Part shown: positions 1 through 64,000 of the stretch, piece after piece
Layout: every line of letters starts with the position of its first letter
Numbering within the stretch: the stretch's first letter is position 1
DNA from: a virus
Strand: one strand, 5' to 3'
IMG/VR virus record: IMGVR_UViG_3300045988_101018
Coordinates: 1-64,000 of that record
Length of the DNA stretch: 64,000 nucleotides
The notes under the pieces: generated by a model
Databases searched by the model: none
What the model was told of the DNA's origin: nothing
The model's input: the letters and a program-made list of their open reading frames with translations, nothing else
Translations under genes and position numbers: made by a program

Positions 1-4
1 ACTT

Positions 5-84
5 TGTTGAAAAGTCGTGGATCTGTTGAAAAGTTGTTGAAAACTTTGTTGAAAACTATTTAATGGTATTAGGTTTGTTGAAAA
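5..84. repeat. Five direct copies of TGTTGAAAA(C/G), iteron-like
   Basis: Copies at 5, 24, 35, 48 and 76 in an ORF-free region. Confidence 0.6.
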
Positions 85-109
85 CTTTCGTTATATCGCA
101 CGTGGGACT

Positions 110-125
110 GATAAAATATTTTATC
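110..125. repeat. Perfect 16-bp palindrome GATAAAATATTTTATC, with a partial second copy at about 135..150
   Basis: Read directly. Self-complementary. Confidence 0.6.
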
Positions 126-152
126 GCATAGCATAATAATATTTTATCAGCA

Positions 153-161
153 GGGGGGGGG
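153..161. repeat. G9 homopolymer tract
   Basis: 'cagggggggggtcgg' in non-coding DNA. Confidence 0.7.
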
Positions 162-1020
162 TCGGTTTTTCGTTAGCATACCCCGCCACGTTTTGCAAGT
201 GCAATATACCTAGTTTTTTTTGCACTGATACCCCACGTATTTTATTGCACATTGTAGGGGTAGCAAACTACACTACAAAACGACAAAACCGCAGGTAGAT
301 AGGGGTATGGGGGCGTATTAAAACTTTCAGTTCGTTTTTTTTATTGTTGATCCCAGCTATGTGTTTCATCTAAACACAACCGAAAAAAATATCTGACCCA
401 CTATAAATTCATCTATATCACTCTAGAAATATATCTACATACCAACAATATGCAACTACATATATGACAATTTATAAACGGCAAGATATACGGTATGACC
501 AGATGGTGATAGATAGACCGTTAATATGCGTATACACAGGATGACGGTCGAAATACATATACGATCTATATTTGCAGACATATAAACATCCAAATAAACA
601 CCAATACAACAAAGCGATCTATATTCAAATAAATATGCTATAAGATAAGCTATTGAATTGGTGGCAATTTAAAAGATAAACTGTCGGGCTATATATAAAT
701 ATAACTACATATTGACTACATAGATATAGAAGCTATTAATATTTGATTTGATGTGTTATTGAGGACAATATAAATAACAAAAAATATACACTTGATATAA
801 AGCTATTTAGCATTAAGATATAATTGGCGATACCGTTGCCTATGCTTCGTATTTAATTAATATGACATTATAATTAGGTAGTATATCTGTATATAGTCAG
901 CATCGTAGATGCTATGATTCTATGTAACAGATATTGTCCTTTCTATATCTGCAATGTTAATTTTTTTATATCTCTGGTATAACTATTTTTTAAAAAGATG
1001 TTTGTTGAATAGATAAAACA

Positions 1021-1072
1021 AATGGGACAAATTTGTGAGTCTTATATATAAGAAATGCAAATTTGTCCCATT
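1021..1072. repeat. Stem-loop with 15-bp arms AATGGGACAAATTTG / CAAATTTGTCCCATT and a loop of about 22 nt
   Basis: The two arms are exact reverse complements. Confidence 0.6.
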
Positions 1073-1178
1073 ATATTCTCACGCCCATATGATATCGTAG
1101 ATGTCTGTATCGCTATTGTTTTGTCGTAGACATATTTATCTATTTTGTATATATCTATTTTGTTAGGAATGTATAAAT

Positions 1179-1325
1179 TTCCACAAAAAACGTGGACAAG
1201 TAGGGGTATAATGGTATAGTTGTCCACAAAAAACGTGGACAAGTCGATTACTTTTCACACTTGTCCACAAAAAACGTGGACAACTTAAAGATTTATCTCG
1301 GTTGTCCACGAAAAGTGTGGTATAA
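1179..1325 (+). promoter_or_regulatory. Operator and promoter cluster. Four copies of the palindrome TTGTCCAC-AAAAAAC-GTGGACAA (1179..1199 imperfect, 1220..1242, 1261..1283, 1302..1320 degenerate) interleaved with -10 boxes gggTATAAT (1203..1211) and TGgTATAAT (1314..1325)
   Basis: Read directly. The palindromes are perfect inverted repeats spaced about 40 bp apart. The extended -10 lies about 35 nt upstream of the RBS of the next gene. Confidence 0.6.
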
Positions 1326-1359
1326 TTCAAATGTTTTGAACTTGCTTGGAGGTGTCAAA

Positions 1360-2199
1360 TTGTCTGATAATACCTTATATGAATACGATTCAAAGTCTAA
1401 GCTTGATGGTAATGACGGTGTTTACTTTCGTATCCCCAAAGCGATTATCGTCAACAGCGATTCAAATGATATGCTTCTCACGACATTTATGTTCTTTGCC
1501 GTGAGAAGGGGTCTGGACGATAAGGTGATGTTCAATATCAACTGGATGGTCAAATGGCACGGTAAGAACTCTGATAGGCACAGTCGCGGAATAAACTCCA
1601 AGTTTGCATCTGCCGTGAACGACCTTTGCGATCTTGGCTACCTATCTCTTGATGGCGGTATCGAGAATACCAAGATGTGCATTGCCGAATTCAACAACGG
1701 AAAAGTGAAGGACGAATGCGATACGGATTACTTCGCCATCGTATATCTTGATGAGTATGAGAAGATTATGGAATATGACACCAAGAGCAAATATGTGAAC
1801 AACGATATCCTGCTTCGTGTATACGCATACCTTAAGATGAATATACGAAATAGGCCAAATAGGCTATCCAACGAAGATGCATGTCAGGAAAATCCAGTTG
1901 AAAGCAGAAGAACAAAGAAGCCAGAGGTCATGAATATGTTCTATCGTGATGAAGCTGAGGAGATTGGTATTTCAGAAAGAGCAATGTCGCAGGCGGTAAA
2001 GGTGCTGTATGAACTTGGGCTTCTCTATTATGAACCGCTGCCGAGAGTCAAGGTTGACGGCAAATGGAGAACCAACCACACTCTCGTGTGCAATATGTAC
2101 AAACGTGAGAACGGCTATCTGATGACTTGCGGTGAGGGCTACTATATGCGCGAGATTTCAAACAAGAAGAAGCTGCTGATGAAGATTGGGATGATATAG
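1360..2199 (+). CDS. DNA-binding regulator, or replication initiator / replisome-organizer-like protein. Probable TTG start at 1360. The ORF-track start at 1261 lies inside the operators.
   Basis: RBS GGAGGTG at 1347..1353. C-terminal helix-turn-helix-like stretch 'EIGISERAMSQAVKVLYELGLL'. Sits directly downstream of the four palindromes. Confidence 0.4.
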   Translation: MSDNTLYEYDSKSKLDGNDGVYFRIPKAIIVNSDSNDMLLTTFMFFAVRRGLDDKVMFNINWMVKWHGKNSDRHSRGINSKFASAVNDLCDLGYLSLDGGIENTKMCIAEFNNGKVKDECDTDYFAIVYLDEYEKIMEYDTKSKYVNNDILLRVYAYLKMNIRNRPNRLSNEDACQENPVESRRTKKPEVMNMFYRDEAEEIGISERAMSQAVKVLYELGLLYYEPLPRVKVDGKWRTNHTLVCNMYKRENGYLMTCGEGYYMREISNKKKLLMKIGMI

Positions 2200-2402
2200 A
2201 ATGCTTGAAAATAATGTAAAAATCTTCTTTACTTTTAACTGATAATGTTATATGCTATGTATTGAAGTTAGGTTTTTTATTTAAGAAGGTGTATCTGATA
2301 TGAATCTCATCTGCACTCTCATCGTTTGCGGTATCATCTATGCGATCTGCAACTAGTATGTAACGTGGCTTTTGCATTGATAAAGAATCAGGAGGTGGCA
2401 AC

Positions 2403-5303
2403 GTGCTCGATAAGCAGATAGACATCTACTCCCTAGACACTGGGAACTTTTATGACAATAGAGAGTCCTCCCTTCACTGGCTTAATCACAAGCTGAGAAG
2501 TGAAAGGAACCAACTGCTGAATGGCGCTGTTATCAAAGGCAATGATGGCAAGACAAAGAAAACAATAGTCGGTGTCCGAAACATTGAGTCTAAGTTTGAG
2601 TCTTACGGTGTTGACAAAGATGGTCTTGCATCTATTGCTAAGGACGAATATGATTTTTCTTTGTTTGGAGATGATAGCAAAGAGCTGAGTGAGCTTGGTT
2701 GCGAGTATCGCCGATTGAAGAATCTGGTATCTCTTAAAAACACAAAGATCAACGAAACTAAGGAAAGGCTACTTACCCTTCTGTCTAATAAGGTTGAATC
2801 GAATATTGCGTCAGACGGTAGACACCACACAAGAATGCTTCGTGATAACCAAGTATCAGAGAAGAACATCATTTCTGTATTCGATTCATATTTCACAAGA
2901 ACCATCGGTGCCAAGCCAGATGAGCTATGCGAAGACTTCATGGTTATTCAGGTCTATTATTTCGATATGATTAAAGACTTGATTTACAATGGTTTCGAAT
3001 ACAATGGCGAGAAGTATATTTACTTCACTTCTTCTGCTGGGCAGATTCGCACAAAGAAATGTGTATTCGTCAAAGAGTCAACTTGGAAAAAGCATGAGAA
3101 GACGATTATGTGCGGGTTGACGATTGACGACATCAATGCACATGGCGGTAACAATCCCAATAAGCATCTTGCTTATATGGCGCTTGCAAATTCTGCAACC
3201 GATGTATGGAATGAGTTCGACATTGACAAGACTATCGTTATCGATGATTTTGAGACTGATGTTATTGGTACATATGATTTAATTGACGATGCGGACTACT
3301 CCATCAAGAGGATAACTGGCAATGTGCCTATCCCCCATACTGATGGAGCGGGAATGATGTTGCCTTGTCTTGGTAGAAATCGTATGGTTAGGCTACCGTG
3401 GGTAAAGGGTCTTCTTGGCGCTTTTGATTTTAAGAAGTTCATCGAAGTGAATGAATGCTCTCCTGTTATCAAGGATATATATGGCAAAGAACATAACATC
3501 GTTGATGAGGATATTCAAATTATCTTTACCAAATCTCAGTTTAAGATGAACAAATATTATGAATCTTGGGATCAATATAAGGAGATGTTCAAGAGATATG
3601 GGTGTACAGCTGGCGTAACTAATGTCGAGGAAGAGCGCATCAAAGACGCTACTATCAATTATCAGATGCTTCAGACATTGACTGATGTTACCGATGATGA
3701 GCTTGCAGATATTGCCTACCAGTCAACAAATAAGCTTGAGAATTTATGCGGTTCCGTTGAGAGTATCAAGGATGTGTTCGGTGCAACGCCGTATAATACA
3801 AATAAGACCGCTTTTCAAAAGGCTATCGACCTTTACCCAGCTTTGTTGAATGATGAATATGCAAAGTCTCAGTTGAGAGATATCAAAGATAGCATGGTCA
3901 AAAGGTTCAAGGCCGGAAAGCTGAAGGTTCATGGCAAGTATACATTTTTACTTCCAGACTTCTATGCCGCTTGCGAGCATTGGTTTATGGGTAAAGATAA
4001 TCCTGACGGCCTGCTTGAAGACGGAGAGGTGTTCTGTTGGTTGTTTAGAAAAGATGAAAAGCTTGATTGCCTTCGCTCTCCTCATCTTTTCATGGAACAT
4101 GCTATTAGAAAAAATGTTGCCTGCTATGCGTATGGAGATAAAAAGAATAGTGTTAGAGAGTGGTTTGGCACAGATGCCGTATACACAAGCTGCAAGGACA
4201 TGATTAGTAAGATTCTTCAATTTGATGTTGATGGGGACAAATCGTTAGTTGTTGCAGATAAGACTCTTATTGCAGTTGCGGAAAGAAATCTTAAGAAGTT
4301 TGACATTGTGCCGCTTTACTACAATATGCGAAAAGCTGAGCCAGTACATCTTGATAACGCTGCAATCTACGGTGGACTTCATGCTGCATTTGTTGGTGGA
4401 AATATCGGAATCTACAGCAATAACATCTCTAAGATTTGGAACAGCGAGGTGTTCATATCTGGTACAGACGAAGATAAGAGACGTGCAATTGATGTAATTA
4501 GACTTCTTTGCATGGAGAATAATTTTGTAATCGACTATGCTAAAACGTTGTATAAACCAGAAAGACCAGATTACGAAAAGGAGCTGATAACTGGTTTTAC
4601 TAAAGACCCTCTCCCTCATTTCTTTGTATATGCGAAGGATAAAAAGCTGCATCAGGTATCTGATATCAACAACAGTCTCGTCAATAAGCTTAATGACATT
4701 ATTCCGAATCCTAGAATCAATTGCAGAAAGCTTGGCCTTGATAAGATTGATTATGCACTTATGATGAGAGATGTTAGAACGGAATGCAGGATATCGTTTA
4801 CAGACAGAGGTAAGATTATCAAGGAAGAAACCGATCCGTTGATTGTTAAGTATTGTGAACTGAATAAGAAGTATCAGTTTGCATTGAACGATGCGGTTAA
4901 GGGTTTTTCTTCTGACGATATGTCAAAATCTAAGATGCGCCGCGATTTAAAGTATAGAAAGATTTCTAAGGAGATATATGAAGAGCTTTCTTCGTTTGGA
5001 TACGATGATTTTAAGATTGTCGATATTCTCGTGAAGTTTCTTTACGGTATCAAGGGTGGCAAAAATAAGATGGCTCTTTGGCTGTGTTATGGAGATATCG
5101 TTTATGATAATCTTTCTCGTAATGTAAAGCGAGAGACGCGAGACGTGCAATGCGTGGACTGTGGAGAATGGTTTGAAGTCAGTATCAAGGATACAAAAAC
5201 ATGTAGATGTTATGAATGTACGCAAGAGCACAAGCGCGAACTTGCCAGATTAAGAAAGAAAAAACAGCGCGAAACTCAAAAGTCACGCGACCAGAATATT
5301 TAA
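2403..5303 (+). CDS. 966-aa protein with a DxDGD motif (FDVDGDK) and a C-terminal Cys4 zinc ribbon. Could be a polymerase, a primase or a YonO-like RNA polymerase. Function unresolved.
   Basis: GTG start with RBS GGAGGTGG. No P-loop (Walker A) found. Motifs 'FDIDKT' and 'FDVDGDKS'. C-terminal CVDCGEW...CRCYEC. Confidence 0.3.
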   Translation: MLDKQIDIYSLDTGNFYDNRESSLHWLNHKLRSERNQLLNGAVIKGNDGKTKKTIVGVRNIESKFESYGVDKDGLASIAKDEYDFSLFGDDSKELSELGCEYRRLKNLVSLKNTKINETKERLLTLLSNKVESNIASDGRHHTRMLRDNQVSEKNIISVFDSYFTRTIGAKPDELCEDFMVIQVYYFDMIKDLIYNGFEYNGEKYIYFTSSAGQIRTKKCVFVKESTWKKHEKTIMCGLTIDDINAHGGNNPNKHLAYMALANSATDVWNEFDIDKTIVIDDFETDVIGTYDLIDDADYSIKRITGNVPIPHTDGAGMMLPCLGRNRMVRLPWVKGLLGAFDFKKFIEVNECSPVIKDIYGKEHNIVDEDIQIIFTKSQFKMNKYYESWDQYKEMFKRYGCTAGVTNVEEERIKDATINYQMLQTLTDVTDDELADIAYQSTNKLENLCGSVESIKDVFGATPYNTNKTAFQKAIDLYPALLNDEYAKSQLRDIKDSMVKRFKAGKLKVHGKYTFLLPDFYAACEHWFMGKDNPDGLLEDGEVFCWLFRKDEKLDCLRSPHLFMEHAIRKNVACYAYGDKKNSVREWFGTDAVYTSCKDMISKILQFDVDGDKSLVVADKTLIAVAERNLKKFDIVPLYYNMRKAEPVHLDNAAIYGGLHAAFVGGNIGIYSNNISKIWNSEVFISGTDEDKRRAIDVIRLLCMENNFVIDYAKTLYKPERPDYEKELITGFTKDPLPHFFVYAKDKKLHQVSDINNSLVNKLNDIIPNPRINCRKLGLDKIDYALMMRDVRTECRISFTDRGKIIKEETDPLIVKYCELNKKYQFALNDAVKGFSSDDMSKSKMRRDLKYRKISKEIYEELSSFGYDDFKIVDILVKFLYGIKGGKNKMALWLCYGDIVYDNLSRNVKRETRDVQCVDCGEWFEVSIKDTKTCRCYECTQEHKRELARLRKKKQRETQKSRDQNI

Positions 5304-5471
5304 ACATATAACATACTATTAAGGTTATATGTTTAAATTTACTGATTTTTAAAATACATAGATTTAGTGTCATTTGGAAATTTTGAAATCTCGCTATATG
5401 GAGGACATATATATTTCAAGACTTTTTTCAAAATTGCCAACTACACCAATTAAGTATGAAGGAGAAGATTA

Positions 5472-5798
5472 ATGGCTAAGAATGATGACAAAAAGGTTAC
5501 ATATACGAAAGATATGCTAATTAAGGCCGTTGCCAAGGATTGTAGAATCGATAAGAATACGGTTAAGGGTGTATATGAATCTCTTGAAGAGAACGTTTCA
5601 GACGCTTTGTCTCTAGCAAATGAAGATAGAAATATTTCTGTTAGGCTGTTTGAGGGTATCGTATTAAACGGAGTATATGTTCCATCTCATGAGAAGGTTA
5701 ATAATCTTACGGGAGAGACAATTGTGACGAAGAGCAAGATTGTTCCAAAGGCTCACATCACAAGAACATATTGCGATAAGATTAGCTCTCGTAAGTAA
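5472..5798 (+). CDS. HU/IHF-family histone-like DNA-binding protein
   Basis: 108 aa. Sequence pattern 'TKDMLIKAVAKDCRIDKNTVKGVYESLEENVSDAL...LTGETIVTKSKIVPKAHI' matches the HU fold signature. Confidence 0.55.
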   Translation: MAKNDDKKVTYTKDMLIKAVAKDCRIDKNTVKGVYESLEENVSDALSLANEDRNISVRLFEGIVLNGVYVPSHEKVNNLTGETIVTKSKIVPKAHITRTYCDKISSRK

Positions 5799-5839
5799 AT
5801 AATCGTTATATACGCAGCTAGTTGGCTGAATATATAAAT

Positions 5840-5866
5840 GCGAAGATTGCTCTTCGCGTATTTTTC
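5840..5866 (+). terminator. Rho-independent terminator: GCGAAGA-ttgc-TCTTCGC followed by a T-tract
   Basis: Hairpin plus 'gtattttt'. Confidence 0.6.
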
Positions 5867-5993
5867 TTGCATTCATATTTCTACACCTTTCTTTGTTGTT
5901 GCTGTGACTTCCTTTTTGGTTGTCACAGCAACGAATAATTTATGCCGTGTATGTTATGCAAGATAACAATTAAATATTGATATAACTCAGACT

Positions 5994-6023
5994 GGGTGGC
6001 CTTAGCCACCCTTCTTTGTTTTT
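5994..6023 (+). terminator. Rho-independent terminator: GGGTGGC-ctta-GCCACCC followed by a T-tract
   Basis: Read directly. Confidence 0.6.
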
Positions 6024-6162
6024 GTTCTGGGTGAAATTAGTTCAATGCAGAACATCCAATAGTGTATGAAGTAAAAGTTTGGAAGATATTTGTGAAAATC
6101 AAATATTTCACCATCATCTTGTTTTGTTACTGCAAGATGAAAAATATGAGGAGGTGCCATAC

Positions 6163-7368
6163 GTGAATTTACATAAAGGCGAATCTGAAAATCTAGAACA
6201 ATATATTTGGAGACTTGGGCAAGCCAAGGAATCTGGAATTATAGATATGAATTGGGACGAACTGGCCGATATCATTAACAAGGAAATCGGCAATGAAGAT
6301 ATGCCTTATACTTCCTCGGCATTTAGAAAACCATATCAGCAGGCAAAAAAGTTTTATGATGCTGGTGTGTTTAATAAATATGACAATGATGAATATCTAA
6401 AAGAATTGCAATCTCAAAAACAAGAACTTGAGAAGCAGCAAGTTAAGGTTCGTGATGAGCGCAATGAACTTCGTAGGATGATTCGTGAACAGGCGCGAAA
6501 AGAAAGCTACAAAGAGCAAATCATAAGAAGCATTTCTGAAAGCGACTGTCACCCACTTTTTTATGATGAAGACAAGAAGTTCACTGGCTCTTTAAAGTCG
6601 GATAATGATATCGTATGCACTTTCTTTGATGTGCATACTGGTATTGAAGTAGATAATTATTTCAATAAGTTTAATAACGATATTTTGCGAGATAGAATTA
6701 ATCAATATCTTGATAAGATTTTTGAAGTTCAGTTACGTCACGGTTCAGAGAACATCTATGTCATTCTAAGCGAACTCATCTCTGGCTTCATTCATAATAC
6801 TATTAGAATTGAAAATAATCAGAACATCATTGAGCAGTTTTTAACTGTTACAGATTATCTGTCTCAGTTCTTAACAGAGTTAAGTTATAGATTTAATACT
6901 GTAAATGTGTATGTAAGCATGGGCAATCACTCCCGTCTTTCTCAGAATAAAGATGAGAATTTGCGTGGAGAAAATATGGACTTGCTTGCTATCCCCTATC
7001 TCAGTGCAAAGCTACAGAATTTTAAAAATGTAGTATTTCACGAAAACGATATTGAATGCAGCATTGCTATATTCAATGTTCGCGGACAGATGATATATGG
7101 GGTGCATGGTGATCGCGATAATCTAAACAACATGGTTCAGAAGCTAACTATGTTTACTGGTAGAAAGCCAGATATTATTTATTGTGGTCATAGACATACG
7201 AATGCAATGGTTACATCTTATGATACAAAGGTTCTTCAGGCTGGTACGTTTGCTGGTGGCGGAGATGAATATTGCTTAGATAAAAGGCTTAGAAACAAGC
7301 CAGAGCAGTTGATTTCCGTGATAACAGAAGATGGGCTTGATTGTATTTACGATATTAAATTTAAATAG
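6163..7368 (+). CDS. Calcineurin-like metallophosphoesterase (Mre11/SbcD-like fold) with an N-terminal coiled coil
   Basis: Motifs D-x-H (FFDVHTG), GNH (MGNHSRL), GD (GVHGDRDN) and GHxH (CGHRHT). RBS GAGGAGG before a GTG start. Confidence 0.5.
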   Translation: MNLHKGESENLEQYIWRLGQAKESGIIDMNWDELADIINKEIGNEDMPYTSSAFRKPYQQAKKFYDAGVFNKYDNDEYLKELQSQKQELEKQQVKVRDERNELRRMIREQARKESYKEQIIRSISESDCHPLFYDEDKKFTGSLKSDNDIVCTFFDVHTGIEVDNYFNKFNNDILRDRINQYLDKIFEVQLRHGSENIYVILSELISGFIHNTIRIENNQNIIEQFLTVTDYLSQFLTELSYRFNTVNVYVSMGNHSRLSQNKDENLRGENMDLLAIPYLSAKLQNFKNVVFHENDIECSIAIFNVRGQMIYGVHGDRDNLNNMVQKLTMFTGRKPDIIYCGHRHTNAMVTSYDTKVLQAGTFAGGGDEYCLDKRLRNKPEQLISVITEDGLDCIYDIKFK

Positions 7369-7398
7369 TTTGTTTGAAGAAAGGTGGTGTAGTGTCGT

Positions 7399-8412
7399 AT
7401 GGCGGGAAGAACAGCTAGAAAAAATGATGACTCCACTTCGACACTGCATTGTGCTTGTTGTGGTAAGGAGCTTAAGTCAAAAGATTTTTATAAATCAAAT
7501 AGTGACTTATATGCTTCATATGGAAAGATGCCGTGGTGCAAAGAATGCATTAATAAAATTTATTATAATTATTTAAACGTATATAAAACCAACGGATATG
7601 CAAACCCAGAAAAAAAGGCCGTTGAGCGAATATGCATGTTTTTAGATGTATATTTTTGCGATGATGCATATAATGCCACTGTTAAAAGAATGGAAGATGG
7701 CGATTTAACATGCTCTCTCATATCTTCTTATATCTCGATTTCACCACTTAGACAGTACAGAGGTGGTTATGATAGAACGTTAGAAGAAAGATATAATGAA
7801 GCAAAGTTTAATAATAAGCCCATATCTATATATTCAGATGACGATTCTGATATGAACGAAACCATAGACAAGGCGATAAAATTATTTGGCAATGGTTTCG
7901 ATAATGATGATTATATCTTTCTTTACAATGAATATTGTGACTGGACTACTAGACACGAGTGCAATACAAAAGCCCAAGAAGAGGTTTTTAAGCAACTGTG
8001 TTTTAATCAGCTTGAGTTGTTAAAGGCGACCAGGGCAAAGCAGGATACAAAGGATTTGACGGCTACATTCCAGAAGCTTCTTGACACAGCTAAATTGCAG
8101 CCGAAACAAAATTCTGGTGATGCCACATCTGATAGCCAAACATTTGGCACACTTATTGATAAGTGGGAAAACACAAGGCCGATTCCAGAGCCAGAAGGTG
8201 ATTTGAAAGATGTTGATAAAATAGGTCTTTACATTGACACATTTTTTCGTGGACATCTTGCAAAGATGATGGGTTTAAAGAACGGGCTTTCAAAACTCTA
8301 TGACAGATTTATGAAAAAGTATACCGTTGAAAAGCCAGAGTATGACGATGATGAAGACAACGAAGCTTTGTTTGATGCCATTTTTGGTGACACCGTTATG
8401 GATGATGATTAG
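7399..8412 (+). CDS. Hypothetical protein with an N-terminal Cys4 zinc ribbon and an acidic C-terminus. Possible small terminase by position only.
   Basis: CACCGK...CKEC near the N-terminus. C-terminal 'YDDDEDNE...DDD'. Sits immediately upstream of the terminase. Confidence 0.25.
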   Translation: MAGRTARKNDDSTSTLHCACCGKELKSKDFYKSNSDLYASYGKMPWCKECINKIYYNYLNVYKTNGYANPEKKAVERICMFLDVYFCDDAYNATVKRMEDGDLTCSLISSYISISPLRQYRGGYDRTLEERYNEAKFNNKPISIYSDDDSDMNETIDKAIKLFGNGFDNDDYIFLYNEYCDWTTRHECNTKAQEEVFKQLCFNQLELLKATRAKQDTKDLTATFQKLLDTAKLQPKQNSGDATSDSQTFGTLIDKWENTRPIPEPEGDLKDVDKIGLYIDTFFRGHLAKMMGLKNGLSKLYDRFMKKYTVEKPEYDDDEDNEALFDAIFGDTVMDDD

Positions 8413-8423
8413 GCGGTGTTCAT

Positions 8424-8648
8424 ATGACGAATAAAGTTAATAGAAAAAAATCAGAAAAAGAGATTGCTAACGAAAAATCAGAACGCATTATGAATGGCAT
8501 TGCAGTGTGGGCTGGTTTTTACAGGGCTAATCCCCATCGCTTTGTTGTTGATTATTTAAATATTAAATTAAAACTATTTCAAAAGATATTGCTGTACGCG
8601 ATGATGCATAACAATTTTTTCATGTACATTGCCGCGCGTGGACAGGGT
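8424..8648 (+). CDS. Terminase large subunit, exon 1. Ends ...IAARGQG.
   Basis: Translation stops 7 codons past 'ARGQG'. Splicing to 9934 yields the Walker A motif ARGQGKT. Confidence 0.6.
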
Positions 8649-9933
8649 GAACTGTCTTGCCCTGTATAAATCGGGTAAAATCGGTGAAGTCTAAAATTGT
8701 TTTAACCAGAAGATAGATTTGGAAGTCATGAGCCAAATTGATAAGAGCGGATTCGAACACCGCTCTTCTTCTGTTTAATATAAATGTTCGTCCTTTGTTC
8801 GGAGGATAAAAATGACAAAAAGACTAGATATTGAACATGTTAGAAATCTTGTACATGAGATAGCTGGATACACGCTGTTAGATAATGTATATACTAATAA
8901 TAATACGAAGATGACGGCAGTTGATAAAGATGGCTATAAATATTATTTTACACTATCTAATTTAAAATACGCTAAGTCTGCTAGAATGGTAGACAAGTCA
9001 AATCCATATTCAATAGATAATATTAAATTGTGGTTGAAAAATCACGGTATACCGTATGAACTTTTGTCAACAGAATATAACGGCAATGGTTCAAAAAATA
9101 GAAATAAACAATTGTTGAAGTTACGATGTGATAATGGTCATATTTTTTATAGAACGTGGAATGATATTAGAACAGATGGTGTTAGATGTGAAGATTGTGC
9201 GAGAAGATATGTGAACAAAGAACAGTTTTTATCTTTTATTTCCGATAAATATGGAGACGAATACGAAATAATTGGTGAATATGTTAATAGTCAAACTAAA
9301 ATACAAATAAAGCATAATAAGTGCGGAAATGTTTTCTATGCTACGCCAAATTCATTGGCTAATGGGCATGGTTGTCCAAATTCTTCTTGCTGTAAAAAGC
9401 ATGGAGAAGATCATTACAGATATAATAAAAATTTATCTGATGAGGAAAGATATTCTGATAGAAAGTCTAAAAAAGAATATCGTGATTGGCGGTCTTCTGT
9501 GTATGCCGCTTATAATTTTACATGTGATATTTGTGGGCATAAATCTTCAAAAGACAATAAAATTGTTGCACATCATATAGAATCATATGATGCAAATGAA
9601 GATTTAAGATATGATATTTCAAATGGCGTTGCGCTATGTGAATCATGTCACAGAGACTTTCATCATAAGTTTGGATATGGACATAATACAAGAAAACAAT
9701 ATGAACAATATAAAGACAATTATGATAATACCGAGGTAATCCATCAGATTGCGTAAGGCTGGTGGACACCGTAGAGCGTACTAGGTGAATAAATATAATC
9801 CTAGCAAGAGTACCCGACAATTTATTTATAAATTGAAAATGTACGCCAAACTGGATTGGAATAAACCAATCGATGTAAATGGAGGAAACTCCCAGAGCAA
9901 CAGATAAAAAACTGTTGGATAATAATGATTTTG
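8649..9933 (+). mobile_element. Putative group I intron carrying an HNH homing endonuclease
   Basis: The 5' exon ends in U, which forms a U-G wobble pair. The exon sequence CAGGGU can pair with the intronic guide sequence GCCCUG at 8659..8664 (helix P1). The intron ends in G at 9933 (omegaG). The internal ORF has its own RBS. Confidence 0.55.
8812..9756 (+). CDS. HNH homing endonuclease encoded inside the intron
   Basis: C-terminal HNH motif 'HHIESYD...NGVALCESCHRDFHHKFG' plus zinc-binding Cys clusters. Confidence 0.7.
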   Translation: MTKRLDIEHVRNLVHEIAGYTLLDNVYTNNNTKMTAVDKDGYKYYFTLSNLKYAKSARMVDKSNPYSIDNIKLWLKNHGIPYELLSTEYNGNGSKNRNKQLLKLRCDNGHIFYRTWNDIRTDGVRCEDCARRYVNKEQFLSFISDKYGDEYEIIGEYVNSQTKIQIKHNKCGNVFYATPNSLANGHGCPNSSCCKKHGEDHYRYNKNLSDEERYSDRKSKKEYRDWRSSVYAAYNFTCDICGHKSSKDNKIVAHHIESYDANEDLRYDISNGVALCESCHRDFHHKFGYGHNTRKQYEQYKDNYDNTEVIHQIA

Positions 9934-11490
9934 AAGACATGGTTAACCGCCTTGTTTTGCGTTGTTAGATGCATCCTTTTTCCCAAGACAAAAATATGCA
10001 TTGCATCTGCGACAAGGCCGCAGGCGAATGAGGTTTTGTTGAAGATTACAGATGATTTTATGAAGAACTATGGTTTTGGATCTGAAAATCTTAGACGAGA
10101 AATTACATATGCTGCCGTTGGCGCAAATAAAGCTGTGATTGATTTTGCAAATGGCTCATGGATTAGGGTTGTTACCGCTTCTGATTCTGGTCGTGGTGCT
10201 CGTGCTAATATTTTGTTAGTCGATGAGTTTAGAATGGTTGACCTAGATACTATTAACACGGTATTGAGACGATTCCTTACAGCTCCAAGACAGCCGAATT
10301 ATTTAAATAATCCAAAATACGCACATCTTCTAGAACGAAATAAAGAGTTCTATATGAGTTCGGCGTGGTATAAAAACCACTGGTCTTTTGAAAAGGCGAA
10401 GGCTTATACGGTAAATATGCTTGATGATACTAAGAAGTATTTTATCTGCGGACTCCCATATCAGGTTTCTGTGAAAGAAGGTTTGTTATCTCGTGAACAA
10501 ATCGAAGATGAGATGTCTGAAACCGACTTTGATGAAGTCAAGTGGAGTATGGAGATGGATTGTTTATTCTTCGGTGATACTGAAGGCGCTTTCTTCTCAT
10601 TTGATGACATCGGATGCAGAAGAACTTTGCAAACAGCAGTCTACCCTCCTTCGTTTATAAACAATAAGACATATAAGATACCAGAATTGGCTACAAATGA
10701 AAGACGCATCATGTCTGTAGATGTTGCACTTATGGCTTCTAATAAACATAGAAATGATGCCAGTGCAATTATAATCAATAGCGCAATTCCTACAAATAAT
10801 AATAATTATGTGTCTAATATCATATATCTTGAGAACCATGAGGGGCTTAATACAGATGAACTGGCGCTTGTGATTCGTAGATTATTTAGACTATATAAAT
10901 GCACCGACCTTGTGGTCGATACGAATGGCAGCGGTCTGGGCGTATTTGATGCTCTTATCAGAGATATGGTAGACCCAGAAACAGGCGAGCTATATGGCGC
11001 TCTGTCTTGTTGCAATGATAAAGATATGGCGGCTAGATGTAAAGTAGCTAATGCGCCAGAAGTTATTTGGTCTATCAAAGCAAATGCTTCTTTTAACAAT
11101 GAGATTTGTATTTTGCTTAGAAGCGGATTTAAACAGGGTAAGATTAATCTTCTTGTTTCTGAGTTTGAAGCAGAAGAAATCTTAAAAGACAAAATAAAAG
11201 GCTATGCAAAGATGCAGCCTTTTGAGCAATTACAATACAAGATGCCGTATATACAAACGACATTATTGATATACGAGCTTACAAAGCTTGAGCACGAGAT
11301 AAAGGGAACTAATATCAAAATTATAGAAAAGACTGGTATGAGAAAAGACCGCTACAGTTCATTGGCATATAATTATTGGGTTCAGTGTCAGCTTGAGCGG
11401 GAAATTCTTCAAAAGCCGCAGGTTTCTTTTGATATTAAATCCTATGCAAAACAAATGAAAAAGTTAAACAAAAGACCAAATATGTACTAA
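9934..11490 (+). CDS. Terminase large subunit, exon 2
   Basis: Begins KTWLTALF, completing the Walker A motif. Walker B-like 'ANILLVDEF'. Terminase-sized protein upstream of the portal. Confidence 0.6.
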   Translation, partial: KTWLTALFCVVRCILFPKTKICIASATRPQANEVLLKITDDFMKNYGFGSENLRREITYAAVGANKAVIDFANGSWIRVVTASDSGRGARANILLVDEFRMVDLDTINTVLRRFLTAPRQPNYLNNPKYAHLLERNKEFYMSSAWYKNHWSFEKAKAYTVNMLDDTKKYFICGLPYQVSVKEGLLSREQIEDEMSETDFDEVKWSMEMDCLFFGDTEGAFFSFDDIGCRRTLQTAVYPPSFINNKTYKIPELATNERRIMSVDVALMASNKHRNDASAIIINSAIPTNNNNYVSNIIYLENHEGLNTDELALVIRRLFRLYKCTDLVVDTNGSGLGVFDALIRDMVDPETGELYGALSCCNDKDMAARCKVANAPEVIWSIKANASFNNEICILLRSGFKQGKINLLVSEFEAEEILKDKIKGYAKMQPFEQLQYKMPYIQTTLLIYELTKLEHEIKGTNIKIIEKTGMRKDRYSSLAYNYWVQCQLEREILQKPQVSFDIKSYAKQMKKLNKRPNMY

Positions 11491-11527
11491 TGGTTTTATG
11501 CGCATATTAAGGAGGTGAATCGGTTTA

Positions 11528-13066
11528 ATGGCTAATGATAAACTAGATTCTGAATATGCGTCTGAATATACAAAAGAAGATTATCTTCGTGACGAAGAAT
11601 CATTTAAGAAATCAGAAAAAGATGGAAAAGTTGATTGGAGCGCATTTAGCAGATTGATGCGCAACGACTTGTTTCTAAATACAGAGATTCTTGAAACTGG
11701 ATGTATTGGCGATATTAAATTAAGCGATATTGATACCGCAATCAAACATCCGAAAAAATATTGGCGTTTGCTTCTTGATGCATCGTCTTACCTCATGCGT
11801 GTATCCCCGCACTATTATAGACTGAATAGCCTTTATAGCAATATGGCTCTATTCTGTTGGTGGGTTGATTTATATGATGTCCAGAATACCGCAAAGACAG
11901 ATACGATTAAGAAACAATATTCTAAGCTTGCGGCAAAGCTCGAAGATATGAATTTAAAACATGAGTTTGCAAAAATAATGAGATATCTACCGTATCAAGA
12001 TATTTATTGCGGACTTGTTGTTGAAAGTTCGACAGATTTCTTCTTTCTTAAGATAGATTATAGGATATGTCAGCTATATCAGGTTCAAGATGGTTTATAT
12101 AATTTTAAAATTGACCTTGGCAAGATAAAGCAAAGTGAGTTAGCTGCGTATCCAGATTATGTACAGCAAGCTTATCTGGATTATATTGATGGCAAGGCAT
12201 CTTTTTGGTATAAGCCGCCAGCAGATAAGCAGATTTGCATTAAGCTGAATAGTCAATGGACATATCCATATCCAATGCTCATAGGAATGATTAAGGACAT
12301 TATAGATCTTGATACTTATAAGAAGTTAAAGTTGCAGTCTGCTAGAACCGATAACTATAAGGCGATTGCGGTTAAAGTTCCTATTGATGAGACTACGGTA
12401 GATAAGCCACTCCTTACCCCTGAAACGCTTAGTGTGTTTGCTGAAATTAACAGAGAGAGTATGAACGATGATATTGGACTGATTCATACTCTTGGTTCAG
12501 ATGGTGAAGCAATAAGCTTTAAGGATTCTAGCAACACAAGAAATAATGTTTCTGATGCAATTGATGAGCTTTATAATTCATCTGGCGAGTCTAAAGAGTT
12601 GTTTAACGGTTCGTCTTCTGGTACGGCTGTAACAATGTCCGTTGAGAACGATGCTGGTTTCGTATACGGAGTATACAGACAGCTTGAGCGATGGACTAAT
12701 AGATATATAAAGCTTAGAAATTATAATAAAAAAGCTTTCAAATTTTATTTTTATCTTCTTGATATAACTATCTTTAACAGAGATAACGTAAGCAAGAGAT
12801 ATAAGGACGCTGTAACGCTTGGCGTGTCTTGTATCGATAAATGGCTTGCATCTCTTGATATGACTCCTTCTAGAACGTTGGGGTCTTTTATTTTGCATAA
12901 TGATATCTTTGATTTCCATAATAACTTTGTTCCTCTTGCTACCTCCTATACTGAACCTGCTCAGGTTACAGAGAAAGAGGTTGGTAGACCAACCGCAGAA
13001 GATCGCGGTGAAACGCTTGACGTTGAAGGCGAAAAGACGCGCGATGGCGAGAAGAATGATAGATAA
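11528..13066 (+). CDS. Portal protein
   Basis: 512 aa, immediately after the terminase. RBS AGGAGGTG. Confidence 0.5.
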   Translation: MANDKLDSEYASEYTKEDYLRDEESFKKSEKDGKVDWSAFSRLMRNDLFLNTEILETGCIGDIKLSDIDTAIKHPKKYWRLLLDASSYLMRVSPHYYRLNSLYSNMALFCWWVDLYDVQNTAKTDTIKKQYSKLAAKLEDMNLKHEFAKIMRYLPYQDIYCGLVVESSTDFFFLKIDYRICQLYQVQDGLYNFKIDLGKIKQSELAAYPDYVQQAYLDYIDGKASFWYKPPADKQICIKLNSQWTYPYPMLIGMIKDIIDLDTYKKLKLQSARTDNYKAIAVKVPIDETTVDKPLLTPETLSVFAEINRESMNDDIGLIHTLGSDGEAISFKDSSNTRNNVSDAIDELYNSSGESKELFNGSSSGTAVTMSVENDAGFVYGVYRQLERWTNRYIKLRNYNKKAFKFYFYLLDITIFNRDNVSKRYKDAVTLGVSCIDKWLASLDMTPSRTLGSFILHNDIFDFHNNFVPLATSYTEPAQVTEKEVGRPTAEDRGETLDVEGEKTRDGEKNDR

Positions 13067-13072
13067 TGCGAG

Positions 13073-13261
13073 GTGTTTGATATGCGAGAAGAATTTAATT
13101 GCAAAGGTAAGCACTTAGCGCTATATCTTATGAGACATGGTTCCAAGCTCATAAGAATAGAACGTGTTGATGGATTTATCGTTTATGTTTTTGATAATGA
13201 TGAGTCTATTGAATCAAATATTGAAAAATGGAAGTCTGATAAAAGAAGATGTCTATTTTAA
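13073..13261 (+). CDS. Small hypothetical protein of 62 aa
   Basis: ORF between the portal and scaffold genes. Confidence 0.3.
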   Translation: MFDMREEFNCKGKHLALYLMRHGSKLIRIERVDGFIVYVFDNDESIESNIEKWKSDKRRCLF

Positions 13262-13290
13262 CCGATAGTTGTTTCTGGGGGTAATAATTT

Positions 13291-14772
13291 ATGGATAATA
13301 AATTTAACTCACTGCATTCAACATTCTCCGTTAACGGAGAAGTATCGGATGATGATACTAGATTTTTAAATATCACAATAGATGTATTGCATACTGGTGA
13401 GAATTTAAATAAAAGCTTTTTCTCCAAAGAAGTTGTCGATGACTGTATCGACTCAATAAAGAACACCCCTGTTCTTGGGTTTATCAAATATGATAAGTTC
13501 GCTCAGGAAGCAGACTTCAAGGGACATGAGTATGTGCTTACAAGAACCGAAGACGGTATCGAGGATAAGTACGTTGGCTCTGCGTATGGCGTAATTCCAG
13601 AGTCCTGTAATCCAAGATGGTTTACGAAGATGTGTTCTGATGGGGTTGAGCGAGAATTCTTACAGGTCGATGCGTTGCTGTGGGAAAAATTTAGTGACTC
13701 TACCGATATTGTTGAGCGCGATGGTGAAAAGGCTCAGTCTATGGAGCTTGCCGTCTCGTCTGTCGAAGGCGATGAAGATGAAGACGGTATATTTCACTTT
13801 GAAAAGTTTAAATTTGACGGGTGCTGTATGCTTGGCGATTCAGTTGAACCAGCTATGGTGGATGCAAACGTTAAAGTAAAAGACGTTCAGTTTGCTTCTG
13901 ATGATTTTGTAAAAGAAATTCAAAGTGAATTAAATGAAAAATTTACTAAATTTACCAAGTTAGTAAAAGATAAAGATGAACAAGGAGGTGTCAGAAATAT
14001 GTCCAATCCTGATACTGATTTTGCACAGACTGTACTTCAGCAGTTTAATGATGTAGCCGATAGTGTTCGTGAGTTTGCTACGATGAAGGACTATTGGGGC
14101 GAAGACGTACCTCGTTTCTCTGCTGTTGACATTCAGGGTGATGAGGTAATTGCTGTCGATAAGCAGGATAATTATCATTATGTCGGTTTCAAGTTTACCG
14201 TTGACGGTGATAGTCCCAAGATTGATTTTGATAGCATGATTCGCAAGAAGGTTACTTATTCTGACTATGAGGATGGCGCTGTTGCGCCAGAGGGCGCATT
14301 TGATTTTGGTAAGCATATTGCTGATTTCGAGGAAGCTGCCGCTGCTAAAATCGCCGATGCCGAAGCTCAGGCTGCTGTTGAGTCAGATGAGAAGGCTAAG
14401 ATTGAGTCTGAGTTCAGTGCTGTTAAGGCCGAGCTTGAAGAGATTAAGCCTAAGTATGATGAGTTTGTAGCTGCCGATGAGAAGCGTAAGGCTGATGAGC
14501 TTGATGCTCAGAAGAACGCTAAGTTCGCTGAGTATGAGGATGTTCTTGCCGAGAATGCTGATTTTGCTGCTATTAAGGAAAAGAAGGACGAGCTTTCTGT
14601 CGATGAGATTGAGAAGGAATGCGCAGTTCTTTACGTAAAGGTTAATCGCAAGAATAACTTCAGCAAGCAGGATTCTAGCGCTGCTGTTGCTGGTGTCCTC
14701 GATGACGGGGATGATAATGATTCGAATTGCTGGATGTCCAAGAAGTACGGCGCAATTCATATCAATCGATAA
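13291..14772 (+). CDS. Scaffolding protein, possibly with an N-terminal protease-like domain
   Basis: Highly acidic. The C-terminal half is an Ala/Glu/Lys-rich predicted coiled coil. Position precedes the capsid gene. Confidence 0.4.
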   Translation: MDNKFNSLHSTFSVNGEVSDDDTRFLNITIDVLHTGENLNKSFFSKEVVDDCIDSIKNTPVLGFIKYDKFAQEADFKGHEYVLTRTEDGIEDKYVGSAYGVIPESCNPRWFTKMCSDGVEREFLQVDALLWEKFSDSTDIVERDGEKAQSMELAVSSVEGDEDEDGIFHFEKFKFDGCCMLGDSVEPAMVDANVKVKDVQFASDDFVKEIQSELNEKFTKFTKLVKDKDEQGGVRNMSNPDTDFAQTVLQQFNDVADSVREFATMKDYWGEDVPRFSAVDIQGDEVIAVDKQDNYHYVGFKFTVDGDSPKIDFDSMIRKKVTYSDYEDGAVAPEGAFDFGKHIADFEEAAAAKIADAEAQAAVESDEKAKIESEFSAVKAELEEIKPKYDEFVAADEKRKADELDAQKNAKFAEYEDVLAENADFAAIKEKKDELSVDEIEKECAVLYVKVNRKNNFSKQDSSAAVAGVLDDGDDNDSNCWMSKKYGAIHINR

Positions 14773-14801
14773 ATTTTAATTAACTATTGAGGAGGACTCA
14801 A

Positions 14802-15350
14802 ATGGCTAAGTATACAGTGTTTGAGAGCACTAACATGAAGTCCAGCCGCTTTGCAGAGCGTATCTTTGACGCAGTTGCGGAAGAGGACATTGAGAATGGC
14901 ACCTTTGGTTATCTTGGTGAGCAGGAAGAGGAGGGTAGCCACGTCTATAAGTTCAAGAAGGGCTTTAAGGCTGGCGAGACTGTAGTTGTCGCCGACCAGC
15001 CTGCGTGGAAGGAAGACTATCGCCGTACCGCTGATATGCGCCGCGATAAGTTTGTTATTCCTGCTGGCACCCGTTTCCGTGTTCGCGTTGTGGCTAAGAA
15101 CGATGAGTTCGCTATCACCATTGAGGGCGTTACCACCACTACCCGCGATAAGATGAAGATTGGCGCTCACCTTACCATTGATGAGACTACTGGTAAGCTT
15201 GTAGCTGCCGAGACTGCCGCAGAGGGTAGTCCTGTTATGGAAGCCGTTGTTGAGCGTAAGCGTATCGTTGGCGGCACTCTTGCCACGGCTGCGCACAACT
15301 ACGGTTATGCAAATGAAATGTTCACAGCCCGTGTCAAGGTTCTGGGCTAA
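14802..15350 (+). CDS. Head protein, possibly a decoration or auxiliary scaffold protein
   Basis: RBS GAGGAGG. Lies between the scaffold and major capsid genes. Confidence 0.3.
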   Translation: MAKYTVFESTNMKSSRFAERIFDAVAEEDIENGTFGYLGEQEEEGSHVYKFKKGFKAGETVVVADQPAWKEDYRRTADMRRDKFVIPAGTRFRVRVVAKNDEFAITIEGVTTTTRDKMKIGAHLTIDETTGKLVAAETAAEGSPVMEAVVERKRIVGGTLATAAHNYGYANEMFTARVKVLG

Positions 15351-15373
15351 CTTATTTAAGGAGGATATAGACT

Positions 15374-16396
15374 ATGCATAAGTATGATTTTAGCAATGAT
15401 GAGCAGAAGGTCTACAATCTCGCCCTTGACCTTGCACGCAATGATTTCTCTCTTGACGGCGAGGTAAAGAAGCGCGACCTAGAGGACGCTCTTCGTAACA
15501 CTATTAACAATGACATCCTTAAGGGCAAGACTCTTTATCAGGCTTATCGCCGCAACAAGACTGTCCTTTTCGAGATTATCGAGGAGATTGTCACAACTAC
15601 TATTGGCGAGAACATTCTTGACTCTCCATTCATCAATGAGTTTGTTGAGGTAAAGAATCGCGCTCTTGGTGACAACACTGCTTTCTATGCTGAGGGCGGT
15701 ATGCTATCAGTGGCTTCTTTCGCTGGTAATCATTGGGACACCAACCGTCAGTCCATTGACCTTGGTGAAGAGTTTACGCTCCCGAAGGAGTGGTATTACA
15801 TCCACGTCTATGACGAGCTTGAGCGCTTCCTTCTTGGTGTAGCTTCTCTCGACAAGCTTGTCGATAAGGTCTATAAGGCTATTAGCAAGTACATGTCTGA
15901 CCGTATTTACGCTCAGTTCCAGAATGTTGCCAACTCCGTCCCTGCCGAGTTCACTAAGAGCGGCAACACCGAGGAAGCTCTTGGCGACCTTTGCGATTTG
16001 GTTCAGGCCGCTGGTGGTTATGGTTCTCTAACCATTGCTGGCACCAAGGCTGCTCTCCGCAAGCTTGTTAATGTTGTCCCCGATAAGACCTTTGCCGATT
16101 CTCAGAAGGAAGCTAAGGCTTCTACTGGCACCATCGGCGAGTGGGAGGGCAACAAGCTCATGGTTATCCCTCAGACCCTTAAGTCTGGTACTTTTGAGTT
16201 TGCCCTAAGCAAGAATCAGATTTTCGTTATGGGCGCTGACGTTAAGCCAATTAAGCTTGAGTTCATCGGCGATACCCGTACTGTCGAGTATGGTTCTCAG
16301 CAGACTAACGACCTTACCGAAGGCCTACAGATTCAGACCCAGATTGGCATGGGTATGCTTCTACCTCCCTATTTTGGCGTTTTTAACTTCGCCTAA
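15374..16396 (+). CDS. Major capsid protein
   Basis: 340 aa. Strong RBS AAGGAGG. Position and size fit a capsid protein. Confidence 0.5.
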   Translation: MHKYDFSNDEQKVYNLALDLARNDFSLDGEVKKRDLEDALRNTINNDILKGKTLYQAYRRNKTVLFEIIEEIVTTTIGENILDSPFINEFVEVKNRALGDNTAFYAEGGMLSVASFAGNHWDTNRQSIDLGEEFTLPKEWYYIHVYDELERFLLGVASLDKLVDKVYKAISKYMSDRIYAQFQNVANSVPAEFTKSGNTEEALGDLCDLVQAAGGYGSLTIAGTKAALRKLVNVVPDKTFADSQKEAKASTGTIGEWEGNKLMVIPQTLKSGTFEFALSKNQIFVMGADVKPIKLEFIGDTRTVEYGSQQTNDLTEGLQIQTQIGMGMLLPPYFGVFNFA

Positions 16397-16447
16397 TAAT
16401 TGGGTTATATATAGTTTGAATATTGTTTAAAGAAAGGTGGTTTGGTT

Positions 16448-17068
16448 ATGGCTCGCACTGCAAAGTCTACCAATGCCGAACCCGTTGTTGACGCGGCTAC
16501 TGTGGATGATTCTACCGTAGCCGCCGTTAATTCGGTGGAAGAAAATATGAATGATGAAACTGCAACTGCCGTCACGAAGCGTACTTCTAGACGCAAGAAT
16601 ACGCGACAGTCTGCTGATGTTGAGGACACTCTTTCTGATTCTGATATGATTGAGGTCGAGTCTCTTATTCCAAACGTGGTTTATGAGGACAGTCGTACTG
16701 GCAATTATTATGAGTGGTCAGAGATTGGTCATTGCGAGGATATGACTTTCGATGAGGTTAAGAACATGCATCGAAAGCATAAGACGTATTTCAATGACAT
16801 GTGGTTAAAGCCACTTGATGAACGTGTTATCAAGAAGCTTGGTCTTTCCCGTACTTATGATAAGTATAATTTCCTTGTTGATGAATCTAATTATACTAAC
16901 GATAATATCGATGAGGTGCTTGATGGCCTTTCATCTGCTCCTGCCAGTCTAAAGATTGCCATTGTAAATCGTATCAAAGATATGGTTGCAGATGGCACTG
17001 TTTCAGACATCAAGGTTGTTAGAAAGCTTGAGAAGCGACTTGACATCGATTTGATTTCTTTCCTTTAA
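16448..17068 (+). CDS. Hypothetical structural protein with a low-complexity Ala/Thr/Val-rich N-terminus
   Basis: ORF within the head-tail joining region. Confidence 0.3.
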   Translation: MARTAKSTNAEPVVDAATVDDSTVAAVNSVEENMNDETATAVTKRTSRRKNTRQSADVEDTLSDSDMIEVESLIPNVVYEDSRTGNYYEWSEIGHCEDMTFDEVKNMHRKHKTYFNDMWLKPLDERVIKKLGLSRTYDKYNFLVDESNYTNDNIDEVLDGLSSAPASLKIAIVNRIKDMVADGTVSDIKVVRKLEKRLDIDLISFL

Positions 17069-17090
17069 AGAATGGGATTGGTGAGTAATC

Positions 17091-17573
17091 ATGCCGACTC
17101 CATATGAGAAAATATATGAAAATCTTTTGCCGAAGTTTCGCAGTTATGAAATCCCTATGATGACTGTTGAAGAGGTAAAGGAGAATTTGCATGATTATCT
17201 CGTTCCCGCTATTGCGAGATTTCATGTTTGCAGAAAAGATTTAAATGATAGGGATGATATTGTAGAGCGTTTTAATTGCAATTTATCAGATATGGAAATT
17301 GAGATTTTTAGCAATTATATGCTCTTGGAATATATTGATTCTACTTACATTAGAACGTCCACCTTGCTTAAGGTTAATCTGAGTTCGACAGATTTTAATG
17401 CATTTAGTCCCGCCAACATGCTCGATAAGCTAATGGCGATGCATAAAACATATCTCGCTGAAAATGAAGCGCTACTATCTCGTTATGCGTGGCTTGGTCT
17501 TAAAGAAGATAACTCTTTAATGTCCACTGGGTACAAAAAGAAAAAACAACTCTTTGACTACTCCATGCTTTAG
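17091..17573 (+). CDS. Head-tail connector or adaptor candidate
   Basis: Position only. Confidence 0.3.
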   Translation: MPTPYEKIYENLLPKFRSYEIPMMTVEEVKENLHDYLVPAIARFHVCRKDLNDRDDIVERFNCNLSDMEIEIFSNYMLLEYIDSTYIRTSTLLKVNLSSTDFNAFSPANMLDKLMAMHKTYLAENEALLSRYAWLGLKEDNSLMSTGYKKKKQLFDYSML

Positions 17574-17590
17574 AAAGGCGGTGTATCGCA

Positions 17591-18640
17591 GTGAGATGTT
17601 TAGACAGATTCAATCGTAAGATGGCTCTTAGTGGCAGTTCTATACGAAATGAAGTTATTAAGAACAGTCAAGAGTTGCTGAAAGAAACATTCGCTGACGA
17701 TCCATCGTTTGCAACGGGTATATACTTTTGGCAACCAAGTACGCATTCTTATGCAGACTCAAGTGAGTTGCCTATTAGATTATATGGTAGGTCGTTTTCT
17801 AATGCCAATGGCGTTGTTGTTAAGTTCCAGACATTAATTGATAACCCAATTGTTGTCGGTGATATGCTATATGATTCAACTGATGACGAGTATTTGCTAT
17901 GCACAGAGTCATTCAATGTAGATGGCGTGCATTGGAAAGGCAAGTTCAGTTTATGTAATTGGACGTTAAAATGGCAAAACAAGAATGGTGATATTCTTGA
18001 ATATCCATGCGTAGACATCAACTCTACTCAGTATAACTCTGGTGAACAGGCAAGCTCTAAAATGACAATTGGCTCTTCTCAGCACATTGCTACGCTGCCG
18101 TATGACGAGAATACAATTGCTATTAAGTCTCCGCAGAGATTCTTCTTGGACAGAGATACTGAAACGCCAACATCATTTATCGTTACGCAGAATGATAATA
18201 CCAGCATGTTCTTTGGCAAAAAGGGTCTTGTAAAAATCACTATGCTTGAATGCGAGCGTAATAATGATACAGATAGGCCAGATTTGGGTATCTGTGATTA
18301 TTTTGAAAAAGACGATTTAAAGACTAACAACGCTGATGAAAAGAAAGCTGTAAAGTCTGTTATCTCATATAAGACTACAACCATTAAGTCTGGTGGTAGT
18401 AGGCAGAAATTCGTTGGAACGTTTGTTGATGAAAAGGGCGAAGAGATTGATGATATTTCTACGAATTGGGAAATCATATGTGATTTTGCCGATTCACTTA
18501 TTGTCAATGAGGACGGCAATTCTCTTACGATAGGCGTTGACGATGACTCTTTGATAGGTGAAGAATTTAAACTTACGCTATCAGATGAGTCTGGTAATTA
18601 TAAGTCTTCTATTATTATTCAGATAGGATCGTTGTTGTAA
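17591..18640 (+). CDS. Hypothetical structural protein of 349 aa
   Basis: Long ORF on the same strand. Confidence 0.3.
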   Translation: MRCLDRFNRKMALSGSSIRNEVIKNSQELLKETFADDPSFATGIYFWQPSTHSYADSSELPIRLYGRSFSNANGVVVKFQTLIDNPIVVGDMLYDSTDDEYLLCTESFNVDGVHWKGKFSLCNWTLKWQNKNGDILEYPCVDINSTQYNSGEQASSKMTIGSSQHIATLPYDENTIAIKSPQRFFLDRDTETPTSFIVTQNDNTSMFFGKKGLVKITMLECERNNDTDRPDLGICDYFEKDDLKTNNADEKKAVKSVISYKTTTIKSGGSRQKFVGTFVDEKGEEIDDISTNWEIICDFADSLIVNEDGNSLTIGVDDDSLIGEEFKLTLSDESGNYKSSIIIQIGSLL

Positions 18641-19137
18641 TGGCTAATAGTTCAATAATTGGTAGAGCGAAAAATAGAATTATCAAAGATTTTATCAAGG
18701 ATATCAACATTATTCAGGCTATTGGCGATGAAAATATTACATCTGTTGAAAATGGCGAAGATTTAATTGGCACTCGAATTTTCGGTTATGGTCAGAATCC
18801 AAATACAATTAATGAAGTTGGTACATTCATTATGATTTTGGTTCATATTCCAAATGCCATTACTAGTACATACACATTTGTCGCACCAGAAGTTGAGATT
18901 TGGATTATCTCGCATGAACGACATATGGCAGTGGATAATGTAAAAGGTATTCCTGATAATAGAAACGATTATCTTGCTAGGCTTATTGACATGAAACTTA
19001 ATGGTCGTTCTGATATAGGTCTTGGCGAACTTAAACTTACGAGCAATGTTGAAGGTTCGTTGCAAAGAGACTATCTGTATAGAAAGCTTATATTTAAGGG
19101 AACTGATTTGAATAAGTCTTTGTGCGCTGACGAATAG
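18640..19137 (+). CDS. Head-tail joining or tail-completion candidate
   Basis: Start overlaps the previous stop (ATGg/TAA). Position only. Confidence 0.3.
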   Translation: MANSSIIGRAKNRIIKDFIKDINIIQAIGDENITSVENGEDLIGTRIFGYGQNPNTINEVGTFIMILVHIPNAITSTYTFVAPEVEIWIISHERHMAVDNVKGIPDNRNDYLARLIDMKLNGRSDIGLGELKLTSNVEGSLQRDYLYRKLIFKGTDLNKSLCADE

Positions 19138-19148
19138 GCGGTGTACAT

Positions 19149-19976
19149 ATGTTTGAATTAGATGACCTTAAAATTTATAGGGGCAATGATATCCAGATTA
19201 CTCCTAAGATAATCGTTACTCAGCCCACAATTGGTCAGATAGAAGAATTCGGTGAGAAAAGATATTTTAACGCCGTATATACTCTCACTGCTGTTGGCGC
19301 TGATTTAAAGTGGCAGCTATGGGATATGGAACAGATAGACTATACGCAGATTGAAGACTATGACTTGTTCATAACATTTATATCTAAAGCTGTATCTAGT
19401 CAAAGACCGCTATACGATGAGCTTATGAGTAATGAAGAAAAATACAAAGAGGAACTTGCAATGATACCTCAAGATAGACTTGAGATGATGTGCATCAATC
19501 CGCTTCAGCTCATATTAAAAGACATCGATTTAGCTGATTTTATACCGTGTAAAAATACAGAGAATGACCAGATAGTGCTGTATAATGCCGAGCGCGATAT
19601 AACGATTGATAGAATGATATATTCACAAATAGTTGATGCCGTGAGAAAAATACATGGTCTTAAGCGTAACAATGAAACACCTGCTAATGAAACGACTAAG
19701 ATGATTTTAATTGATGACGCTAGAGAAGAAGCTAAAGCTGCTTCACAAAAACCATATAAAAGCACTCTCAAACCTCTTGTCTCTGCGCTTACCGTTAAAT
19801 GCGGTTTGTGTGGCACTGATAAGGTTTGGGATATGAAGATAAATGCATTTTTCGATAGCATTAAACGAATTAATAAAATTCAAGATTCAGAACTCCTTCT
19901 ACAAGGAGCATATTCTGGATTTGCCAGTCTAAAAGGCGTTGATAAAAATCGTCTTGACTGGACTGGTGACATATAA
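19149..19976 (+). CDS. Hypothetical structural protein of 275 aa
   Basis: Position only. Confidence 0.3.
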   Translation: MFELDDLKIYRGNDIQITPKIIVTQPTIGQIEEFGEKRYFNAVYTLTAVGADLKWQLWDMEQIDYTQIEDYDLFITFISKAVSSQRPLYDELMSNEEKYKEELAMIPQDRLEMMCINPLQLILKDIDLADFIPCKNTENDQIVLYNAERDITIDRMIYSQIVDAVRKIHGLKRNNETPANETTKMILIDDAREEAKAASQKPYKSTLKPLVSALTVKCGLCGTDKVWDMKINAFFDSIKRINKIQDSELLLQGAYSGFASLKGVDKNRLDWTGDI

Positions 19977-20003
19977 AATATAAATTTGATTGGAGGAAGC
20001 AAT

Positions 20004-20789
20004 ATGGCTTTCAATAAGAATGAACTTATCCTTGACCGTGTTCGTTCAATGACCTTCAATGACCTTTCCACTGGTGAGATGCTTTTCCGTCTTACCCAGC
20101 TTGAGGATCCTACCCTTACATGCACTTCTGAGGGCGAGGAGGTCACTGACGCTCTCGGTTCTGTGATTACTACTCTTTATCGTTCAAAGAAGGCTACCTT
20201 CTCTGCTACGAACTCCCTTGTCTCCCTCGACCTTGCTGCCGCTCAGTATGGCACCAAGAAGGAGGTCGCTGAGACTGGCAAGGAGATTGTTACTCGTACA
20301 TTCGAGACTATTACTATCCCCGATGCTGCTACCACTGTAAAGCTTGCTCATAAGCCCGCTAACAAGGATGATGTCAAGTTTATTTACTCTATCGCCAACG
20401 GTGAGCTTGGTAAGTCTTATAAGGCTGGTGCCGATGCAAGCGATACCGAGTTTGTTGTTGCCGAGGATGGCACTATCACACTTCCCACTGGTCTTACTGG
20501 CAAGATTTATGTCGAGTATGAGTTTAAGACTGAGAACGCTGTTCGCATCGTCAACAAGGCTTCTAAGTTCCCCGAAGCCGCCAAGGTTGTCATTTACGCT
20601 ATCTTCCGCGATGCTTGCAACGAGAACGTTGTCTACTCTGGCGTTATCGTATGCCCCAAGGCCAAGTTCAACCCTGAGTCTGTCGAGCTTGCTCTTACCT
20701 CTACTGGCAAGCACGCCTTTGAGCTTAATATGATGAAGGATTACTGCGAGGACGATGGCGATCTATTCACAATCATTGTCAATGAGTAA
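20004..20789 (+). CDS. Major tail (tube) protein candidate
   Basis: RBS GGAGGAAG. Size about 260 aa. Lies upstream of the chaperone and tape-measure genes. Confidence 0.4.
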   Translation: MAFNKNELILDRVRSMTFNDLSTGEMLFRLTQLEDPTLTCTSEGEEVTDALGSVITTLYRSKKATFSATNSLVSLDLAAAQYGTKKEVAETGKEIVTRTFETITIPDAATTVKLAHKPANKDDVKFIYSIANGELGKSYKAGADASDTEFVVAEDGTITLPTGLTGKIYVEYEFKTENAVRIVNKASKFPEAAKVVIYAIFRDACNENVVYSGVIVCPKAKFNPESVELALTSTGKHAFELNMMKDYCEDDGDLFTIIVNE

Positions 20790-20879
20790 CGCCTGATAAT
20801 TAGTATGTTTAATAATGCGGGGGAAGGGTGTTTACTCCCCCTCCCCACGTTGTTCTACTGGTTGAAAGGCGGTGAAGCA

Positions 20880-21269
20880 ATGGCTGAAAAGATTAATGCT
20901 ACGTGTGCTATTTGCGGTAAAGGCTATCATCTGTGCATGTCATGCAAAGATATGATTACCTTGACTCCTTGGAAGAAGCATACGGATACATCTGAGCACT
21001 ATAAGATTTATCAGATTATTCACGGCTATTCTACTAAGGTATATACGAAGGCAGAAGCTAAGGCCAAGCTTAAGAAGGTTGACCTATCTGATTTTGATAT
21101 TCTTAGAGATAATATCAAGGCCGTTATTACTGATATTATGGGCGCTGATGTTACTACTCCTGCTAAAAAGGTGACTAGAACCAGAAAGCCCAAGACGGTT
21201 GCTAAGCCAGTTGTCGAGCCTGTTATCAGCGATCCTGATGTTGCTGATGAGGTTTCTGCTGAGCAGTAA
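20880..21269 (+). CDS. Hypothetical protein with a Cys-rich zinc-binding motif (CAICGKGYHLCMSC)
   Basis: RBS AAAGGCGG. ORF on the same strand. Confidence 0.3.
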   Translation: MAEKINATCAICGKGYHLCMSCKDMITLTPWKKHTDTSEHYKIYQIIHGYSTKVYTKAEAKAKLKKVDLSDFDILRDNIKAVITDIMGADVTTPAKKVTRTRKPKTVAKPVVEPVISDPDVADEVSAEQ

Positions 21270-21415
21270 TTCGCTTGGTATGTTATTGTGTGAATGATGT
21301 TAAAAAATATGAATAGAAAGGGAAATGTTGTTCACTTGTATGTGTTTGATATTTCCCTTTTTTTTACGTGACAAAGAAATGTGTAGAAATATGAAGTTTG
21401 AATGGTGGTAAAAAT

Positions 21416-21622
21416 ATGTTGCAGCATAGTGACGTTACTGGCAGAGACTTCTATGATGAAGAAGCTGTGTATTTTAGAAACCTAGTTCAGTCTAGTTTCT
21501 ATATCTCACATGGCGCGACTATTCTAGATGTATTTGCTGATTCTGTAGGAAAGATTGTTTTTGTCTTTCCGCGAAATGAACATGACGCTCTTATTAAAGA
21601 GTGGATGGACAATAAGAAGTAA
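21416..21622 (+). CDS. Small hypothetical protein
   Basis: ORF with an RBS. Confidence 0.25.
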   Translation: MLQHSDVTGRDFYDEEAVYFRNLVQSSFYISHGATILDVFADSVGKIVFVFPRNEHDALIKEWMDNKK

Positions 21623-21642
21623 TTCGGTATTTGGTGATATAT

Positions 21643-22173
21643 ATGTCTAATGTCGGCAAGGTCTTTGAAAATGATTTCAAGAAATCTGTTAATTCTCAGC
21701 ATTTATTGATAAGATTAAATGACCCCCCTCAATCATTTGGCGGTGGTACTGCTCGTTTTAGTATTAAGAACCCATGTGATTATCTTCTGATGGATACCAA
21801 GCATCGTGCCCTTGTGTGTTTGGAGCTTAAAACCACGAAGTTCAAAAGCATCAGTTACGAAGATGTTAATAGTGATGATAATAAGAGCCGCATGATTCAC
21901 AAACATCAAATCTCTGGCCTTACTAAGTTTTCTGAATATAACTGCGTTGAAGCTGGGTTCCTCTTTAACTTTCGTGACGAGAAGAACGCTTGCGAAAGAT
22001 GCTACTTTATGAGAATTGAAGATTTTAATAATATGGCAAAGAACAGCGATAAGCATAGTTGTAATGAGCTTGATATCTTGACCAATGGCGCTATTAAAGT
22101 ACAAGGCTTAAAAAAGCGCACTCGATATACATGGGATATTGATTCTCTTCTTGATGTTATTGCTGAAAAATAA
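21643..22173 (+). CDS. PD-(D/E)XK nuclease-fold protein
   Basis: 'DYLLMD...LVCLELKTTK' fits the D...E-x-K catalytic motif. Confidence 0.35.
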   Translation: MSNVGKVFENDFKKSVNSQHLLIRLNDPPQSFGGGTARFSIKNPCDYLLMDTKHRALVCLELKTTKFKSISYEDVNSDDNKSRMIHKHQISGLTKFSEYNCVEAGFLFNFRDEKNACERCYFMRIEDFNNMAKNSDKHSCNELDILTNGAIKVQGLKKRTRYTWDIDSLLDVIAEK

Positions 22174-22255
22174 TTTTAACAAATAAATATATATGCTATA
22201 ATAGCACGTGTATTATAATCTAACTGAAAAGTTTGAATGTTCAGGAGGAAGAAAT

Positions 22256-22918
22256 ATGAATAACGAAACTAAGACTGGCGTGTATACTTTTGATGGTGAA
22301 GACACTCCTTTTGCTTTTTATACGTCTCTAAGCGCATATCGCAAGGCGCAGTTTGTAAACTCTGTCAGCGATATTCTGGTTGGTGATAATTATAATTATG
22401 TGATTCGAGATTTGGCTTTTGATTTCTGTATTGTTGCTATCTTTACAGATATTGATACGTCTGATGTTCAGGATGCCGATGATGGCATTACTGCAATGGA
22501 AGAGTTTGTTGAGAAGTTTAAACCTGTTGTTGATATCGTAAAGTCAAACTCTGTTGATGGTGTTCTTGATGAGCTACATACCGCTATTGATTTGAATATT
22601 GAGTATCGCACTGGTATTCATATTAATCCTATCTCCTCTAGTCTTGCAAGTCTTCTTGACACCATTGAGCGTAAGGTTGATGATATTGATTTGGATAGCA
22701 TGATGGATTTAGCTCAGTCTATGTCTGGTATTTCTGATGAGCTTACCGCAGATAAGCTTCTTGATGCATATGCAAAGACTAACATTTTCAAGGAACATTG
22801 GAATAATGATGTTGCCGATGCTGTTGATGATAATAAATTTTCAGTAGTTTATGGCGGCACTGATGTTGAAGCAGACGCAGAGGTTGCCACCCCTCCCCTC
22901 TCTCCTGCCACTGAGTAA
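22256..22918 (+). CDS. Tail assembly chaperone candidate (acidic)
   Basis: RBS AGGAGGAAG. Acidic composition. Position upstream of the tape-measure gene. Confidence 0.35.
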   Translation: MNNETKTGVYTFDGEDTPFAFYTSLSAYRKAQFVNSVSDILVGDNYNYVIRDLAFDFCIVAIFTDIDTSDVQDADDGITAMEEFVEKFKPVVDIVKSNSVDGVLDELHTAIDLNIEYRTGIHINPISSSLASLLDTIERKVDDIDLDSMMDLAQSMSGISDELTADKLLDAYAKTNIFKEHWNNDVADAVDDNKFSVVYGGTDVEADAEVATPPLSPATE

Positions 22919-22932
22919 TCGGTGAATTTTGT

Positions 22933-23412
22933 ATGCCGACATTTAGTTCAGCAGCCGAATTGAAGGCTTATATTTTAAGTAGAAGTTACACGGCTGTTAA
23001 TAAAGCTACCAATACAGCTCATGACATTCTTGAAGAAAAAGTTGATGCATTTTACGCAAAAGAGCCAATGTATTATTTAAGAACAGATAGACTTCGTAGT
23101 TCATTAACAAATCCAGTTGTGACTGGTTCTGGTAACGGAGTTGAAGGCGAAGTGCATTTTGATGAAGGCAAACTTGATTATAGACAAGGACTAGTACCAA
23201 TTAAGAACCCACCGCTTCCAAATGGTTATGAAGAAGGATGGGCTGAACATAGTGGTATAGATGTTTTAAATGCTGCAATGACTGGCGCTGCTGACAAATT
23301 AAATTGGACAAACGGTACTGCTATTTGGAATGAAAGCGTGCCAACACTTCGGGATAAAATGTATGATGAAATAAAAAAAGATTTGATTGCTGCTGGCATC
23401 CCAATTAGTTAG
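22933..23412 (+). CDS. Hypothetical tail protein of 159 aa
   Basis: ORF followed by a terminator. Confidence 0.3.
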   Translation: MPTFSSAAELKAYILSRSYTAVNKATNTAHDILEEKVDAFYAKEPMYYLRTDRLRSSLTNPVVTGSGNGVEGEVHFDEGKLDYRQGLVPIKNPPLPNGYEEGWAEHSGIDVLNAAMTGAADKLNWTNGTAIWNESVPTLRDKMYDEIKKDLIAAGIPIS

Positions 23413-23432
23413 GATGCCAGCTTTTTTATTTT
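23392..23432 (+). terminator. Rho-independent terminator: GCTGGCATCC...GGATGCCAGC followed by T7
   Basis: 10-bp stem plus 'ttttttatttt'. Confidence 0.6.
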
Positions 23433-23455
23433 ACACGACAAGAAAAGGAGCGTCC

Positions 23456-24109
23456 ATGAGTGAAGGAATTAGTGAAAATTATAAAGTTTATAAACACACG
23501 CTACCCGTGGATGTCTCTGGCAAACAAAACGACATGGTATATATTGGCATAACAAGAAAGAAAAACGTAAAACAAAGATGGCTTAGTGGTCGTGGATATG
23601 ATTATAACTTACATTTTTCAAGAGCAATACAAAAATATGGTTGGGATAATTTTAGACACGAGGTATTGTTTGACGGTTTAAGTAAAGAAGAAGCCGAACA
23701 AAAAGAGATTTATCTCATTGCTTATTATAATTCTACTGATCCGAATAAAGGATATAATGTTGATTCTGGTGGAAATTCAACTGGGAAGCATTCTGAAAAA
23801 ACAAAACAACTTATTTCTCAAAAAAATAAGGGTAGGATTCACACAGAAGAAACAAGAAAGAAAATGTCGATAAGTCATATCGGTGTTAAAAAAAGTGACG
23901 AAACTAGAAAGAAGTTTTCTGATGCAAAATCTATACCAGTTGTTTGTGTTGAAACTGGTGTAGTTTACAAATCTGCATATGAAGCAAGGGATATTTTAGG
24001 CATCAACAACAGTACAATATCGAAGTGTTGCAGAGGAGTAAATAAAACCGCTGGAAAGTTAGACGATGGTACAAAATTGCATTGGGAATATTATAAGGAG
24101 GTGGCATGA
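23456..24109 (+). CDS. GIY-YIG homing endonuclease with C-terminal NUMOD-like DNA-binding repeats
   Basis: 'VYIGITRK...' GIY-YIG core with R, E and N 'GYN' residues. Repeated 'T/S..KK.S...G' units at the C-terminus. Confidence 0.6.
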   Translation: MSEGISENYKVYKHTLPVDVSGKQNDMVYIGITRKKNVKQRWLSGRGYDYNLHFSRAIQKYGWDNFRHEVLFDGLSKEEAEQKEIYLIAYYNSTDPNKGYNVDSGGNSTGKHSEKTKQLISQKNKGRIHTEETRKKMSISHIGVKKSDETRKKFSDAKSIPVVCVETGVVYKSAYEARDILGINNSTISKCCRGVNKTAGKLDDGTKLHWEYYKEVA

Positions 24110-25134
24110 TGGTGCAAAAACGAAACACGTTTAGGAAAGTTATTACTAGTGAGGAATTAGACGCTCAGATTAATCCAGAGAACATTAAATTGGCGGATAG
24201 ATTTTTGAAAAATTTTGCCACAAAAAGATCTCCCAATTCTGTAATTAGTTATAGGTCAAATTTACGAATGTTTTTCACATGGAATTTACTATACAACAAT
24301 AATAAGTTTTTTGTAGATATTCGCAAGATTGAGCTGATGGACTTCTTTGACTATTGTGTCACTGAATTACATCATAGCTCAAACCGTTTCTGTCAAATGC
24401 ACAGTTGTTTATCTAGCTTTAGTTCGTGGATTGAGAATTATTTTGATGATGAATATCCACTCTTCCGCAATTTATTGCCGAAGATTGAGAAGCCAGTAAA
24501 AGAAAATGTTCGGAAGAAAACTGTTCTTCAAAAAGAAGATATCGATAAGCTTTTTGCTTATTTTGAAGAGAATGATATGTATCAAGATGCATGTCTTCTC
24601 GCTTTAGCCATTTCATGTGGAGCGAGAGTTTCTGAGCTTGCTAGTTTTACTACCGATTTGATAGATGAAGACAATACTGTATTTGATGGTCTTTTTCTTG
24701 AAACCACCAGAGAGATTAAAACCAAGGGTCGTGGAGTAAACGGAAAGATGCTTAAGAAGTATATTTTAAAAGATACTTTTCTCCCCCGCTATCATAAATG
24801 GCTTGAAATTAGAAAAGGAATCATGGACGAACATGGCAAGGAACATGATTTTATTTTTATAACAAAAGATGGCGATCCAGCAAGCGCAGATAGACTGCGC
24901 GATTGGATGTCTAGGTGGAGCGATGTTGTTGGTCAGCCATGCTACCCGCACAACTTCCGCCACTACAACGTATCCTTCTTGAAGCGACTTGAACTTGAAG
25001 ATGATTTTATCGTTTATCTTACAGGGTGGTCTGAAAGCACTGGTCATAGTATGGTTGCCATATACAATGATATGACTGCTAAGGATCGTAAATGGAAAAA
25101 TCTCGATAAATTGAAAGCTGCTGTTGAAGGGTAA
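24106..25134 (+). CDS. Tyrosine recombinase (phage integrase / Xer family)
   Basis: N-terminal SAM-like core-binding region. 'GARVSE' (box I Arg), 'HNFRH', 'H...Y' (MVAIYNDM). Overlaps the GIY-YIG stop (ATGA). Confidence 0.6.
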   Translation: MMVQKRNTFRKVITSEELDAQINPENIKLADRFLKNFATKRSPNSVISYRSNLRMFFTWNLLYNNNKFFVDIRKIELMDFFDYCVTELHHSSNRFCQMHSCLSSFSSWIENYFDDEYPLFRNLLPKIEKPVKENVRKKTVLQKEDIDKLFAYFEENDMYQDACLLALAISCGARVSELASFTTDLIDEDNTVFDGLFLETTREIKTKGRGVNGKMLKKYILKDTFLPRYHKWLEIRKGIMDEHGKEHDFIFITKDGDPASADRLRDWMSRWSDVVGQPCYPHNFRHYNVSFLKRLELEDDFIVYLTGWSESTGHSMVAIYNDMTAKDRKWKNLDKLKAAVEG

Positions 25135-25177
25135 TATTTTAATTTAGTTTACGGAAACAATGAATTTGAATGTTACC

Positions 25178-25200
25178 GCACCTTGCAGGGTGCGTTTTTA
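25178..25200 (+). terminator. Terminator hairpin CGCACC-ttgca-GGTGCG followed by T5
   Basis: Read directly. Confidence 0.5.
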
Positions 25201-25228
25201 ATGCATTCCTTTAGTGAGGTGTATATAT

Positions 25229-28200
25229 ATGGCTGAAGAATTTAAAGTTAAGGTTGGCGTTGAGGTTGATACTGCTGGACTTGATGCTCAAATTGCAAAA
25301 ATTAAGCCTTCTAATAAAATTAAGTGCGATGTTGAACTAAATGACGCAAGTGTACAGCATATCGTAGACCAGTTAAATAATGGCATCAAGGCGTTTGGCA
25401 AAAACGGAAATGAGATAAAGTTCACTGCCGATGTCACTGGTTTAAAAAAAGATGTTGCTAGTGCTGTTAAGGGCGTGACTGGTAAGTCTGCTGCTAATAA
25501 TATAAAGGTTAATGCGGATACTGGTAATGCAAAAAAGGAATTGTCTGGACTTACTGCCGTTATTGAAAAATCTGAAAATGGTTTTGAAAAATTAAGAAGT
25601 CAACTTGCTGGAATGAAATTTAATAATTCTTCAATTGATGCATTTATGAAAGAATTGGAAAATTCTTTAGTTACCGTAGAAAAAGTTGATGCATCGTTTA
25701 AAGATGACCATACTTTTACATTAACAGTTAAAGGCGCAGATGAAGCAGAAAAGAAAATTCAAGCAGTTATAACAGCAAAAGAGAAGCTTGACGAAGAAGG
25801 CAATAGCACTGGCGTATGGAATACGAGTACGAAAGTTTCTCATAATCTCTACGATAGAGCCGCCGAAGAAAAGAAAGCTGCTGCTGCCGCTAAACAGGCC
25901 GCTGCTGAAGAAGCTGCCGCCGTTAAGCAGGCAAAAGCAGAAGAAGCTGCTGCCGCCAAACAAGCTGCTGCACAAGCCAAAGCTGCTGCACAAGAACAAG
26001 CTGCTGCTGAAAAGCAAGTTGCTGAAGCTGCTAGACAGGCTGCTAAAGAACAAGCTGCTGCTGCTCAAATTGCCGCTAATGCCGCTACACAAAGACAAAA
26101 ATTAATTGACACATATAAAGCTGAAAAGCAGTCTAAGGTGGATGTTGATTCTAAATATAACAAGATTAATAATCCATCTGAAGCTTTGACAAGGGCATAT
26201 AAGTCCTATAAGGGCGCGAAGAAAAATCTGTTTGATACTAAAAATTTTGCAGATGATGTTGTTGCAGTCAATCAGTATAATGCCGCATTAGAAACGGTAA
26301 AGAATCAATTGTCTATTGTGGCAAATAAAGAGAGAGATGCAGCTGCCGCTGCTAAGGCAGAAGCAGCTGCGCAAAAAGAAGCAGCTGCCGCCATGCAGTT
26401 AAGGGCAAAGGCAAATAATCTTTCTATGTCTATGGACGTATGGTTGCAAAAGAATTCTAAAGCTGCTAATACATTTGGAAGTCAGATTCGTAGTCTTCAG
26501 ATGGAGTTGAAATCTTGTGACGCTACGAGATTGAGTGGAATACGATCTGAGTTTAAAACCCTCACCATGCAAGCTGAGAGCACTGGTAAAACTGGCATGA
26601 GCATGGGTGACAGATTGAAGACGCAGTTCACAAAACTGTCTTCATATTTTGGCGCTGCTTCTGTTATTATGACTGGTATACAAGCGGTTAAAGAAGGATT
26701 TCAGAATGTTCTTGACGTTGACACAAAGTTAACAGAGCTTTATCGTGTAACTGATTTTACGTCTTCGCAATATTCTGATGTGTATGATACTTTGACCACT
26801 TCTGCTCAAAAATATGGCGCTACTCTTACCGATTTGATTTCTCAAACAGCAGATTGGAGCCGTGCAGGTTTTAATGACCCAGACACGGCGGCTGGCCTAG
26901 CTGAAGTTACATCTATTTATCAGCACATTGCAGATCTTGATGCCGATACTTCAATGGAGAACCTTTTAACTGCCTATAAGGGTTTTGAAAATGAATTGAA
27001 GGAAGCGTATGGCAATGATGCAGACGCCGCTGCTATGCATATTGCTGATATTTATAATGAGATTGACAATAACTATGCAACAACTGCTGCCGATATCGGC
27101 GAAGCTGTTAAGCGCTCTGCTTCTGCTTTGAGTCTAGCTGGTAACACTTTAGAAGAAACTGCTGGTATGGTTACTGGCATCACAGAAGTTACACAGGATC
27201 CAGAAAAGGCTGGCAACTCGTTAAAGGTTTTGTCGATGCGCCTTCGTGGTATGAAGGGTGAGTTGCAAGACCTTGGTGAAGAAACTGATGAAAATGTAGA
27301 GAATTTATCTCAGATGCAGGGTAAGGTTTTTAATCTTACACATGGAAATGTAAATATCTTTGATAATGCTGGTGATTTTAAATCTACATATGAAATTATG
27401 CAGGGTATTGCAGATGTATATGACGATTTGACCGACACTGACAAAGCAGACCTTCTTGAGACAATTGCTGGTAAGAACCGCGCAAACGAAGTTGCCGCAT
27501 TAATTCAGAATTGGGATCGTGTTGCACAAGCAACCGAGTCTGCTGAAAATTCTGCTGGTAGCGCAATGGCGGAGCAAGAGAAATATGCAAACAGTCTTCA
27601 GGGTAGGCTAAATTCATTAACATCTTCACTTCAAACAATTTCAAACACCGCTTTAGACTCTGGGTTTTTAAAGGGGCTTGTTAGCGGTGCCACAGAAGCA
27701 ATCAATATTCTTAATAAGCTTATTGATACATTTGGCGTTATTCCAACTGTTGTTGGCGCTGCGTCTGTCGCAATGGGCGTGTCTGGTAAAGGGATATTTA
27801 AAACAATTAAAGACGAGACTGGAAAGTCTCAAATAAAACTCAATGGTTGGGCAAAAAATATTGCTACGTCTGTAAAAAACGTTTTTTCTGGAATTAGTCA
27901 GGTATTTGGAGAAGTATTTGACAAAATAAATACAAAGTCGCAAGATGGCGGTAAGATTTTTAATTTTAATACTACTAAAATTAAAGGCGCTTATGGCGGA
28001 ATGAGCTTTGTTAACGGCCTTGATAATGATATTTCAAAGTTAAAAGAATTTAAGACTTTGATGAAAAGCCTGCAAGATGGGGCAAACGGAGGGCAGATTA
28101 ACGTAGGCACAGCCATAGAACAGAGTATGTCTGGTGCGTCAAATGCGGCTAAAGAGTTTGCAAAGTCTTGGGATTTGTCAAATGAAGCTCTTGGAGAGTT

Positions 28201-31200
28201 TTCTAAGAAACAGCTTGAAGCGACTGGTGTTATATCTAAAACATCGAGTTCGATGACAAATGCAAGAAATATTATTTCTGCTTATAACAATCTCGTTGAT
28301 AAAACTGGGCAGACTCAATCTAAATTTGCTTCGGCAATTTCTACATTTAATCCTCAGTTAGGTAATTATCTTTCTGGATTAAAAAATGGTGAAGCATCTC
28401 TTGCTGGTTATACTGTTGCACTAGGTAAAGCTGCGGTAAAGACCGTATTACTCCAAGGCCTTACGCTTGCGTTAAATGCGGCGTTAACAATGAGCATCAG
28501 TATGCTTGTTTCTGCTGGCGTTAGCGCTCTTATGAGCTGGATAAATCGTGCTGATGAGCTTGCAGATAAGGTTAAAGATGTAACTACTGAATATAATAAT
28601 CAGAAAAAAGAATTAAAAGATACAAAAGCTACTATAAATGAAGTTGCGGATTCATACGCCGAATTATCAAAAGGTGTTGACACGTCAACTAATGAAAACA
28701 TAAATCTTGATACAGATGAGTATCAAAAGTATTTAGATGTTGTTAATCAAATTGGCGATACGTTTCCTAGTCTTATTAGCGGATATGATGCACAGGGAAA
28801 TGCAATTCTCACTTGTGCTGGTAATGTTGATAAATTAACAGAAGCATATAATAAACTTGCAAAAGCTAATAATGATAAGATTTTAAATAATGCAGATGAT
28901 ATTACAGAAGATTTTAAAAATAAATCAAAAGATATTTTTAATGATGACAAGTGGAAAAAAAATAGCGTAACTGGCGCTGATAATAGATATCGTATTTATA
29001 AGAAATTTAAGGACTTAACAGAAAGTAAAAACATAGATAAGGCCGTTGATGGTTTAAGTGCAGCAAGCCTTGTTGGTGTAACTGACTTATTGGGTGCTTA
29101 TGGTAAAAAATATGACGAAAACGGCAAAGAGACAAAACAGGAATTTATATCAAGAACAATTAAAGAAAATGAAGACGTTGTAAACGAGATAATCACAGGA
29201 ACCGAAGCGTCATTAAAAGAAGCTTCTAGTGGGATGGTTGACATAGCCGAAGCGGCGCTTAGTAATGCTTTTATTAGTGGAAAATATAAAAATATATCTA
29301 GCAAGATGCAAGATTATATTAATGGCATTACATCGAATATGGATTATGAATTCTTTAATAATGATAGGATTAAGGGTAGTGCCGATAATCTTGAAGATTA
29401 TATCAATGATATGTTAAACACCATTAATTCACTTGATGATGGTCAGCAGAAGAAATTTGAAATTTTCTTTGATATGAAGTCTAAGCTTAATAACGGAGAT
29501 TGTACTGTTGGTGAATATGTCAAGAGTGTTAATGATGTTAAAAATGTTATTAAAAATAGTGGTCTTGACAAAGACATGCAATATCAGTTGCAAATGTCTC
29601 TTGGCATTAAAGATGATGATACGGTTAAACAGGTTAAAGACTTTAAAAAGAAGCTTATTAATGCTGGCAAAAGTGAAGATGTTGCAAATGAAATAGTTAA
29701 TGGCTTGACTAAAACAGAACTAGAAGCTGCTGTTAGCTTAAAGCTTAAATTAAAAGACATGAATGTCAACGACATCAAAAAAGCCATTGCAGACGAAGCA
29801 AAATATTTAGAAGCAATGGATTTTGATATTGATATAGCTGGTGAAACCGATAGTCTTGATAAGTTTAATTCCGCACTTGCAGAATCTAAGTCTGCTACTG
29901 GTTTAACGGCAGATTCAATAGACGCATTAAAGAGCCGCTATCAGGGATTAAAAGGCGCTGGGTATGATGCCGCAAAACTTTTCGAAGAAACATCTAATGG
30001 TGTTCGTTTAAATACACAAGAATATACTAAGCTTGAACAGGCATATGCGCAAGGCAAGCTCAAAGATGCTACTTCTAACTTAAAATATTTAAGAGATAAA
30101 TATAATGATCTTACTGGTCAAATTGCAACATGCACCGATGCTGAAGAGCGAGCCAATCTTGTTTCTAAACAAGAAGATATTCGTCAGAAAATAAATGATT
30201 TAGGAGAACTAGCAGCTCAATATGAGGGCTTAGCTTCTAAATATAACGCATGGCAAAATGCTGAATCTGCTGGTTCTGATAGAGACATGTATGAAAATGT
30301 CTTAAAGGGATTTGAAGAAGTTGACGATGAGCTTTCTCGTGGCTGGCTTGACGATGCTTCTAAGGCATTCATTGATATGTTCAGCTATGACCAGCTTAAT
30401 TCGATAGATGATTATACTAATAGATGGAAAACGCTTGGTAATACAATCGATGGCACAACCTATTCTGTCAAAGATTTCTTTACGCAGAATAAAGATGGTG
30501 AATCTACCAATGACGGTGTTTACAATTTCCTTGAAGCAGTAGACCAACTTGGACAAGGCAATATCAAGCGCGGTGAAAATGGCGAAATTATATCTTTTGA
30601 CTTTGGTGTTAACGGTGAAGAAGCAATCGCCAAGACGATGGGAATTAGTAAAGAGCTTGTCCAGATTATTGAACGCGCCGCCGAAGATGCTGGTTTCGTT
30701 ATCAATATGGATGGCACATATACTAATTTTGCAGATTTACAAAAGGCTGCTGTAGAATCAAATAAAAAGATAAATGAGCTTGCACAGTCTAGTGAAAAAT
30801 TAAAAAAGCTTGGACTTGACAATTATACATTCCACTTTGATTCAACTGACGCAGAGACGGTGTTTAACGACTTAAATAAAGCAAAGGAAATGCTTGACAC
30901 CTTCAGAAGAGACGATGGCACTATCGGCTTGAGTGTGGATGGCGCACAAGATGCATTAAATATTGCCAGTACATTACAAGCTGCTTATGATAAACTTGCC
31001 GACCCTGTTTATATGCAACTTGATGCAAGTCAAGTTGATGACAGTATGAAAAAGCCATTGCAGCTTATGCAGGAGTATCGGACTCAACAAAAGAAGTTAA
31101 ATCAAATGAAACTTCAAGGTGTAGATACTTCTGAAGTTGATAAGAGTATGAGCGATATTGTTGATAAGATTGCTAAACTTGATGATGATACAAAAGTTAA

Positions 31201-34200
31201 GCTTGGTATAGACGTTGATGCTTCAAAGGAAGATATTAAAAAGCAACTTGATTCAGGCGATCTTACTATTGATGCTACGGTTGATTTGCAAGTTGAAGCA
31301 AATGATACTCTTAATGATATTAAGTTATTGATGGAGCATCAAGCTGGTTTGATTACCGATGACCAACTAAAGATTGGTCTTGAACTAGATACAAGCTCGG
31401 TTGATGATTATACAGAAAAAGAAGCAACTAAGATTGTTAAATTCCTTCCTGAGAATACTGATTTTCTTGATAATCTTGGACTTGATGATGATAAAAAGAA
31501 AGTCGTTGTAGACTTCGTTTCTGACAATGCTGATTTTCTTAATGACCTTGATTTAAAAGATGGCGAGAAAGAGATACTTTTAAAGTATGTTGCAGAGAAT
31601 CCAGATTTACTCAAGGATTTAGATAAAGATCAAAAGAAAATTGCCATAGACTTTGTTGTTAATAATCAAGACATTCTCGATAAACTCGATGATGAGAAAC
31701 AGAGAAAGGTTGTCGTAGACTTTGTTGCTAAAAACGAAGGTATTCTTGATGACCTTAAAACCGATGAAGAAAAAGAAGTTGTTGTAAATTTCATTGCAAA
31801 TAATGAAAGCGTTTTGAACGGGCTTGATGACGAGAAACAAAAGAAAGTAATAATTGACTTTGTTGCTAAGAATCCAAACTTTTTTGACAGTCTTGGACTT
31901 AATGTCGATGAAAAGAAAGTTGCTATAGAATTTGTTGCAAAGAATCAAGACGTTCTTAAAGACCTTGGTTACGATGAAAAACAAGTTGTTGTTAAGCTTG
32001 TTGCAAAAAATCCGGATCTTTTAGATGGGCTTGAAGATACGCAAAAACAGGTTGTTGTTGATTTTGTTAAAAATACAAAAGATATAGATAGTTACACGCC
32101 AGAACAATTAACGTCAATTGTTAATTTTGTTAAAAATTCTAGTGATGTTGATAATTACACTCCAGCCGAGAAGCAAGCAATCGCTAAGTATGCTGTTGAT
32201 GGCGGAGACGTAAATAACTATCAGCCAGCAGACAGAGCTGCAATTGTTAAATTCCTAACTAACTCTGCTGACCCAGATAGTTACACGCCAGAACAAAAGC
32301 AGGCAATTGCAAAATTCTTGAAAGACTCTGGTGAAGTAGATGGGTATCAGCCCGGGCAAAAAGAAGCCATTGCAAGATTTTTAAAAGACAGTTCGCAACC
32401 AGATTCTTATCAGCCAAATGATAAAAATGCAACTGCGTCATATGGTGTTGATAGTTCAAAGGTTGATTCTTATACACCTCCGACAAAAACTGGTGTTGTG
32501 AATTATGTTGCTAATGTAATTGGTTCGGTGGCTGGCAAGGTAAAAGAGATTGTTGGCGGCGGTGTCGCAAATGGCACTGCCCATGCAAACGGAACGGCGT
32601 TTGCGCAAGGTAATTGGGGTACAAAAGAAAATGGCACGGCTCTTATGGGCGAGCTTGGGCAAGAAGTTATTGTAAGAGACGGTCATTTCTTTACGGTTGG
32701 CGATAACGGCGCTGAGTTTGTAAAATATAAAAAAGGCGATATAGTCTTTAATCATAAACAATCTGAGGAATTGTTTAAGAATGGTTATGTTACAAGTGGT
32801 GGTGGTCGCGGCAAAGCCTTGGTATCTGGCACTGCATTTGGTCGTGGTTCTGGCGGCATTGGACGTGCCAATAAAGGCTCCTCTGTAAAGACAAGCTCAT
32901 CTTCCTCTTCTGGTTCAAAGTCTTCTTCCTCATCCTCTTCTAACTCTAACTCAAATTCTAGCGCTAATAAAGAAGCTGAGAAGTTTGAGGAAACTCTTGA
33001 CTGGATTGAGACTGCCTTAGATCGTGTTGAAAGAGCAATTTCAAAACTTGATAAGACCGCCACCAGTACATATAAGAATTGGACTAAGCGCGGTACTGCT
33101 CTCAACGACCAGATTAGTCAAACCAGAAGAGAAATCGACCTACAGAATCAGGCTTATAATCGCTATATTCAGCAAGCGAACTCTGTTGGCCTTGATGCTG
33201 GTTATGCCGCGAAGGTGCGAGACGGTACAATAGACATCGAGAAAATTACAGACGAAGACCTTAATAATAAGATTTCTGAGTATAAGCAGTGGTATGAGAA
33301 AGCGCTAGATTGTTTAGATGCTATTGATGATTTGCGTGAAAGCGAATCCAAACTATATGAGCAGAGATTCGAAAACGTCTCTACTAAGTACGATGGATAT
33401 CTTGGTGTAATTCAACATGAGAAAGACATGCTTGATGAGTTTGTGTCTCAGACCGAGACTGCTGGATATATTACCTCTGGTAAATATTACGATGCAATGT
33501 CTGCCAACGCTAAGAAACAGCAGGAAGAGCTTAAGAAGCAACGTGACGAAATGATTTCTGAGCTTAATAACGCCGTTAATAGTGGCACTATTGAAAAGTA
33601 CGGCGAGTCTTGGTATAACATGGTCAATTCAATTGATGATGTTACTAAGTCCATTGAAGAGTGCAACACTTCACTTCTTGAGTATCAGAAGAATCTTCGT
33701 GAGCTAGATTGGCAAATCTTTGGTTTGGTTCAGGATAAGATTTCTAAGGTTGCCGATGAATCTGAATTCCTGATTAATCTCATGAGCAATAAAAAGCTTT
33801 ATGAGGATAACGGTCAGCTTACCGATGAGGGTATGGCATCTATGGGTCAGTACGGCGTTAAATATAACGTGTATATGGCTCAGGCTGATAAGTATGCTAA
33901 GAAGATTAAAGAACTTCAGGCAGACCTTGCTAAAGACCCATATAATCAGGATATTGCAAATCAGTTACAAGAGTATATCGAAGCTCAGCAGGAAGCCATT
34001 CTTAATGCAGAGGACATGAAGAACTCTATTAAGGACATGGTTTCTGATGGTATTGATAAGGAGCTTGATTCATTACAGAAGCTTATTGATAAGCGCAATG
34101 ATGCTCTTGACGCAGCCAAGGATTTATATGACTATCAGAAAAAGATAAAGGAAAGCACAAAGGATATCGCAAACCTTGAGAAGCAGATGGCTGCATATCA

Positions 34201-35365
34201 GGGTGATGTATCTGAAGAGACTAAGGCTAAGATTCAGCAAATCAAGGTAGACCTTGAAGAAGCTAAGTCTGACTTAGAGGAGACGGAATACGAACAGTAC
34301 ATTTCCGACCAACAAAAGATGCTCGATGATTTATATACTGATTACGAAACCATTCTAAATCAACGTCTTGATGATATTGATGCTCTTATGGCTGATATGA
34401 TTTCTGAGATTAATAACAATGCTTCTACTATTGGAGCCACGATAGAATCTCAGGCTGATAAGGTTGGCTATACTTTGTCTGAGTCTATGAATACAATTTG
34501 GCTTTCTGGTAATGGCAGTATATCAAATGTAATCACAACGTATGGTACGAAATTTGATACGGCTTTGACAACTACCAATACCGCTCTTGGATATATCAAT
34601 ACCAATATCCAGAATATGATTGCACAGCTGAATAAGATTGCTGGTACAAAGATAAAGGCGGCTGGTGCTTCTGCTGCAACGGAGAAGCCAACGCCAAAGC
34701 CCTCTTCTACTCCTACTCAGCAGCAGCAGCAACAACAGCAGAAAAAACAAATAACTGTTGGTGGCACGATTAACGCTGGCGGTGCTAGGATTTACGCAGA
34801 CTCTTATGGCAATGGTGGCGGCAGACAGACATTTGGCAGCGACCCAATCTATACCGTTTTACAGGAACGCAATGGTTATATCTTAACTCGTTGGCACAAG
34901 CTTTCAAGTGGATATACTGGTTGGTTTAAGAAATCTGATGTTAGCGCATACGCACTTGGCGCTAAGAATATCAGAAACAATGAGATGGCTTGGACTCAGG
35001 AAGACGGTTCTGAGATGATTATGCGCCCATCTGACGGAGCTATCTTGACTCCTCTTGCTAAGAATGATAGCGTGCTTACATCTGCTGCAAGCTCTAATAT
35101 CTGGAATATGGCAAACAATCCATCTGACTTTATCAAAGACAATCTTAATTTTGATAAGATTGATACTGGTGCTAATGTTGGAAACAAGACAACATACACT
35201 CAGAATCTTGACAAGGTTGTATTCAATCTGCCTAATGTCAAGAATTATGACGAACTGCTTAAGTCTATGCAGCATGATAAGAATTTTGAGCGTCTTATTA
35301 TGGCTATGACAATTGACCCCCTTGCAGGTAAGAGCAGCTTAGCAAAGGGCAAGGCGATTCGTTAA
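25229..35365 (+). CDS. Tail tape-measure protein, 3378 aa
   Basis: By far the largest ORF. Lies between the chaperone genes and Dit. Extended helical A/E/K-rich regions and internal tandem repeats. RBS GTGAGGTG with ATG at 25229. Confidence 0.65.
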   Translation: MAEEFKVKVGVEVDTAGLDAQIAKIKPSNKIKCDVELNDASVQHIVDQLNNGIKAFGKNGNEIKFTADVTGLKKDVASAVKGVTGKSAANNIKVNADTGNAKKELSGLTAVIEKSENGFEKLRSQLAGMKFNNSSIDAFMKELENSLVTVEKVDASFKDDHTFTLTVKGADEAEKKIQAVITAKEKLDEEGNSTGVWNTSTKVSHNLYDRAAEEKKAAAAAKQAAAEEAAAVKQAKAEEAAAAKQAAAQAKAAAQEQAAAEKQVAEAARQAAKEQAAAAQIAANAATQRQKLIDTYKAEKQSKVDVDSKYNKINNPSEALTRAYKSYKGAKKNLFDTKNFADDVVAVNQYNAALETVKNQLSIVANKERDAAAAAKAEAAAQKEAAAAMQLRAKANNLSMSMDVWLQKNSKAANTFGSQIRSLQMELKSCDATRLSGIRSEFKTLTMQAESTGKTGMSMGDRLKTQFTKLSSYFGAASVIMTGIQAVKEGFQNVLDVDTKLTELYRVTDFTSSQYSDVYDTLTTSAQKYGATLTDLISQTADWSRAGFNDPDTAAGLAEVTSIYQHIADLDADTSMENLLTAYKGFENELKEAYGNDADAAAMHIADIYNEIDNNYATTAADIGEAVKRSASALSLAGNTLEETAGMVTGITEVTQDPEKAGNSLKVLSMRLRGMKGELQDLGEETDENVENLSQMQGKVFNLTHGNVNIFDNAGDFKSTYEIMQGIADVYDDLTDTDKADLLETIAGKNRANEVAALIQNWDRVAQATESAENSAGSAMAEQEKYANSLQGRLNSLTSSLQTISNTALDSGFLKGLVSGATEAINILNKLIDTFGVIPTVVGAASVAMGVSGKGIFKTIKDETGKSQIKLNGWAKNIATSVKNVFSGISQVFGEVFDKINTKSQDGGKIFNFNTTKIKGAYGGMSFVNGLDNDISKLKEFKTLMKSLQDGANGGQINVGTAIEQSMSGASNAAKEFAKSWDLSNEALGEFSKKQLEATGVISKTSSSMTNARNIISAYNNLVDKTGQTQSKFASAISTFNPQLGNYLSGLKNGEASLAGYTVALGKAAVKTVLLQGLTLALNAALTMSISMLVSAGVSALMSWINRADELADKVKDVTTEYNNQKKELKDTKATINEVADSYAELSKGVDTSTNENINLDTDEYQKYLDVVNQIGDTFPSLISGYDAQGNAILTCAGNVDKLTEAYNKLAKANNDKILNNADDITEDFKNKSKDIFNDDKWKKNSVTGADNRYRIYKKFKDLTESKNIDKAVDGLSAASLVGVTDLLGAYGKKYDENGKETKQEFISRTIKENEDVVNEIITGTEASLKEASSGMVDIAEAALSNAFISGKYKNISSKMQDYINGITSNMDYEFFNNDRIKGSADNLEDYINDMLNTINSLDDGQQKKFEIFFDMKSKLNNGDCTVGEYVKSVNDVKNVIKNSGLDKDMQYQLQMSLGIKDDDTVKQVKDFKKKLINAGKSEDVANEIVNGLTKTELEAAVSLKLKLKDMNVNDIKKAIADEAKYLEAMDFDIDIAGETDSLDKFNSALAESKSATGLTADSIDALKSRYQGLKGAGYDAAKLFEETSNGVRLNTQEYTKLEQAYAQGKLKDATSNLKYLRDKYNDLTGQIATCTDAEERANLVSKQEDIRQKINDLGELAAQYEGLASKYNAWQNAESAGSDRDMYENVLKGFEEVDDELSRGWLDDASKAFIDMFSYDQLNSIDDYTNRWKTLGNTIDGTTYSVKDFFTQNKDGESTNDGVYNFLEAVDQLGQGNIKRGENGEIISFDFGVNGEEAIAKTMGISKELVQIIERAAEDAGFVINMDGTYTNFADLQKAAVESNKKINELAQSSEKLKKLGLDNYTFHFDSTDAETVFNDLNKAKEMLDTFRRDDGTIGLSVDGAQDALNIASTLQAAYDKLADPVYMQLDASQVDDSMKKPLQLMQEYRTQQKKLNQMKLQGVDTSEVDKSMSDIVDKIAKLDDDTKVKLGIDVDASKEDIKKQLDSGDLTIDATVDLQVEANDTLNDIKLLMEHQAGLITDDQLKIGLELDTSSVDDYTEKEATKIVKFLPENTDFLDNLGLDDDKKKVVVDFVSDNADFLNDLDLKDGEKEILLKYVAENPDLLKDLDKDQKKIAIDFVVNNQDILDKLDDEKQRKVVVDFVAKNEGILDDLKTDEEKEVVVNFIANNESVLNGLDDEKQKKVIIDFVAKNPNFFDSLGLNVDEKKVAIEFVAKNQDVLKDLGYDEKQVVVKLVAKNPDLLDGLEDTQKQVVVDFVKNTKDIDSYTPEQLTSIVNFVKNSSDVDNYTPAEKQAIAKYAVDGGDVNNYQPADRAAIVKFLTNSADPDSYTPEQKQAIAKFLKDSGEVDGYQPGQKEAIARFLKDSSQPDSYQPNDKNATASYGVDSSKVDSYTPPTKTGVVNYVANVIGSVAGKVKEIVGGGVANGTAHANGTAFAQGNWGTKENGTALMGELGQEVIVRDGHFFTVGDNGAEFVKYKKGDIVFNHKQSEELFKNGYVTSGGGRGKALVSGTAFGRGSGGIGRANKGSSVKTSSSSSSGSKSSSSSSSNSNSNSSANKEAEKFEETLDWIETALDRVERAISKLDKTATSTYKNWTKRGTALNDQISQTRREIDLQNQAYNRYIQQANSVGLDAGYAAKVRDGTIDIEKITDEDLNNKISEYKQWYEKALDCLDAIDDLRESESKLYEQRFENVSTKYDGYLGVIQHEKDMLDEFVSQTETAGYITSGKYYDAMSANAKKQQEELKKQRDEMISELNNAVNSGTIEKYGESWYNMVNSIDDVTKSIEECNTSLLEYQKNLRELDWQIFGLVQDKISKVADESEFLINLMSNKKLYEDNGQLTDEGMASMGQYGVKYNVYMAQADKYAKKIKELQADLAKDPYNQDIANQLQEYIEAQQEAILNAEDMKNSIKDMVSDGIDKELDSLQKLIDKRNDALDAAKDLYDYQKKIKESTKDIANLEKQMAAYQGDVSEETKAKIQQIKVDLEEAKSDLEETEYEQYISDQQKMLDDLYTDYETILNQRLDDIDALMADMISEINNNASTIGATIESQADKVGYTLSESMNTIWLSGNGSISNVITTYGTKFDTALTTTNTALGYINTNIQNMIAQLNKIAGTKIKAAGASAATEKPTPKPSSTPTQQQQQQQQKKQITVGGTINAGGARIYADSYGNGGGRQTFGSDPIYTVLQERNGYILTRWHKLSSGYTGWFKKSDVSAYALGAKNIRNNEMAWTQEDGSEMIMRPSDGAILTPLAKNDSVLTSAASSNIWNMANNPSDFIKDNLNFDKIDTGANVGNKTTYTQNLDKVVFNLPNVKNYDELLKSMQHDKNFERLIMAMTIDPLAGKSSLAKGKAIR
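25860..26100 (+). repeat. Low-complexity GCT/GCC/AAG/GAA-rich DNA encoding an (A/E/K/Q)n helix
   Basis: AAAKQAAAEEAAAVKQAKAEEAAAAKQ... Confidence 0.6.
31440..32470 (+). repeat. Roughly 20 tandem units of about 51 bp encoding 17-aa repeats (xxDEKxxVVVDFVAKNxDxLxxL, then ...DSYTPEQKQAIAKFLK...)
   Basis: Periodicity visible in the translation of the tape-measure protein. Confidence 0.6.
34722..34745 (+). repeat. (CAG/CAA)8 tract encoding poly-Q inside the tape-measure protein
   Basis: 'cagcagcagcagcaacaacagcag'. Confidence 0.7.
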
Positions 35366-35415
35366 TCCCCGAAGGCTACGGGTCGGCTTAGCCGAAGAAT
35401 ATAGCCTACTTGTTG

Positions 35416-35456
35416 AGTGGGGAGTGATTTATATTCACTCCCCTTCTCTTTGTTTG
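35416..35456 (+). terminator. Terminator: AGTGGGGAGTGA-tttatat-TCACTCCCC followed by a T-rich tail
   Basis: 12-bp stem after the tape-measure stop codon. Confidence 0.55.
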
Positions 35457-35471
35457 AAACGAGGTAGAAGT

Positions 35472-35774
35472 ATGAATACTGGAAAAAGAAATAGAAAATC
35501 GAATATTAAAAGTAGAATTATTGAGAGACAGACAAATGAAATTGAATCTCTCAAGAAAAGAATCTCCGAGCTTGAAATAGATTGCAATGAGAAGGATGAA
35601 TTAATTAACTCTGTAGATTCTCTTCGCATTGAAATGGAACAAATCGTTGAAGACCTTAAGAATAAAGGCGAGGTATATGACAGGCTTGTCGGAGAATTAA
35701 CTGAAATGAAGAAGATTATGAATGAAGAGGTCTTTAAGGGTAGATGGAATATCATTCGTTTTCTTTTAAAATAA
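35472..35774 (+). CDS. Small basic coiled-coil protein of about 100 aa
   Basis: RBS GAGGTAG. Heptad-like 'EIESLKKRISELEIDCNEKDEL'. Confidence 0.35.
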   Translation: MNTGKRNRKSNIKSRIIERQTNEIESLKKRISELEIDCNEKDELINSVDSLRIEMEQIVEDLKNKGEVYDRLVGELTEMKKIMNEEVFKGRWNIIRFLLK

Positions 35775-35804
35775 ATATAACTTCGAGCGATTGGAGGTGT
35801 GTCG

Positions 35805-36602
35805 GTGAAAGCATATGACTTTGAATACGATGGTGTCAAGCTGAGCGATCTTGGGTTTATTATTTGCAAGTTTGATTCAAGCGATGTCGATACAATAGAT
35901 AATGGTTCACAGATAACTTTTAATACTGTGCCGACCTTGAACGGAATGAAGCACGAATTAACGAGTTCTACATATGAAGATTGCCTTAATACGACTTTTC
36001 AGATATGTAAGAACAAGTGCGATTCCAATCAAACCGATACAGTTTCATTCGATGAGATGCGCAACATCATGTCTTGGTTGAACAGAAAAGGCTTCCATAA
36101 ATTTAGATTACTTGACGATGAATATTCGGGTGTCTATTTTGAAGCTTCATTCAATGTAAGCAGAATTGAAGTTAACGGTATGATTTATGGGTTTGAGCTT
36201 GAGATGTTTACCAATAGACCGTTTGCCATAAGAGAGCCTGTTGTCACTACAATTAAGAATGGTTCAAATAACGGTATAAATGTTATCTACAATGAATCTG
36301 ATGAAGAAGGTTGCATTTATCCCGATATGGAAATCACCATAGAAAAAGACGGTGATTTTATAATGAAGAATTCTTTTAATAATAGAGTGATGAGAATTGC
36401 AAATTGTAAAACAGGAGAAGTTATCAAAGTGTCATATCCAGTGATTAGCTCTTCTTTGGATTCTCATAAGATACAGAACGATTTCAACTGGTCTTTCTTC
36501 AGATTGGAGAATACATTTAGAGACAAAAAGAATAAAATAACGTTGTCTCTACCGTGTGTCGTTAGGATAGCTTATTCGCCTATAGTTAAGGTTACTATAT
36601 AA
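35805..36602 (+). CDS. Distal tail protein (Dit) candidate
   Basis: Immediately downstream of the tape-measure gene. Size and position only. Confidence 0.4.
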   Translation: MKAYDFEYDGVKLSDLGFIICKFDSSDVDTIDNGSQITFNTVPTLNGMKHELTSSTYEDCLNTTFQICKNKCDSNQTDTVSFDEMRNIMSWLNRKGFHKFRLLDDEYSGVYFEASFNVSRIEVNGMIYGFELEMFTNRPFAIREPVVTTIKNGSNNGINVIYNESDEEGCIYPDMEITIEKDGDFIMKNSFNNRVMRIANCKTGEVIKVSYPVISSSLDSHKIQNDFNWSFFRLENTFRDKKNKITLSLPCVVRIAYSPIVKVTI

Positions 36603-36616
36603 TTGGGGTGGTTTAT

Positions 36617-39600
36617 ATGGCTATAAAGATTGACTTTGATGCTGCTCATAATCCACAACCACCAACGATTATATTGGCAAAAAAGAATGGCGATAAACTT
36701 GGTCGAATAGATTCTGTTGAGATAGAATCAACTGATTCGATGAATGACGCTGCTGAGATATCGTTCAAAGTATATAAAACAGTAGATGAAAATAAGAATA
36801 ATCTGTGGGATGAGATTATCAATTTTAGGCTTATATATTGTTTAGAGTGGAATCAATGGTTTGAGATTACAGTTGAGACAGATGAAGATACAAAAACAGT
36901 CAAAACTGTGACTGGTACTAATCTTGGATGTGCCGAGCTGTCTCAAATCATGCTGTATGATATTGAAATTAACACTGAAGACGATATCGCAAGAGAAGAT
37001 TATGATAAAGACCATCCGACTATTTTCTATAATCCAGATAGACCAAGCTCCTCTCTTTTACATAGGCTGATGGAAAAGGCTCCGCACTATACAATAGGGC
37101 ATGTTGATTCTACAATTGCAAAGATTCAAAGAACGTTTTCTTTTGATGATAAATCTATATATGATGCTTTCCAAGATGTTGCAGAAGAAATTAAATGCCT
37201 GTTTGTGTTTGATGTTAATGCAGATAAGTATGGTAATTTAAATAGATCCGTTTCTGTTTACGACCTTGAATCAAATTGTCATGAATGTGGGTACAGAGGT
37301 GAGTATACAGATATATGTCCTAAGTGCGGTAGCGCCGATATTGATGAAGGATATGGCGAAGATACGACTATATTTGTAACGTCTGATGAGATTGCTGATA
37401 GCATTAACATGTCATTTGATACCGACTCTATCAAGAATTGTTTCAAGCTTGAGGGCGGAGACGATTTGATGACAGCCACTATTAGAAACTGCAATCCTAA
37501 TGGCAGTGATTATATCTGGTATATTTCTGACGATACTAAATATGACATGTCAAATGAGCTTGTTAGGGCTATTGATTCTTACAATAAACTATATAAAGAA
37601 TATCAGAGTGATTATGTTTATTTAAGCAATCAAGAAGATATCGTTAATAGATATAATTCTCTTGTAAGCAAATATAGCTCTAAAAGCATATATATAAAAT
37701 CATCTGCTGATGAAAGGCTGTTCAGTTCAAAAAACGAACATCTTGCAATTAAAAAAGAAGTCGGATACAACAACGACATCCAAGAGATTGAGTTGCCAGT
37801 AAAGGGCTATCCTGCTTTGATGAATGCTTATTACAATACAATTGATTTAGGACTGTATCTCACAAGCGGGTTGATGCCGACTGTTGAGATGAGCGATACC
37901 AATGCCGAGAAGGAAGCGGCAAAACTTACGGCTGCAAATCTCTCTCCTGTTGCAGTTGAAAAGATAGATAACATATCTGTCGCTACTGCCGATAGCGTTG
38001 TTTTGTCTATGGCAAAGGTAGTTGTTGATTCTACTAGGTATAGGGTCAAAGTACATGATGGCTCTACTCTTTCTGGTTCAAAGCCAGATCCAACAAGAAT
38101 ATGGACTGGTTGTTTTGATGTAATCAATTATTCTGATGAAGAAGATAAGTTTACAAGCAAAGAAATAAGCGTAACGATAAATAGCGACTATGAAACTTTT
38201 ATCAAGCAAAAGATTGACAAAACTCTTGCAAAGGAAGATAGCGAGAACAAATATGGAATTTCTGAATTATTTGATATTGACGGCTCGTTGGATGATTTTA
38301 AAAAGGAATTGCAAAAGTATTGTCTAAATAGACTCATTTCTTTCCATGATGCTTGCCAGAGCTGTATAGATATCCTTGTAGAGCAAGGTGTAAATGAAGG
38401 CTCTTCGTGGTCTAAAGAGTTATATGATAAGCTTTACACTCCATATATCGACAGAATGAATGCCATTGAAAAAGAGATGAAGACACGTCAAGATGAGATT
38501 TATCTAATATCTGGTAGACGTGATGACGATGGAGAATTAAAAGAATATGGTTTGCAGAATTATATTATCAAGGAAAAGGATAAGACGCAAGACATCCTTA
38601 ACTTCCAGCAGTATTTAACGAATTATAATGCTGGCGGCGCTAATCTGTGGCTTGAATTCTGCTCGTTCCGCAGAGAAGACAAATACTCTAATGAAAATTA
38701 TATTTCAGACGGTCTTAACAATGCCGAGTTGTTTGAGAAGGCAAACGAATTTATCAGCGTTGCCAACGATGAAATATATAAGTCTTCTGAATTGCAGACT
38801 ACAATCAGTGCAGACCTAAAGAATCTTTTGCTCATCGATAAATTTGCACCAATTGTTGATGATTTTGCTATTGGCAATTGGATTAGAGTTATGATTGATG
38901 ATAAGTTATACAAGCTTAGATTGATTGAATATACCGTAGATTATGATGACTTAGACAATATCTCGGTTGAATTCTCTGATGCGGTGCGTGTTAAAAGCAC
39001 CGTGAAGAGTATTAAGGGCGTAATAGATCAAGCTTCTTCAATGGCTACATCTTATAGCTATGTGCAAAGACAGGCTAAACAGGGTGAAAAAGGAACTACT
39101 GTTGTAAATAACTGGATTGACAATGGTCTTGATGTGACTCACACAAAGATTGTCGGCGGTTCTGATAATCAGACACAATCATGGGACAATCATGGTATGC
39201 TGTTTAGAAAGTTTGATGAAGTGTCAAATAACTATGAGCCTACGCAGATGAAGATTATCAATTCAACGATTGCTATTACCGATGATAATTGGAATACGAC
39301 AAAAACGGCTATAGGCAAATACTATTATACCGATCCCGACACTGGCGATACAGTGAGCGCCTATGGTATCAATGGCGAAACAATTATCGGTAAGTTGTTC
39401 TTAGGTAAGAATATTGAACTTCAGAATGATGCTGGAACATTGATATTCAATGAAAATGGACTAGAGGTAAGTCACGGTAAAAACAAGGTGTCTATCAGCC
39501 CCAGTAACAAAGAAGTCATCAATATTACCAGCGACAAAGATTCTGTATTTAACGTTAATGACGAAGGCAGGCTCTACATCAGCGGCGATATTATGGCTCG

Positions 39601-39979
39601 AAGCTTAGAGCTTGATACTGGTGTTAAGATTGACTCTGGCGTTATCGTCAACTTGGCAAAGGTTGCCACGTCTGGTAGCTATACTGCTTTGATTGGCGAT
39701 AAGTCTAAAAGCGGTCAAGTGCTGTCTCTTGATGAGAATGATAAAGTAGTTGCAAAACAATTGAGTTGCAATGATTTGTCTGACTTGGCATCTGTTGCTA
39801 AGTCTGGAAGCTATAATGATTTAAAAGATAAGCCATCGTTAAAGTCGGTTGCTACTTCTGGAAAGTATACTGATTTGACTGGTAGTAGTTCTGAAGCTGG
39901 TAAATTATTATATGTTGATGCAGACGGTTCTGTGACTACGATTACAATAGATAAGCTGAAAGAGCTTTTGGGTATATAA
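36617..39979 (+). CDS. Tail-associated lysin or baseplate hub (Tal) candidate with an inserted Cys4 zinc ribbon and C-terminal fibre-like repeats
   Basis: 1121 aa, follows Dit. 'CHECGYRGEYTDICPKCGS' zinc ribbon. Confidence 0.4.
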   Translation: MAIKIDFDAAHNPQPPTIILAKKNGDKLGRIDSVEIESTDSMNDAAEISFKVYKTVDENKNNLWDEIINFRLIYCLEWNQWFEITVETDEDTKTVKTVTGTNLGCAELSQIMLYDIEINTEDDIAREDYDKDHPTIFYNPDRPSSSLLHRLMEKAPHYTIGHVDSTIAKIQRTFSFDDKSIYDAFQDVAEEIKCLFVFDVNADKYGNLNRSVSVYDLESNCHECGYRGEYTDICPKCGSADIDEGYGEDTTIFVTSDEIADSINMSFDTDSIKNCFKLEGGDDLMTATIRNCNPNGSDYIWYISDDTKYDMSNELVRAIDSYNKLYKEYQSDYVYLSNQEDIVNRYNSLVSKYSSKSIYIKSSADERLFSSKNEHLAIKKEVGYNNDIQEIELPVKGYPALMNAYYNTIDLGLYLTSGLMPTVEMSDTNAEKEAAKLTAANLSPVAVEKIDNISVATADSVVLSMAKVVVDSTRYRVKVHDGSTLSGSKPDPTRIWTGCFDVINYSDEEDKFTSKEISVTINSDYETFIKQKIDKTLAKEDSENKYGISELFDIDGSLDDFKKELQKYCLNRLISFHDACQSCIDILVEQGVNEGSSWSKELYDKLYTPYIDRMNAIEKEMKTRQDEIYLISGRRDDDGELKEYGLQNYIIKEKDKTQDILNFQQYLTNYNAGGANLWLEFCSFRREDKYSNENYISDGLNNAELFEKANEFISVANDEIYKSSELQTTISADLKNLLLIDKFAPIVDDFAIGNWIRVMIDDKLYKLRLIEYTVDYDDLDNISVEFSDAVRVKSTVKSIKGVIDQASSMATSYSYVQRQAKQGEKGTTVVNNWIDNGLDVTHTKIVGGSDNQTQSWDNHGMLFRKFDEVSNNYEPTQMKIINSTIAITDDNWNTTKTAIGKYYYTDPDTGDTVSAYGINGETIIGKLFLGKNIELQNDAGTLIFNENGLEVSHGKNKVSISPSNKEVINITSDKDSVFNVNDEGRLYISGDIMARSLELDTGVKIDSGVIVNLAKVATSGSYTALIGDKSKSGQVLSLDENDKVVAKQLSCNDLSDLASVAKSGSYNDLKDKPSLKSVATSGKYTDLTGSSSEAGKLLYVDADGSVTTITIDKLKELLGI

Positions 39980-39996
39980 GAATTTGTGGTGATGTT

Positions 39997-40689
39997 GTGA
40001 ATAGGCGTATTAATAAATTAATTGTTATTTTTATCGTTACTGTTTTAGCATCATTTATGATTATGTTTGTTTCTTGTAATAGCGTGAAACAGAATACCGT
40101 TATAGAACATGATGTTGAAACACCGATATTATACGATAGGCCAGCGAAGTATGTTTTTGATGAAAAGCAGGATTTGCAAATGCCTGAACTTCCTACTGGG
40201 TGTGAAGCAACCGCCCTTGGAACACTGTTGCGAATGAACGGCGTAAATGTAACGAAGTTCGATGTCGCCGATGCTATGCCTAAAAGTGACGGAAGCGATT
40301 TCGTATATAGCTTTTGGGGAAATCCATATAGCGCCACAGACGGGTGGGCTTGCATGGCACCGTGTTCTGTGATAACTGCAAATAAATTTTTAAAAGATAC
40401 CAATAAGGTTGCAGTTGAATACACTGGTACAAACTTAACTGACTTAAAGTTCCCGTCTGCTGTATGGGTAACTATGTATTTAAATGACCCGCAGCCGTCA
40501 AACTATGAGTCAAATGGATATAGATTGTTTAGAAATCCACATTGTGTTGTTGTTACCAGAATAGAATTAGATAGCGTATATGTCATAGACCCTCTTGTTG
40601 GCGAGGTTGCGTATCCATTTGAAAGGTTTAATGATGTATATAAAAGGCTTGGATGTCAGGCAGTGTGTATAGAAATAGCAAAGAAATAA
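39997..40689 (+). CDS. Secreted or lipoprotein C39-like cysteine-peptidase-domain protein
   Basis: Signal peptide with lipobox-like 'MIMFVSC'. 'PELPTGCEATALGTLLRMNG' resembles the catalytic-Cys region of C39-like peptidases. Confidence 0.4.
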   Translation: MNRRINKLIVIFIVTVLASFMIMFVSCNSVKQNTVIEHDVETPILYDRPAKYVFDEKQDLQMPELPTGCEATALGTLLRMNGVNVTKFDVADAMPKSDGSDFVYSFWGNPYSATDGWACMAPCSVITANKFLKDTNKVAVEYTGTNLTDLKFPSAVWVTMYLNDPQPSNYESNGYRLFRNPHCVVVTRIELDSVYVIDPLVGEVAYPFERFNDVYKRLGCQAVCIEIAKK

Positions 40690-40710
40690 TTTGATTGGCG
40701 GTGATTATCT

Positions 40711-41112
40711 ATGAATTATATATCTGATAGAGATTATAACGCTCAGATGAAAGCTATTAAAAGAATGAATCAGAGCAAAGAACGAGAAATAAAGCTGCGC
40801 GAAGAAAGAGAAAAGTACAGTTTTAAGTTTAAGATGCCGTCAACTAGCAAGATTGTTTTATTTGTATCTTTGGTAATATGTTTGCAGATTATATTCTTCT
40901 GTGAACGACTTATGGTTGAACTTAAAGATACGAGCGCATTGTATGTGTTGTTGGGTATTCCAGCGGCAATGGCTCCAATAATTTGGGCTTATTTTAGTAA
41001 GGCCAAGGCCGAGAACACAAAAAATGGCATAGTTTATGAAACCGCTATGCGCAATCAGGCTGGTTCAGAAGATGAATCATGCGATGACGTACCAAATGAT
41101 CCGTCATTTTAA
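40711..41112 (+). CDS. Holin-like membrane protein with two transmembrane segments
   Basis: Two hydrophobic helices and a charged C-terminus. Confidence 0.4.
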   Translation: MNYISDRDYNAQMKAIKRMNQSKEREIKLREEREKYSFKFKMPSTSKIVLFVSLVICLQIIFFCERLMVELKDTSALYVLLGIPAAMAPIIWAYFSKAKAENTKNGIVYETAMRNQAGSEDESCDDVPNDPSF

Positions 41113-41123
41113 GGAGTGATTTT

Positions 41124-41537
41124 ATGAACGTTGATTTCAATGCTTTATATGCTATTCAGAATTTTCTTCAGTTAGTCAATGATAATTGGACTGTAATTAT
41201 TGTTATCGTGGCACTTCTTATTTCTATCGGCAAGAAGGCAAAAGAATTTTTCAGCAAGTCAGATGACGAAAAGATTGCAATTGCCAAAAAGCAGGTTCAG
41301 GAGACTATGTTGAAACTGATTACTGATGCCGAGATTGATTGGCAGGATTATAAGAAAGCTGGTTCTGTCAAACGCGCTCAGGTAATCGAGGAGATTTTCG
41401 AGAAGTACCCAGTTTTATCAAAGGTTACAGACCAAGAAGCGTTAATTGCTTGGATTGACGAAACAATTGATGACGCTCTCAAGACGATGAGAGAGGTATT
41501 CACTGAAAACAAAACTGTTGAAAGTGAGGTCAAGTAA
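41124..41537 (+). CDS. Holin candidate with a single N-terminal transmembrane segment
   Basis: 'WTVIIVIVALLISIG' helix. Lies immediately upstream of the lysin. Confidence 0.45.
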   Translation: MNVDFNALYAIQNFLQLVNDNWTVIIVIVALLISIGKKAKEFFSKSDDEKIAIAKKQVQETMLKLITDAEIDWQDYKKAGSVKRAQVIEEIFEKYPVLSKVTDQEALIAWIDETIDDALKTMREVFTENKTVESEVK

Positions 41538-41538
41538 T

Positions 41539-42456
41539 ATGAGTATTTCTAATTGTGGACACGATGAACGCAATAGATATAGCGGTGGTCAGGATGGCGA
41601 CCAGTCTAAGACAGAGTGGTATATTCGTCCTTGGTGGAATGATAGCTGGAATGTAGTGCTTAGACATCCAGACGCAAAGACTCGTGCGCTTATTGCAGAT
41701 ATGGCTATCAAAGCAGCTCAGAATAACTTAGTTGGCTATGACCAAAATGAGCGCCTTACATTTTGGAATCATCTAAAGGCATCCAATTACGATCCAGCTC
41801 AGATTACAATTAAATGTGAAGCAGATTGCTCTAGTGGCGTTGCCGCTATTGTCAAGGGTGCTGGTTATCGTCTCGGTAATACCGCTATGCAGAATGTAAA
41901 TGTGAGTATTACTACTTGGAATGAGAAGAACGCCCTTAAGGCTGCTGGCTTCCAAGTGCTTACGGATTCTAAGTATTTAACAAGCGATGCCTATCTGCTT
42001 GCTGGCGATATTCTACTTAACGAGAGTCGGCATACAGCAATCAATGTAACCAATGGAAGTAAGTCTGGTGGCTCTTCTACTGCTGTCGCCCCCTCTACAT
42101 CTGCTTCATCTGGCAAGCTGTCTGTTGATGGATATTGGGGTGTTGCGACAACAAAGGCACTTCAGAAGAGACTTGGAACCACTGCCGATGGTATCGTGAG
42201 CGGTCAGGACGCTAACAACATGGCTTCTGTAAATCGCGGAGGTCTTGAACGTGCTTCATGGAAGACTGGCAAAGGCGGCTCTCGGATGGTCAGAGCGCTA
42301 CAGAGAAAGATTGGCGTATCTGCCGATGGTTATTTCGGTAAGAATACATGTAAGGCTTTACAGCGTTATCTTGGAACCACTCAGGATGGCATTGTAAGCG
42401 CACCGTCTTCTATGGTTAAAACATTGCAGCGCAAGTTGAATGCTGGCTCGTTTTAA
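41539..42456 (+). CDS. Endolysin: N-terminal peptidoglycan-hydrolase domain plus two C-terminal peptidoglycan-binding repeats
   Basis: Repeats 'DGYWGVATTKALQKRLGTTADGIVSG' and 'DGYFGKNTCKALQRYLGTTQDGIVS'. Confidence 0.55.
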   Translation: MSISNCGHDERNRYSGGQDGDQSKTEWYIRPWWNDSWNVVLRHPDAKTRALIADMAIKAAQNNLVGYDQNERLTFWNHLKASNYDPAQITIKCEADCSSGVAAIVKGAGYRLGNTAMQNVNVSITTWNEKNALKAAGFQVLTDSKYLTSDAYLLAGDILLNESRHTAINVTNGSKSGGSSTAVAPSTSASSGKLSVDGYWGVATTKALQKRLGTTADGIVSGQDANNMASVNRGGLERASWKTGKGGSRMVRALQRKIGVSADGYFGKNTCKALQRYLGTTQDGIVSAPSSMVKTLQRKLNAGSF

Positions 42457-42476
42457 ATAATATATATATAAATACA

Positions 42477-42511
42477 GGGAGGACTTCAACCACTCCTCCC
42501 TTATCTTTTTT
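42477..42511 (+). terminator. Terminator GGGAGGA...TCCTCCC followed by a T-tract
   Basis: Read directly. Confidence 0.55.
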
Positions 42512-42557
42512 AATATACTAGAACGCCAACATCGAATGAAAGGCAGCGTAAATGTAA

Positions 42558-43166
42558 ATGCTTAATTATATAGAATATCTTAATGTACCATCTCAAATAG
42601 CGATTGCCTTGATTGCCGTGTTGTTTGTTCTTCAGATTATTGGTGAATTTTTAAACTTCAAAGGCAAGGCAGTCCCAGAGATTATGAGTGTAAGAAAGTA
42701 TTTCGCAAGAAAGAAATCCGAGCGCAAAGTAATTAGAGAATTACCAGACACGATACAAGATTTAAAAAATATAGTTAACAATATTGATAAGCATTATAAT
42801 GCAGATAATATCTCTATGAGAGATAAATGGATTGATAGTGTTAACAATAAACTTATTATGGAAGATAAACTTGTACGTGACTTAGATAAAAAACTCGATG
42901 AAGCGAATAAAGATATAGTGTCTATTCTTGTCGATAATAAAAGAGATACTATTATAGATTTTGCATCAAGGGTTTCGAACTCTAGTGTCCTTGTCACAAA
43001 AGAACAGTTTAATAGAGTCTTTAAACTGTATAAAGAATATGAAGACCTTATCAGTAAGAATGGTCTGACTAATGGAGAAGTAGATATTGCATACCGCATT
43101 ATCGTTGAATCATATGAAGAGCACTTATCTAATCATACGTTCATTGAAGATACTCGCGGTTGGTAA
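42558..43166 (+). CDS. Membrane-anchored coiled-coil protein
   Basis: N-terminal transmembrane segment 'IAIALIAVLFVLQIIG'. Confidence 0.3.
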   Translation: MLNYIEYLNVPSQIAIALIAVLFVLQIIGEFLNFKGKAVPEIMSVRKYFARKKSERKVIRELPDTIQDLKNIVNNIDKHYNADNISMRDKWIDSVNNKLIMEDKLVRDLDKKLDEANKDIVSILVDNKRDTIIDFASRVSNSSVLVTKEQFNRVFKLYKEYEDLISKNGLTNGEVDIAYRIIVESYEEHLSNHTFIEDTRGW

Positions 43167-43205
43167 CAAATATACAATGAATGTTTTATGAAATGAGGTG
43201 TCTTT

Positions 43206-43904
43206 ATGGCTTATGTGATTTTAGTAAATGAAGACAATACTTTGACTGCAAGCAAAAAGGAACGTATTATGCAAAGGTCAAAGTTGTTTAATAACCTATG
43301 GTTTCTTGCTGAGCCGACATACAACGGGTACGATATGAGTACCTGTACTGTTGTTATGGAATATATTTTACCCATTAGCAAGAAGTATCATAGCGATATT
43401 CTTGAGCTGTCAGAAGAGGGGTATCAGGAGTATCTGAAATATGTCGTTCCAATTGACAGCAAGCTAACTGCCGAGACTGGCGAGGTTGAGCTACAGCTTA
43501 CTTTTATCTATAGTGATTTAGACGAAAATGGTGAAAGTATTCAGCGTGTTCGCAAGACTTCTACTGCAAAGGTAAATATCGTCCCCATTAGTGCGTGGAG
43601 TGATATTATCCCAGATGCCGCTCTTGGTGCGCTTGACCAGAGAATCATTAAGATGGATGCTCAAATCAAAGAACTCCTCGACCTTGGTGATGCATATGAT
43701 GCGGCTAAGGCAGATAACATTGCATATGATGCAGATAAGCAGACGCTACAGCTTCTAGCTGGTGAAAACAAGATTGGCGATGAAGTTTCCCTTAACGTTG
43801 ATGGCGGTGCCGATGGCACTACTGCCGTTGACTTCTCAGACCTTGAGGTTGGAGCAGGCGTTGCAAAGCTGTTAGCGGATAGCCGCAAGGTTGTCAGTTT
43901 CTAA
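43206..43904 (+). CDS. Hypothetical protein of 232 aa
   Basis: RBS GAGGTG. Confidence 0.3.
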   Translation: MAYVILVNEDNTLTASKKERIMQRSKLFNNLWFLAEPTYNGYDMSTCTVVMEYILPISKKYHSDILELSEEGYQEYLKYVVPIDSKLTAETGEVELQLTFIYSDLDENGESIQRVRKTSTAKVNIVPISAWSDIIPDAALGALDQRIIKMDAQIKELLDLGDAYDAAKADNIAYDADKQTLQLLAGENKIGDEVSLNVDGGADGTTAVDFSDLEVGAGVAKLLADSRKVVSF

Positions 43905-43981
43905 ATACACTTATATTTATTGAATAATATGAGGGTGATTTGTCATCCTCTTTTTTATTATTGTTTGAAAGGAGGATGACA

Positions 43982-46900
43982 ATGGGTTTATCTTTTAAAG
44001 ACTCGTTAAATAAAGTTAAAGAAAACAATAATGCGAGAATGATAAATAATAACATTTCTCCTATGTCTCTTGATGATGATGTGTCAGCATATGATGACAT
44101 CTCTCTTACATCTCTTGATGATGAATCCGCTGTCGCTGCGGCTTCTGATTCACTAGAAGGTTGGACTCGCAGCAGTAATTACCTATATTACGAAGAGTAT
44201 TCAGATGATAACATTTCAAATGTTGACGATTTGAAGAACGTCTTAATCGACAAGAAGCAAATTAACCTTACACAAGAATCGAATTCTCAGTATATCCCAT
44301 TTAAGATGCCGCGTAGATATGATGGCTTTGACCTTCTCAATACGACCATCATTATTCATTATGTTAATAAAGACGGATATGAAGACCGCAGCAACGTTGT
44401 AAACGTATATTATAATGAAGAGTATATTAAATTTGGTTGGCTTGTCAATAAGAATGCAACAGCCGTTGAAGGCACTCTTGAGTTTGAGATTATTGCGTCT
44501 GGCGTAAACTCAAAGGGCGATGAGTATGTATGGAAGACAAAGCCGAATAATCAGCTAAGCGTTCTTAAGTCTCTTGCTGGCAATGGAGCTATTGAGCCTG
44601 ATAATACATGGATTACAAGCTTTATGACTCAGGTGAATGAGAAGGTTGCGGAAGCCCAGCGTTATGCGCAGGAAGCGAAGACAACTGTTGACGGTATTTC
44701 TGATTACGCCGATAAAGCTGAAGCGTCTGCCAACAAAGCTCAGCAGGTTGTTGATACGGCAAAGACTCAGCTTGAGGGTACAGTCGGCGATGCTGTAAAC
44801 AACAAGGTCGATGCCGCTTTGTCATCTTATTATACCAAGAAGCAGGTTGACGATATCGTTCACAATATTGATATTTCAGACCAGCTTGAAGAAGTGAAGC
44901 AGCAGATTGCCAATCTTGATGGCCTTGCTAAATTCAATGTCACATATGACGGCAGTGAAATGACATTCTATAATGGTGAAGCCGTGATGAAGAAAATTGC
45001 AATCACGAGTAACCCAACCGAGGAATGGACTAATAACTATACTGCTTCTATTGAAGGCAAGATTAATACTGCTAAGTCTGAAATTCAAAGTAGTGCAGAC
45101 GAGAAGTTCGCTACAAAAGCCAGTCTGAATTCTGCAAATGCAAATATCTCAGCTGTTATATCTACCGCGAATGCAAACAAGGAAAATGTGACCAAGCTTG
45201 GTGATAAGGTTGCTAAGTTTGAGGAAACTGTTAACGGTCTTGATACCTCACCTCGTTTGACATATGATGCCACATATGATGAAGAGCAGACTTATACTCT
45301 TTGGGAAATCCAAAATGAGGGTAAAGAGAACGAGAAGAAAGAGCCGAAAGCTCAGTTCAAGATTCAAGGCGGTGGCGGTGGCGGTGGCACCAGCAGTATC
45401 TTGAAGATTACATATATCACCACGACTCCCGTTGTGGCGACACTAGATGATAAGATTATCATTAAATATAATTTTTCAAGAACAGACTCCTCTGGTGACG
45501 TTGGTGGCGATGGTGCTGCAACGTGGAAGGTTGACGGCTCTATTGTTGCTACGAATACCGCTGCATCTGGTGAGAATTCTTTTGATATCACCGACCATAT
45601 TACGGTAGGCACGCACAAGGTTAACCTTAGTATCGTTGACGATGCTGGCAGTCTTGTGACTAAGACTTGGACTGTTCAGAGGGTCGATGTAAGACTTGAA
45701 TCTTCCTTTAATGATACCTTTACCTATCCTATTGGAAAAGTATCTTTCGATTATACTCCATATGGTGCCATTCAAAAGAGAGTACATTTTGTTTTAGACG
45801 GCAAAGAAATCGGAACTGTGGATACCACTGTGTCTGGTGTTCCTTTGGCATATGAACTTCCCGCTCAGACACATGGCGCTCATTTACTCGAAGTGTATAT
45901 GACGGCAGAAATTAACGGTAAGGCAGTTGAATCTAATCATATTATCAAAGATATTATTTGGTATGATTCAGCAAGTGATAAGCCTGTAATTGGATGTGTT
46001 AAGCAGAAGTTTACAGCCAAGCAGTACGATACGGCAAACATTGTGTATACCGTATACGACCCATCCACTGAAGCCCCACAGGTTACGCTTGCTGTTGATG
46101 GAAAGACCGTCTCAACGCTGACAATTGATAGTAATACTCAGACGTGGCAGTTTAAGCCTTCTGATGTTGGCACACATACGCTTACAATTACTTGTCGTGA
46201 TACTGTTAAGACTTTAACGGTAACTGTTGAAAAACTTGATATTGATGTTGAGCCTGTTACTGCTGGTCTTGCATTTGATTTCAATCCCGTTGGTAAGTCT
46301 AATAACGATACCGATAGATTGTGGTCTGATGGCGATGTTGCCATGACCGTATCTGATAATTTCGACTGGGTTAACGGTGGATATCAGATTGATGATAATG
46401 GCGATCAATACTTTGGCGTTAAGGCTGGAACTACGGCAACTATTTCCTATAATCTTTTTGCAGATGATGCCAAGAAGAATGGTAAGGAATTTAAATTGAT
46501 TTTCAAGACAACAAATGTTGCGAAGAGCAATGCTACATTCTTGACTTGTCAGTCTGGTACTACGTCTAATGTCGGCCTTCAGATGAATGTACATGAAGCA
46601 TACATTAAATCAAGTGCGAAGTCTTTGTATATCCCGTATAGCGAGGAAGATGTTATCGAGTGGGAGTTCAATATCAATAAGGATACCGACATTCCCATTG
46701 TCATGTCTTATGAAGATGGTACGCCGTGCCGTCCTATGAGCTATACAGGCGATTATTCATTTACTCAGGACTCTCCCGTACCGATTACCATTGGCTCTCC
46801 TGATTGCGATGTTTTGATTTATCGTATGAAGGCATATAATACAAGCCTTACAAGCTCGGCAATTTTGTCTAATTTTATTGCGGATGCACGTACTGCAACC

Positions 46901-49900
46901 GAGATGATTGCTCGCTATACACGTAACCAGATTTATGATGAGAACAAGCTTTTGACTCCTGAGTCTGTTGCCAATGCTTGTCCTAATATGCGTGTTATCA
47001 AGATTGAAGCTCCGCATTTCACCAATAACAAGAAGGACTTTGTAGCCAATACATCTTTCGAATGCATCTATAAGAATGGTGACGCAGTTCTTGACAACTG
47101 GAAGTTTGAGAATTGCTATCATTCTGGACAAGGCACTACATCAAATGAGTATGGTGCAGCTGGTCGTAACATCGACCTTATTGCTGGTTTTGATGGCAAG
47201 CATCAGGTGAGTAGCAAGATTGAGCTAGACCCAAATTATATTACAAAGCTTACGCTTGGCGATGGTAGTGTTGTTACTGACGGCTCTGGCAAGATTGCCC
47301 TTACTAGAACCTCTGTGCCTAATAACTGGTTCAACGTCAAAGTCAATATCGCAAGCTCCGAGATGGTGAACAACGCATATCTTCAGAAGAGATATAATGA
47401 TTATATCCCATATGCTACTCCTGCAACTCGTAGAGATTCTAAGATTAAGAACGACATGGAGTTCGTTAACTGCGTTGTGTTCATTAAGGAAAGCGACACA
47501 GATTTAACTACACACAGGGAATTCCAAGATACCTCATGGCATTTCTACGCCTTGGGCAACATCGGTGACTCTAAGAAGACAGATGTTACAAGAGCGTATG
47601 ACCCAGACGATATGAAAGAATTCGCTGTTGAGATTAGCGATAATACATTGCCTAATTCCATCTTCCAAACTGGCGTTGCCAATCCTGATGGTTCTATGAA
47701 ATATCCTATCACAAAAGCTGAATGGGTTGCTGGCAATACAGCATATGACGCTTTGTATAATGATTGGGATGGTTCGTTTGAGTTTAGGTACGATTGTTGC
47801 GGAGACTCAAAAGACGGCGAAGCTATTTCAAGCAGCGAGGAAAAGACTAAAATCAGAACGAAGAATAAACAGATTTGGCGAGACTTCTATGAGTTCGTAA
47901 TTACATCTACAGATGAGGAATTCAAGAACAATCTCAAGAATTGGTTTATTGTTGATTCTGCTACATACTTCTATCTATTCACGCTTAGATATACGATGAT
48001 AGACAACAGAAGTAAGAATACCTTCTGGCATTGGGCTAAGCATTATATTACAACGGCAGAAGCGGCAACGCTTGGCGATAAAGCTGCTTATTATACTGTT
48101 GACGATGAAGCCGCTGACATCAATAACGGATATCGTTTTGATCTCTGGGACTATGATAATGATAGCGCTTTGGGCATCAACAACAGCGGTGAGCTTACCA
48201 TGACTTATGGTAAGGAAGATACCGATTATCGCACAGATGGAGATAAGTCTTCTGGCTATATCTTCAATGCTGCTGAGTCCGTATTCTTCTGTCGTGTTCG
48301 TGACCTAATGGGTTCTGAGCTTCAGAAGATGTACGTAAGCCGTGAAAGTAAAAACTGTTGGAGCGCTTCTTCGCTTATCAATCAGTTCGATGAGAAACAG
48401 AATGAATGGTGCGAAGAGCTTTGGCGCGTTGACTATGTGCGTAAATACGAACGTCCTTATAAGGATGGCAACACTCGCTTCCTTGAGCAGATGATGAATG
48501 GCAAGAAGAAGTATCAGCGTAGACAGTTCGAGCGTGACCAAGAGATGTATATGGCAACTAAGTTCATTGGCAATACCGCTACATCTGACCAAATTATGTT
48601 TAGATGTAACACTCCAAAGGATGCCGTTGTCGCACCTAACTATACTCTTCATCTCACTCCATTTGCAGACATGTATCTGTCTGTAATGTTCGGCAATTCC
48701 TCTCCTACTCAGGTAAGGGCAAAAGCTGGCAAACAGTATGATATCACATGCCCATATGATACGATGGACGATACGGCTGTGCTTATCTATGGCGCATCTA
48801 GGATTCAGTCTGTCGGCGATGTGTCTGCTTGCTATATTCATGACAATGACTTCTCTAAGGCTGAAAAGCTAAAGGAGCTTATTATCGGTAACGCAACAGA
48901 AGGTTATTCTAACACCTTCTTGACGAACCTCGTTATCGGCAACAACAAGCTTCTTGAGAAACTTGATATCAGAAACACCCCAAACCTTGTAAGCAGCTTG
49001 GACTTCTCAAAGTGTATGAACCTTGAGGAGCTTTACGCTTCTGGCTCTGGTCTGAAAGGTGTTTTGTTTGCAAGCGGTGGCAGTATCAGGTTGGCTCAGT
49101 TACCTGACACCCTTACATCTATCAACATGAAGAATCTAATGTACCTAACCAATCTTTCTATTGCTGGGTACGATTCAATCTCTACGCTTATCATAGAGAA
49201 TTGTAATACGATAGATGTTAAAGATTTGCTTAATAAAGCTAAGAACGTCAACAGGGTTCGAATTACTGGTATCGATTGGAGTCTCGAAGACACGTCTCTT
49301 CTTGATAGAATCTACAAGATGTCTGGTATCGATAAGAACGGATACAATGTCGATAAGGCTGTGTTGGCTGGCACGGTACACGTTCCTATTGTAAAGCAGC
49401 AGCAGTTGTATGATTATCAGGAAGCATGGCCTGATTTAGAGATTATATTCAATACGATGGTTGAGCAGTTTATTGTCAAGTTCGTAAACTATGATGATGC
49501 TGTTCTTGATACGCAGTATGTCGATAAGGGCGGCAATGCCGTTGACCCGATAACGAGAGTAGACAATCCTATCGACACGCCCACCAAGCCAAGCTCCGTA
49601 AGCACAGACTTTACGTTTGAAGCATGGGATTTGCCGTTGACTGGCATCTTTAGTGATAGAACAATAAAGGCAACGTATAGCGAAACAACGAGACGCTATA
49701 CTATTAAGTATGTTTCCCGTGGTGTAACGCTTCAGGAGTCTACTGGCTTGTATGGTGAGAATGTTGAATACACTGGTGCAATTCCCACTTACACCCTTGA
49801 GGAAAACGCATATAAATATTATATGTTTGATAGGTGGGATAAGAGCGGTTTTATTGACGGAGATAAGACCGTAAATGCAATATTCGATACGTTTACATAT

Positions 49901-51127
49901 ACTCCAACTGCCCTTGCTGGCAAAGAGCTAAAGGATATGCGACCTGTTGAGGTTTATGCCATTACAAAACTAGGTCTTGATAATTCTGGTGCCAACATTC
50001 AGGCTGGTGACGCATATTCGTTTAATATGGGATATGATATTGATTATGATGATATCACATCGAAAACAGTTATCTCTGAGAAAACCGTTTTTGCTGGCAA
50101 GAATTATGTTGATACAGGAATCAAGCTTTTTGATACCGACAAAGATTTCGTATTGGCAATTGATTATAAATTCTTAAGCGGCACATCTGAAAAAAGCGTC
50201 CTTGCCCAATGTTTCCAGTCAAATGGTTCAAACGGATTTAAGTTGTGGTCTAATAGCGGAATCAAGATGAGCTGGGGTACGTCTTCGACTAGTGCTGGTT
50301 CTGTTGGCAGCCGTGACATGGTTGTACTTAGACACAAAAAAGGTGACAATAATATCTATGTATATTATTCTAACCTTAATGGCGGCGAACCCGATATTAT
50401 AAAGCTTGAAAGAACAAAGTCAACAATCATAGATAGCACTCTTGTATTCGGCTGTTCTAAGGCTGACGATGGCGCATATGAGAACTATGCTGTCGGCAAC
50501 GTGTATTGGAGCAAGATTTGGTACGAAGACCTTGGCGATGCAGTCTGCAAGAAGCTCGCTGGTTGGACGCATGAGAACATAGCGCTTGAGGTATGTAGTT
50601 TTAAAAAATACTATCTCAGCAATGAGCCGTCTAAGCGTTGTACGTTCAGCTTGCTTGCAAAGCACCTTCTTGACAGAAAGCGCGTATTTAATGAGAACGG
50701 AAGCAACGCTGGCGGTTGGACTAGCTCTGACCTGAATAGTTTCTTGAATACAAGATTCTATGAAGCATTGCCTGTAAAGATTAAACTTCTCATTAAGCAG
50801 GTCACGGTTAACTCTTCTATCGGCAATGGATCAAAAGAGCTTAGCGCATCTCAATGCTACGTCTCCATTCCTGCCGCTATCGAGCTTAGTAATTCATATG
50901 AAGTCAGCGGAGAGCCATTTGTTAACGAGGGTGAAATCATTTCTTATATGACATCTAATGATGCTAGGAAGCGTGCAGCTGTCGATGGCGATTACACGCC
51001 TTACTGGACTCGCTCACAGAACGTTTCGTATACAAATTATATCTATACGGTAAACGAGCAGGGCGATCTATATGGATTCAATACAGCTGGAACACAAAAC
51101 GGCGTATTGATTGAGATTTCTTTCTAA
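43982..51127 (+). CDS. Giant multi-domain tail fibre or adhesin of 2381 aa, with Ig-like, leucine-rich-repeat and laminin-G/lectin-like regions
   Basis: RBS AAAGGAGGA. Gly-rich linker GGGGGGGT. LRR-like 'LxxLxIxN' run near aa 1650..1800. Jelly-roll-like region near aa 2050..2200. Confidence 0.5.
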   Translation: MGLSFKDSLNKVKENNNARMINNNISPMSLDDDVSAYDDISLTSLDDESAVAAASDSLEGWTRSSNYLYYEEYSDDNISNVDDLKNVLIDKKQINLTQESNSQYIPFKMPRRYDGFDLLNTTIIIHYVNKDGYEDRSNVVNVYYNEEYIKFGWLVNKNATAVEGTLEFEIIASGVNSKGDEYVWKTKPNNQLSVLKSLAGNGAIEPDNTWITSFMTQVNEKVAEAQRYAQEAKTTVDGISDYADKAEASANKAQQVVDTAKTQLEGTVGDAVNNKVDAALSSYYTKKQVDDIVHNIDISDQLEEVKQQIANLDGLAKFNVTYDGSEMTFYNGEAVMKKIAITSNPTEEWTNNYTASIEGKINTAKSEIQSSADEKFATKASLNSANANISAVISTANANKENVTKLGDKVAKFEETVNGLDTSPRLTYDATYDEEQTYTLWEIQNEGKENEKKEPKAQFKIQGGGGGGGTSSILKITYITTTPVVATLDDKIIIKYNFSRTDSSGDVGGDGAATWKVDGSIVATNTAASGENSFDITDHITVGTHKVNLSIVDDAGSLVTKTWTVQRVDVRLESSFNDTFTYPIGKVSFDYTPYGAIQKRVHFVLDGKEIGTVDTTVSGVPLAYELPAQTHGAHLLEVYMTAEINGKAVESNHIIKDIIWYDSASDKPVIGCVKQKFTAKQYDTANIVYTVYDPSTEAPQVTLAVDGKTVSTLTIDSNTQTWQFKPSDVGTHTLTITCRDTVKTLTVTVEKLDIDVEPVTAGLAFDFNPVGKSNNDTDRLWSDGDVAMTVSDNFDWVNGGYQIDDNGDQYFGVKAGTTATISYNLFADDAKKNGKEFKLIFKTTNVAKSNATFLTCQSGTTSNVGLQMNVHEAYIKSSAKSLYIPYSEEDVIEWEFNINKDTDIPIVMSYEDGTPCRPMSYTGDYSFTQDSPVPITIGSPDCDVLIYRMKAYNTSLTSSAILSNFIADARTATEMIARYTRNQIYDENKLLTPESVANACPNMRVIKIEAPHFTNNKKDFVANTSFECIYKNGDAVLDNWKFENCYHSGQGTTSNEYGAAGRNIDLIAGFDGKHQVSSKIELDPNYITKLTLGDGSVVTDGSGKIALTRTSVPNNWFNVKVNIASSEMVNNAYLQKRYNDYIPYATPATRRDSKIKNDMEFVNCVVFIKESDTDLTTHREFQDTSWHFYALGNIGDSKKTDVTRAYDPDDMKEFAVEISDNTLPNSIFQTGVANPDGSMKYPITKAEWVAGNTAYDALYNDWDGSFEFRYDCCGDSKDGEAISSSEEKTKIRTKNKQIWRDFYEFVITSTDEEFKNNLKNWFIVDSATYFYLFTLRYTMIDNRSKNTFWHWAKHYITTAEAATLGDKAAYYTVDDEAADINNGYRFDLWDYDNDSALGINNSGELTMTYGKEDTDYRTDGDKSSGYIFNAAESVFFCRVRDLMGSELQKMYVSRESKNCWSASSLINQFDEKQNEWCEELWRVDYVRKYERPYKDGNTRFLEQMMNGKKKYQRRQFERDQEMYMATKFIGNTATSDQIMFRCNTPKDAVVAPNYTLHLTPFADMYLSVMFGNSSPTQVRAKAGKQYDITCPYDTMDDTAVLIYGASRIQSVGDVSACYIHDNDFSKAEKLKELIIGNATEGYSNTFLTNLVIGNNKLLEKLDIRNTPNLVSSLDFSKCMNLEELYASGSGLKGVLFASGGSIRLAQLPDTLTSINMKNLMYLTNLSIAGYDSISTLIIENCNTIDVKDLLNKAKNVNRVRITGIDWSLEDTSLLDRIYKMSGIDKNGYNVDKAVLAGTVHVPIVKQQQLYDYQEAWPDLEIIFNTMVEQFIVKFVNYDDAVLDTQYVDKGGNAVDPITRVDNPIDTPTKPSSVSTDFTFEAWDLPLTGIFSDRTIKATYSETTRRYTIKYVSRGVTLQESTGLYGENVEYTGAIPTYTLEENAYKYYMFDRWDKSGFIDGDKTVNAIFDTFTYTPTALAGKELKDMRPVEVYAITKLGLDNSGANIQAGDAYSFNMGYDIDYDDITSKTVISEKTVFAGKNYVDTGIKLFDTDKDFVLAIDYKFLSGTSEKSVLAQCFQSNGSNGFKLWSNSGIKMSWGTSSTSAGSVGSRDMVVLRHKKGDNNIYVYYSNLNGGEPDIIKLERTKSTIIDSTLVFGCSKADDGAYENYAVGNVYWSKIWYEDLGDAVCKKLAGWTHENIALEVCSFKKYYLSNEPSKRCTFSLLAKHLLDRKRVFNENGSNAGGWTSSDLNSFLNTRFYEALPVKIKLLIKQVTVNSSIGNGSKELSASQCYVSIPAAIELSNSYEVSGEPFVNEGEIISYMTSNDARKRAAVDGDYTPYWTRSQNVSYTNYIYTVNEQGDLYGFNTAGTQNGVLIEISF

Positions 51128-51183
51128 TTATATTGCAAGGGTGTCACTGAAATATGTGACACCCTTTTTAATGAGGTGAGCGC

Positions 51184-51498
51184 ATGTTCTACAAGGTCGT
51201 AAAAGACGGCAAAGTTGTTGATGTGCTTGACAGACTCATATACCTAAAGTATCAGGAGAAGTATGACCGTATGATATTCTGCGATGAAGAGGAAGCGCAG
51301 GCTATCTATTCTTCTGATGGCAAACATATTTGGCATGAAGAATCGTTATATCGAATTCCAGTTGACGGATATGATACCGTTCAATTGGAAGAGGTTGACG
51401 AATACGAATATGAACAGCTAAAGGTTCTTAATATGAAAACCCCAGAGGAAATTATTGACGCATATACAGCTATGCTATTAAGCGATGGGGTGATTTAA
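51184..51498 (+). CDS. Small hypothetical protein
   Basis: RBS GAGGTGAG. Confidence 0.3.
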   Translation: MFYKVVKDGKVVDVLDRLIYLKYQEKYDRMIFCDEEEAQAIYSSDGKHIWHEESLYRIPVDGYDTVQLEEVDEYEYEQLKVLNMKTPEEIIDAYTAMLLSDGVI

Positions 51499-51711
51499 AT
51501 GAATCAGTTTGTAGAGTCTTTAAAGCGCCTATATGACAACCACACCATTAAAGAGACAAAGGTTGTTTCTTTATACAATAACAATAAAATAACGAAAGAC
51601 GAAATGATATATATCTTGGGAAAATAGATATATACCACCCTTCTTTTTGAAAAAATAGTCGATATGGCTGTTTTAATATGTAACTGCTAACACAATAAAA
51701 GGAGGTACTGT

Positions 51712-52071
51712 ATGGCGATTAAATCAAAGAACGCATTCGGTAGCAAGGCAAACATTGAGACTGCTAAAACCAATGGGATGATTGACGAGTATGATATTCT
51801 TTATCTTGACGATGGCGAAATCGCTTGGCTAGACAAGAGCAAGAATACTGTTATCAACACTCCTCGCACTCAGGAAGATATTGTTGTCTCGTCTGTCGAT
51901 AGCTTTGATGAGACTGATGGCAACAAGATTGTCGCTGGCAAGACGCTAGAGGAAGCTATCAAGATTGTCGCAAATTCCGTTTTGCCGAAAGTCCAAGAGA
52001 AAACCCTACAGTCTGCAAAGGATTATGCCGATACCGTTGCTGGCGGGAGTGTTGACGTAGTAGAGTTTTAA
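51712..52071 (+). CDS. Small fibre-associated protein
   Basis: Shares the 'AKDYADTVAGG' motif with the gene at 52599. Confidence 0.3.
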   Translation: MAIKSKNAFGSKANIETAKTNGMIDEYDILYLDDGEIAWLDKSKNTVINTPRTQEDIVVSSVDSFDETDGNKIVAGKTLEEAIKIVANSVLPKVQEKTLQSAKDYADTVAGGSVDVVEF

Positions 52072-52095
52072 CCCTGATTTTGGAGGTAATAAAAT

Positions 52096-52587
52096 ATGGC
52101 AGATACGGCGAATAAAGCCCCAATGTCAGTCGTTGTGACTACCTCCGAAAGACTGTCTAGTTTGTTGATTCAGAATGGTCAGCTTGTATTTGTAAAAGAC
52201 AAGCGTAGAATTGCGTTTGACTGGAATGACAAAAGAACATTCTATAATCAAATCACGGAGTTGGAAACAGATTACGAGAGGATGTCAACTTCCTCCCCGT
52301 CTGATGGATACTATTTTGTTATCGAAACTGCTATTCTTTGGCGATACGATAACGGCTGGACTCAGATAACAACTAAGCCAGATGATATAGTATTCATAGG
52401 TGCTGAACTGCCAGAATTGGGGCAAGCCAAAGAAAAAACACTATATGTTGACAAAACAAAAAAAGAAATATCTGTTTATGATAAGGCCGCGAATTCATAT
52501 GTCGTGGTGGCGAACAAAACAGATGGTTCTGGTGGCGGGTCTATCGATACCGTCACAAATGATGATATTGATTCTCTTTTTAAATAG
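52096..52587 (+). CDS. Hypothetical tail protein of 163 aa
   Basis: RBS GGAGGT. Confidence 0.3.
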   Translation: MADTANKAPMSVVVTTSERLSSLLIQNGQLVFVKDKRRIAFDWNDKRTFYNQITELETDYERMSTSSPSDGYYFVIETAILWRYDNGWTQITTKPDDIVFIGAELPELGQAKEKTLYVDKTKKEISVYDKAANSYVVVANKTDGSGGGSIDTVTNDDIDSLFK

Positions 52588-52598
52588 GAGGAAAATTT

Positions 52599-53972
52599 AT
52601 GGCTGAAAAGAAGTATATTGATCTAACTGGTCTTACTCATTATGACGAGAAGATTAAGGCTGTAATTGATTCTAAGGATGCCGCCGCCCTTAAGTCGGCT
52701 AAGGACTACGCAGATAGTCTTGCTGGAAATTATGATGCCGCTGGCACTGCCGAGACTAAGGTTCAGGAGCTTGCCAATGGTCAGGTGAAGACCAATACCG
52801 CTGCTATCTCTAAGCTCAATGGCGATGCTAAGACCGAGGGTTCTGTCGCTAAGGCTGTTGCCGATGCTCAGGCTGGTCTTGAGACTAAGATTTCTGCTGC
52901 TGATGCTAAGGCCGCTGCTGCTCAGACTGCTGCCGATAACCTTAAGACCTATGTTGGCACTATCCCCGAAGGTGCAACTTCCACTGATGTTGTGTCTTAC
53001 GTAAACGAGAAGACCGCAGGTATTGCAACCGATGCTTCTCTTTCCGCTCTTACAAAGCGTGTAGGCACCGCCGAGGGTAAGATTACTGCTGCCGAGGGCA
53101 ACATCACCAACCTTTCTGGTCGCGCTGATGCCGTTGAGGGCAAGGTTACTACGCTTATCGGCGAGGATACTGGTAAGTCTGCTCGTACAATTGCCAACGA
53201 GGAGCTTACTAAGCAGCTCATTCCTGAAAATGCTAAGGATAGTCTTAACACGCTTCAGGAAATTGCTGCTTGGATTCAGAATCACCCAGACGATGCTTCT
53301 GCAATGAATGCAGTTATCTCTGCTCTTAAGACTAAGGTTGGCGATATTCCCGAGGGTGCCACCGCTACTACTATTGTAGCCTATATCAAGGAGCTTGTTG
53401 ACGCTGAAAAGACTCGCGCTACTGGTGTCGAGGGCGGTCTTGATACGAGGGTTAAGGCTGTCGAAGCCAAACTTGGCGATGGCGATGGTTCTGTCGCAAA
53501 GCAGATTGAAGCCGCCGTTAAGGTCGAGACTGACGCTCGTGTTGCCGCAGACGGCGCTCTCGATGGTAAGATTACCACCGCTCAGGGTGCTGCTGATAAG
53601 GCTCAGGGCGATGTAGATGCGCTTAAGGATGTTGTGGCTTCTAAGGCTGCTGCTTCTGATGTTACCGCTCTAACTACTCGTGTGACTGCTGCCGAGAAGG
53701 ATATCGATGACCTTCAGGCTGCTATCGCGGCTGACGGCAAAGTTACCGCCGCAATCGCCGATGCTAAGAAGGCTGGTACTGACGCTCAGGCAACTGCTGA
53801 TAAGAACAAGACTGACATTGCCACTCTTACCACGACTGTTGGTGGTCATACTACTACCCTAAGTTCTCAGGGCGATCGCATCTCTGCCCTTGAGACTAAG
53901 GTTGGCGATGGTTTTGTAGCCATTACAAATGAAGAGATTGACAATCTTTTTGCAGCCAAGCCAGCTGTATAA
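52599..53972 (+). CDS. Tail-fibre protein, Ala-rich coiled coil
   Basis: N-terminal 'KYIDLTGLTHYDEKIK'. Long heptad-like Ala/Thr repeats. Confidence 0.45.
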   Translation: MAEKKYIDLTGLTHYDEKIKAVIDSKDAAALKSAKDYADSLAGNYDAAGTAETKVQELANGQVKTNTAAISKLNGDAKTEGSVAKAVADAQAGLETKISAADAKAAAAQTAADNLKTYVGTIPEGATSTDVVSYVNEKTAGIATDASLSALTKRVGTAEGKITAAEGNITNLSGRADAVEGKVTTLIGEDTGKSARTIANEELTKQLIPENAKDSLNTLQEIAAWIQNHPDDASAMNAVISALKTKVGDIPEGATATTIVAYIKELVDAEKTRATGVEGGLDTRVKAVEAKLGDGDGSVAKQIEAAVKVETDARVAADGALDGKITTAQGAADKAQGDVDALKDVVASKAAASDVTALTTRVTAAEKDIDDLQAAIAADGKVTAAIADAKKAGTDAQATADKNKTDIATLTTTVGGHTTTLSSQGDRISALETKVGDGFVAITNEEIDNLFAAKPAV

Positions 53973-54001
53973 TATAACGACAATAGAATAAGAGTTTTAA
54001 G

Positions 54002-54090
54002 CGGGGAGGAAGAGGTGTATACACCTCTTCCCCACCCTTCTACCCTGCCGTTTACCCTACAATTGTCAGAATAATAACAATTGTAGGGTA
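54002..54090 (+). terminator. Two tandem hairpins: GGGGAGGAAGAGGTG-tata-CACCTCTTCCCC and CCCTACAATTGT...ACAATTGTAGGG
   Basis: Read directly. Confidence 0.55.
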
Positions 54091-54111
54091 ATTATTTTTT
54101 ATAAAAATTAT

Positions 54112-54172
54112 TTCTCAACGTCTCTGTTTTTTATTAATAGATATCTAATGGAAAATAAAGACGTTGAGAAAT
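54112..54172. promoter_or_regulatory. 11-bp inverted repeat TCTCAACGTCT / AGACGTTGAGA flanking an AT-rich, promoter-like stretch
   Basis: Read directly, just upstream of the gene at 54197. Confidence 0.35.
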
Positions 54173-54196
54173 CAACATATTGAAAGGAGTGGTCGC

Positions 54197-55279
54197 ATGG
54201 CAGAAACAAAGTTTCTTGACAGCATCGGCTTAACTTATCTACTTGAGAAGATAAACGCGAAGTTTTCAAAGATAGGTCATAAACATACCAAGGCGGACAT
54301 TACTGACTTCGCACATGACCACGATGGGAGATATTATACCGAAACCGAAATCGACACAAAGGTTTCCGCGCTAAACTCTGCGATTTCTGGTAAGGCCAAT
54401 TCTTCTCATAAACACGCTGCTGCTGATATTACGTCTGTGAATGCTTCTGCCATTACAGGTAGAATTGCTGCTGCTAATTTACCTAGTTACGTAGATGATG
54501 TGCTTGAGTATGCTGGAACATCTAAATTCCCTTCAACTGGTGAAGCTGGTAAGATTTATACTGATACAACGACAAACAAGATTTACCGCTGGGGCGGATC
54601 GTCTTATGTAGTTATTTCAGACACTATTGCCTTGGGTGAAACCAACTCTACCGCCTACCGTGGCGATAGAGGTAAAACTGCTTATAATCATTCGCAGATT
54701 ACAAGCGGAAACCCACATAAGGTAACTAAGTCCGATGTTGGTCTTGGCAGTGTTGACAATACTTCTGACGCAAATAAAAGTGTTAAGTACGCCAAAAGTG
54801 CAACGGCTAACAACCCGATAAAAACAACAGGTACGGGCGCTGCATATGCGGCAATTGTTGATGGCATTACGGCTCTTACTATTGGTGTTAAATTTACTAT
54901 GGTGCCACATGTTACTAGTACCACTAGGGCACCAACTCTTAATGTGAACAGTCTTGGTGCTAAAAGCATTAGAATGAGACTAACAAGCTCTACTACGGCT
55001 ACAATTCAGCTTACAAGTGCTAGTTTCTTAACCGCCAATAAGCCCGTAAATGTTATGTATGACGGGACTTATTGGGTAATTGATGACTTTGCACAGCCTG
55101 ACGTAAACAGTCTATATGGCACTGTGCCGATAGAAAAGGTTCAAGCTCATATTGCAAACACTACAATTCACATCACTGCCGCTGAGCGTGCTAAGTGGAA
55201 TGCCAAAGCAGATATTACCATTGGCACTGCTGAACCAACTTCAAGTACGTCTGGAATTTTTTATATTCAGACAAATTAA
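54197..55279 (+). CDS. Tail-fibre protein
   Basis: N-terminus 'KFLDSIGLTYLLEKINAKF' is paralogous to that of 52599. Repeated 'HKH..AADIT' units. Confidence 0.45.
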   Translation: MAETKFLDSIGLTYLLEKINAKFSKIGHKHTKADITDFAHDHDGRYYTETEIDTKVSALNSAISGKANSSHKHAAADITSVNASAITGRIAAANLPSYVDDVLEYAGTSKFPSTGEAGKIYTDTTTNKIYRWGGSSYVVISDTIALGETNSTAYRGDRGKTAYNHSQITSGNPHKVTKSDVGLGSVDNTSDANKSVKYAKSATANNPIKTTGTGAAYAAIVDGITALTIGVKFTMVPHVTSTTRAPTLNVNSLGAKSIRMRLTSSTTATIQLTSASFLTANKPVNVMYDGTYWVIDDFAQPDVNSLYGTVPIEKVQAHIANTTIHITAAERAKWNAKADITIGTAEPTSSTSGIFYIQTN

Positions 55280-55344
55280 TAGACGTTATTCTGCTATAAT
55301 ATAGCAAAGTAAAAGTTCTTTTATTTAAGAGGAGGTGTAGAATT

Positions 55345-55773
55345 ATGAAGATGTATTTAGGAGATGTACCAGTCAAGGCATTATATACGCATACCGATAC
55401 TGATGAGGGCGACATTACTGCGCCAGATATGCAATCTGGCATGATTGCTTTTGCCAAAGGTGTAAAATTGACTGGCACTGGAAAGGCGTTTGCCTTTGTT
55501 TCTTATGGACAAATGTCAACAAATAAAGCTTGGCCTGTTCCATCTATTATCAATATTATTGAAGTGTCTTCATTGACGTATCCTGTAAAAACGAATATAG
55601 CACTAAGTTCTATGAAAAACACAAATTTTTCTACAATCCAAAAAATTGGGGCTGTTACTATTAACGGAACAGCGTATGACATCACAGCGCAAGTTTCCAA
55701 TAATATGCTAACAGTAGGATGTTCTAAGGATATAGGTCTTGAAGTATTCTGCGGAAGGGATGAACACGTATGA
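55345..55773 (+). CDS. Hypothetical tail protein of 142 aa
   Basis: Strong RBS GAGGAGGTG. Confidence 0.35.
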   Translation: MKMYLGDVPVKALYTHTDTDEGDITAPDMQSGMIAFAKGVKLTGTGKAFAFVSYGQMSTNKAWPVPSIINIIEVSSLTYPVKTNIALSSMKNTNFSTIQKIGAVTINGTAYDITAQVSNNMLTVGCSKDIGLEVFCGRDEHV

Positions 55774-55979
55774 GTGTAAAAAGACTACAGTATAATTATG
55801 CACAGATTGAACTTGACACTGGTTTGTGCGTTGGTTGCATGACTTGTTCTTATGAGATTACTATGGAAGGCTTTATTGCCGTTCCTAGTGCAAGTAATGA
55901 TTATGTTGGTAAGTATTATCATGATGGATCTTGGTACGAGGATGCAGAATTCACTATTCCTTGGACTTTTGAAGGTTAA
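55770..55979 (+). CDS. Small hypothetical protein of 69 aa
   Basis: ATGA overlap with the previous gene. Confidence 0.3.
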   Translation: MSVKRLQYNYAQIELDTGLCVGCMTCSYEITMEGFIAVPSASNDYVGKYYHDGSWYEDAEFTIPWTFEG

Positions 55980-56006
55980 TTAAAAACTAAATACATAACC
56001 TTATTA

Positions 56007-56046
56007 GGGGTGTGAGTATTTCGCTTACGCCCCTTTTTATTTTTTA
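56007..56046 (+). terminator. Imperfect hairpin plus T-tract terminator
   Basis: GGGGTGTGAG...CTTACGCCCC followed by T-rich sequence. Confidence 0.45.
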
Positions 56047-56089
56047 TTATATAAAAATAAAAATTTGGAGGTGATTATATGGCATTACC

Positions 56090-56188
56090 ATACGTAAGCG
56101 TGTCAGCAAGCAGCTCTGGCAATAGATATATCACTGTGACTGGTAGGATGAACTGGTTCTTCAGCAGAATAAAATGATAATTTTAAAT
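56090..56188 (+). CDS. Possible 32-aa leader peptide
   Basis: Strong RBS GGAGGTG followed by ATG. Too short to assess. Confidence 0.2.
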
Positions 56189-56256
56189 AACAATTGAATA
56201 ATACGTGTACTGGGCATAGTGGGTTATTTATATTCTCCATGCCTTTGTTATCGAAC

Positions 56257-56270
56257 AAAAAAAAAAAAAA
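56257..56270. repeat. A14 homopolymer tract about 20 nt upstream of the start of the repeat-protein gene
   Basis: 'cgaacaaaaaaaaaaaaaatgaaaggcgg'. Confidence 0.8.
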
Positions 56271-56288
56271 TGAAAGGCGGTTGGTAAA

Positions 56289-57248
56289 TTGGCGAGTAAT
56301 AGCAATACTAAAAATAGCGGCAAGGGCGGCGTTACAACTGCGGTCAGCGCATGGTATGATAGCGAAACTGGGAATACAGTAAGACTTTGCATAAGTACGA
56401 GCGTTAAGGGAAGCTCTAATGGCCCGTGGGGCTATGGCGTAGTCGGGCAGTCTGGCTACGAAGGGAATGGAGCAAACTGGAAAGAGGTCGGTCGCGGAGT
56501 TTTTAACTATGCCAACACTGTCGTTAATGGTACAGCATATTTTACAGTCGGAAAAACCCATAGCGGATGGACTGCGAGCTGTTGGGCAAAGTCGTGGGGC
56601 GAAGCGGCTGGTGGATATGGCGCATACATTGCCAGCGATGATGTTCGCTGTAACGTATGGATCCCAGCAACGTCTAGATACACTCTTTCCTATAATGCCA
56701 ACGGTGGCTCGGGCGCTCCTTCGAGCCAAACAAAATGGCATGGCGAAACATTAACGCTCTCCTCTGCTAAGCCAACAAGAGACGGATATGAATTTGCTGG
56801 TTGGGGTACGTCTGCCACTGATACTGGCGTTAAATATGCTGCTGGCGGACAATATACAGGAAATGCAAGCATCACACTGTATGCTATCTGGACTAACGCT
56901 GCAAAGATGACTCTTGCATATAATGCCAACGGTGGCTCGGGCGCTCCTTCGAGCCAAACACATTTGATAAATACAACCTCTAAAATATCTGGTGCTAAGC
57001 CCACTAGAGACAAGTATGTGTTTTTAGGGTGGTCTACGAGCAGTTCTGCCACAAGTGCAACATATATCGCAGACGGGCAGTACACAAACAACAATTTTAC
57101 CAATGGCGCAACCGTCACGTTGTACGCTGTGTGGCTGAAGAAGAGTCCGAGTATATATATAAATTCATCAGAACATAGTTTCAAATCGGTTTGGGTAAAT
57201 GTGCCTTCTGGCAAGAGCCTTAAATCAATCTGGTTCAAGACTGGTTAG
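56289..57248 (+). CDS. Protein with two Listeria-Bacteroides-type repeats (InlB B-repeat-like)
   Basis: Two 70-aa units 'YNANGGSGAPSSQT...AKPTRDGYEFAGWGTS...YAIW'. TTG start. 42-bp identical DNA repeats at 56691..56732 and 56919..56960. Confidence 0.55.
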   Translation: MASNSNTKNSGKGGVTTAVSAWYDSETGNTVRLCISTSVKGSSNGPWGYGVVGQSGYEGNGANWKEVGRGVFNYANTVVNGTAYFTVGKTHSGWTASCWAKSWGEAAGGYGAYIASDDVRCNVWIPATSRYTLSYNANGGSGAPSSQTKWHGETLTLSSAKPTRDGYEFAGWGTSATDTGVKYAAGGQYTGNASITLYAIWTNAAKMTLAYNANGGSGAPSSQTHLINTTSKISGAKPTRDKYVFLGWSTSSSATSATYIADGQYTNNNFTNGATVTLYAVWLKKSPSIYINSSEHSFKSVWVNVPSGKSLKSIWFKTG

Positions 57249-57267
57249 TTGATGGGAGGTAATTGAG

Positions 57268-57627
57268 TTGGCTGACGAAGTTGAATTAAGTGAAGTTGAT
57301 TACAAGCTTAAATATACAGGCGAGGAAGTCGATAGTCTCCTTGCGTTTATAAAAGATTTTAAAAATATCTACAACAAGATGAAGCGCGTTCAGGCTGGAT
57401 GTGAAGCTATCTCTACGACTACGGCTGGTGCAGATGTGATTAAGGTTATAGATTTCAGTGTTGCCTTTAACGGTGTGCCGAATGTTATGCTCATACCTAC
57501 TTTTCTAAATGATAAAACGGCTAAGGCAAAAGTTCTTAATATCACGTCTTCTAATTTCAAGGTTCAGGTAGTAGGAAATGATAACGATGCCACAACCAAC
57601 TTGTATTGGATAGCTACTGAACAGTAA
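57268..57627 (+). CDS. Hypothetical protein of 119 aa
   Basis: RBS GGGAGGT with a TTG start. Confidence 0.3.
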   Translation: MADEVELSEVDYKLKYTGEEVDSLLAFIKDFKNIYNKMKRVQAGCEAISTTTAGADVIKVIDFSVAFNGVPNVMLIPTFLNDKTAKAKVLNITSSNFKVQVVGNDNDATTNLYWIATEQ

Positions 57628-57674
57628 ATCTTGTTTGATTATATATCAAAGTTTGAATGAAAGGAAGTAAAAAT

Positions 57675-58118
57675 ATGAGTTGGGTTAATCTTAATGATGT
57701 TTATGTAAATCAGACTGGCGGAACTATTGCTGGCGATCTATCTGTAAACGGCGCTTTGACGGTAAATGATGGCAAGGGAACGAACACCACATACAATGTT
57801 GCCAATGAAATTACAACGTTGCGGGATTCCGTATCCCAATGTAAACCGCAATATAAAATTTATGCTGGGTCGAGGGTAATAAACATCACACAATCTTGGG
57901 GTACGCTATTTACAAAAGACGAATTTATATCCTCTTTTGGACGCGAATTTAATAATTCAAGAGACAGCATATCAGTTATGAATGGAGATGCGAAAGCCAA
58001 CAATATTACCGTTTTTGGTGTTTCGTATTATCCACAAGACGGCAAGTTGCTTGTTGCATTATCGGCGAACGGCGGCGGTGCTTTTAGGATCAATTATATC
58101 GTAGTTCTTGCTGAGTAG
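57675..58118 (+). CDS. Shufflon-variable tail-fibre-tip protein, the expressed copy. Constant N-terminal part ends ...LRDSVS at 57837, followed by variable cassette 'e'.
   Basis: Contains the crossover repeat ATTCCGTATCCC in frame at 57826..57837. N-terminal 'QTGGTIAGDLSVNG' resembles the conserved tail-fibre 'TGGTMTG.L' motif. Confidence 0.6.
   Translation: MSWVNLNDVYVNQTGGTIAGDLSVNGALTVNDGKGTNTTYNVANEITTLRDSVSQCKPQYKIYAGSRVINITQSWGTLFTKDEFISSFGREFNNSRDSISVMNGDAKANNITVFGVSYYPQDGKLLVALSANGGGAFRINYIVVLAE
57826..57837 (+). repeat. Shufflon crossover site in the expressed gene (ATTCCGTATCCC on the + strand)
   Basis: Exact 12-mer within the coding sequence, encoding S-V-S. Confidence 0.8.
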
Positions 58119-58152
58119 ACGTTATTGGCATACGCATATAAGAAATCATGCG

Positions 58153-58472
58153 CTAGTTGATATACCATGAACAAATACCCCTGTTAATAGCACCAGATAT
58201 CGAAGCAGCAACTTGAAACCCAATTGCTCCGTTTGGATGGACATAGCCATATGCGCATACGTTGAGTATGTAGCCATTGGCATTTGTCACACATGATGGC
58301 GAATAAATTGTATGGTCTGGTCGAAGATTTTCTGGAATGACATGTTCTATTCCCCAATACTCATTTGTTGATTGAGAAACAGTCCATACGAGTATACACG
58401 TGTATCCAACACGCCGAATATGAACGTATGAGGAACTACCCGGCGCTCCGTATAGCACAAGCGTATCGTCTT
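58153..58472 (-). other. Silent C-terminal cassette m0 (HSVSQDDTLVLYGAPG...SWYIN*)
   Basis: Reads leftwards from site A in the same frame as the crossover repeat. Confidence 0.6.
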
Positions 58473-58508
58473 GGGATACGGAATGCTAAGTATGGGTTTC
58501 CGTATCCC
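58473..58508. repeat. Site pair A: GGGATACGGAATgcta (58473..), 13-nt gap, then TTCCGTATCCC (58498..58508), facing opposite directions
   Basis: Read directly. Confidence 0.8.
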
Positions 58509-58846
58509 TGACAAAAGACACATGCAAAGGAGCCAACGGCTGGGTTGTACAAACTGGCGCAATTACACGTACAGAAAATTGTGTAACCATGTGGGTAGAT
58601 GTTGTTGCTGGAAATAGCGCGAATAAGAATGTAAATACAACGTTTGCGACAATGCCGTCTGCTTTCGCGCCTAGCACATATAATATTGAACTTCCAGTAT
58701 TAGGGTTCACTACAACGTCTTATCCAATTAGCTTTTGGATAATAATCACTACAAGTGGAGAAATCAAAATTAAGCAATATGTACTACCGTCTAACACAGT
58801 TCTAGGCCAAATTAAATGTTGTTGTACGTATTTAAAAATTTAATAG
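58499..58846 (+). other. Silent cassette p0 (SVSLTKDTCKGANGW...CCCTYLKI*)
   Basis: Reads rightwards from the rightward-facing half of site A. Ends in tandem stops TAA TAG. Confidence 0.55.
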
Positions 58847-58859
58847 CATTCCGTATCTC
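58847..58859 (+). repeat. Degenerate site A2 (CATTCCGTATCTC, one mismatch), in frame directly after the stops of p0
   Basis: Read directly. Confidence 0.6.
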
Positions 58860-59221
58860 AGATTAAATTATTGTGGAGCGGGTCTGTGTACGGCGGCGGT
58901 TCATTTGTCGTACCAGAGCTAAAAGAATATACATTTGTAGAAGTGGTTACTTCAAATGCTGATGAAAATCATTGGGGCGTATTATGTTTTAATGACATGA
59001 ATGCATTAAAATCTACCGATGATGCATATGGCATGTGGGTATACGCAGATATACACGCTGGCTTGGATTACATAGTATCAATAAAATCAAAATTGGAAAT
59101 ACAGAAAGACTTAAAGACTGTGAAATTCACAGCTGGATATGCATTTAACGTAATGAAAGAAAACACCGTTATTACTTCAACGCAAAAACTTCGTATCGTT
59201 GCTGTGTATGGCGTTAGATAG
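58850..59221 (+). other. Silent cassette p0b (HSVSQIKLLWSGSVYGGG...VYGVR*)
   Basis: In frame from site A2. Matches the ORF-track entry at 58871..59221. Confidence 0.5.
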
Positions 59222-59227
59222 GCTGTA

Positions 59228-59565
59228 TTATAGATACAACATTCCAGATATCTTACGCACTCCATATGCATACATGCCGTTATAGTATGATGCATTTAAA
59301 GTCAGTTTTCCATCTGGGTCAAGCTCAACAAATACTGAAAATTGCGCAGAAAAATCTGCAACTCCTACAAAATATACATTTGTTTTTGGTCTATATTTTG
59401 ATGGCAATGATATGGACACTGACTTATATCCATTTCCACTTGCAGACATAAAGCCAGAAACCCTGTCACATATAACCTTTATCGCGTTTTGACTTGGAAT
59501 ATACACGACATTTATATCAAATGTTGCACCAACAAGGTCAACGCTATAGTCGCCAATTTTCTCTT
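59228..59565 (-). other. Silent cassette m1 (HSVSQEKIGDYSVDL...GMLYL*)
   Basis: Reads leftwards from site B. Confidence 0.6.
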
Positions 59566-59581
59566 GGGATACGGAATGCTA
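59566..59581 (-). repeat. Site B, GGGATACGGAATgcta. Its 'cta' supplies the TAG stop of cassette m2
   Basis: Read directly. Confidence 0.8.
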
Positions 59582-59889
59582 TTTTAACTTTCCTATAACA
59601 GTTTCCTGTACGTACATTCCTACATTAGACATAGATGTTGCAGATGAAAGATAGCATCTAACGTCTGTTACATTCTTAATTTCGACATAATGTCCAATCC
59701 ATAATCCATTTCCAGTGACGGGATTAACATCTGCATATAAGATAGAGTCGTATATATCAGGGGCGTTAAACGCATAAGAACAAAAGTACAATGAACCAAA
59801 TAGAGCTGTTGCAGAAATGGTTTTATGAACTTTTCTTGTTGACAGAGCATAGCCTATTCCAAAATTAAAAATAGTCCAATCTCCATTTT
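59579..59889 (-). other. Silent cassette m2 (YSVSQNGDWTIFNFG...IGKLK*)
   Basis: Reads leftwards from site C. Confidence 0.6.
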
Positions 59890-59905
59890 GGGATACGGAA
59901 TACTA
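59890..59905 (-). repeat. Site C, GGGATACGGAATacta
   Basis: Read directly. Confidence 0.8.
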
Positions 59906-59909
59906 GGTT

Positions 59910-60149
59910 ATTAAACTTCAATATAATAAACGATAACATTTATTTTTCTATTTGAATATTTCCCTGCGCTGCCGTCCCATGCCATAAGACGAACTGTTCT
60001 ACCCTGTTGTGCGTCAGTTCCCGTATGAAACGCATATCTCGCATCGTACATCCCACCAATTCCTATTGGAATCTGCCTTGCGTTAAGTCCCGTTTCGAAA
60101 TATCCATTAGGGTCTGTAGTTGTATCTATTTGTTTTGTTTTTATAATAT
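59910..60149 (-). other. Silent cassette m3 (NSVSHIIKTKQIDTT...YYIEV*), about 80 aa
   Basis: Reads leftwards from site D. No internal Met, so it is absent from the ORF track. Confidence 0.45.
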
Positions 60150-60186
60150 GGGATACGGAATTCCCATGTTTAGTATTCCGTATCCC
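60150..60186. repeat. Site pair D: GGGATACGGAAT (60150..60161), the spacer tcccatgtttagt, then ATTCCGTATCCC (60175..60186)
   Basis: Read directly. Confidence 0.8.
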
Positions 60187-60530
60187 AAATCAGTAATAGA
60201 GTATTGCTTTGGAGTGGAACGGCTGGCAAAGGTGTGAAAATTACGATTGACAGCGACTATTCATTTAAAGAATTCAAATCATTTTATTGCCTTACAAGTA
60301 TCGATAAAACAATCGGATTGCCGCTTGTAAGAAACTCTGGAATACAACAAGACCAGCATTTACACGGCATTACTGGATGGGATGATGGTAATACAACATA
60401 TACGCTTGTTGGGCTAATTAGAATAAATACAGAGACAACTGCGACCATTACGTCTATATCAAAACACGATATAAGTGGCAATGGTGGAATTGCTGGCAGC
60501 TTACTTAAACTATGGGGATGTTACTAATCG
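60177..60530 (+). other. Silent cassette p1 (SVSQISNRVLLWSGTAGKG...LWGCY*)
   Basis: Reads rightwards from the rightward-facing half of site D. Convergent with m4. Confidence 0.6.
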
Positions 60531-60865
60531 TTACTTCCACATGCCTTTGACGTTATATTCTATAAATGCCACTGTAGTAGTATTGTTATATTTTATATCT
60601 TGGTTTAACACATATACTCCAGTGTCTACTAGCCCAATAGAAGCTCCTGTACCAGATAATACGTAAACGCCCTTTTGTCCAGAGCTATATATTGCAGAAG
60701 CGCCCTTATACAATAAACTAGTTAAAGGAAATGGAAAATCAACAGCGGGTGCAGTAACACTACCAATCCCTTTTATTTCTTTTCCTCCCCAAAATTCTGC
60801 AAGACCGCTATTCCATTTGCGATAAAACCAGATTCCAGATGTTCCCTGTGCGACAATATAGTCGT
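60531..60865 (-). other. Silent cassette m4 (HSVSHDYIVAQGTSG...KGMWK*)
   Basis: Reads leftwards from site E. Confidence 0.6.
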
Positions 60866-60881
60866 GGGATACGGAATGCTA
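60866..60881 (-). repeat. Site E, GGGATACGGAATgcta. Its 'cta' is the TAG stop of m5
   Basis: Read directly. Confidence 0.8.
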
Positions 60882-61132
60882 TAACGGTATAGCAATCCAA
60901 TTTATAGTACATTGTATGTGTTGATATTCTTGGTGACTATTCCAAACGTCCATAGTAAACCCAGTTGATGTTTTGTTATACACCATTTCCGTAACAGAAG
61001 GCCATCCCCATGTTTCAATTTTTGGAAACTGAAGAGATGTGATAACAACATAATCTGTTTCGATTGGTGTATTAAATTTAACCTGAACAACGTTATCATT
61101 TATGTTTGTTGTCATGGTAACAACACCTCTTT
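60879..61132 (-). other. Silent cassette m5 (YSVSQRGVVTMTTNIND...IAIPL*)
   Basis: Reads leftwards from site F. Confidence 0.6.
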
Positions 61133-61169
61133 GGGATACGGAATACCCATGTTTAGTATTCCGTATCCC
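61133..61169. repeat. Site pair F: GGGATACGGAAT (61133..61144), the spacer acccatgtttagt, then ATTCCGTATCCC (61158..61169)
   Basis: Near-identical to pair D, including the spacer. Confidence 0.8.
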
Positions 61170-61504
61170 AGAGCGAATGGAAAGTCCTCAAGGGCAACAT
61201 CGGCTCCAACCATCTGGCGTACAAAATCTGCAATGGCATCTGCTATCTGAGCATCGATTGCGGCGGAGACTGGAGCATCAAGGCCAACGCGAAGTCCACT
61301 GTTGACATCATTACCATGCCAGACGAAGCATTGCCATCCACGTGGATTGTTTCAGCTGCTTGTTACCCAAAGGGCGGCAATTCAGACTTCGTTTGCGGTG
61401 TGACATTAAACAGGAAGACTAAGAAGCTATCCGTATGCAACTACTCGAACACGGCAACCAACTACTATTCCGTCACTTTCTGCTATCCAGTCAAAAATTA
61501 GCAG
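61160..61504 (+). other. Silent cassette p2 (SVSQSEWKVLKGNIG...CYPVKN*)
   Basis: Reads rightwards from the rightward-facing half of site F. Confidence 0.6.
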
Positions 61505-61779
61505 TTATATGACATTCTTTTTGTATAGAATTACGAATGTAATTTTAAAATCATGCCATGTGCCTTTGTTTGTTACCTCGTTATTTTGAATGCTTGCATA
61601 TGCAGTGTCGTTATCGCGCAGACCAAATTGCGTGATAATACATGAACCTGTGTGGTTTGACTTCACCGTGGTAAGGCATACAGGCGTATAGCCATCGTAT
61701 TTCACGCTGGTGTCAAAGTCGGCAACCGCGCCATACCTTAATGATTTGGCGGCAGACGTGAAGCTCTTTGTCGTGTACT
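61505..61779 (-). other. Silent cassette m6 (HSVSQYTTKSFTSAAK...KKNVI*)
   Basis: Reads leftwards from site G. Confidence 0.6.
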
Positions 61780-61795
61780 GGGATACGGAATGCTA
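61780..61795 (-). repeat. Site G, GGGATACGGAATgcta
   Basis: Read directly. Confidence 0.8.
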
Positions 61796-61797
61796 TG

Positions 61798-62090
61798 TTA
61801 AAAAATAACAAAGGTTGCCCTTACGCTTCTGTTGCCAGACTGTAAATATAAATATCCATTTTGATAATAGGCAGTTGCGTGTAGGCTTATGTCAGAAACA
61901 TAATAGCAATCTACACAATCGTCAGGCCGTGTATTATTTTTAATAAAATGAGATATGGGAAACACTGTAGAACATAGCGGTCTATTATTGTAAACGCATA
62001 TTAAACAACCCATTTTTGTTGTGGGTAAATTGACTTTAAATGATTCGTATGAAGTAGAACCGCTTGTTTTTGCCACCTCTACAGGAGCTT
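61798..62090 (-). other. Silent cassette m7 (DSVSQAPVEVAKTSGS...FVIF*)
   Basis: Reads leftwards from site H. Confidence 0.6.
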
Positions 62091-62108
62091 GGGATACGGA
62101 ATCCCCAG
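62091..62108 (-). repeat. Site H, GGGATACGGAATccccag, 6 nt from the recombinase stop codon
   Basis: Read directly. Confidence 0.8.
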
Positions 62109-63005
62109 TTAGCTTATAGCCCTTATTTTAGACTTTCTAGCTTTGTCGAATATCAGCTTCTCAACAGCCGCCTGAGCTTCTTGGCAGATTGTTTTACGAG
62201 GAACGATATAGTGATTATATGCTGTGCTAATCTCTGTATGACCAAGCATCATGGCAACGGTTTCGATGCCAACTCCTGCTTCAATTGCAAGTGTAGCCCA
62301 TGTATGACGCATGTTAGTCATAGATACATATGGTACACCCATCTTCTTACACTGTGACTTGATAGCACGAGCTGCTTTATCGGGAGATACATCACCGATA
62401 AGAAGCCCATGTCCTTTAATCTGCTTTAGGCGCTGACGTGCAAACTTAGGTAGATAGCAAGACCTAGTAGACTTTTCTGTCTTAGTTTTTACTGTGATGA
62501 TTTGACCGTTCACATATTGGCGCGACTTGCTAATACGCACCTCGCCAGTCTTAAGATTGATATCAGACCATTCGAGAGCGCAAGCTTCGCCACGGCGCAA
62601 ACCAAGAGTTACAGCACAGATAGTTACGGCTTCAGCCCAATGACCCCACATGCCGCGAAGCATCTCTGATACCTCTTGTGCGTCTAAAACATCTGGGCGA
62701 TAAGGCTTGGGGTGGTTTACTTCTATGTATGCGGTTGGATCGATAATATGTAGGCGCTTCTTGCGAATCCACCAACGGATGATTTGGCGAATACATTTAA
62801 ACGCTTTCTCTCCTGCGCCAGCTTTTTCAAATGAGTCTACCCACTCCTGCAAATCATCAGGGCAGATATCTTCAATCTCACATTCGCCCCATCGCGGAAG
62901 TACATGAAGACGCATTGATGAGTCGTATCCAGCTATGGTGGATGCCGCCATCTTCTGTGTTTTCTCGGGTAGATAATGCTGTTCATAGATGTCGATAAGT
63001 TTCAT
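62109..63005 (-). CDS. Shufflon-associated tyrosine recombinase (Rci/XerC-like)
   Basis: 'LRRGEACAL' (box I Arg), 'MRHTWAT' (HxxR), 'LGHTEISTAYNHY' (H...Y). RBS AAAGGA. Lies at the end of the repeat array. Confidence 0.7.
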   Translation of the reverse strand: MKLIDIYEQHYLPEKTQKMAASTIAGYDSSMRLHVLPRWGECEIEDICPDDLQEWVDSFEKAGAGEKAFKCIRQIIRWWIRKKRLHIIDPTAYIEVNHPKPYRPDVLDAQEVSEMLRGMWGHWAEAVTICAVTLGLRRGEACALEWSDINLKTGEVRISKSRQYVNGQIITVKTKTEKSTRSCYLPKFARQRLKQIKGHGLLIGDVSPDKAARAIKSQCKKMGVPYVSMTNMRHTWATLAIEAGVGIETVAMMLGHTEISTAYNHYIVPRKTICQEAQAAVEKLIFDKARKSKIRAIS

Positions 63006-63023
63006 TTTTTAAATCCTTTCATT

Positions 63024-63082
63024 GAAAAAATCCCACGCAATTTAACTCGAAATGAGTATATAACTTGCGTGGGATTTTTTCA
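63024..63082. promoter_or_regulatory. Perfect 18-bp inverted repeat TGAAAAAATCCCACGCAA / TTGCGTGGGATTTTTTCA with a 23-nt loop, in the divergent promoter region between the recombinase gene and the downstream gene
   Basis: Read directly. Confidence 0.5.
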
Positions 63083-63205
63083 ATGGTGCATATAAATTTA
63101 TTTATATATAAATTAAAAGTTCTACAATTTTGAATATTAGAAAACACATTTTATGTTACAATATTAACCATATTTATAAACTCTAATGACCAAGGAGGTA
63201 TGTCT

Positions 63206-64000
63206 ATGTACGAAGTGCCTTGTTTAAATCTTAACGGAGACACAATTAATAGATTCTATCAATGGGACATAGACCAGAAGATAGTTATCGACCTTAATGG
63301 ATGCGATGAGAGATATCTTCAGAATCCACCTGAAGTACATTTCTCTAATTCAAGTAGGAAAGAAGCGTTGGTTGTTCGCTCTACTGTAAAATATAGTGGT
63401 GATGATGTAGCTGTTCAAGATGACAGTGTGGCAACAATGCACGCAGGAGATATCATTATTGCCGATATTCCTAATATTCTATTGCAGGAGCCTTATCCTC
63501 TACTTGTCTATGTATATTTAACTGACGCAGATGATTCGTCTTCTCAGAAAACAATTCTATATAGTGAGATCCCTGTTCGTAAACGTGCAAAGCCAAGCGA
63601 TTATCTCTACGTTGAGAATATTACTCGCATTACTGCCGAGATGATTAAAAAAGAAATTGAATCTAGCACCGAGACGGCTAGAACAAATGCCATTAACGAG
63701 ATTAATAACGTTAAAACAGAGTCTATAGCTACTGTTACAGATACAAGAGATGCTGCTGTAAATACCATAACACAGACTAAGACAAACGCCGTTAGCACTG
63801 TTGATGAAGCCAAAGAAGGCTTTATCACCACTGGCAACGCCCTTGTTAATACCGCCACTGAGATTAAGAATAATACTCAGAAGACATATGATAATGCCGT
63901 TTCTGTTGCAAATAAGACTCAGCAGACTATTGAGACAAACATAAACACGCTCATCACAAAGAACGGCGTGTATCTTAAGACTGTTAACGATGGAAGCGGC
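63206..64000 (+). CDS. Fibre or structural protein, 5' partial (runs off the window)
   Basis: RBS AAGGAGG. Open to the window end. Thr/Asn-rich helical repeats typical of fibres. Confidence 0.4.
   Translation, partial: MYEVPCLNLNGDTINRFYQWDIDQKIVIDLNGCDERYLQNPPEVHFSNSSRKEALVVRSTVKYSGDDVAVQDDSVATMHAGDIIIADIPNILLQEPYPLLVYVYLTDADDSSSQKTILYSEIPVRKRAKPSDYLYVENITRITAEMIKKEIESSTETARTNAINEINNVKTESIATVTDTRDAAVNTITQTKTNAVSTVDEAKEGFITTGNALVNTATEIKNNTQKTYDNAVSVANKTQQTIETNINTLITKNGVYLKTVNDGSG

What the first reader, a model, noticed from the sequence alone, without database searches (positions are those of the whole stretch)
8424..11490. Terminase large-subunit gene interrupted by a group I intron with an HNH homing endonuclease
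The ORF at 8424 ends seven codons after 'IAARGQG'. The ORF at 9925 begins '..KTWLTALF'. Joining 8648 to 9934 creates the Walker A motif ARGQGKT and a full-length terminase. The boundaries obey group I rules. The 5' exon ends in U. The exon sequence CAGGGU can pair with GCCCUG, 10 nt into the intron, to form helix P1 with the U-G wobble. The intron ends in G. The 1285-nt insert carries an independently translated HNH endonuclease.
Basis: partly seen in the sequence, partly recalled or inferred. Interest (0 to 1): 0.6.

Follow-up and report, generated by a model that had tools for sequence, protein, structure and literature searches.

The report
Self-splicing intron splitting a phage terminase gene
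The DNA-packaging motor gene of an SPbeta-like phage is split inside its ATP-binding motif by a 1285-base group I intron carrying its own HNH homing endonuclease gene, which is a correct call but a well-known kind of phage parasite.

Summary
ORF 8424-8669 and ORF 9925-11490 are the two exons of one terminase large-subunit gene. Joining 8648 to 9934 restores the Walker A motif GQGKT. The joined protein is 58% identical to SPbeta YonF and 84-86% identical to uninterrupted homologues that read straight through the junction.

The 1285-nt insert (8649-9933) has a complete group I architecture:
- P1 with a U·G wobble, and a contiguous P10.
- The P3/P7 pseudoknot, P4-P6, P7.1, P8, a three-way P9, P9.1 and a terminal G.

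Rfam 15 finds nothing, even at E<=10. However, the 3' core is homologous to more than 120 phage introns, including the two in the AR9 gyrA gene, which its record annotates as a three-piece join. On 50 family members, 98% of cells pair and 29 of 39 pairs show compensatory changes. A covariance model built without the window hits 9700-9852 at 128 bits (E about 1e-32).

The HNH gene (8812-9756, with its own GGAGG ribosome-binding site) sits in an insert in P5. Its last 41 nt overlap the P5a, P4, P6 and P6a strands.

Splicing and homing are inferred, not shown. This is a new member of a known kind, of modest interest.

The parts
8424..8648 (+). Terminase large subunit, exon 1 (75 codons, ends ..IAARGQG; last base U8648)
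8649..9933 (+). Group I intron, 1285 nt
8642..8665 (+). P1 hairpin: exon strand 8642-8648 pairs with guide strand 8659-8665 (U8648·G8659). Within the loop, 8654-8658 (GUCUU) is the P10 guide for exon 2 bases 9934-9938.
8671..8677 (+). P3 5' strand UCGGGUA, pairing with 9811-9817. There is no P2: only AUAAA (8666-8670) separates P1 from P3.
   Evidence: (helices 1-2: 6 of 7 pairs with changes on both sides)
8678..8700 (+). J3/4 AAA (8678-8680); P4 5' strand UCGGU (8681-8685); J4/5 GAAG; P5 5' UC (8690-8691); P5a 5' AAUUGU (8695-8700)
8701..8811 (+). 5' part of the P5 insert: two hairpins (8717-8738 and 8743-8767, the latter GC-rich and followed by a U-rich run), then the Shine-Dalgarno GGAGG at 8801-8805. 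The element GAUAGAUUNGGAAGUCNNGAGCC is shared only with the Clostridium phage vB_CpeS-1181 TerL intron. Its role is unknown.
   Evidence: (weak second hit)
8812..9756 (+). HNH homing endonuclease gene (314 aa): N-terminal Cys-rich repeat region (PHROG 559) plus a C-terminal HNH domain (residues 238-285)
9716..9734 (+). P5a 3' ACAAUU (9716-9721); P5 3' GA (9724-9725); J5/4 UAAU (9726-9729); P4 3' ACCGA (9730-9734). All lie inside the end of the HNH ORF.
9735..9770 (+). P6 (GGU 9735-9737 with ACC 9768-9770) and P6a (9741-9747 with 9759-9765). The HNH stop codon UAA 9754-9756 lies in the P6a loop.
9776..9846 (+). P7 (GCGUA 9776-9780 with UACGC 9842-9846), enclosing P7.1 (9781-9785 with 9800-9804, loop UGAAUAAAUAUAAU), CAAGAG, the P3 3' strand (9811-9817), P8 (9818-9825 with 9828-9835) and J8/7 (9836-9841)
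9851..9917 (+). P9 three-way junction (P9 9851-9853 with 9893-9895; P9a 9854-9859 with 9866-9871; P9b 9881-9884 with 9889-9892, GAAA loop) and P9.1 (9898-9903 with 9912-9917)
9918..9933 (+). 3' tail GAUAAUAAUGAUUUUG ending in the terminal G (omega G, 9933)
9934..11490 (+). Terminase large subunit, exon 2 (starts KTWLTALF..; the first 5 nt form P10)

Best explanation
The window carries the packaging module of an SPbeta-like phage or prophage from a gut Firmicute. Its terminase large-subunit gene (yonF-type) is interrupted between the G and K codons of the Walker A motif by a mobile group I intron.

**Shown here by sequence, homology and covariation**
- The intron RNA can form P1 (U·G at the 5' splice site) and P10 from one continuous internal guide sequence.
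- It has a canonical core: the P3/P7 pseudoknot, a P4-P5-P6 domain with J3/4 = AAA, P7.1, P8, P9 and P9.1, and a terminal G.

**Inferred from the established group I mechanism**
- An external guanosine bound at P7 attacks after U8648.
- The freed exon 1 3'-OH then attacks after G9933.
- This ligates the exons into an mRNA for a 593-aa terminase with an intact P-loop.

**The endonuclease**
- The intron carries an HNH endonuclease gene in an insert in P5, with its own ribosome-binding site.
- By analogy with other intron-encoded HNH enzymes, it would cut or nick intron-less terminase alleles of co-infecting phages near the GQG|KT codons. Repair would then copy the intron in (homing).
- The last 41 nt of the ORF are the 3' strands of P5a and P4, the 5' strand of P6, and the 5' strand and loop of P6a. 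Translation of the endonuclease and folding of the ribozyme are therefore expected to be mutually exclusive on one RNA molecule.
For: **Gene identity and junction**
- The joined protein matches Terminase_6N from profile position 1, and TerL_ATPase.
- It gives a single-piece tblastn alignment across the junction to SPbeta YonF and about 130 other phages.
- Uninterrupted homologues at 84-86% identity read ..RGQGKT.. at the DNA level. L129 reads CGTGGACAGGGC-AAAACTTGG, against the window's CGTGGACAGGGT|AAGACATGG.
- Gene order matches SPbeta yonJ-yonG-yonF-yonE.

**Ribozyme**
- The chance rate of the P1 plus P10 arrangement is 2e-4.
- The 3' 177 nt match unannotated gaps inside split genes of unrelated phages, including AR9 gyrA, whose CDS is annotated as a join.
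- The motif from P7 to P3' occurs in at least 120 IMG/VR contigs.
- Core covariation on 50 sequences: 98.1% of cells paired, against 33-45% when partners are slid; 29 of 39 pairs have changes on both sides; 0 of 500 shuffles reach the observed values.
- The 3' domain on 14 sequences: 99.6% paired, 15 of 19 pairs with changes on both sides.
- P7 is fixed by the search pattern, but it covaries (GCGUA/UACGC against GCAUA/UAUGC) in AR9, phiR1-37, phi127 and L132.
- A covariance model built from 34 relatives without the window hits 9700-9852 at 128.3 bits (E 1.1e-32). It hits the true 5' strands at 8670-8769 at E 0.016.
- Unconstrained minimum-free-energy folds recover the same helices.

**Endonuclease**
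- Pfam HNH scores above its threshold.
- PHROG 559 'HNH endonuclease' matches at 4.5e-46. That PHROG is reported inside TerL introns of Bastillevirinae (PMC11878797).

**Site as a homing hotspot**
- Mammaliicoccus phage phi127 has an intron at the identical G|K site with a LAGLIDADG gene.
- L093, L132 and L152 have family introns 2 codons upstream.
Against: - Rfam 15 reports no group I hit in the window at gathering score. It reports none in 8550-10050 at E<=10.
- No transcript data exist, so splicing, endonuclease activity and homing are all inferred.
- No bulged nucleotide is evident in P7, and P2 is absent.
- P7 itself could not be tested within the 50-sequence set, because the search pattern fixed its 5' strand.
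- The family alignment was seeded with a pattern taken from the window, so similarity in P7-P7.1-CAAGAG is by construction. The covariation elsewhere is not.
Confidence: 0.9

Rival explanations
1. The HNH gene is a free-standing homing endonuclease that has split the terminase into two separately translated polypeptides (8424-8669 and 9925-11490). These would assemble without RNA splicing, as in some HEG-split phage genes.
For: Both flanking ORFs are open. ORF 9925 has an in-frame ATG three codons before the junction. PHROGs holds separate families for the N-terminal and C-terminal halves of this terminase type (phrog_15503 and phrog_26582). Rfam finds no intron.
Against: The split would separate GQG from KT inside the P-loop. 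Exon 1 would carry 6 foreign residues. The flanks of the HNH gene are a covariation-supported group I core with P1 and P10 placed exactly at the reading-frame junction.
Confidence: 0.03
2. It is a group I intron by descent but no longer splices, making it a decaying element in a defective prophage whose terminase is dead.
For: No expression data exist. P2 is absent. The P5 insert is large (about 1 kb) and the ORF overlaps core strands, which could hinder folding.
Against: Every core helix pairs perfectly in the window sequence, which scores 128 bits against the family model. The guide sequence matches both exons. Both exons and the HNH ORF are intact. Neighbouring packaging genes are intact.
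Confidence: 0.06
3. The insert is another kind of intervening element, such as a group II intron, an intein or an insertion sequence.
For: The only support is a chance-level Rfam match to a group II D1-D4 model inside the HNH ORF (15 bits, E 2.1, against a gathering score of 34.5).
Against: There is no reverse transcriptase or domain V. The insert is not in frame, since a stop follows 6 codons after the junction, so it is not an intein. There are no terminal inverted repeats or transposase. The group I core is demonstrated.
Confidence: 0.01

Closest known systems
Group I introns in terminase large-subunit genes of Bacillus Bastillevirinae phages (PMC11878797), with PHROG 559 endonucleases
   Same: The host gene class (TerL) is the same, and the host range is Firmicute phages. 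The introns have IA-like cores interrupted by a long loop carrying a homing endonuclease. The endonuclease PHROG (559) is shared for the N-terminal region.
   Different: The terminase lineage differs (SPbeta yonF-type). The PHROG 559 proteins reported there carry a VSR-type nuclease domain, whereas the window protein ends in an HNH domain. The insertion here is inside the Walker A codons. I did not compare ribozyme sequences with that paper's set.
Clostridium phage vB_CpeS-1181 split TerL (MW478292, locus L004)
   Same: It is the closest ribozyme found: 75% identity over the 3' 169 nt. It has the same P9 three-way junction, the same P5 location for the endonuclease insert and the same conserved element upstream of the ORF. 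The endonucleases share the N-terminal Cys-rich repeats.
   Different: The insertion site in TerL differs (about residue 225). It has a P2 hairpin. Its endonuclease has no Pfam HNH domain and matches 'homing endonuclease' phrog_9084 instead. The record annotates two TerL CDSs and no intron.
Mammaliicoccus phage phi127 / phi116 SPbeta-like TerL (PV389080, locus L001)
   Same: The terminase family is the same and the insertion point is identical (..RGLG|KS.., U before and G at the end). The P3-P9 core and 3' tail are related.
   Different: It carries a LAGLIDADG endonuclease (Pfam 1.8e-15) placed about 50 nt after the 5' splice site rather than in P5. Its P7 is GCAUA/UAUGC and its P9 is a simple hairpin.
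Bacillus phage AR9 / PBS1 gyrA introns and Yersinia phage phiR1-37 gyrA
   Same: They have the same 3' domain (P7.1 hairpin, P3', P8, P9 three-way junction, P9.1, tail) at 75-77% identity. The AR9 record annotates the gyrA CDS as a three-piece join.
   Different: The P4-P6 region has a different sequence and a different layout. The host gene also differs.
Classical phage IA2 introns (T4 td, nrdB and nrdD; SPO1 DNA polymerase with the HNH enzyme I-HmuI; Twort orf142). This comparison is from my own knowledge.
   Same: They are self-splicing group I introns in essential phage genes, with optional endonuclease genes in peripheral loops. They have an extra pairing after P7. The Twort-like 3' end (..GAAC-P9-GAAG-P9.1-..AAUUG) is shared with many family members.
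   Different: Similarity to the Rfam group I model is too low to detect. There is only one hairpin (P7.1) between P7 and P3', and it has a 14-nt loop that is invariant in the pattern-selected set. The window member has no P2. The subgroup assignment was not tested, because GISSD models were unavailable.

Membership tests
Group I intron | The 5' exon ends in U, which forms a U·G wobble with the internal guide sequence (P1) | tested here: met
   U8648·G8659 closes a 7-bp P1 (8642-8648 with 8659-8665)
Group I intron | The intron ends in G (omega G), and the guide sequence also pairs with the 3' exon (P10) | tested here: met
   G9933 is the last intron base. GUCUU 8654-8658, contiguous with the P1 guide, pairs with AAGAC 9934-9938. 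The joint chance rate is 2e-4.
Group I intron | A conserved core with the P3/P7 pseudoknot and P8 | tested here: met
   P3 spans the whole P4-P6 domain and the 1-kb insert. P3 has 6 of 7 pairs, and P8 5 of 5 pairs, with changes on both sides in 50 sequences. P7 covaries only in more distant relatives.
Group I intron | A P4-P5-P6 domain with an A-rich J3/4 and J6/7 | tested here: met
   J3/4 is AAA. P4, P5, P6 and P6a all covary. Compact ORF-less relatives settled the assignment.
Group I intron | A guanosine-binding site in P7 (a specific G-C pair, usually next to a bulge) | tested here: inconclusive
   P7 has G-C pairs (G9776-C9846, G9778-C9844), but no bulged base is evident. The geometry cannot be tested from sequence.
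Group I intron | A match to the curated covariance model (Rfam RF00028) | tested here: not met
   There is no hit at gathering score or at E<=10. The same model also misses AR9 and the other relatives. A family-specific model scores 128 bits. This is a classifier, not a mechanistic requirement.
Group I intron | Guanosine-dependent self-splicing | not testable with these tools
   This needs in vitro transcription with GTP, or RT-PCR.
Subgroup IA (IA2-like) | Extra pairings P7.1 and P7.2 adjacent to P7, and usually a P2 | tested here: inconclusive
   One covarying hairpin (P7.1, 5 of 5 pairs) lies between P7 and P3'. There is no P7.2 and, in the window, no P2. The definition is recalled from memory and no GISSD subgroup models were run.
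HNH homing endonuclease | An HNH (beta-beta-alpha-metal) nuclease motif | tested here: met
   Pfam PF01844 scores 26.7 bits against a cut-off of 21.4 on residues 238-285. Several HNH PHROGs match. There is a weak match to PDB 5h0m, an HNH endonuclease.
HNH homing endonuclease | Encoded inside a self-splicing intron, with intron-less target alleles in related genomes | tested here: met
   The ORF lies in the P5 insert. Intron-less alleles L128, L129, L130 and L144 have a conserved GQG-KT site.
HNH homing endonuclease | Cleaves or nicks the intron-less allele near the insertion site | not testable with these tools
   This needs an in vitro cleavage assay.
Terminase large subunit (SPbeta YonF type) | An N-terminal ATPase with Walker A and B motifs, a C-terminal nuclease, and a position next to the portal gene | tested here: met
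   Pfam Terminase_6N and TerL_ATPase match the joined protein, with GQGKT restored and LLVDEF present. It is 58% identical to YonF. The portal gene (phrog_2739) follows at 11528.

The most novel reading that the evidence does not exclude
The intron may belong to a large, coherent class of phage group I introns that the Rfam model cannot see. If so, this class would have several distinctive properties.

- It has a single P7.1 hairpin between P7 and P3', whose loop UGAAUAAAUAUAAU was fixed by the search pattern and is therefore untested.
- One ribozyme chassis hosts at least four endonuclease families: HNH, a PHROG 559 / phrog_9084 type with no Pfam nuclease domain, LAGLIDADG and GIY-YIG.
- These endonuclease genes sit in at least three different positions: just after the 5' splice site before P3, in P5, and in P8.
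- The class repeatedly targets the G|K[ST] codons of P-loop ATPases.

If this class is undescribed as such, it would be a new subgroup. It would also explain many 'split' phage genes in current annotations.
Probability: 0.3. Interest if true: 0.45.

Novelty: new member of a known kind. Interest (0 to 1): 0.3.

Why it matters
**Practical value.** The two terminase ORFs should be annotated as one spliced gene. The same correction applies to several deposited phage records that annotate no intron at the corresponding gene:
- vB_CpeS-1181, which lists two 'terminase large subunit' CDSs.
- phi127 and phi116.
- phiR1-37 gyrA.

The standard Rfam screen would miss all of them. The family model or the 35-nt motif used here (25 specified bases) finds them easily.

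**Biological value.** The case illustrates that the most conserved codons of an essential motor, the P-loop, are a contested homing site. Closely related terminases carry related introns at G|K, at RG|xGK and near Walker B, each with a different endonuclease. None of this changes how group I introns or homing are understood.

Tried and rejected
**Rfam searches**
- Rfam at gathering score over the whole window, and at E<=10 over 8550-10050, gave only chance-level matches.
- Rfam on five related loci also found no intron.

**Similarity searches that gave little**
- Megablast of 8300-11600 against phage records found no match, so the phage itself is not in that collection.
- blastn with the 5' 182 nt of the insert gave only short, marginal hits.

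**Hand models I abandoned**
- My first model paired CGGUG (8682-8686) with CACCG (9767-9771). That gave a non-canonical three-way junction without P6. I rejected it once compact ORF-less relatives showed the canonical P4 (UCGGU/ACCGA) and P6 (GGU/ACC) with covariation.
- An early idea that GAGUAC (9808-9813) was the P7 3' strand was also rejected. It overlaps the P3 3' strand, and the apparent match in phi127 was coincidental.

**Other checks**
- I looked for the phi127 guide sequence (a complement of AUUAGGU) and did not find a convincing one.
- The promoter and terminator scan of 8300-10000 showed nothing above shuffled expectation. The hairpin at 8743-8767 was not called.
- The weak second covariance-model hit (8670-8769) raised the idea of a degenerate duplicated core in the P5 insert. 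Most of its score comes from the genuine 5' strands, so I do not claim this.
Full report
**1. Observation**

- ORF 8424-8669 encodes 81 aa ending ..FMYIAARGQG-ELSCPV*.
- ORF 9925-11490 starts MIL-KTWLTALFCVVRC...
- Between them lies ORF 8812-9756 (314 aa). GGAGG at 8801-8805 precedes it, 6 nt before the ATG.
- Joining T8648 to A9934 keeps the frame and creates GQGKT.
- The insert 8649-9933 is 1285 nt, begins after a U and ends in G.
- Exon bases ACAGGGU (8642-8648) pair with GCCCUGU (8659-8665), with U8648·G8659.

The 5 nt immediately upstream of that guide strand (GUCUU, 8654-8658) are complementary to the first 5 nt of exon 2 (AAGAC, 9934-9938). One continuous internal guide sequence therefore aligns both exons, forming P1 and P10.

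In a simulation over random T/G position pairs in this window, a P1 of at least 7 bp with a U·G wobble plus a contiguous P10 of at least 5 bp occurred 39 times in 200,000.

**2. The two flanking ORFs are one terminase gene**

- Pfam Terminase_6N matches exon 2 alone from profile position 10 (E 5.4e-5). It matches the joined protein from profile position 1 (E 4.7e-8), and TerL_ATPase then also matches.
- tblastn of the joined N-terminal 307 aa finds 150 phage records. In 134 of them a single place covers at least 80% of the query. The best are SPbeta-group phages (YonF, 58% identity), aligned in one piece across the junction.
- YonF reads ..YLASRGQGKTWLTSVYC...
- A scan of bacterial genomes and MAGs found uninterrupted homologues at 84-86% identity in gut Clostridia and Bacilli MAGs (L128, L129, L130, L144).
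- At the DNA level L129 reads TTTTTCATGTACATTGCTTCTCGTGGACAGGGC-AAAACTTGGCTC. The window exons read TTTTTCATGTACATTGCCGCGCGTGGACAGGGT|AAGACATGGTTA.
- These are intron-less alleles. The alternative that such terminases naturally end at ARGQG is therefore excluded.
- The neighbouring genes reproduce the SPbeta order yonJ-yonG-yonF-yonE: exonuclease phrog_284, phrog_3314, the split TerL, then portal phrog_2739.

**3. Rfam is negative, but that is a property of Rfam**

- cmscan against Rfam 15 gave no hit in the window at gathering thresholds.
- In 8550-10050 at E<=10 it gave only chance-level matches, none to a group I model.
- However, the same search on five related loci found no intron either. 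One of these was the Bacillus phage AR9 gyrA region, whose CDS is deposited as a three-piece join.
- A recent survey notes that phage 'IA2' introns are heterogeneous, and that the Rfam seed does not cover several subgroups (PMC11878797).

**4. Homology to other phage introns**

blastn with the 3' 189 nt of the insert found 69-82% identical stretches lying in unannotated gaps inside split genes of unrelated phages:
- Clostridium phage vB_CpeS-1181, between two CDSs both called terminase large subunit.
- AR9 and PBS1 gyrA.
- Yersinia phiR1-37 gyrA, which is split by g328.
- Staphylococcus phage ROSA.
- crAss-like phages.

Mammaliicoccus phages phi127 and phi116 have SPbeta-like terminases. They are interrupted at the very same G|K position (..ASRGLG|KSFLSAIY..) by an element with a related core but a LAGLIDADG gene.

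**5. Secondary structure**

Many family members have a compact, ORF-less P4-P6 region. These resolved an ambiguity in my first hand model.

| Element | Sequence and window coordinates |
|---|---|
| P1 | 8642-8648 with 8659-8665 |
| P2 | Absent; only AUAAA follows P1 |
| P3 | UCGGGUA 8671-8677 with UACCCGA 9811-9817 |
| J3/4 | AAA |
| P4 | UCGGU 8681-8685 with ACCGA 9730-9734 |
| J4/5 | GAAG |
| P5 | UC with GA |
| P5a | AAUUGU 8695-8700 with ACAAUU 9716-9721; closes the ~1-kb insert |
| J5/4 | UAAU |
| P6 | GGU 9735-9737 with ACC 9768-9770 |
| P6a | 9741-9747 with 9759-9765 |
| J6/7 | GUAGA |
| P7 | GCGUA 9776-9780 with UACGC 9842-9846 |
| P7.1 | CUAGG with CCUAG; loop UGAAUAAAUAUAAU |
| Linker | CAAGAG, followed by the P3 3' strand |
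| P8 | 9818-9825 with 9828-9835 |
| J8/7 | AAAAUG |
| P9 | Three-way junction (P9, P9a, P9b with a GAAA loop), 9851-9895 |
| P9.1 | 9898-9917 |
| Tail | GAUAAUAAUGAUUUUG, ending in G9933 |

**6. Tests of that structure**

*Core covariation.* The alignment held 50 sequences: the window with the P5 insert removed, L004, and 48 IMG/VR members (alignment A1).

| Measure | Result |
|---|---|
| Cells forming standard pairs | 98.1% |
| Same, with partners slid by 1-3 columns | 33-45% |
| Pairs with changes on both sides | 29 of 39 |
| Covariation score, observed against shuffled | 0.646 against 0.185 |
| Shuffles reaching the observed values | 0 of 500 |

- P3 pairs across the whole P4-P6 domain and, in the window, across the endonuclease gene. 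Six of its 7 pairs have changes on both sides.
- P7 does not vary in this set, because the search pattern fixed its 5' strand.
- In AR9, phiR1-37, phi127 and L132, P7 is GCAUA/UAUGC rather than GCGUA/UACGC. That is one compensatory exchange.

*3' domain.* On 14 sequences, 99.6% of cells pair and 15 of 19 pairs have changes on both sides.

*Independent covariance model.* I built the model from 34 IMG/VR members only, excluding the window and L004.
- It hits window 9700-9852 at 128.3 bits (E 1.1e-32).
- It also hits 8670-8769 at 16.2 bits (E 0.016). That region holds the true 5' strands of P3, P4 and P5.
- Nothing else in the 64 kb matches.

*Thermodynamic folds.*
- The unconstrained minimum-free-energy fold of the ORF-deleted construct recovers P1, P3, P4, P5, P5a, P6, P6a, P7.1, P8, P9a, P9b and P9.1.
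- The 3' half folded alone recovers P7 instead of P3 (z = -2.27). This is expected for a pseudoknot.

*Caveat.* The family was collected with a motif taken from the window, so similarity in P7, the P7.1 loop and CAAGAG is by construction. The covariation in P3, P4, P5, P6, P6a, the P7.1 stem, P8 and P9 is independent of that.

**7. The endonuclease**

- The 314-aa ORF passes Pfam HNH (residues 238-285).
- It matches PHROG 559 'HNH endonuclease' over residues 1-220 (E 4.5e-46), and many HNH PHROGs over its C-terminus.
- Its nearest relatives in phage records are 25-39% identical proteins annotated as HNH endonucleases, in Bacillus and Staphylococcus phages.
- PHROG 559 proteins are reported inside TerL introns of Bastillevirinae (PMC11878797).
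- The ORF begins in the P5 insert and runs through the 3' strands of P5a and P4. It continues through the 5' strands of P6 and P6a and stops in the P6a loop (UAA 9754-9756). Its last 41 nt are therefore ribozyme core.
[quoted passage not shown] I infer the same conflict here; it is not shown.

**8. Mechanism**

*Shown:* the anatomy, the homology, the covariation, and the existence of intron-less alleles.

*Inferred from the established group I pathway:*
- Exogenous G attacks after U8648.
- The exon 1 3'-OH then attacks after G9933.
- The ligated mRNA encodes a 593-aa terminase with an intact P-loop.

*Inferred by analogy with intron-encoded HNH enzymes:* the protein nicks or cuts intron-less terminase alleles of co-infecting relatives near the GQG|KT codons, and recombinational repair copies the intron in.

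**9. Rival explanations**

| Rival | Why it is unlikely | Confidence |
|---|---|---|
| A free-standing endonuclease gene that leaves the terminase as two polypeptides | It would cut the P-loop between G and K, and it ignores the ribozyme | 0.03 |
| An intron that no longer splices | It cannot be excluded without RNA data, but every helix, both exons, the guide sequence and the ORF are intact | 0.06 |
| A group II intron, an intein or an insertion sequence | Excluded by content | 0.01 |

**10. Comparison with known systems, and novelty**

- Group I introns with homing endonucleases in phage terminase, polymerase and ribonucleotide reductase genes are well documented (PMC3984707; PMC11878797).
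- This is therefore a new member of a known kind, in a phage that is not in the phage-record collection searched here.

Points of modest interest:
- The insertion is inside the Walker A codons. Closely related terminases carry related introns at G|K (the window, phi127), at RG|xGK (L093, L132, L152) and near Walker B (L151), each with a different endonuclease.
- The ribozyme family is large and invisible to Rfam.
- The same chassis carries HNH, a PHROG 559 / phrog_9084 type with no Pfam nuclease domain, LAGLIDADG and GIY-YIG genes. They sit just after the 5' splice site before P3, in P5, or in P8.

Whether this family is already delineated as a subgroup was not established here.

**11. Verdict**

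- Observation: confirmed.
- Interpretation: supported.
- Interest: 0.3.

Noticed in passing
L128 about 3090-3100 and L130 (genome contigs relatives of the terminase): The two closest intron-less terminase homologues (Clostridia and Bacilli fecal MAG contigs) carry an in-frame TAG (..YRH*QNPQRF.., CAT TAG CAA). Other relatives, such as L129, read ..FYRCNPHRF.. at that point. This could be TAG recoding in these phages, a programmed event or an error. The window's own terminase has no such stop.
   Followed up: partly
window 8712-8767; L004 1568-1640: An element in the P5 insert upstream of the endonuclease gene is conserved only between the window and the Clostridium phage vB_CpeS-1181 TerL intron. 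It consists of GAUAGAUUNGGAAGUCNNGAGCC-NAAUU followed by a GC-rich hairpin and a U-rich run. The family covariance model gives a weak hit over 8670-8769. Its function is unknown; it could be a regulatory structure or part of a mobile endonuclease cassette.
   Followed up: partly
IMG/VR loci L028, L033, L034, L036, L037, L050, L066, L089, L090, L096 (3' exon starts): By eye, many family members have 3' exons beginning AAR-ACN, AAR-TCN or AAR-AGY (Lys-Thr or Lys-Ser). This suggests that G|K[ST] of P-loop ATPases is a recurrent target of this intron family. I neither quantified this nor identified the host genes.
   Followed up: no
L117 1153-2130: A member of the same ribozyme family interrupts a ribonucleotide reductase gene (Pfam Ribonuc_red_lgC on the downstream exon). 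It carries a GIY-YIG endonuclease gene in the P8 loop, so one ribozyme chassis hosts several endonuclease families at different positions.
   Followed up: partly
L004 1668-2447 compared with window 8812-9756: The endonucleases of the two closest introns share only N-terminal Cys-rich repeats (about 34% identity over 64 aa). The C-termini differ: HNH in the window, and a non-HNH nuclease-like region in L004 (phrog_9084 'homing endonuclease', no Pfam hit). This looks like domain swapping on a common DNA-binding module.
   Followed up: partly
L151 about 1990-2000 onward; L132 1-410; L152 2730-3010: Other SPbeta-type terminase genes in gut MAGs carry introns of this family at other sites: near Walker B (L151) and two codons upstream of the window's site (L132, L152, and also L093). 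L132's terminase is 88% identical to the window's, yet it has a different intron variant and a different endonuclease.
   Followed up: partly
L005 (AR9) 2047 and 2501; L007 (phiR1-37); L004; L001: Rfam 15 misses all these introns, including both introns in the AR9 gyrA gene, which is annotated as a join. Several deposited records annotate no intron at the corresponding gene: vB_CpeS-1181 TerL (two CDSs both called terminase large subunit), phi127 TerL and phiR1-37 gyrA.
   Followed up: yes
L001 297-414 (Mammaliicoccus phage phi127): A strong Rfam match to 'drum RNA' (RF02958, 77 bits) sits among three tRNA genes upstream of the phi127 packaging module. It is unrelated to the finding.
   Followed up: no
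window 7399-8412: The gene upstream of the terminase occupies the position of SPbeta yonG and matches phrog_3314 (function unknown). It also has a weak N-terminal match to an 'endonuclease VII' PHROG (2.2e-7). It may be the small terminase or another DNA-recognition partner.
   Followed up: no

Follow-up and report, generated by a model that had tools for sequence, protein, structure and literature searches.

Several described systems exchange parts of surface proteins by site-specific inversion. Gin of Mu, Cin of P1 and Min of p15B are serine invertases with 26-bp sites and a Fis-dependent enhancer, the R64 shufflon has seven C-termini, and the vsa locus of Mycoplasma pulmonis, rearranged through inversion only by the HvsR tyrosine recombinase, has one expression site and many silent bodies (about 7-11 genes), each behind a recombination site. 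Previous studies described Rin shufflons in the Bifidobacterium prophages Bb423phi1, Bl157phi1 and Bl30698phi1 of B. breve and B. longum, with five cassettes and the B. breve rix site TTCCCTAACCC (Mavrich et al. 2018, PMC6109161), and in E. lenta clade-1 prophages, with the rix site ttccgtat (2022, PMC8778435). A BV01-like Phocaeicola vulgatus phage was also reported to possess a recombinase-flanked tail-fibre shufflon, every configuration of which was detected in reads (2026 preprint, PMC13596623). Here we analyzed a window of 64,000 nucleotides (positions 1 to 64,000 of IMG/VR record IMGVR_UViG_3300045988_101018) from a human-gut siphophage of about 125.7 kb, and found a locus that is very probably a Rin-type multiple-inversion shufflon with a rin gene, 13 sites and 13 alternative tips.

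Sites, cassettes and the expressed tail gene

With at most one mismatch allowed, the motif GGGATACGGAAT/ATTCCGTATCCC matched 13 times, all within 57826-62102 and nowhere else in the window (chance expectation 0.18; 13 matches reached in 0/100 shuffles). The initial annotation had reported 13 copies of a 12-mer in this interval, and the count held, with the amendment that 11 copies are exact (ATTCCGTATCCC) and two deviate by a single base (58497, TTTCCGTATCCC; 58848, ATTCCGTATCTC), where activity may be reduced. All 13 copies are read as xAT-TCC-GTA-TCC-C and continue as an intact open frame, as had been proposed, which also speaks against the repeats being unrelated to the frames; the measured lengths are 83-124 codons, and the earlier range of about 80-118 has to be replaced. 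At least 83 open codons occurred at just 4.9% of random positions in the region (joint chance for 13/13 about 0.049^13), and the 13 frames cover 4185 of the 4279 nt of the site interval (97.8%). Twelve of the cassette peptides start with D/H/Y/N-S-V-S-Q/H, the pattern previously given for every one of them, and the exception is cassette C (58497) with V-S-V-S-L. The full site is asymmetric and about 16 nt long (T-R-G-n-A-TTCCGTATCCC-A). Its context is GGGATTCCGTATCCCAA at the expression site, and that of cassette M (GGGGATTCCGTATCCCAA) is a 17-nt perfect inverted copy of it.

One copy (57826-57837) is located inside an intact tail gene, in agreement with the earlier reading. This gene (57675..58118, plus strand, 147 aa), whose ATG is preceded by the ribosome-binding sequence AGGAAG and has an alternative at 57657, consists of a constant stem, Rc (codons 1-50, 57675-57824), and the currently expressed head cassette A (57825..58118, 97 codons). 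In the AlphaFold model a helix (42-53) is followed by a beta-sandwich head (60-146, block-mean pLDDT 79-97, mostly >90), and the rix site maps to the hinge between them. The protein is probably a trimeric receptor binder.

The remaining sites each open a silent cassette, four on the plus strand and eight on the minus strand, the same strand counts as before, and five sites are in direct repeat when the expression site is included. On the plus strand are C (58496..58843, 115 codons, site 58497-58508), D (58847..59221, 124 codons, site 58848-58859), H (60174..60527, 117 codons, site 60175-60186) and K (61157..61501, 114 codons, site 61158-61169). On the minus strand are B (58153..58485, 110 codons, site 58473-58484), E (59228..59578, 116 codons, site 59566-59577), F (59579..59902, 107 codons, site 59890-59901), G (59911..60162, 83 codons, site 60150-60161, head-to-head with the H site across a 13-nt gap), I (60531..60878, 115 codons, site 60866-60877), J (60879..61145, 88 codons, site 61133-61144, head-to-head with the K site), L (61505..61792, 95 codons, site 61780-61791) and M (61798..62103, 101 codons, site 62091-62102). 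An in-frame TAG stands immediately 5' of the motif codon in nine of the 12 silent copies, and in the other three (C, G and J), which come second in their head-to-head site pairs, a stop lies 3-10 codons upstream. No start codon or ribosome-binding sequence was present at the motif in any of the 12. This anatomy supports the initial structural reading: a single expression site, 12 C-terminal cassettes that are in frame but promoterless, and, next to them, a tyrosine recombinase that would swap heads through inversion.

The recombinase and its relatives

The gene at 62109..63005 (minus strand) encodes a rin-type, Xer-like tyrosine invertase of 298 aa, which matched Phage_integrase (2.2e-16) and Phage_int_SAM_3 in Pfam, lacks an arm-binding domain and has R137, K175, R233, H256 and Y266 invariant in alignment A1. 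As noted earlier, its stop codon and the last site are 6 nt apart; the gene points in the same direction as cassette M, and its product probably catalyzes the inversion. A separate integrase (398 aa) is encoded on the source contig about 4.7 kb beyond rin. The best promoter-like match overlaps an inverted repeat with 25-nt arms (63020..63085, 96% complementary) just upstream of rin, a possible operator or terminator; it is uncertain whether this repeat is part of the shufflon system.

The best phage-database relatives of rin were Siphoviridae sp. ctl617 (38% identity, 8e-53) and Bifidobacterium phage PMBT6 (34.5%, 9e-50), followed by a match with E about 3e-19 and, among the matches listed, others from 1e-7 to 2e-17. 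In bacterial genomes the closest relatives were from Collinsella and Enteroscipio (71-72%), then Eggerthellaceae (54%), and further ones were found in Gordonibacter, Parvibacter and Bifidobacterium. We found TTCC[G/C/T]TA[T/A]CCC just past the recombinase stop codon in 10 of the 12 closest bacterial-genome loci (L031-L042) and in both phage records, and a second copy in or beside a tail gene in the same loci and records; the exceptions are L033, which is cut within the recombinase gene, and L042, which has no site match. Moreover, the site starts within a few bases of the recombinase stop across relatives of 35-72% identity and 38%-68% GC, and its position 5 co-varies with the recombinase lineage, being uniform inside each locus (e.g. 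10/10 TTCCATATCCC in L014 and in L017). The core TTCCGTAT(CCC) is identical to the rix site published for E. lenta. Judged from sequence, the locus shares site and recombinase lineage with the published Rin shufflons, the lineage link being drawn via PMBT6 and the prophage-like loci of Coriobacteriia and Bifidobacterium genomes.

Cassette shuffling in related phages and alternative explanations

Related gut phages of about 125-130 kb possess the same cassettes in differing order and orientation. Among 19 IMG/VR relatives and the ENA and Logan contigs there were 3-13 cassettes per locus, and the 133 cassettes fell into 66 families, which recur in changed order and orientation (for instance, H> I< in the window and in L004 and L009 corresponds to I> H< in L007 and L010; also L014 vs L017). 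Of the 12 silent heads, 10 had homologues joined to a 100% identical 55-aa N-terminus, namely B (P0090, 97%, identical stem), C (P0112, 96%), D (P0068, 93%), E (P0136, exactly the predicted Rc+E protein), F (P0105, 80%), G (P0114, 93%), H (P0070, 95%), I (P0103, 97%), L (P0083, 97%) and M (P0078, 89%). The head expressed is D-type in L004, L088 and L093, H-type in L009, L026 and L085-L087, I in L081, and L in L024 and L025. Exact fusions were looked up for 10 of the 12, and no fused form of J or K was found among 120 of 412 matches; in relatives J occurred only in silent form (J98 in L026 and L086), and K has a silent homologue in L024 (95%).

Contig L077 joins window positions 56678-57839 to 59577-59226 with the site itself as the junction, and another 16 metagenome contigs have the identical 31-nt junction, followed by at least 10 different heads in all. 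Within a cassette family the bases right of the site travel with the cassette, while the four left bases vary and are GGGA whenever the cassette is expressed. The crossover is placed inside TTCCGTATCC. Relatives differ from one another through inversions that have sites as their end points, and since these were compared between strains about 95-97% identical in their flanks, part of them could come from homologous recombination between phages. In addition, in at least nine independent assemblies a contig terminates 0-4 nt past a site, which suggests coexisting isomers, because a repeat of just 12-17 nt would not be expected to interrupt assemblies with k of about 79-141 (as deduced from record names like k79, k119 and k141). 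Taken together, such comparisons are indirect but strong evidence that the shufflon is active.

A frozen shufflon, built by past inversions and now with negligible switching and head A alone made in this strain, would fit the two mismatched sites, and frozen states do exist in the lineage, as the recombinase of L026 and L027 is split into frames of 184 aa and 54 aa with 12 cassettes still there. However, rin is intact here and still has R, K, R, H and Y at the conserved positions, 11 of the 13 sites match perfectly, and none of the 12 silent frames is interrupted, which is hard to explain without ongoing selection through expression; the contig ends at sites in many assemblies also point to current heterogeneity, and we consider a relic improbable. 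Recombination between co-infecting phages, homologous or illegitimate, with the motif as a short homology patch and the recombinase used for integration or dimer resolution, draws on the cassette identity to the window, which ranges from 68% to 99% in a single relative against about 95-96% in the flanks and indicates that cassettes have separate histories and move between phages. Such an origin is nevertheless very improbable, given the separate integrase, the 12-nt patch (short for RecA-type exchange), the site-bounded inversions, the constant location of the site near the recombinase stop in divergent relatives, and the co-variation of position 5 with recombinase lineage.

Automatic gene callers list some cassettes as small separate genes, as would be expected if they were independent, non-exchangeable genes (e.g. 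paralogous lectins or chaperones) with a common N-terminal peptide or regulatory motif. We regard this as scarcely credible: TAG precedes most silent motifs and starts are absent from them, the motif nucleotides are conserved even at synonymous positions among head cassettes that are mutually unrelated in sequence (pairwise identity only 15-30%), identical nucleotides occur mid-gene in the expressed copy, and natural proteins fuse the identical stem to cassettes exactly at the motif.

For the Rin-type shufflon, we propose that the Xer-like rin product acts on the 13 asymmetric sites, of which the expression site lies at the hinge between a 50-residue stem (N-terminal anchor and short helix) and a beta-sandwich head of about 95 residues, and each of the 12 others stands before a head cassette that has neither promoter nor start. 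Recombination of the expression site with an inverted site would flip the intervening DNA and place a new head behind the stem, in frame via D-S-V-S; a single inversion would give access to eight heads, and the four co-oriented heads would need an internal flip first. Further, we predict that inversion takes place in this strain and that head exchange alters host range. One genome would then encode 13 alternative receptor-binding tips, by which a lysate or lysogen population may hedge over hosts or variable host surface structures.

Comparison with known inversion systems

The Rci/sfx/pilV shufflon of R64 (IncI1) works like the system here: a tyrosine recombinase makes multiple inversions at asymmetric sites of which only one side is conserved, and alternative C-termini of a surface adhesin are attached to a constant N-terminus. 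Its target is a pilus adhesin, whereas a phage tail protein is the target here. An sfx-like sequence was sought and is absent, the top match among plasmids reached only about 25% identity to the recombinase, and plasmids of E. coli or Salmonella did not appear among the leading organisms. Gin, Cin and Min, the last a multi-segment version, likewise switch the host-range-determining C-terminal part of a tail fibre by phage-encoded, site-specific inversion, but the adjacent enzyme here is a tyrosine recombinase with an asymmetric site of about 16 nt. The vsa locus is comparable in cassette number, but it is not phage-borne, its target is a bacterial surface lipoprotein, and its site and enzyme are not known to be related to those here. 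The BV01-like locus likewise shuffles the tail fibre of a gut phage and has a recombinase at its flank, but it has three cassettes, six variants, 1.7 kb, an unrelated motif (TGGGAGAACT) and a Bacteroidota host (PMC13596623).

The initial annotation had likened the layout to R64 or to Mu Gin and P1 Cin, with tyrosine-recombinase chemistry as the difference, and had regarded such a shufflon of a phage receptor-binding gene as undescribed. This claim falls, because the chemistry is already known from the Rin-type shufflons of Bifidobacterium and Eggerthella prophages (PMC6109161; PMC8778435), with a common site and recombinase lineage. Its claim on size stands in so far as literature searches found no phage shufflon this large, but relatives also have 12-13 cassettes. 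As in Rin shufflons, a tyrosine invertase without arm-binding domain lies at one end and Rc at the other, dissimilar C-terminal cassettes (Rv, about 95-100 aa) lie between them, a short asymmetric site stands in frame before each cassette and within the expressed gene, and the phage has a separate integrase; the sites are homologous (TTCCGTATCCC here, TTCCCTAACCC in B. breve, ttccgtat in E. lenta), as are the recombinases (34.5% to PMBT6, 71-72% to Coriobacteriia loci). Inversion in Bb423phi1 was seen within a population by sequencing reads, whereas here the evidence for it comes from comparison of contigs between strains. What is new is the number of heads (13, against the published five in Bb423phi1 and 2-7 in the actinobacterial loci examined), the pool of at least 66 head families, the stem of 50 aa (168 aa and non-homologous in Rin loci), and the setting in a siphophage of about 125 kb and 38% GC, with a portal resembling those of large Bacillota siphophages, in place of a high-GC actinobacterial prophage of about 35-40 kb.

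Sites, cassettes and recombinase

With at most one mismatch allowed, the 12-mer GGGATACGGAAT/ATTCCGTATCCC occurs 13 times in the window, all within 57826-62102, against 0.18 copies expected by chance, and 0 of 100 shuffles reached 13. Eleven copies are exact, those at 58497 (TTTCCGTATCCC) and 58848 (ATTCCGTATCTC) carry one mismatch each, and copies of ATTCCGTATCCC lie on the plus strand at five positions (57826, 58497, 58848, 60175, 61158) and on the minus strand at eight. The core TTCCGTATCCC also has 13 occurrences in the window, confined to the shufflon locus. Read in the frame xAT-TCC-GTA-TCC-C.. from the motif-overlapping codon, all 13 copies lead into frames open for 83-124 codons, a stretch (at least 83 open codons) found at just 4.9% of random positions in the region, and the 13 frames combined cover 97.8% of 57825-62103. 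The expression site (57826, plus strand) follows codon 50 of an intact gene at 57675-58118 (...EITTLR followed by DSVSQ...), and the other 12 copies open silent cassettes. An in-frame TAG stands immediately 5' of the motif codon in 9 of these 12, and in cassettes C, G and J, which are the second members of head-to-head site pairs, the first in-frame stop 5' of the motif lies 3-10 codons away; none of the 12 silent copies has a ribosome-binding sequence or start codon at the motif. The initial annotation had proposed that the 13 cassettes be aligned with each other, and they proved mutually dissimilar, with pairwise identities of 15-30% and no significant BLAST match among them. Its description of sites and cassettes holds in general but not in every detail, as 11 rather than 13 copies are exact, cassettes extend to 124 codons and one of them starts with VSVSL.

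The adjacent gene rin (62109-63005, minus strand; 298 aa), whose stop codon is 6 nt from the last site, had been called a tyrosine recombinase, and Pfam bears this out (Phage_integrase, 2.2e-16). Phage_integrase and a SAM-like core-binding domain are its only Pfam domains, the arm-binding domain being absent; its closest solved structures and curated relatives are Xer-type recombinases, and R137, K175, R233, H256 and Y266 are invariant in an alignment of five family members. Directly upstream of the rin start codon we observed a near-perfect inverted repeat (63020-63085; 25-nt arms, 96% complementary, 16-nt loop), which overlaps the best promoter-like match of the region (63083-63055, TTGAAA-17-TATACT) and could be a rin operator or a bidirectional terminator. 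Across the locus, promoter-like matches were fewer than in shuffled sequence, and the terminator scan found none 3' of the expressed gene.

The logo of 129 distinct sites in relatives reads T-R-G-n-A-TTCCGTATCCC-A. The expression site and the rin-adjacent site are GGGA-TTCCGTA-TCCC, with 4-5-bp inverted arms and an asymmetric centre, and the silent sites have a degenerate left arm (TAGCA), the TAG of which doubles as the in-frame stop. Site position 5 is G, A, C or T across systems and uniform per locus (10 of 10 TTCCATATCCC in the related contig L014, and likewise in L017), a pattern that would be expected of a base in the strand-exchange overlap. Within a cassette family, the sequence on the right-hand side of the site goes along with the cassette, as does a C-to-A change at position 11 of the site; on the left-hand side, the four adjoining bases differ (AGCA, AGTA, GGAA, GGGT) and read GGGA whenever the cassette is expressed. 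Because the right-side bases and the position-11 variant follow the cassette while the left-side bases change, we place the exchange point within TTCCGTATCC.

Expressed protein and carrier phage

The 147-aa expressed protein had no family match in Pfam, PHROGs or NCBIfam. Its AlphaFold model (47 homologues, mean pLDDT 80) shows an N-terminus of low confidence in the monomer, a helix at 42-53 and a beta-sandwich at 60-146 with block-mean pLDDT of 79-97, mostly >90; therefore, in the model, the recombination site falls exactly at the hinge of stem and head. The model of a fusion with an H-type head (P0070), built on a 9-sequence alignment, reached a pLDDT of 43 and was set aside. Immediately 5' of the shufflon gene, 57268-57627 encodes a conserved protein of 119 aa in which Pfam recognises an H-type lectin domain (4.2e-05), and this gene is upstream of the shufflon in the window and in every relative for which a gene table was returned. 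H-type lectin domains have been reported in the variable cassettes of the Eggerthella lenta system (PMC8778435).

The window sequence is identical to ENA contig ERZ27272354:k119_171382 (125,707 bp), a sister contig with an identical recombinase is labelled human gut metagenome, and the GC content of the phage is about 38%. Its structural module lies entirely on one strand and comprises terminase (9925-11490), portal (11528-13066), a probable capsid protein (15374-16396), a 3383-aa giant frame in tape-measure position (25214-35365), Dit (35799-36602), a minor tail protein of 1123 aa, a 2395-aa giant frame (43940-51127; DUF6273 in the relative L026) and several tail-fibre-like genes, with the shufflon gene as the last gene of this tail-ending module. 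Given its tape-measure position, the 3383-aa frame implies a very long tail. The closest portals, at about 30% identity, are those of SPbeta-like, Bacillus, Lactococcus and C. difficile large siphophages, and neither the locus nor 24 kb of the structural module had a nucleotide match in the phage collection; since no named relative was found, we infer the host from the 38% GC and the portal affinity. A separate tyrosine integrase of 398 aa is encoded on the source contig about 4.7 kb past rin (63005) and outside the window (L022, 4141-5337), followed farther on by dUTPase, radical-SAM and HNH genes, and the phage is probably temperate. This lineage of ~125-130-kb human-gut phages is very common, the 90%-identity cluster of the recombinase holding 849 sequences. 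Some kilobases 5' of the shufflon, tail-fibre-like genes (window 54164-55279 and neighbours) are swapped for genes of 272-777 aa in relatives that are ~95% identical elsewhere (L024, L026, L028 and L029, at 2000-4900); this zone is a second mosaic host-range zone, independent of the rix sites.

Rearrangement and head exchange among relatives

Comparable arrays are found in 19 IMG/VR contigs, whose recombinases are 72-99% identical and whose genomes reach 133 kb; in these and in further ENA and Logan contigs, an array has 3-13 cassettes. The 133 cassettes of the 19 IMG/VR contigs and the window (13) fall into 66 families at ≥60% identity. Shared families occur in differing order and orientation, such as H> I< (arrowheads giving orientation) in the window, L004 and L009 versus I> H< in L007 and L010, and L014 and L017 differ by an inversion that starts at the expression site. 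Moreover, in a protein search with the expressed gene (120 matches listed of 412), the N-terminal 55 residues were found, 100% identical, fused to homologues (80-97%) of heads B, C, D, E, F, G, H, I, L and M. By the proposed mechanism, the eight cassettes inverted relative to the expression site would be fused to the stem in one step, and C, D, H and K would require an internal flip before the fusion. When ten predicted inversion proteins (all but those of C and K) were looked up as exact sequences, only the fusion of stem and head E (Rc+E, 166 aa) was found; along its 1649-bp contig, sequence of window 56678-57839 (95.2%) passes into that of 59577-59226 in opposite orientation (99.7%), with the site common to both segments. 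The identical 31-nt junction is present in 16 further metagenome contigs, where at least 10 different heads follow it.

Contigs ending 0-4 nt past a site were found in at least nine independent assemblies. Because a repeat of 12-17 nt should not break assemblies at k of about 79-141 (as inferred from the record names), the simplest reading of these ends is that inversion isomers coexisted in the samples. Contigs of metagenomes and of genome bins often stop exactly at rix, as at the ends of L074, L075, L031, L038, L039, L040, L041, L019, L012 and L082, and in Collinsella bins 3-5-kb contigs consist of little beyond the invertase and one site; rix shufflons fragment assemblies, and the short pieces can land in bacterial genome bins. 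A practical caution is that assemblies break at the sites and that gene-calling software names the invertase "integrase" and the heads "hypothetical proteins".

Two variants of the arrangement were also observed. In the ~124-kb contigs L026 (11032-11928) and L027 (7422-8318; ENA ERZ28620592 and ERZ27278184), the invertase is split into frames of 184 aa and 54 aa and is therefore probably a pseudogene. The 12 cassettes have nevertheless all stayed intact, and these may be naturally locked shufflons with head H expressed. L021 (reverse complement, 8656 and 9242) and L090 have two tandem, slightly diverged stems, each with a different head and with junction motifs 586 nt apart; such relatives would express two receptor-binding genes at once.

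Within one relative, the nucleotide identity of cassettes to those of the window ranges over 68-99%, with flanks at 95-96% (L026, L028 and L010 compared), and the contig L077 is 95% identical upstream of the site and 99.7% downstream. Because cassette identity departs from flank identity, heads move between lineages on their own. Further, it is conceivable, if rather unlikely, that the rix sites also form an integron-like exchange platform on which co-infecting phages of this gut lineage trade receptor-binding heads. If true, this would explain the at least 66 head families in ~20 genomes, the range of 3-13 cassettes and the uneven cassette divergence, and also how the Rin module of actinobacteria with 56-68% GC reached a phage of 38% GC, the host phylum of which probably differs from Actinomycetota.

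Comparison with known recombination systems

Several other systems were weighed. A role of rin as the phage integrase was rejected on account of the separate 398-aa integrase of the source contig. The R64 shufflon, in which Rci acts on sfx sites with a conserved 7-bp spacer and a 12-bp arm (core GTGCCAATCCGGT), shares with the rix sites the logic of one conserved arm and centre beside one variable arm, a resemblance rather than homology; the sfx core had no match in the window at ≤2 mismatches, the recombinase hit no Rci model in NCBIfam, and a tblastn search with it against 72,556 plasmids gave a best match of ~25% identity (Klebsiella and Bacillus integrases), the leading organisms being Bacillus, Ligilactobacillus and Thermus and not hosts of IncI plasmids. 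With neither sfx motif nor Rci-lineage enzyme, an R64-type system (Rci/sfx/pilV) was rejected, and its target is also different, the pilV adhesin of a conjugative thin pilus, whereas the target here closes a phage tail module. A Gin/Cin/Min switch would likewise alternate tail genes by inversion, with a serine recombinase of the resolvase/invertase family beside the invertible segment; as the locus has a tyrosine recombinase and no other, this was rejected. Diversity-generating retroelements possess a reverse transcriptase and a template/variable repeat pair of ~100 nt or more; 57000-63200 has no long repeats beyond the ~17-41-nt site contexts and the locus has no reverse-transcriptase-sized frame, and this explanation was rejected too.

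The mechanism put forward by the initial annotation, a tyrosine-recombinase shufflon that rewrites the C-terminus of a tail protein, is with high confidence the most likely one. Previous studies described it in Bifidobacterium prophages, where an arm-binding-less tyrosine invertase (rin) and a constant 5' part (Rc) flank five dissimilar Rv cassettes (PMC6109161), each preceded by the asymmetric 11-bp rix TTCCCTAACCC, with inversion shown by sequencing reads (PMC6109161), and in Eggerthella lenta prophages, where rix is ttccgtat (PMC8778435); the cassettes, of ~95-100 aa and mutually ~6-30% identical, belong to a tail or receptor-binding gene (PMC6109161, PMC8778435). The Rin authors also asked how deletion between directly repeated sites is prevented. 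Of the 11 positions of the B. breve rix TTCCCTAACCC, the core TTCCGTATCCC of the window shares 9, and the E. lenta rix is identical to the first 8 nt of the core. In the phage collection, the best two matches of rin are Siphoviridae sp. ctl617 (38%, 8e-53) and Bifidobacterium phage PMBT6 (34.5%, 9e-50), the third reaching E ~3e-19 and the others among the matches listed 1e-7 to 2e-17. The genomes of ctl617 and PMBT6 carry seven and three copies of TAGC(A/T)TTCCGTAACCC, beginning directly behind the recombinase stop codon, and both have the expressed junction GGGATTCCGTAACCC within a tail gene. A scan of 185,579 species genomes returned only Actinomycetota as closest bacterial-genome relatives of rin (Collinsella 72%, Enteroscipio 71%, Eggerthellaceae 54%, Gordonibacter 45%, Parvibacter 41%, Bifidobacterium 36-38%). 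TTCC[G/C/T]TA[T/A]CCC adjoins the recombinase in 10 of the 12 closest bacterial-genome loci, at 56-68% GC, with 2-7 sites in loci free of a contig-end cut; of the remaining two, one is cut inside the recombinase gene and one has no site match. Across these loci, the target genes have non-homologous constant parts, but the junction always encodes D/N-S-(V/L/I)-(S/T); enzyme and site thus form a portable module.

Here, too, an arm-binding-less recombinase distinct from the 398-aa integrase flanks the array and shares the Rin lineage, as judged via PMBT6 and the bacterial-genome loci rather than the Bb423phi1 Rin; a short asymmetric rix precedes each cassette and recurs in the expressed gene, and is absent elsewhere in the window; one constant N-terminus faces dissimilar C-terminal cassettes, in a gene at the end of the tail module; and relatives differ by site-bounded inversions, with alternative full-length fusions in existence. 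On these sequence grounds, we regard the locus as a member of the Rin family and not a new kind of system, and the initial annotation's suggestion of a novel architecture is not supported, since the rix-like site and the Rin-lineage recombinase place the locus in that published family. No published account of the lineage or of a larger phage shufflon was found in the literature searched, which lacked most subscription-journal papers, and the locus is so far the largest Rin member, in an unexpected carrier, a low-GC, ~125-kb prevalent gut siphophage.

Knowledge of the mechanism is unchanged by the locus; the Rin family is extended to a very common lineage of large gut phages, in which a genome has as many as 13 heads and draws on a large pool of shared ones. 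The locus offers a compact natural system for the study of how one phage covers many receptors, and its 50-aa stem, defined in-frame D-S-V-S junction and interchangeable ~100-aa heads offer a scaffold for host-range engineering. The known Rin members are small actinobacterial prophages with at most five published heads, whereas the phages described here are of ~125-130 kb with up to 13 heads per genome, a minimal stem of 50 aa and a large, mosaic pool of heads.

Follow-up and report, generated by a model that had tools for sequence, protein, structure and literature searches.

The locus at 57675-63005 of the window, by which we mean the whole 64,000-nucleotide stretch of viral DNA that was analyzed, holds a small receptor-binding protein (RBP) gene, an array of silent cassettes in both orientations and, at the far end of the array, a recombinase gene. 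Its features are as follows.

57662-57669: Shine-Dalgarno-like AAAGGAAG, preceding the constant part
57675..57827, plus strand: constant part (Rc) of the small RBP gene, 51 residues, MSWVNLNDVYVNQTGG...EITTLRD, from the open reading frame (ORF) and its homologues
57823..57839, plus strand: expressed-locus crossover site (rix-like), GGGA-TTCCGTA-TCCCAA, encoding (R)D-S-V-S-Q
57828..58118, plus strand: cassette e, the head expressed in the window, 96 codons with the shared SVS counted in, closed by TAG
58153..58482, minus strand: cassette m0, silent head convergent with e, 109 codons, no stop, reading SVSQDDTLVLYGAPG...; core 58473-58483
58498..58843, plus strand: site and silent cassette c3, 114 codons; core 58498-58508, left flank ATGGGT
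58849..59221, plus strand: site and silent cassette c4, 123 codons; one-base variant core TTCCGTATCTC, synonymous
59228..59576, minus strand: site and silent cassette c5, 115 codons; core 59566-59576
59579..59900, minus strand: site and silent cassette c6, 106 codons; core 59890-59900
59911..60160, minus strand: site and silent cassette c7, 82 codons; core 60150-60160
60176..60527, plus strand: site and silent cassette c8, 116 codons; core 60176-60186, head-to-head with the c7 site
60531..60876, minus strand: site and silent cassette c9, 114 codons; core 60866-60876
60879..61143, minus strand: site and silent cassette c10, 87 codons; core 61133-61143
61159..61501, plus strand: site and silent cassette c11, 113 codons; core 61159-61169, head-to-head with the c10 site
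61505..61790, minus strand: site and silent cassette c12, 94 codons; core 61780-61790
61798..62105, minus strand: terminal site and silent cassette c13, 100 codons; core 62091-62101; its left arm, GGGGA, is symmetric, as at the expressed site
62109..63005, minus strand: shufflon recombinase, 298 amino acids, an arm-less, XerD-like tyrosine recombinase by Pfam and conservation
63020..63085, minus strand: long hairpin with a 21-bp stem, just upstream of the ribosome-binding site of the recombinase gene and overlapping promoter-like hexamers

The RBP gene likely starts at ATG 57675 (MSWVN...), because every database homologue begins there. The constant part is common to the full-length homologues, all of which run from MSWVN, and in 109 of the 120 best database matches it is joined to varied heads. 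The sequence-only reading had the constant gene continue through S-V-S and Q into cassette e, and our ORF reading agrees: the expressed gene is ...EITTLRD-SVS-QCKPQYKIY...VVLAE, ending at 58118. The RBP itself had no match in Pfam, NCBIfam or PHROGs, the expressed protein gave a single weak tblastn match among phages (E-value of 2e-3), and a megablast search of 56000-63200 against 50,697 phage records found no match.

Cassettes e and m0 lie between the two copies of ATTCCGTATCCCAA (57826-57839 and 58471-58484), which form a perfect inverted repeat of 14 bp. The stop codons of the two cassettes are 34 nt apart, and the segment has no second ORF. It had been proposed that m0 is a silent cassette convergent with e behind an opposed site, and the inverted repeat together with the 109 open codons of m0 bears this out. 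It had also been proposed that inversion would swap e for m0 in frame, with both crossovers inside coding sequence and the S-V-S-Q junction intact. Inverting 57832..58478 in silico gave a continuous ORF, of 166 amino acids from 57657 or 160 amino acids from 57675, with the junction LRDSVSQDDTLVLYG and with LRDSVSQ-DDTLVLYG kept; there was no frame break. Moreover, the alternative junction exists in public assemblies. Protein P0001 (160 amino acids) is 98% identical to the in silico inverted product across 100% of its length, and the human gut contigs L010 and L011 (ENA ERZ1026836 and ERZ27274173) are collinear with the window to 57839 and then run on with 58484->57826 in reversed orientation (97.6% identity); both breakpoints lie in the core repeat. 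The alignment breakpoints of natural inversion products fall inside the expressed-locus site at 57823..57839. No JGI metagenome contig was found with the exact reciprocal junction that a one-step flip would create on the backbone of the window itself. The segment is a real invertible DNA switch and the first unit of a 13-cassette shufflon.

The crossover site recurs throughout the array. The 11-mer core TTCCGTATCCC (at most one mismatch) occurs 15 times in the window and 13 of these copies cluster in 57827-62101, against 0.42 expected and a maximum of 2 in shuffled sequences. Each of the 13 clustered sites leads into 82 to 123 open codons in the common TCC-GTA-TCC frame, counting the shared SVS, while an open run of 82 codons occurs at only about 14.5% of the window's random positions and frames. 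In the site, (T/G)(A/G)GnA-TTCCGTA-TCCCA, which encodes the linker D-S-V-S, an asymmetric spacer of 7 bp is flanked by imperfect arms of 5 bp. Its right arm, TCCCA, is invariant, and its left arm is TAGCA, TAGTA or GGGA; in the expressed site the GGGA mirrors TCCC of the right arm, and the terminal site forms a 17-nt perfect inverted repeat with the expressed site. Across loci, 81 unique sites give the consensus taG.A-TTCCGTATCCC-Aa, in which 100% have G at position -3 and 98% have A at position -1. This short core of about 15 bp is homologous to the rix site of Rin shufflons and is not of the gix type.

All eight one-step inversion products are continuous ORFs, and a symbolic search over inversion states reached eight heads by one inversion and the other four by two. 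The heads are 79 to 120 residues long behind the 51 constant residues, and most have no detectable similarity to one another. The lineage has at least 28 head families, and two or more different structures are predicted among the heads; the m0 head is modeled with a TP901-1-type RBP fold. Purifying selection acts on the silent cassettes, as 53 silent-silent pairs have a median dN/dS of 0.17. The TAG stop of c6 also belongs to the left arm of the site that follows, and the terminal site is 8 nt from the recombinase stop codon.

Many of the cassettes can be followed into other assemblies; among the matches listed, proteins from these join the constant part to at least 11 of the 13 window heads. 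The c3 site stands head-to-head with that of m0 (their cores are 14 nt apart), and c3 has homologues in L003, L008, L006 and L010. The c4 homologue is the expressed head in L003, whose constant part is identical to the window's, and in L030 and L035. Expressed forms were found for c5 (proteins P0056 and P0078), c9 (P0067 and locus L023) and c12 (P0088); c8 is expressed in L027-L029 and has the opposite orientation in L008. Homologues of c10 are oppositely oriented in L004 and L008, with no expressed form among the 120 proteins listed, and c11 had no homologue in the loci sampled. Cassette families are permuted in order and orientation across 10 loci and in 16 further human gut contigs. In L009 the e-m0 block is internal and inverted, and L004 and L007 are 97 to 99.7% identical yet rearranged at sites. 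Inversions between assemblies with breakpoints at the site were seen in L010, L011, L009, L003, L004 versus L007, and L020-L035.

Does the array move, or is it a static row of paralogous or decaying head fragments that differ between phages through rare homologous or illegitimate recombination or assembly chimeras? The evidence for flipping is comparative throughout, with rearrangement seen between assemblies; metagenome assemblers can mis-join at repeats; and the recombinase gene of locus L001 has two in-frame stops. Against a static array, the breakpoints always lie at the 11- to 14-bp core, which is too short for RecA-type recombination, the flipped state is identical in two independent assemblies, and the inversions are reciprocal with both cassettes retained. 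In addition, every cassette is open and under purifying selection, and a conserved recombinase always stands beside the array. Homologous Rin loci yield variants in prophage and virion reads (PMC6109161). Site-confined breakpoints, reciprocal products, selection and the conserved recombinase led us to reject this explanation, which we regard as very unlikely.

The same rearrangements bear on nonreciprocal gene conversion of the Neisseria pilE/pilS kind, in which silent cassettes are copied into the expression site and do not themselves move. A single expression site and many promoterless silent cassettes with a common short conserved 5' element are what such a system would have. However, the displaced cassette is kept, inverted, beside the new one in L010, L011 and L009, and relatives differ in cassette order and orientation in just the way that inversions would produce. 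The homology common to the cassettes spans just about 15 bp, and a dedicated tyrosine recombinase is present. On the strength of the retained cassette, the inversion-like permutation and the recombinase, copying without movement was rejected as highly improbable.

The recombinase consists of a SAM-like core-binding domain (PF14659, residues 9-58) and a catalytic domain (PF00589, residues 109-268, 2.2e-16) with no extra N-terminal domain, and R137, R233, H256 and Y266 are conserved. It is 92 to 99% conserved beside the array in related phages. More distant relatives are the enzymes of PMBT6 (34.5% identity, 9e-50), Siphoviridae ctl617 (38%, 8e-53) and Gordonibacter sp. An230 (45%, 3e-83), and enzymes from Bifidobacterium MAGs are 36 to 38% identical; the next best phage integrases reach at most 28% identity (E-value of about 1e-16). 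The PMBT6, ctl617 and Gordonibacter recombinases likewise adjoin arrays, with tagcTTTCCGTAACCC or gggaTTCCGTATCCC sites and cassettes that begin with SVT or SVS. The core TTCCGTATCCC is identical in the 66% GC Gordonibacter prophage locus, and PMBT6 and ctl617 differ from it by one base (TTCCGTAACCC). The hairpin at 63020..63085 (-36.5 kcal/mol, z of -8.2) may insulate or regulate the recombinase gene. For a second tyrosine recombinase (24106-25134) we found no inverted repeats tying that enzyme to another switch.

The sequence-only reading had likened the e-m0 segment to the G segment of phage Mu. The swap logic of that comparison holds, with the constant part outside, convergent C-termini inside and an in-frame crossover in coding sequence, and the array of L001, just two convergent cassettes, would also fit a two-state switch in which a serine invertase of the Gin type flips e-m0 alone at gix-like repeats and the other repeats are incidental. 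The family and the scale do not hold. The adjoining recombinase is a PF00589 enzyme, no resolvase or invertase domain was found in ten further ORFs tested (eight of them Gin-sized), and a tblastn search of the whole window with a Gin query had a best E-value of 2.9. Each of 13 equivalent sites leads into an open cassette, many of these sites are used in natural isoforms, and the segment has no U-like chaperone gene. A Gin-type switch is thus largely refuted by the tyrosine recombinase, the 13 sites and the absence of a serine invertase from the ORFs tested, and we give it next to no credence. The segment combines the swap logic of the G segment with a tyrosine enzyme and a rix-like site and is therefore G-like in its working and a Rin shufflon by family.

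Hence, the locus at 57675-63005 is very probably a Rin-type multiple-inversion shufflon in a large tailed phage of the human gut. We propose that the gene of a small receptor-binding tail protein has two portions, a constant N-terminal part of 51 residues and a replaceable head of about 80 to 120 residues, with 13 alternative heads stored in both orientations and each headed by the common short site. The recombinase encoded at 62109-63005, to which adjacency and homology point as the catalyst of the flips, would bring the site of the expressed gene together with an oppositely oriented site and exchange strands in the spacer, presumably within its 7 bp. The intervening DNA would flip and the constant part would become fused in frame to a new head, the e/m0 segment being the innermost flip. 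Sites in direct repeat, such as those at 58498 and 58849, would be expected to permit deletion, which is presumably suppressed. The heads probably set the host range, and the outcome would be a phage population that varies in receptor specificity.

The Rin shufflon was described in prophages of Bifidobacterium breve and Bifidobacterium longum, with the rix site TTCCCTAACCC (Mavrich et al. 2018, PMC6109161), and is also present in Eggerthella lenta clade 1 prophages, with the site ttccgtat (PMC8778435). The mechanism is therefore already described, and the window locus is an unusually large new example of it. As in the known loci, an arm-less tyrosine invertase lies at one end of the array and a constant Rc at the other, and promoterless Rv heads of about 95 to 120 amino acids stand in both orientations, each behind an 11-bp asymmetric core (TTCCCTAACCC, TTCCGTAACCC or ttccgtat there, TTCCGTATCCC in the window). 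They also share the junction peptide (L/F)(R/W)D-SV(S/T) and heads that are similar to the head of the TP901-1 RBP, and the recombinase is 34 to 45% identical to the PMBT6, Bifidobacterium and Gordonibacter enzymes; Bb423phi1 is likened to the window by its published description. The window differs in having 13 cassettes compared with 5 in Bb423phi1, and its constant part of 51 residues is unrelated in sequence to the 168-residue actinobacterial Rc. The carrier is also different, at 39% GC and with related contigs of about 130 kb, whereas the known actinobacterial prophages have 36 to 40 kb and about 60% GC.

The shufflon of R64 consists of the Rci recombinase, sfx sites and alternative pilV C-termini that set recipient specificity, and in its sites a 7-bp spacer separates a well-conserved arm from a poorly conserved one. 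The window locus shares with R64 and other IncI plasmids multiple inversion by a tyrosine recombinase, short sites in both orientations within coding sequence, and a constant N-terminus with alternative C-termini, and its site is likewise asymmetric, with a conserved right and a variable left arm. However, the target is a phage tail protein and not a conjugative pilus adhesin, and the site sequence is unrelated. Nor is the recombinase detectably Rci-like: a tblastn search against 72,556 plasmids (E-value of at most 1e-3) matched 358 records, mostly from Bacillus, Ligilactobacillus and Thermus, with no enterobacterial IncI group among them, and NCBIfam gave only subthreshold matches of the Xer and integron-integrase types.

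Gin of Mu, Cin of P1 and Min of p15B are serine invertases that act at gix, cix and mix sites with a Fis-dependent enhancer, which is not expected with a tyrosine recombinase, and with a co-inverted chaperone gene. Like the window locus, the Mu G, P1 C and p15B systems use inversion to vary the C-terminus of a tail fiber; the constant part lies outside the inverting DNA and the variable parts converge within it. The Min system of p15B has several crossover sites and many isomers (PMC6109161), and so does the window locus. The differences are that the window enzyme is a tyrosine recombinase, that the searches of the window turned up no serine invertase and that the cassettes are single head domains. 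BV01-like phages of Phocaeicola vulgatus have a tail fiber shufflon with the site TGGGAGAACT and three cassettes that give six variants (PMC13596623). This, too, is a phage-encoded, recombinase-flanked multicassette shufflon; it overlaps the distal end of a tail fiber gene and has isoforms in gut samples (PMC13596623). By its published description, the BV01 system differs from the window in its site, its three cassettes and its Bacteroidota host. The GuFi-phage preprint contains no description of the window system.

The lineage of the window phage occurs in many human gut assemblies. Its portal is similar to those of SPbeta-like Firmicutes phages, and the lineage probably infects Firmicutes. 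A degenerate pattern of the constant part plus site had no match in the collection of genome contigs, the endolysin and other Pfam matches gave no pointer to the host, and no tRNA genes were found in the window.

The value of the locus lies in its scale and context, that is, 13 heads on a 51-residue stem with dozens of isoforms in public data. It suits the study of how one phage covers many receptors and of how an arm-less tyrosine recombinase prefers inversion over deletion, and it offers a compact modular scaffold for swapping RBP heads. Where the shufflon goes unrecognized, the RBP gene of the lineage and host-range predictions would be misassembled or misannotated. We consider it quite possible, if somewhat short of probable, that the Rin recombinase, its site and the D-S-V-S linker encoded by that site form a portable "socket" that moved between prophages of high-GC Actinobacteria and these unrelated 39% GC gut phages, which have related contigs of about 130 kb and probably infect Firmicutes, was grafted onto a different, minimal RBP stem of 51 residues and grew into the largest phage receptor-protein shufflon so far. 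If so, RBP heads would be exchanged by a natural plug-and-play scheme.

Since 13 crossover sites and 13 open cassettes lie here, the segment at 57826-58508, which the sequence-only reading had taken for a Mu G-segment-like switch between the expressed head cassette e and the silent cassette m0, is the innermost unit of a larger array. The likeness to Mu held for the convergent pair and its in-frame inversion, but the pair is only the first part of a 13-cassette array and the enzyme is a tyrosine recombinase. The cassette description and coordinates of that reading proved correct when we re-derived the gene, m0 and the repeat:

57657/57675 to 58118, plus strand: receptor-binding protein (RBP) gene, product ...NVANEITTLRDSVSQCKPQYKIY...IVVLAE*
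58482 to 58153, minus strand: cassette m0, SVSQDDTLVLYGAPG..., 109 codons, stop-free
57826-57839 and 58471-58484: perfect 14-bp inverted repeat ATTCCGTATCCCAA, common to both junctions

The RBP gene likely starts at the ATG at 57675 (MSWVN...), because AAAGGAAG precedes it and every database homologue begins there. Cassette m0 is convergent with this gene, with 34 nt between m0 and the stop of the gene. Inverting positions 57832..58478 in silico gave the predicted in-frame swap, a single unbroken ORF of 160 aa from ATG 57675 with no frame break, in which LRDSVSQ is joined to DDTLVLYG.

Does this inversion occur in nature? Among 5.8 billion proteins, the best match of the in-silico product of constant part plus m0 was P0001, a database protein of 160 aa (98% identity, 100% coverage) with the same constant part as in the window and the junction LRDSVSQDDTLVLYG. 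Its gene is present in L010 and L011, independent ENA assemblies that therefore contain the alternative junction that had been predicted. Both are collinear with the window to 57839; from there they run through window positions 58484 to 57826, inverted and 97.6% identical. At either end 13-14 nt are covered by both alignments, which places both breakpoints inside the core repeat. Judged by its sequence, this arrangement is a natural reciprocal product of e/m0 inversion. A search of the metagenome contigs did not turn up the exact reciprocal junction as it would read on the backbone of the window itself. In L009, a 130.5-kb IMG/VR contig with a flank about 96% identical, the e-m0 block is internal to the array, both cassettes are silent, and the orientation of the block with respect to the recombinase gene is reversed.

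The core 11-mer TTCCGTATCCC (at most 1 mismatch) is present in 15 copies in the 64-kb window, 13 of them within 57827-62101, while shuffling gave an expectation of 0.42 copies and a maximum of 2. These 13 sites point both ways:

57827, 58498, 58849, 60176 and 61159: rightward sites (n = 5)
58473, 59566, 59890, 60150, 60866, 61133, 61780 and 62091: leftward sites (n = 8)

Out of all 13 sites the frame TCC-GTA-TCC (S-V-S) leads into an open cassette, 82-123 codons long, which runs almost to the next site or cassette; as few as 82 codons are open at only ~14.5% of random position/frame picks in the window. A single in-silico inversion with the expressed site produced an unbroken ORF for 8/8 leftward sites. 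A symbolic search over inversion states showed that four rightward cassettes require two inversions and that more than 260,000 arrangements are reachable within four. The recombinase gene (62109-63005, minus strand) has its stop codon 8 nt beyond the end of the array.

Alignment of 81 unique sites, drawn from the window and from loci related to it, yielded the consensus t-a-G-n-A, TTCCGTA and TCCC-A-a, in this order, with G at position -3 in 100% and A at position -1 in 98%. By analogy with the way core sites of tyrosine recombinases are usually built, we infer two 5-bp arms flanking an asymmetric 7-bp spacer, TTCCGTA, with the left arm an imperfect mirror of the right. TCCCA, the right arm, is invariant, and at internal sites the left arm reads TAGCA or TAGTA. 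At several head-to-tail junctions the TAG of this left arm also terminates the cassette before it. The outermost two sites (the expressed one and the recombinase-side one) have a better-mirrored left arm, (C/G)GGGA, and form a 17-nt perfect inverted repeat between them.

The gene at 62109-63005 encodes a tyrosine recombinase of 298 aa (PF00589, 2.2e-16) that has a SAM-like core-binding domain at its N-terminus, lacks an arm-binding domain and gave only sub-threshold Xer-type matches in NCBIfam. R137, R233, H256 and Y266 are invariant in the alignment with its relatives, and the gene adjoining the array in related phages is 92-99% conserved. No serine invertase was found: ten further ORFs (eight of them Gin-sized) contained no resolvase domain, and a tblastn search of the whole window with a Gin query sequence gave a best E of 2.9. 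Directly upstream of the recombinase ribosome-binding site, a hairpin at 63020-63085 (21-bp stem, -36.5 kcal/mol, z -8.2) contains promoter-like hexamers at 63083..63055 (10/12 matches) and is a possible insulator, terminator or regulator for recombinase expression.

Scans with the constant part plus site recovered 8 viral and 16 metagenome contigs, and all metagenome contigs with a source in the record name came from the human gut. The heads behind the common constant part differ among these contigs. The order and orientation of homologous cassette families vary across the window, L003, L008, L009, L004, L006 and L007; between L004 and L007, segments that are 97-99.7% identical are rearranged with junctions at sites. 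Of the best 120 protein matches, 109 have a head joined to the constant part through the LRDSVS junction, and these heads fall into 17 clusters. They include the expressed form of 11/13 window heads and none of c10 or c11. The window's phage lineage holds at least 28 head families. Orthologous cassette pairs silent in both members have a median dN/dS of 0.17 and a maximum of 0.44 (53 pairs); hence, the stored cassettes are kept by selection, which implies that they are used.

In L003 an identical constant part is joined to a homologue of the window's silent c4, which is expressed there from a canonical core. The c4 site in the window (58849-58859) has the right-arm variant TTCCGTATCTC, with a synonymous Ser codon, and this variant may reduce c4 usage in the window phage. 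Other loci show irregular forms. In L001 (IMGVR_UViG_3300045988_109861) the shufflon recombinase gene (6847-7743) has two in-frame stops, W39* and Q278*, and a convergent pair of cassettes is all that is left of the array; the locus resembles a G-segment-like remnant that has decayed and is possibly frozen. In L005 and L032 the constant part is present in two tandem copies, each with its own expressed-type site. An internal site at L007 10601-10650, with the constant-part-like left flank ATGCGGGA next to a truncated 28-codon cassette, looks like a scar from aberrant or duplicative recombination within the array.

Tyrosine-recombinase shufflons on phage tail proteins are already known from Bifidobacterium and Eggerthella prophages. 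The Rin shufflon of Bifidobacterium prophages was described as the first tyrosine invertase system encoded by a phage; it has a constant part (Rc) of 168 residues, five variable cassettes (Rv) of 95-100 residues, the 11-bp crossover site (rix) TTCCCTAACCC and an arm-less, XerD-like enzyme, and its variants were found in prophage and virion reads (PMC6109161). Eggerthella lenta prophages have a Rin shufflon with the rix ttccgtat (PMC8778435), and BV01-like phages have a recombinase-flanked multi-cassette tail-fibre shufflon (PMC13596623). The top relatives of our recombinase in the phage collection are Siphoviridae sp. ctl617 (38%, 8e-53) and Bifidobacterium phage PMBT6 (two records; 34.5%, 9e-50), followed by ordinary integrases at no more than 28% identity and about 1e-16. 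In ctl617 and PMBT6 the recombinase gene lies in the tail module, adjoining small unannotated ORFs, and is flanked by 3-8 copies of tagcTTTCCGTAACCC plus one copy of gtgggaTTCCGTAACCC within a longer gene; an in-frame SVT... cassette of 87-118 codons follows each site copy. A profile search of species-representative genomes identified Gordonibacter sp. An230 as the nearest relative (45%, 3e-83), with Bifidobacterium MAGs next at 36-38% identity. The Gordonibacter prophage locus (L014 8890-10170, NZ_NFJP01000002.1; 66% GC) has gggaTTCCGTATCCC sites, whose 11-bp core is identical to the window's and which lead into SVSQ/SVSR cassettes, adjoining the 45%-identical recombinase. Because the core is translated, the linker peptide is fixed: (R)D-S-V-S in the window, FRD-SVS in Gordonibacter, and LWD-SVT in both PMBT6 and ctl617. 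Ahead of this linker, the constant parts are otherwise unrelated and are of different size, 51 residues in the window versus about 170. A Rci-type system was rejected, the recombinase giving no enterobacterial IncI signal against 72,556 plasmids.

As every defining feature of the Rin family that could be tested is present, the window locus is very probably a Rin-family shufflon. It differs from the published systems in features that are new: 13 heads rather than the five of Bifidobacterium Rin, a minimal stem unrelated in sequence to the Rc of actinobacterial systems, a large low-GC gut phage as carrier, unlike known Rin carriers, and a core shared with a 66% GC prophage. That the core is identical despite the differing GC suggests that the module is under strong constraint or was transferred horizontally. 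The literature covered, which was incomplete, contained no account of a Rin-type system in large low-GC gut phages.

The window has 39% GC; its genes include those for an exonuclease, terminase, portal, tail proteins and a protein with an endolysin-like domain, and contigs related to it measure about 127-131 kb. The portal shares ~30% identity with portals of SPbeta-like phages and other large siphophages of Firmicutes, and the groups named in an 81-record summary include no Actinobacteria phage. Relatives with a stated source come only from human-gut metagenomes. The host is presumably a low-GC Gram-positive bacterium. Another tyrosine recombinase is encoded at 24106-25134 (PF00589 2.1e-15), sharing 4 nt with the end of the gene for a NUMOD3-motif protein (23387-24109), and the pair lies within the structural module just upstream of a 3383-aa gene. 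No inverted repeats linked to this recombinase were found, and it could be the phage integrase or an inserted mobile element.

The RBP gene closes the tail module, behind these genes, in order:

a 2395-aa tail protein, then 54164-55279: fibre-like protein (phage tail-protein family matches)
56289-57248: Listeria-Bacteroides-repeat protein, two repeats (PF09479, 1.2e-21)
57268-57627: H-type-lectin-domain protein, 119 aa (PF09458, at threshold)

The latter two, directly upstream of the RBP gene and collinear in L010 and L011, probably encode additional tail components that bind carbohydrate and are not subject to switching. The gene at 56289-57248 is the first past a strong terminator (56006-56034), and 14 consecutive A (56257-56270) lie just upstream of its ribosome-binding site and TTG start; this run is possibly a slipped-strand tract affecting expression of the operon with the RBP gene. 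The m0 head is predicted to have an RBP-head fold, with adenovirus fibre knobs ranking next among the fold matches.

We propose that the adjacent tyrosine recombinase would flip DNA lying between oppositely oriented cores, and that a flip using the 57826 site would place a new head on the small RBP, the e/m0 swap being the simplest of such flips. Presumably, the 62109-63005 protein catalyzes the reaction by strand exchange inside TTCCGTA, and deletion between direct sites is suppressed. The switch would also be timed and regulated, with whatever part the hairpin upstream of the recombinase start may have in this. The heads that it presents are presumably linked to host range.
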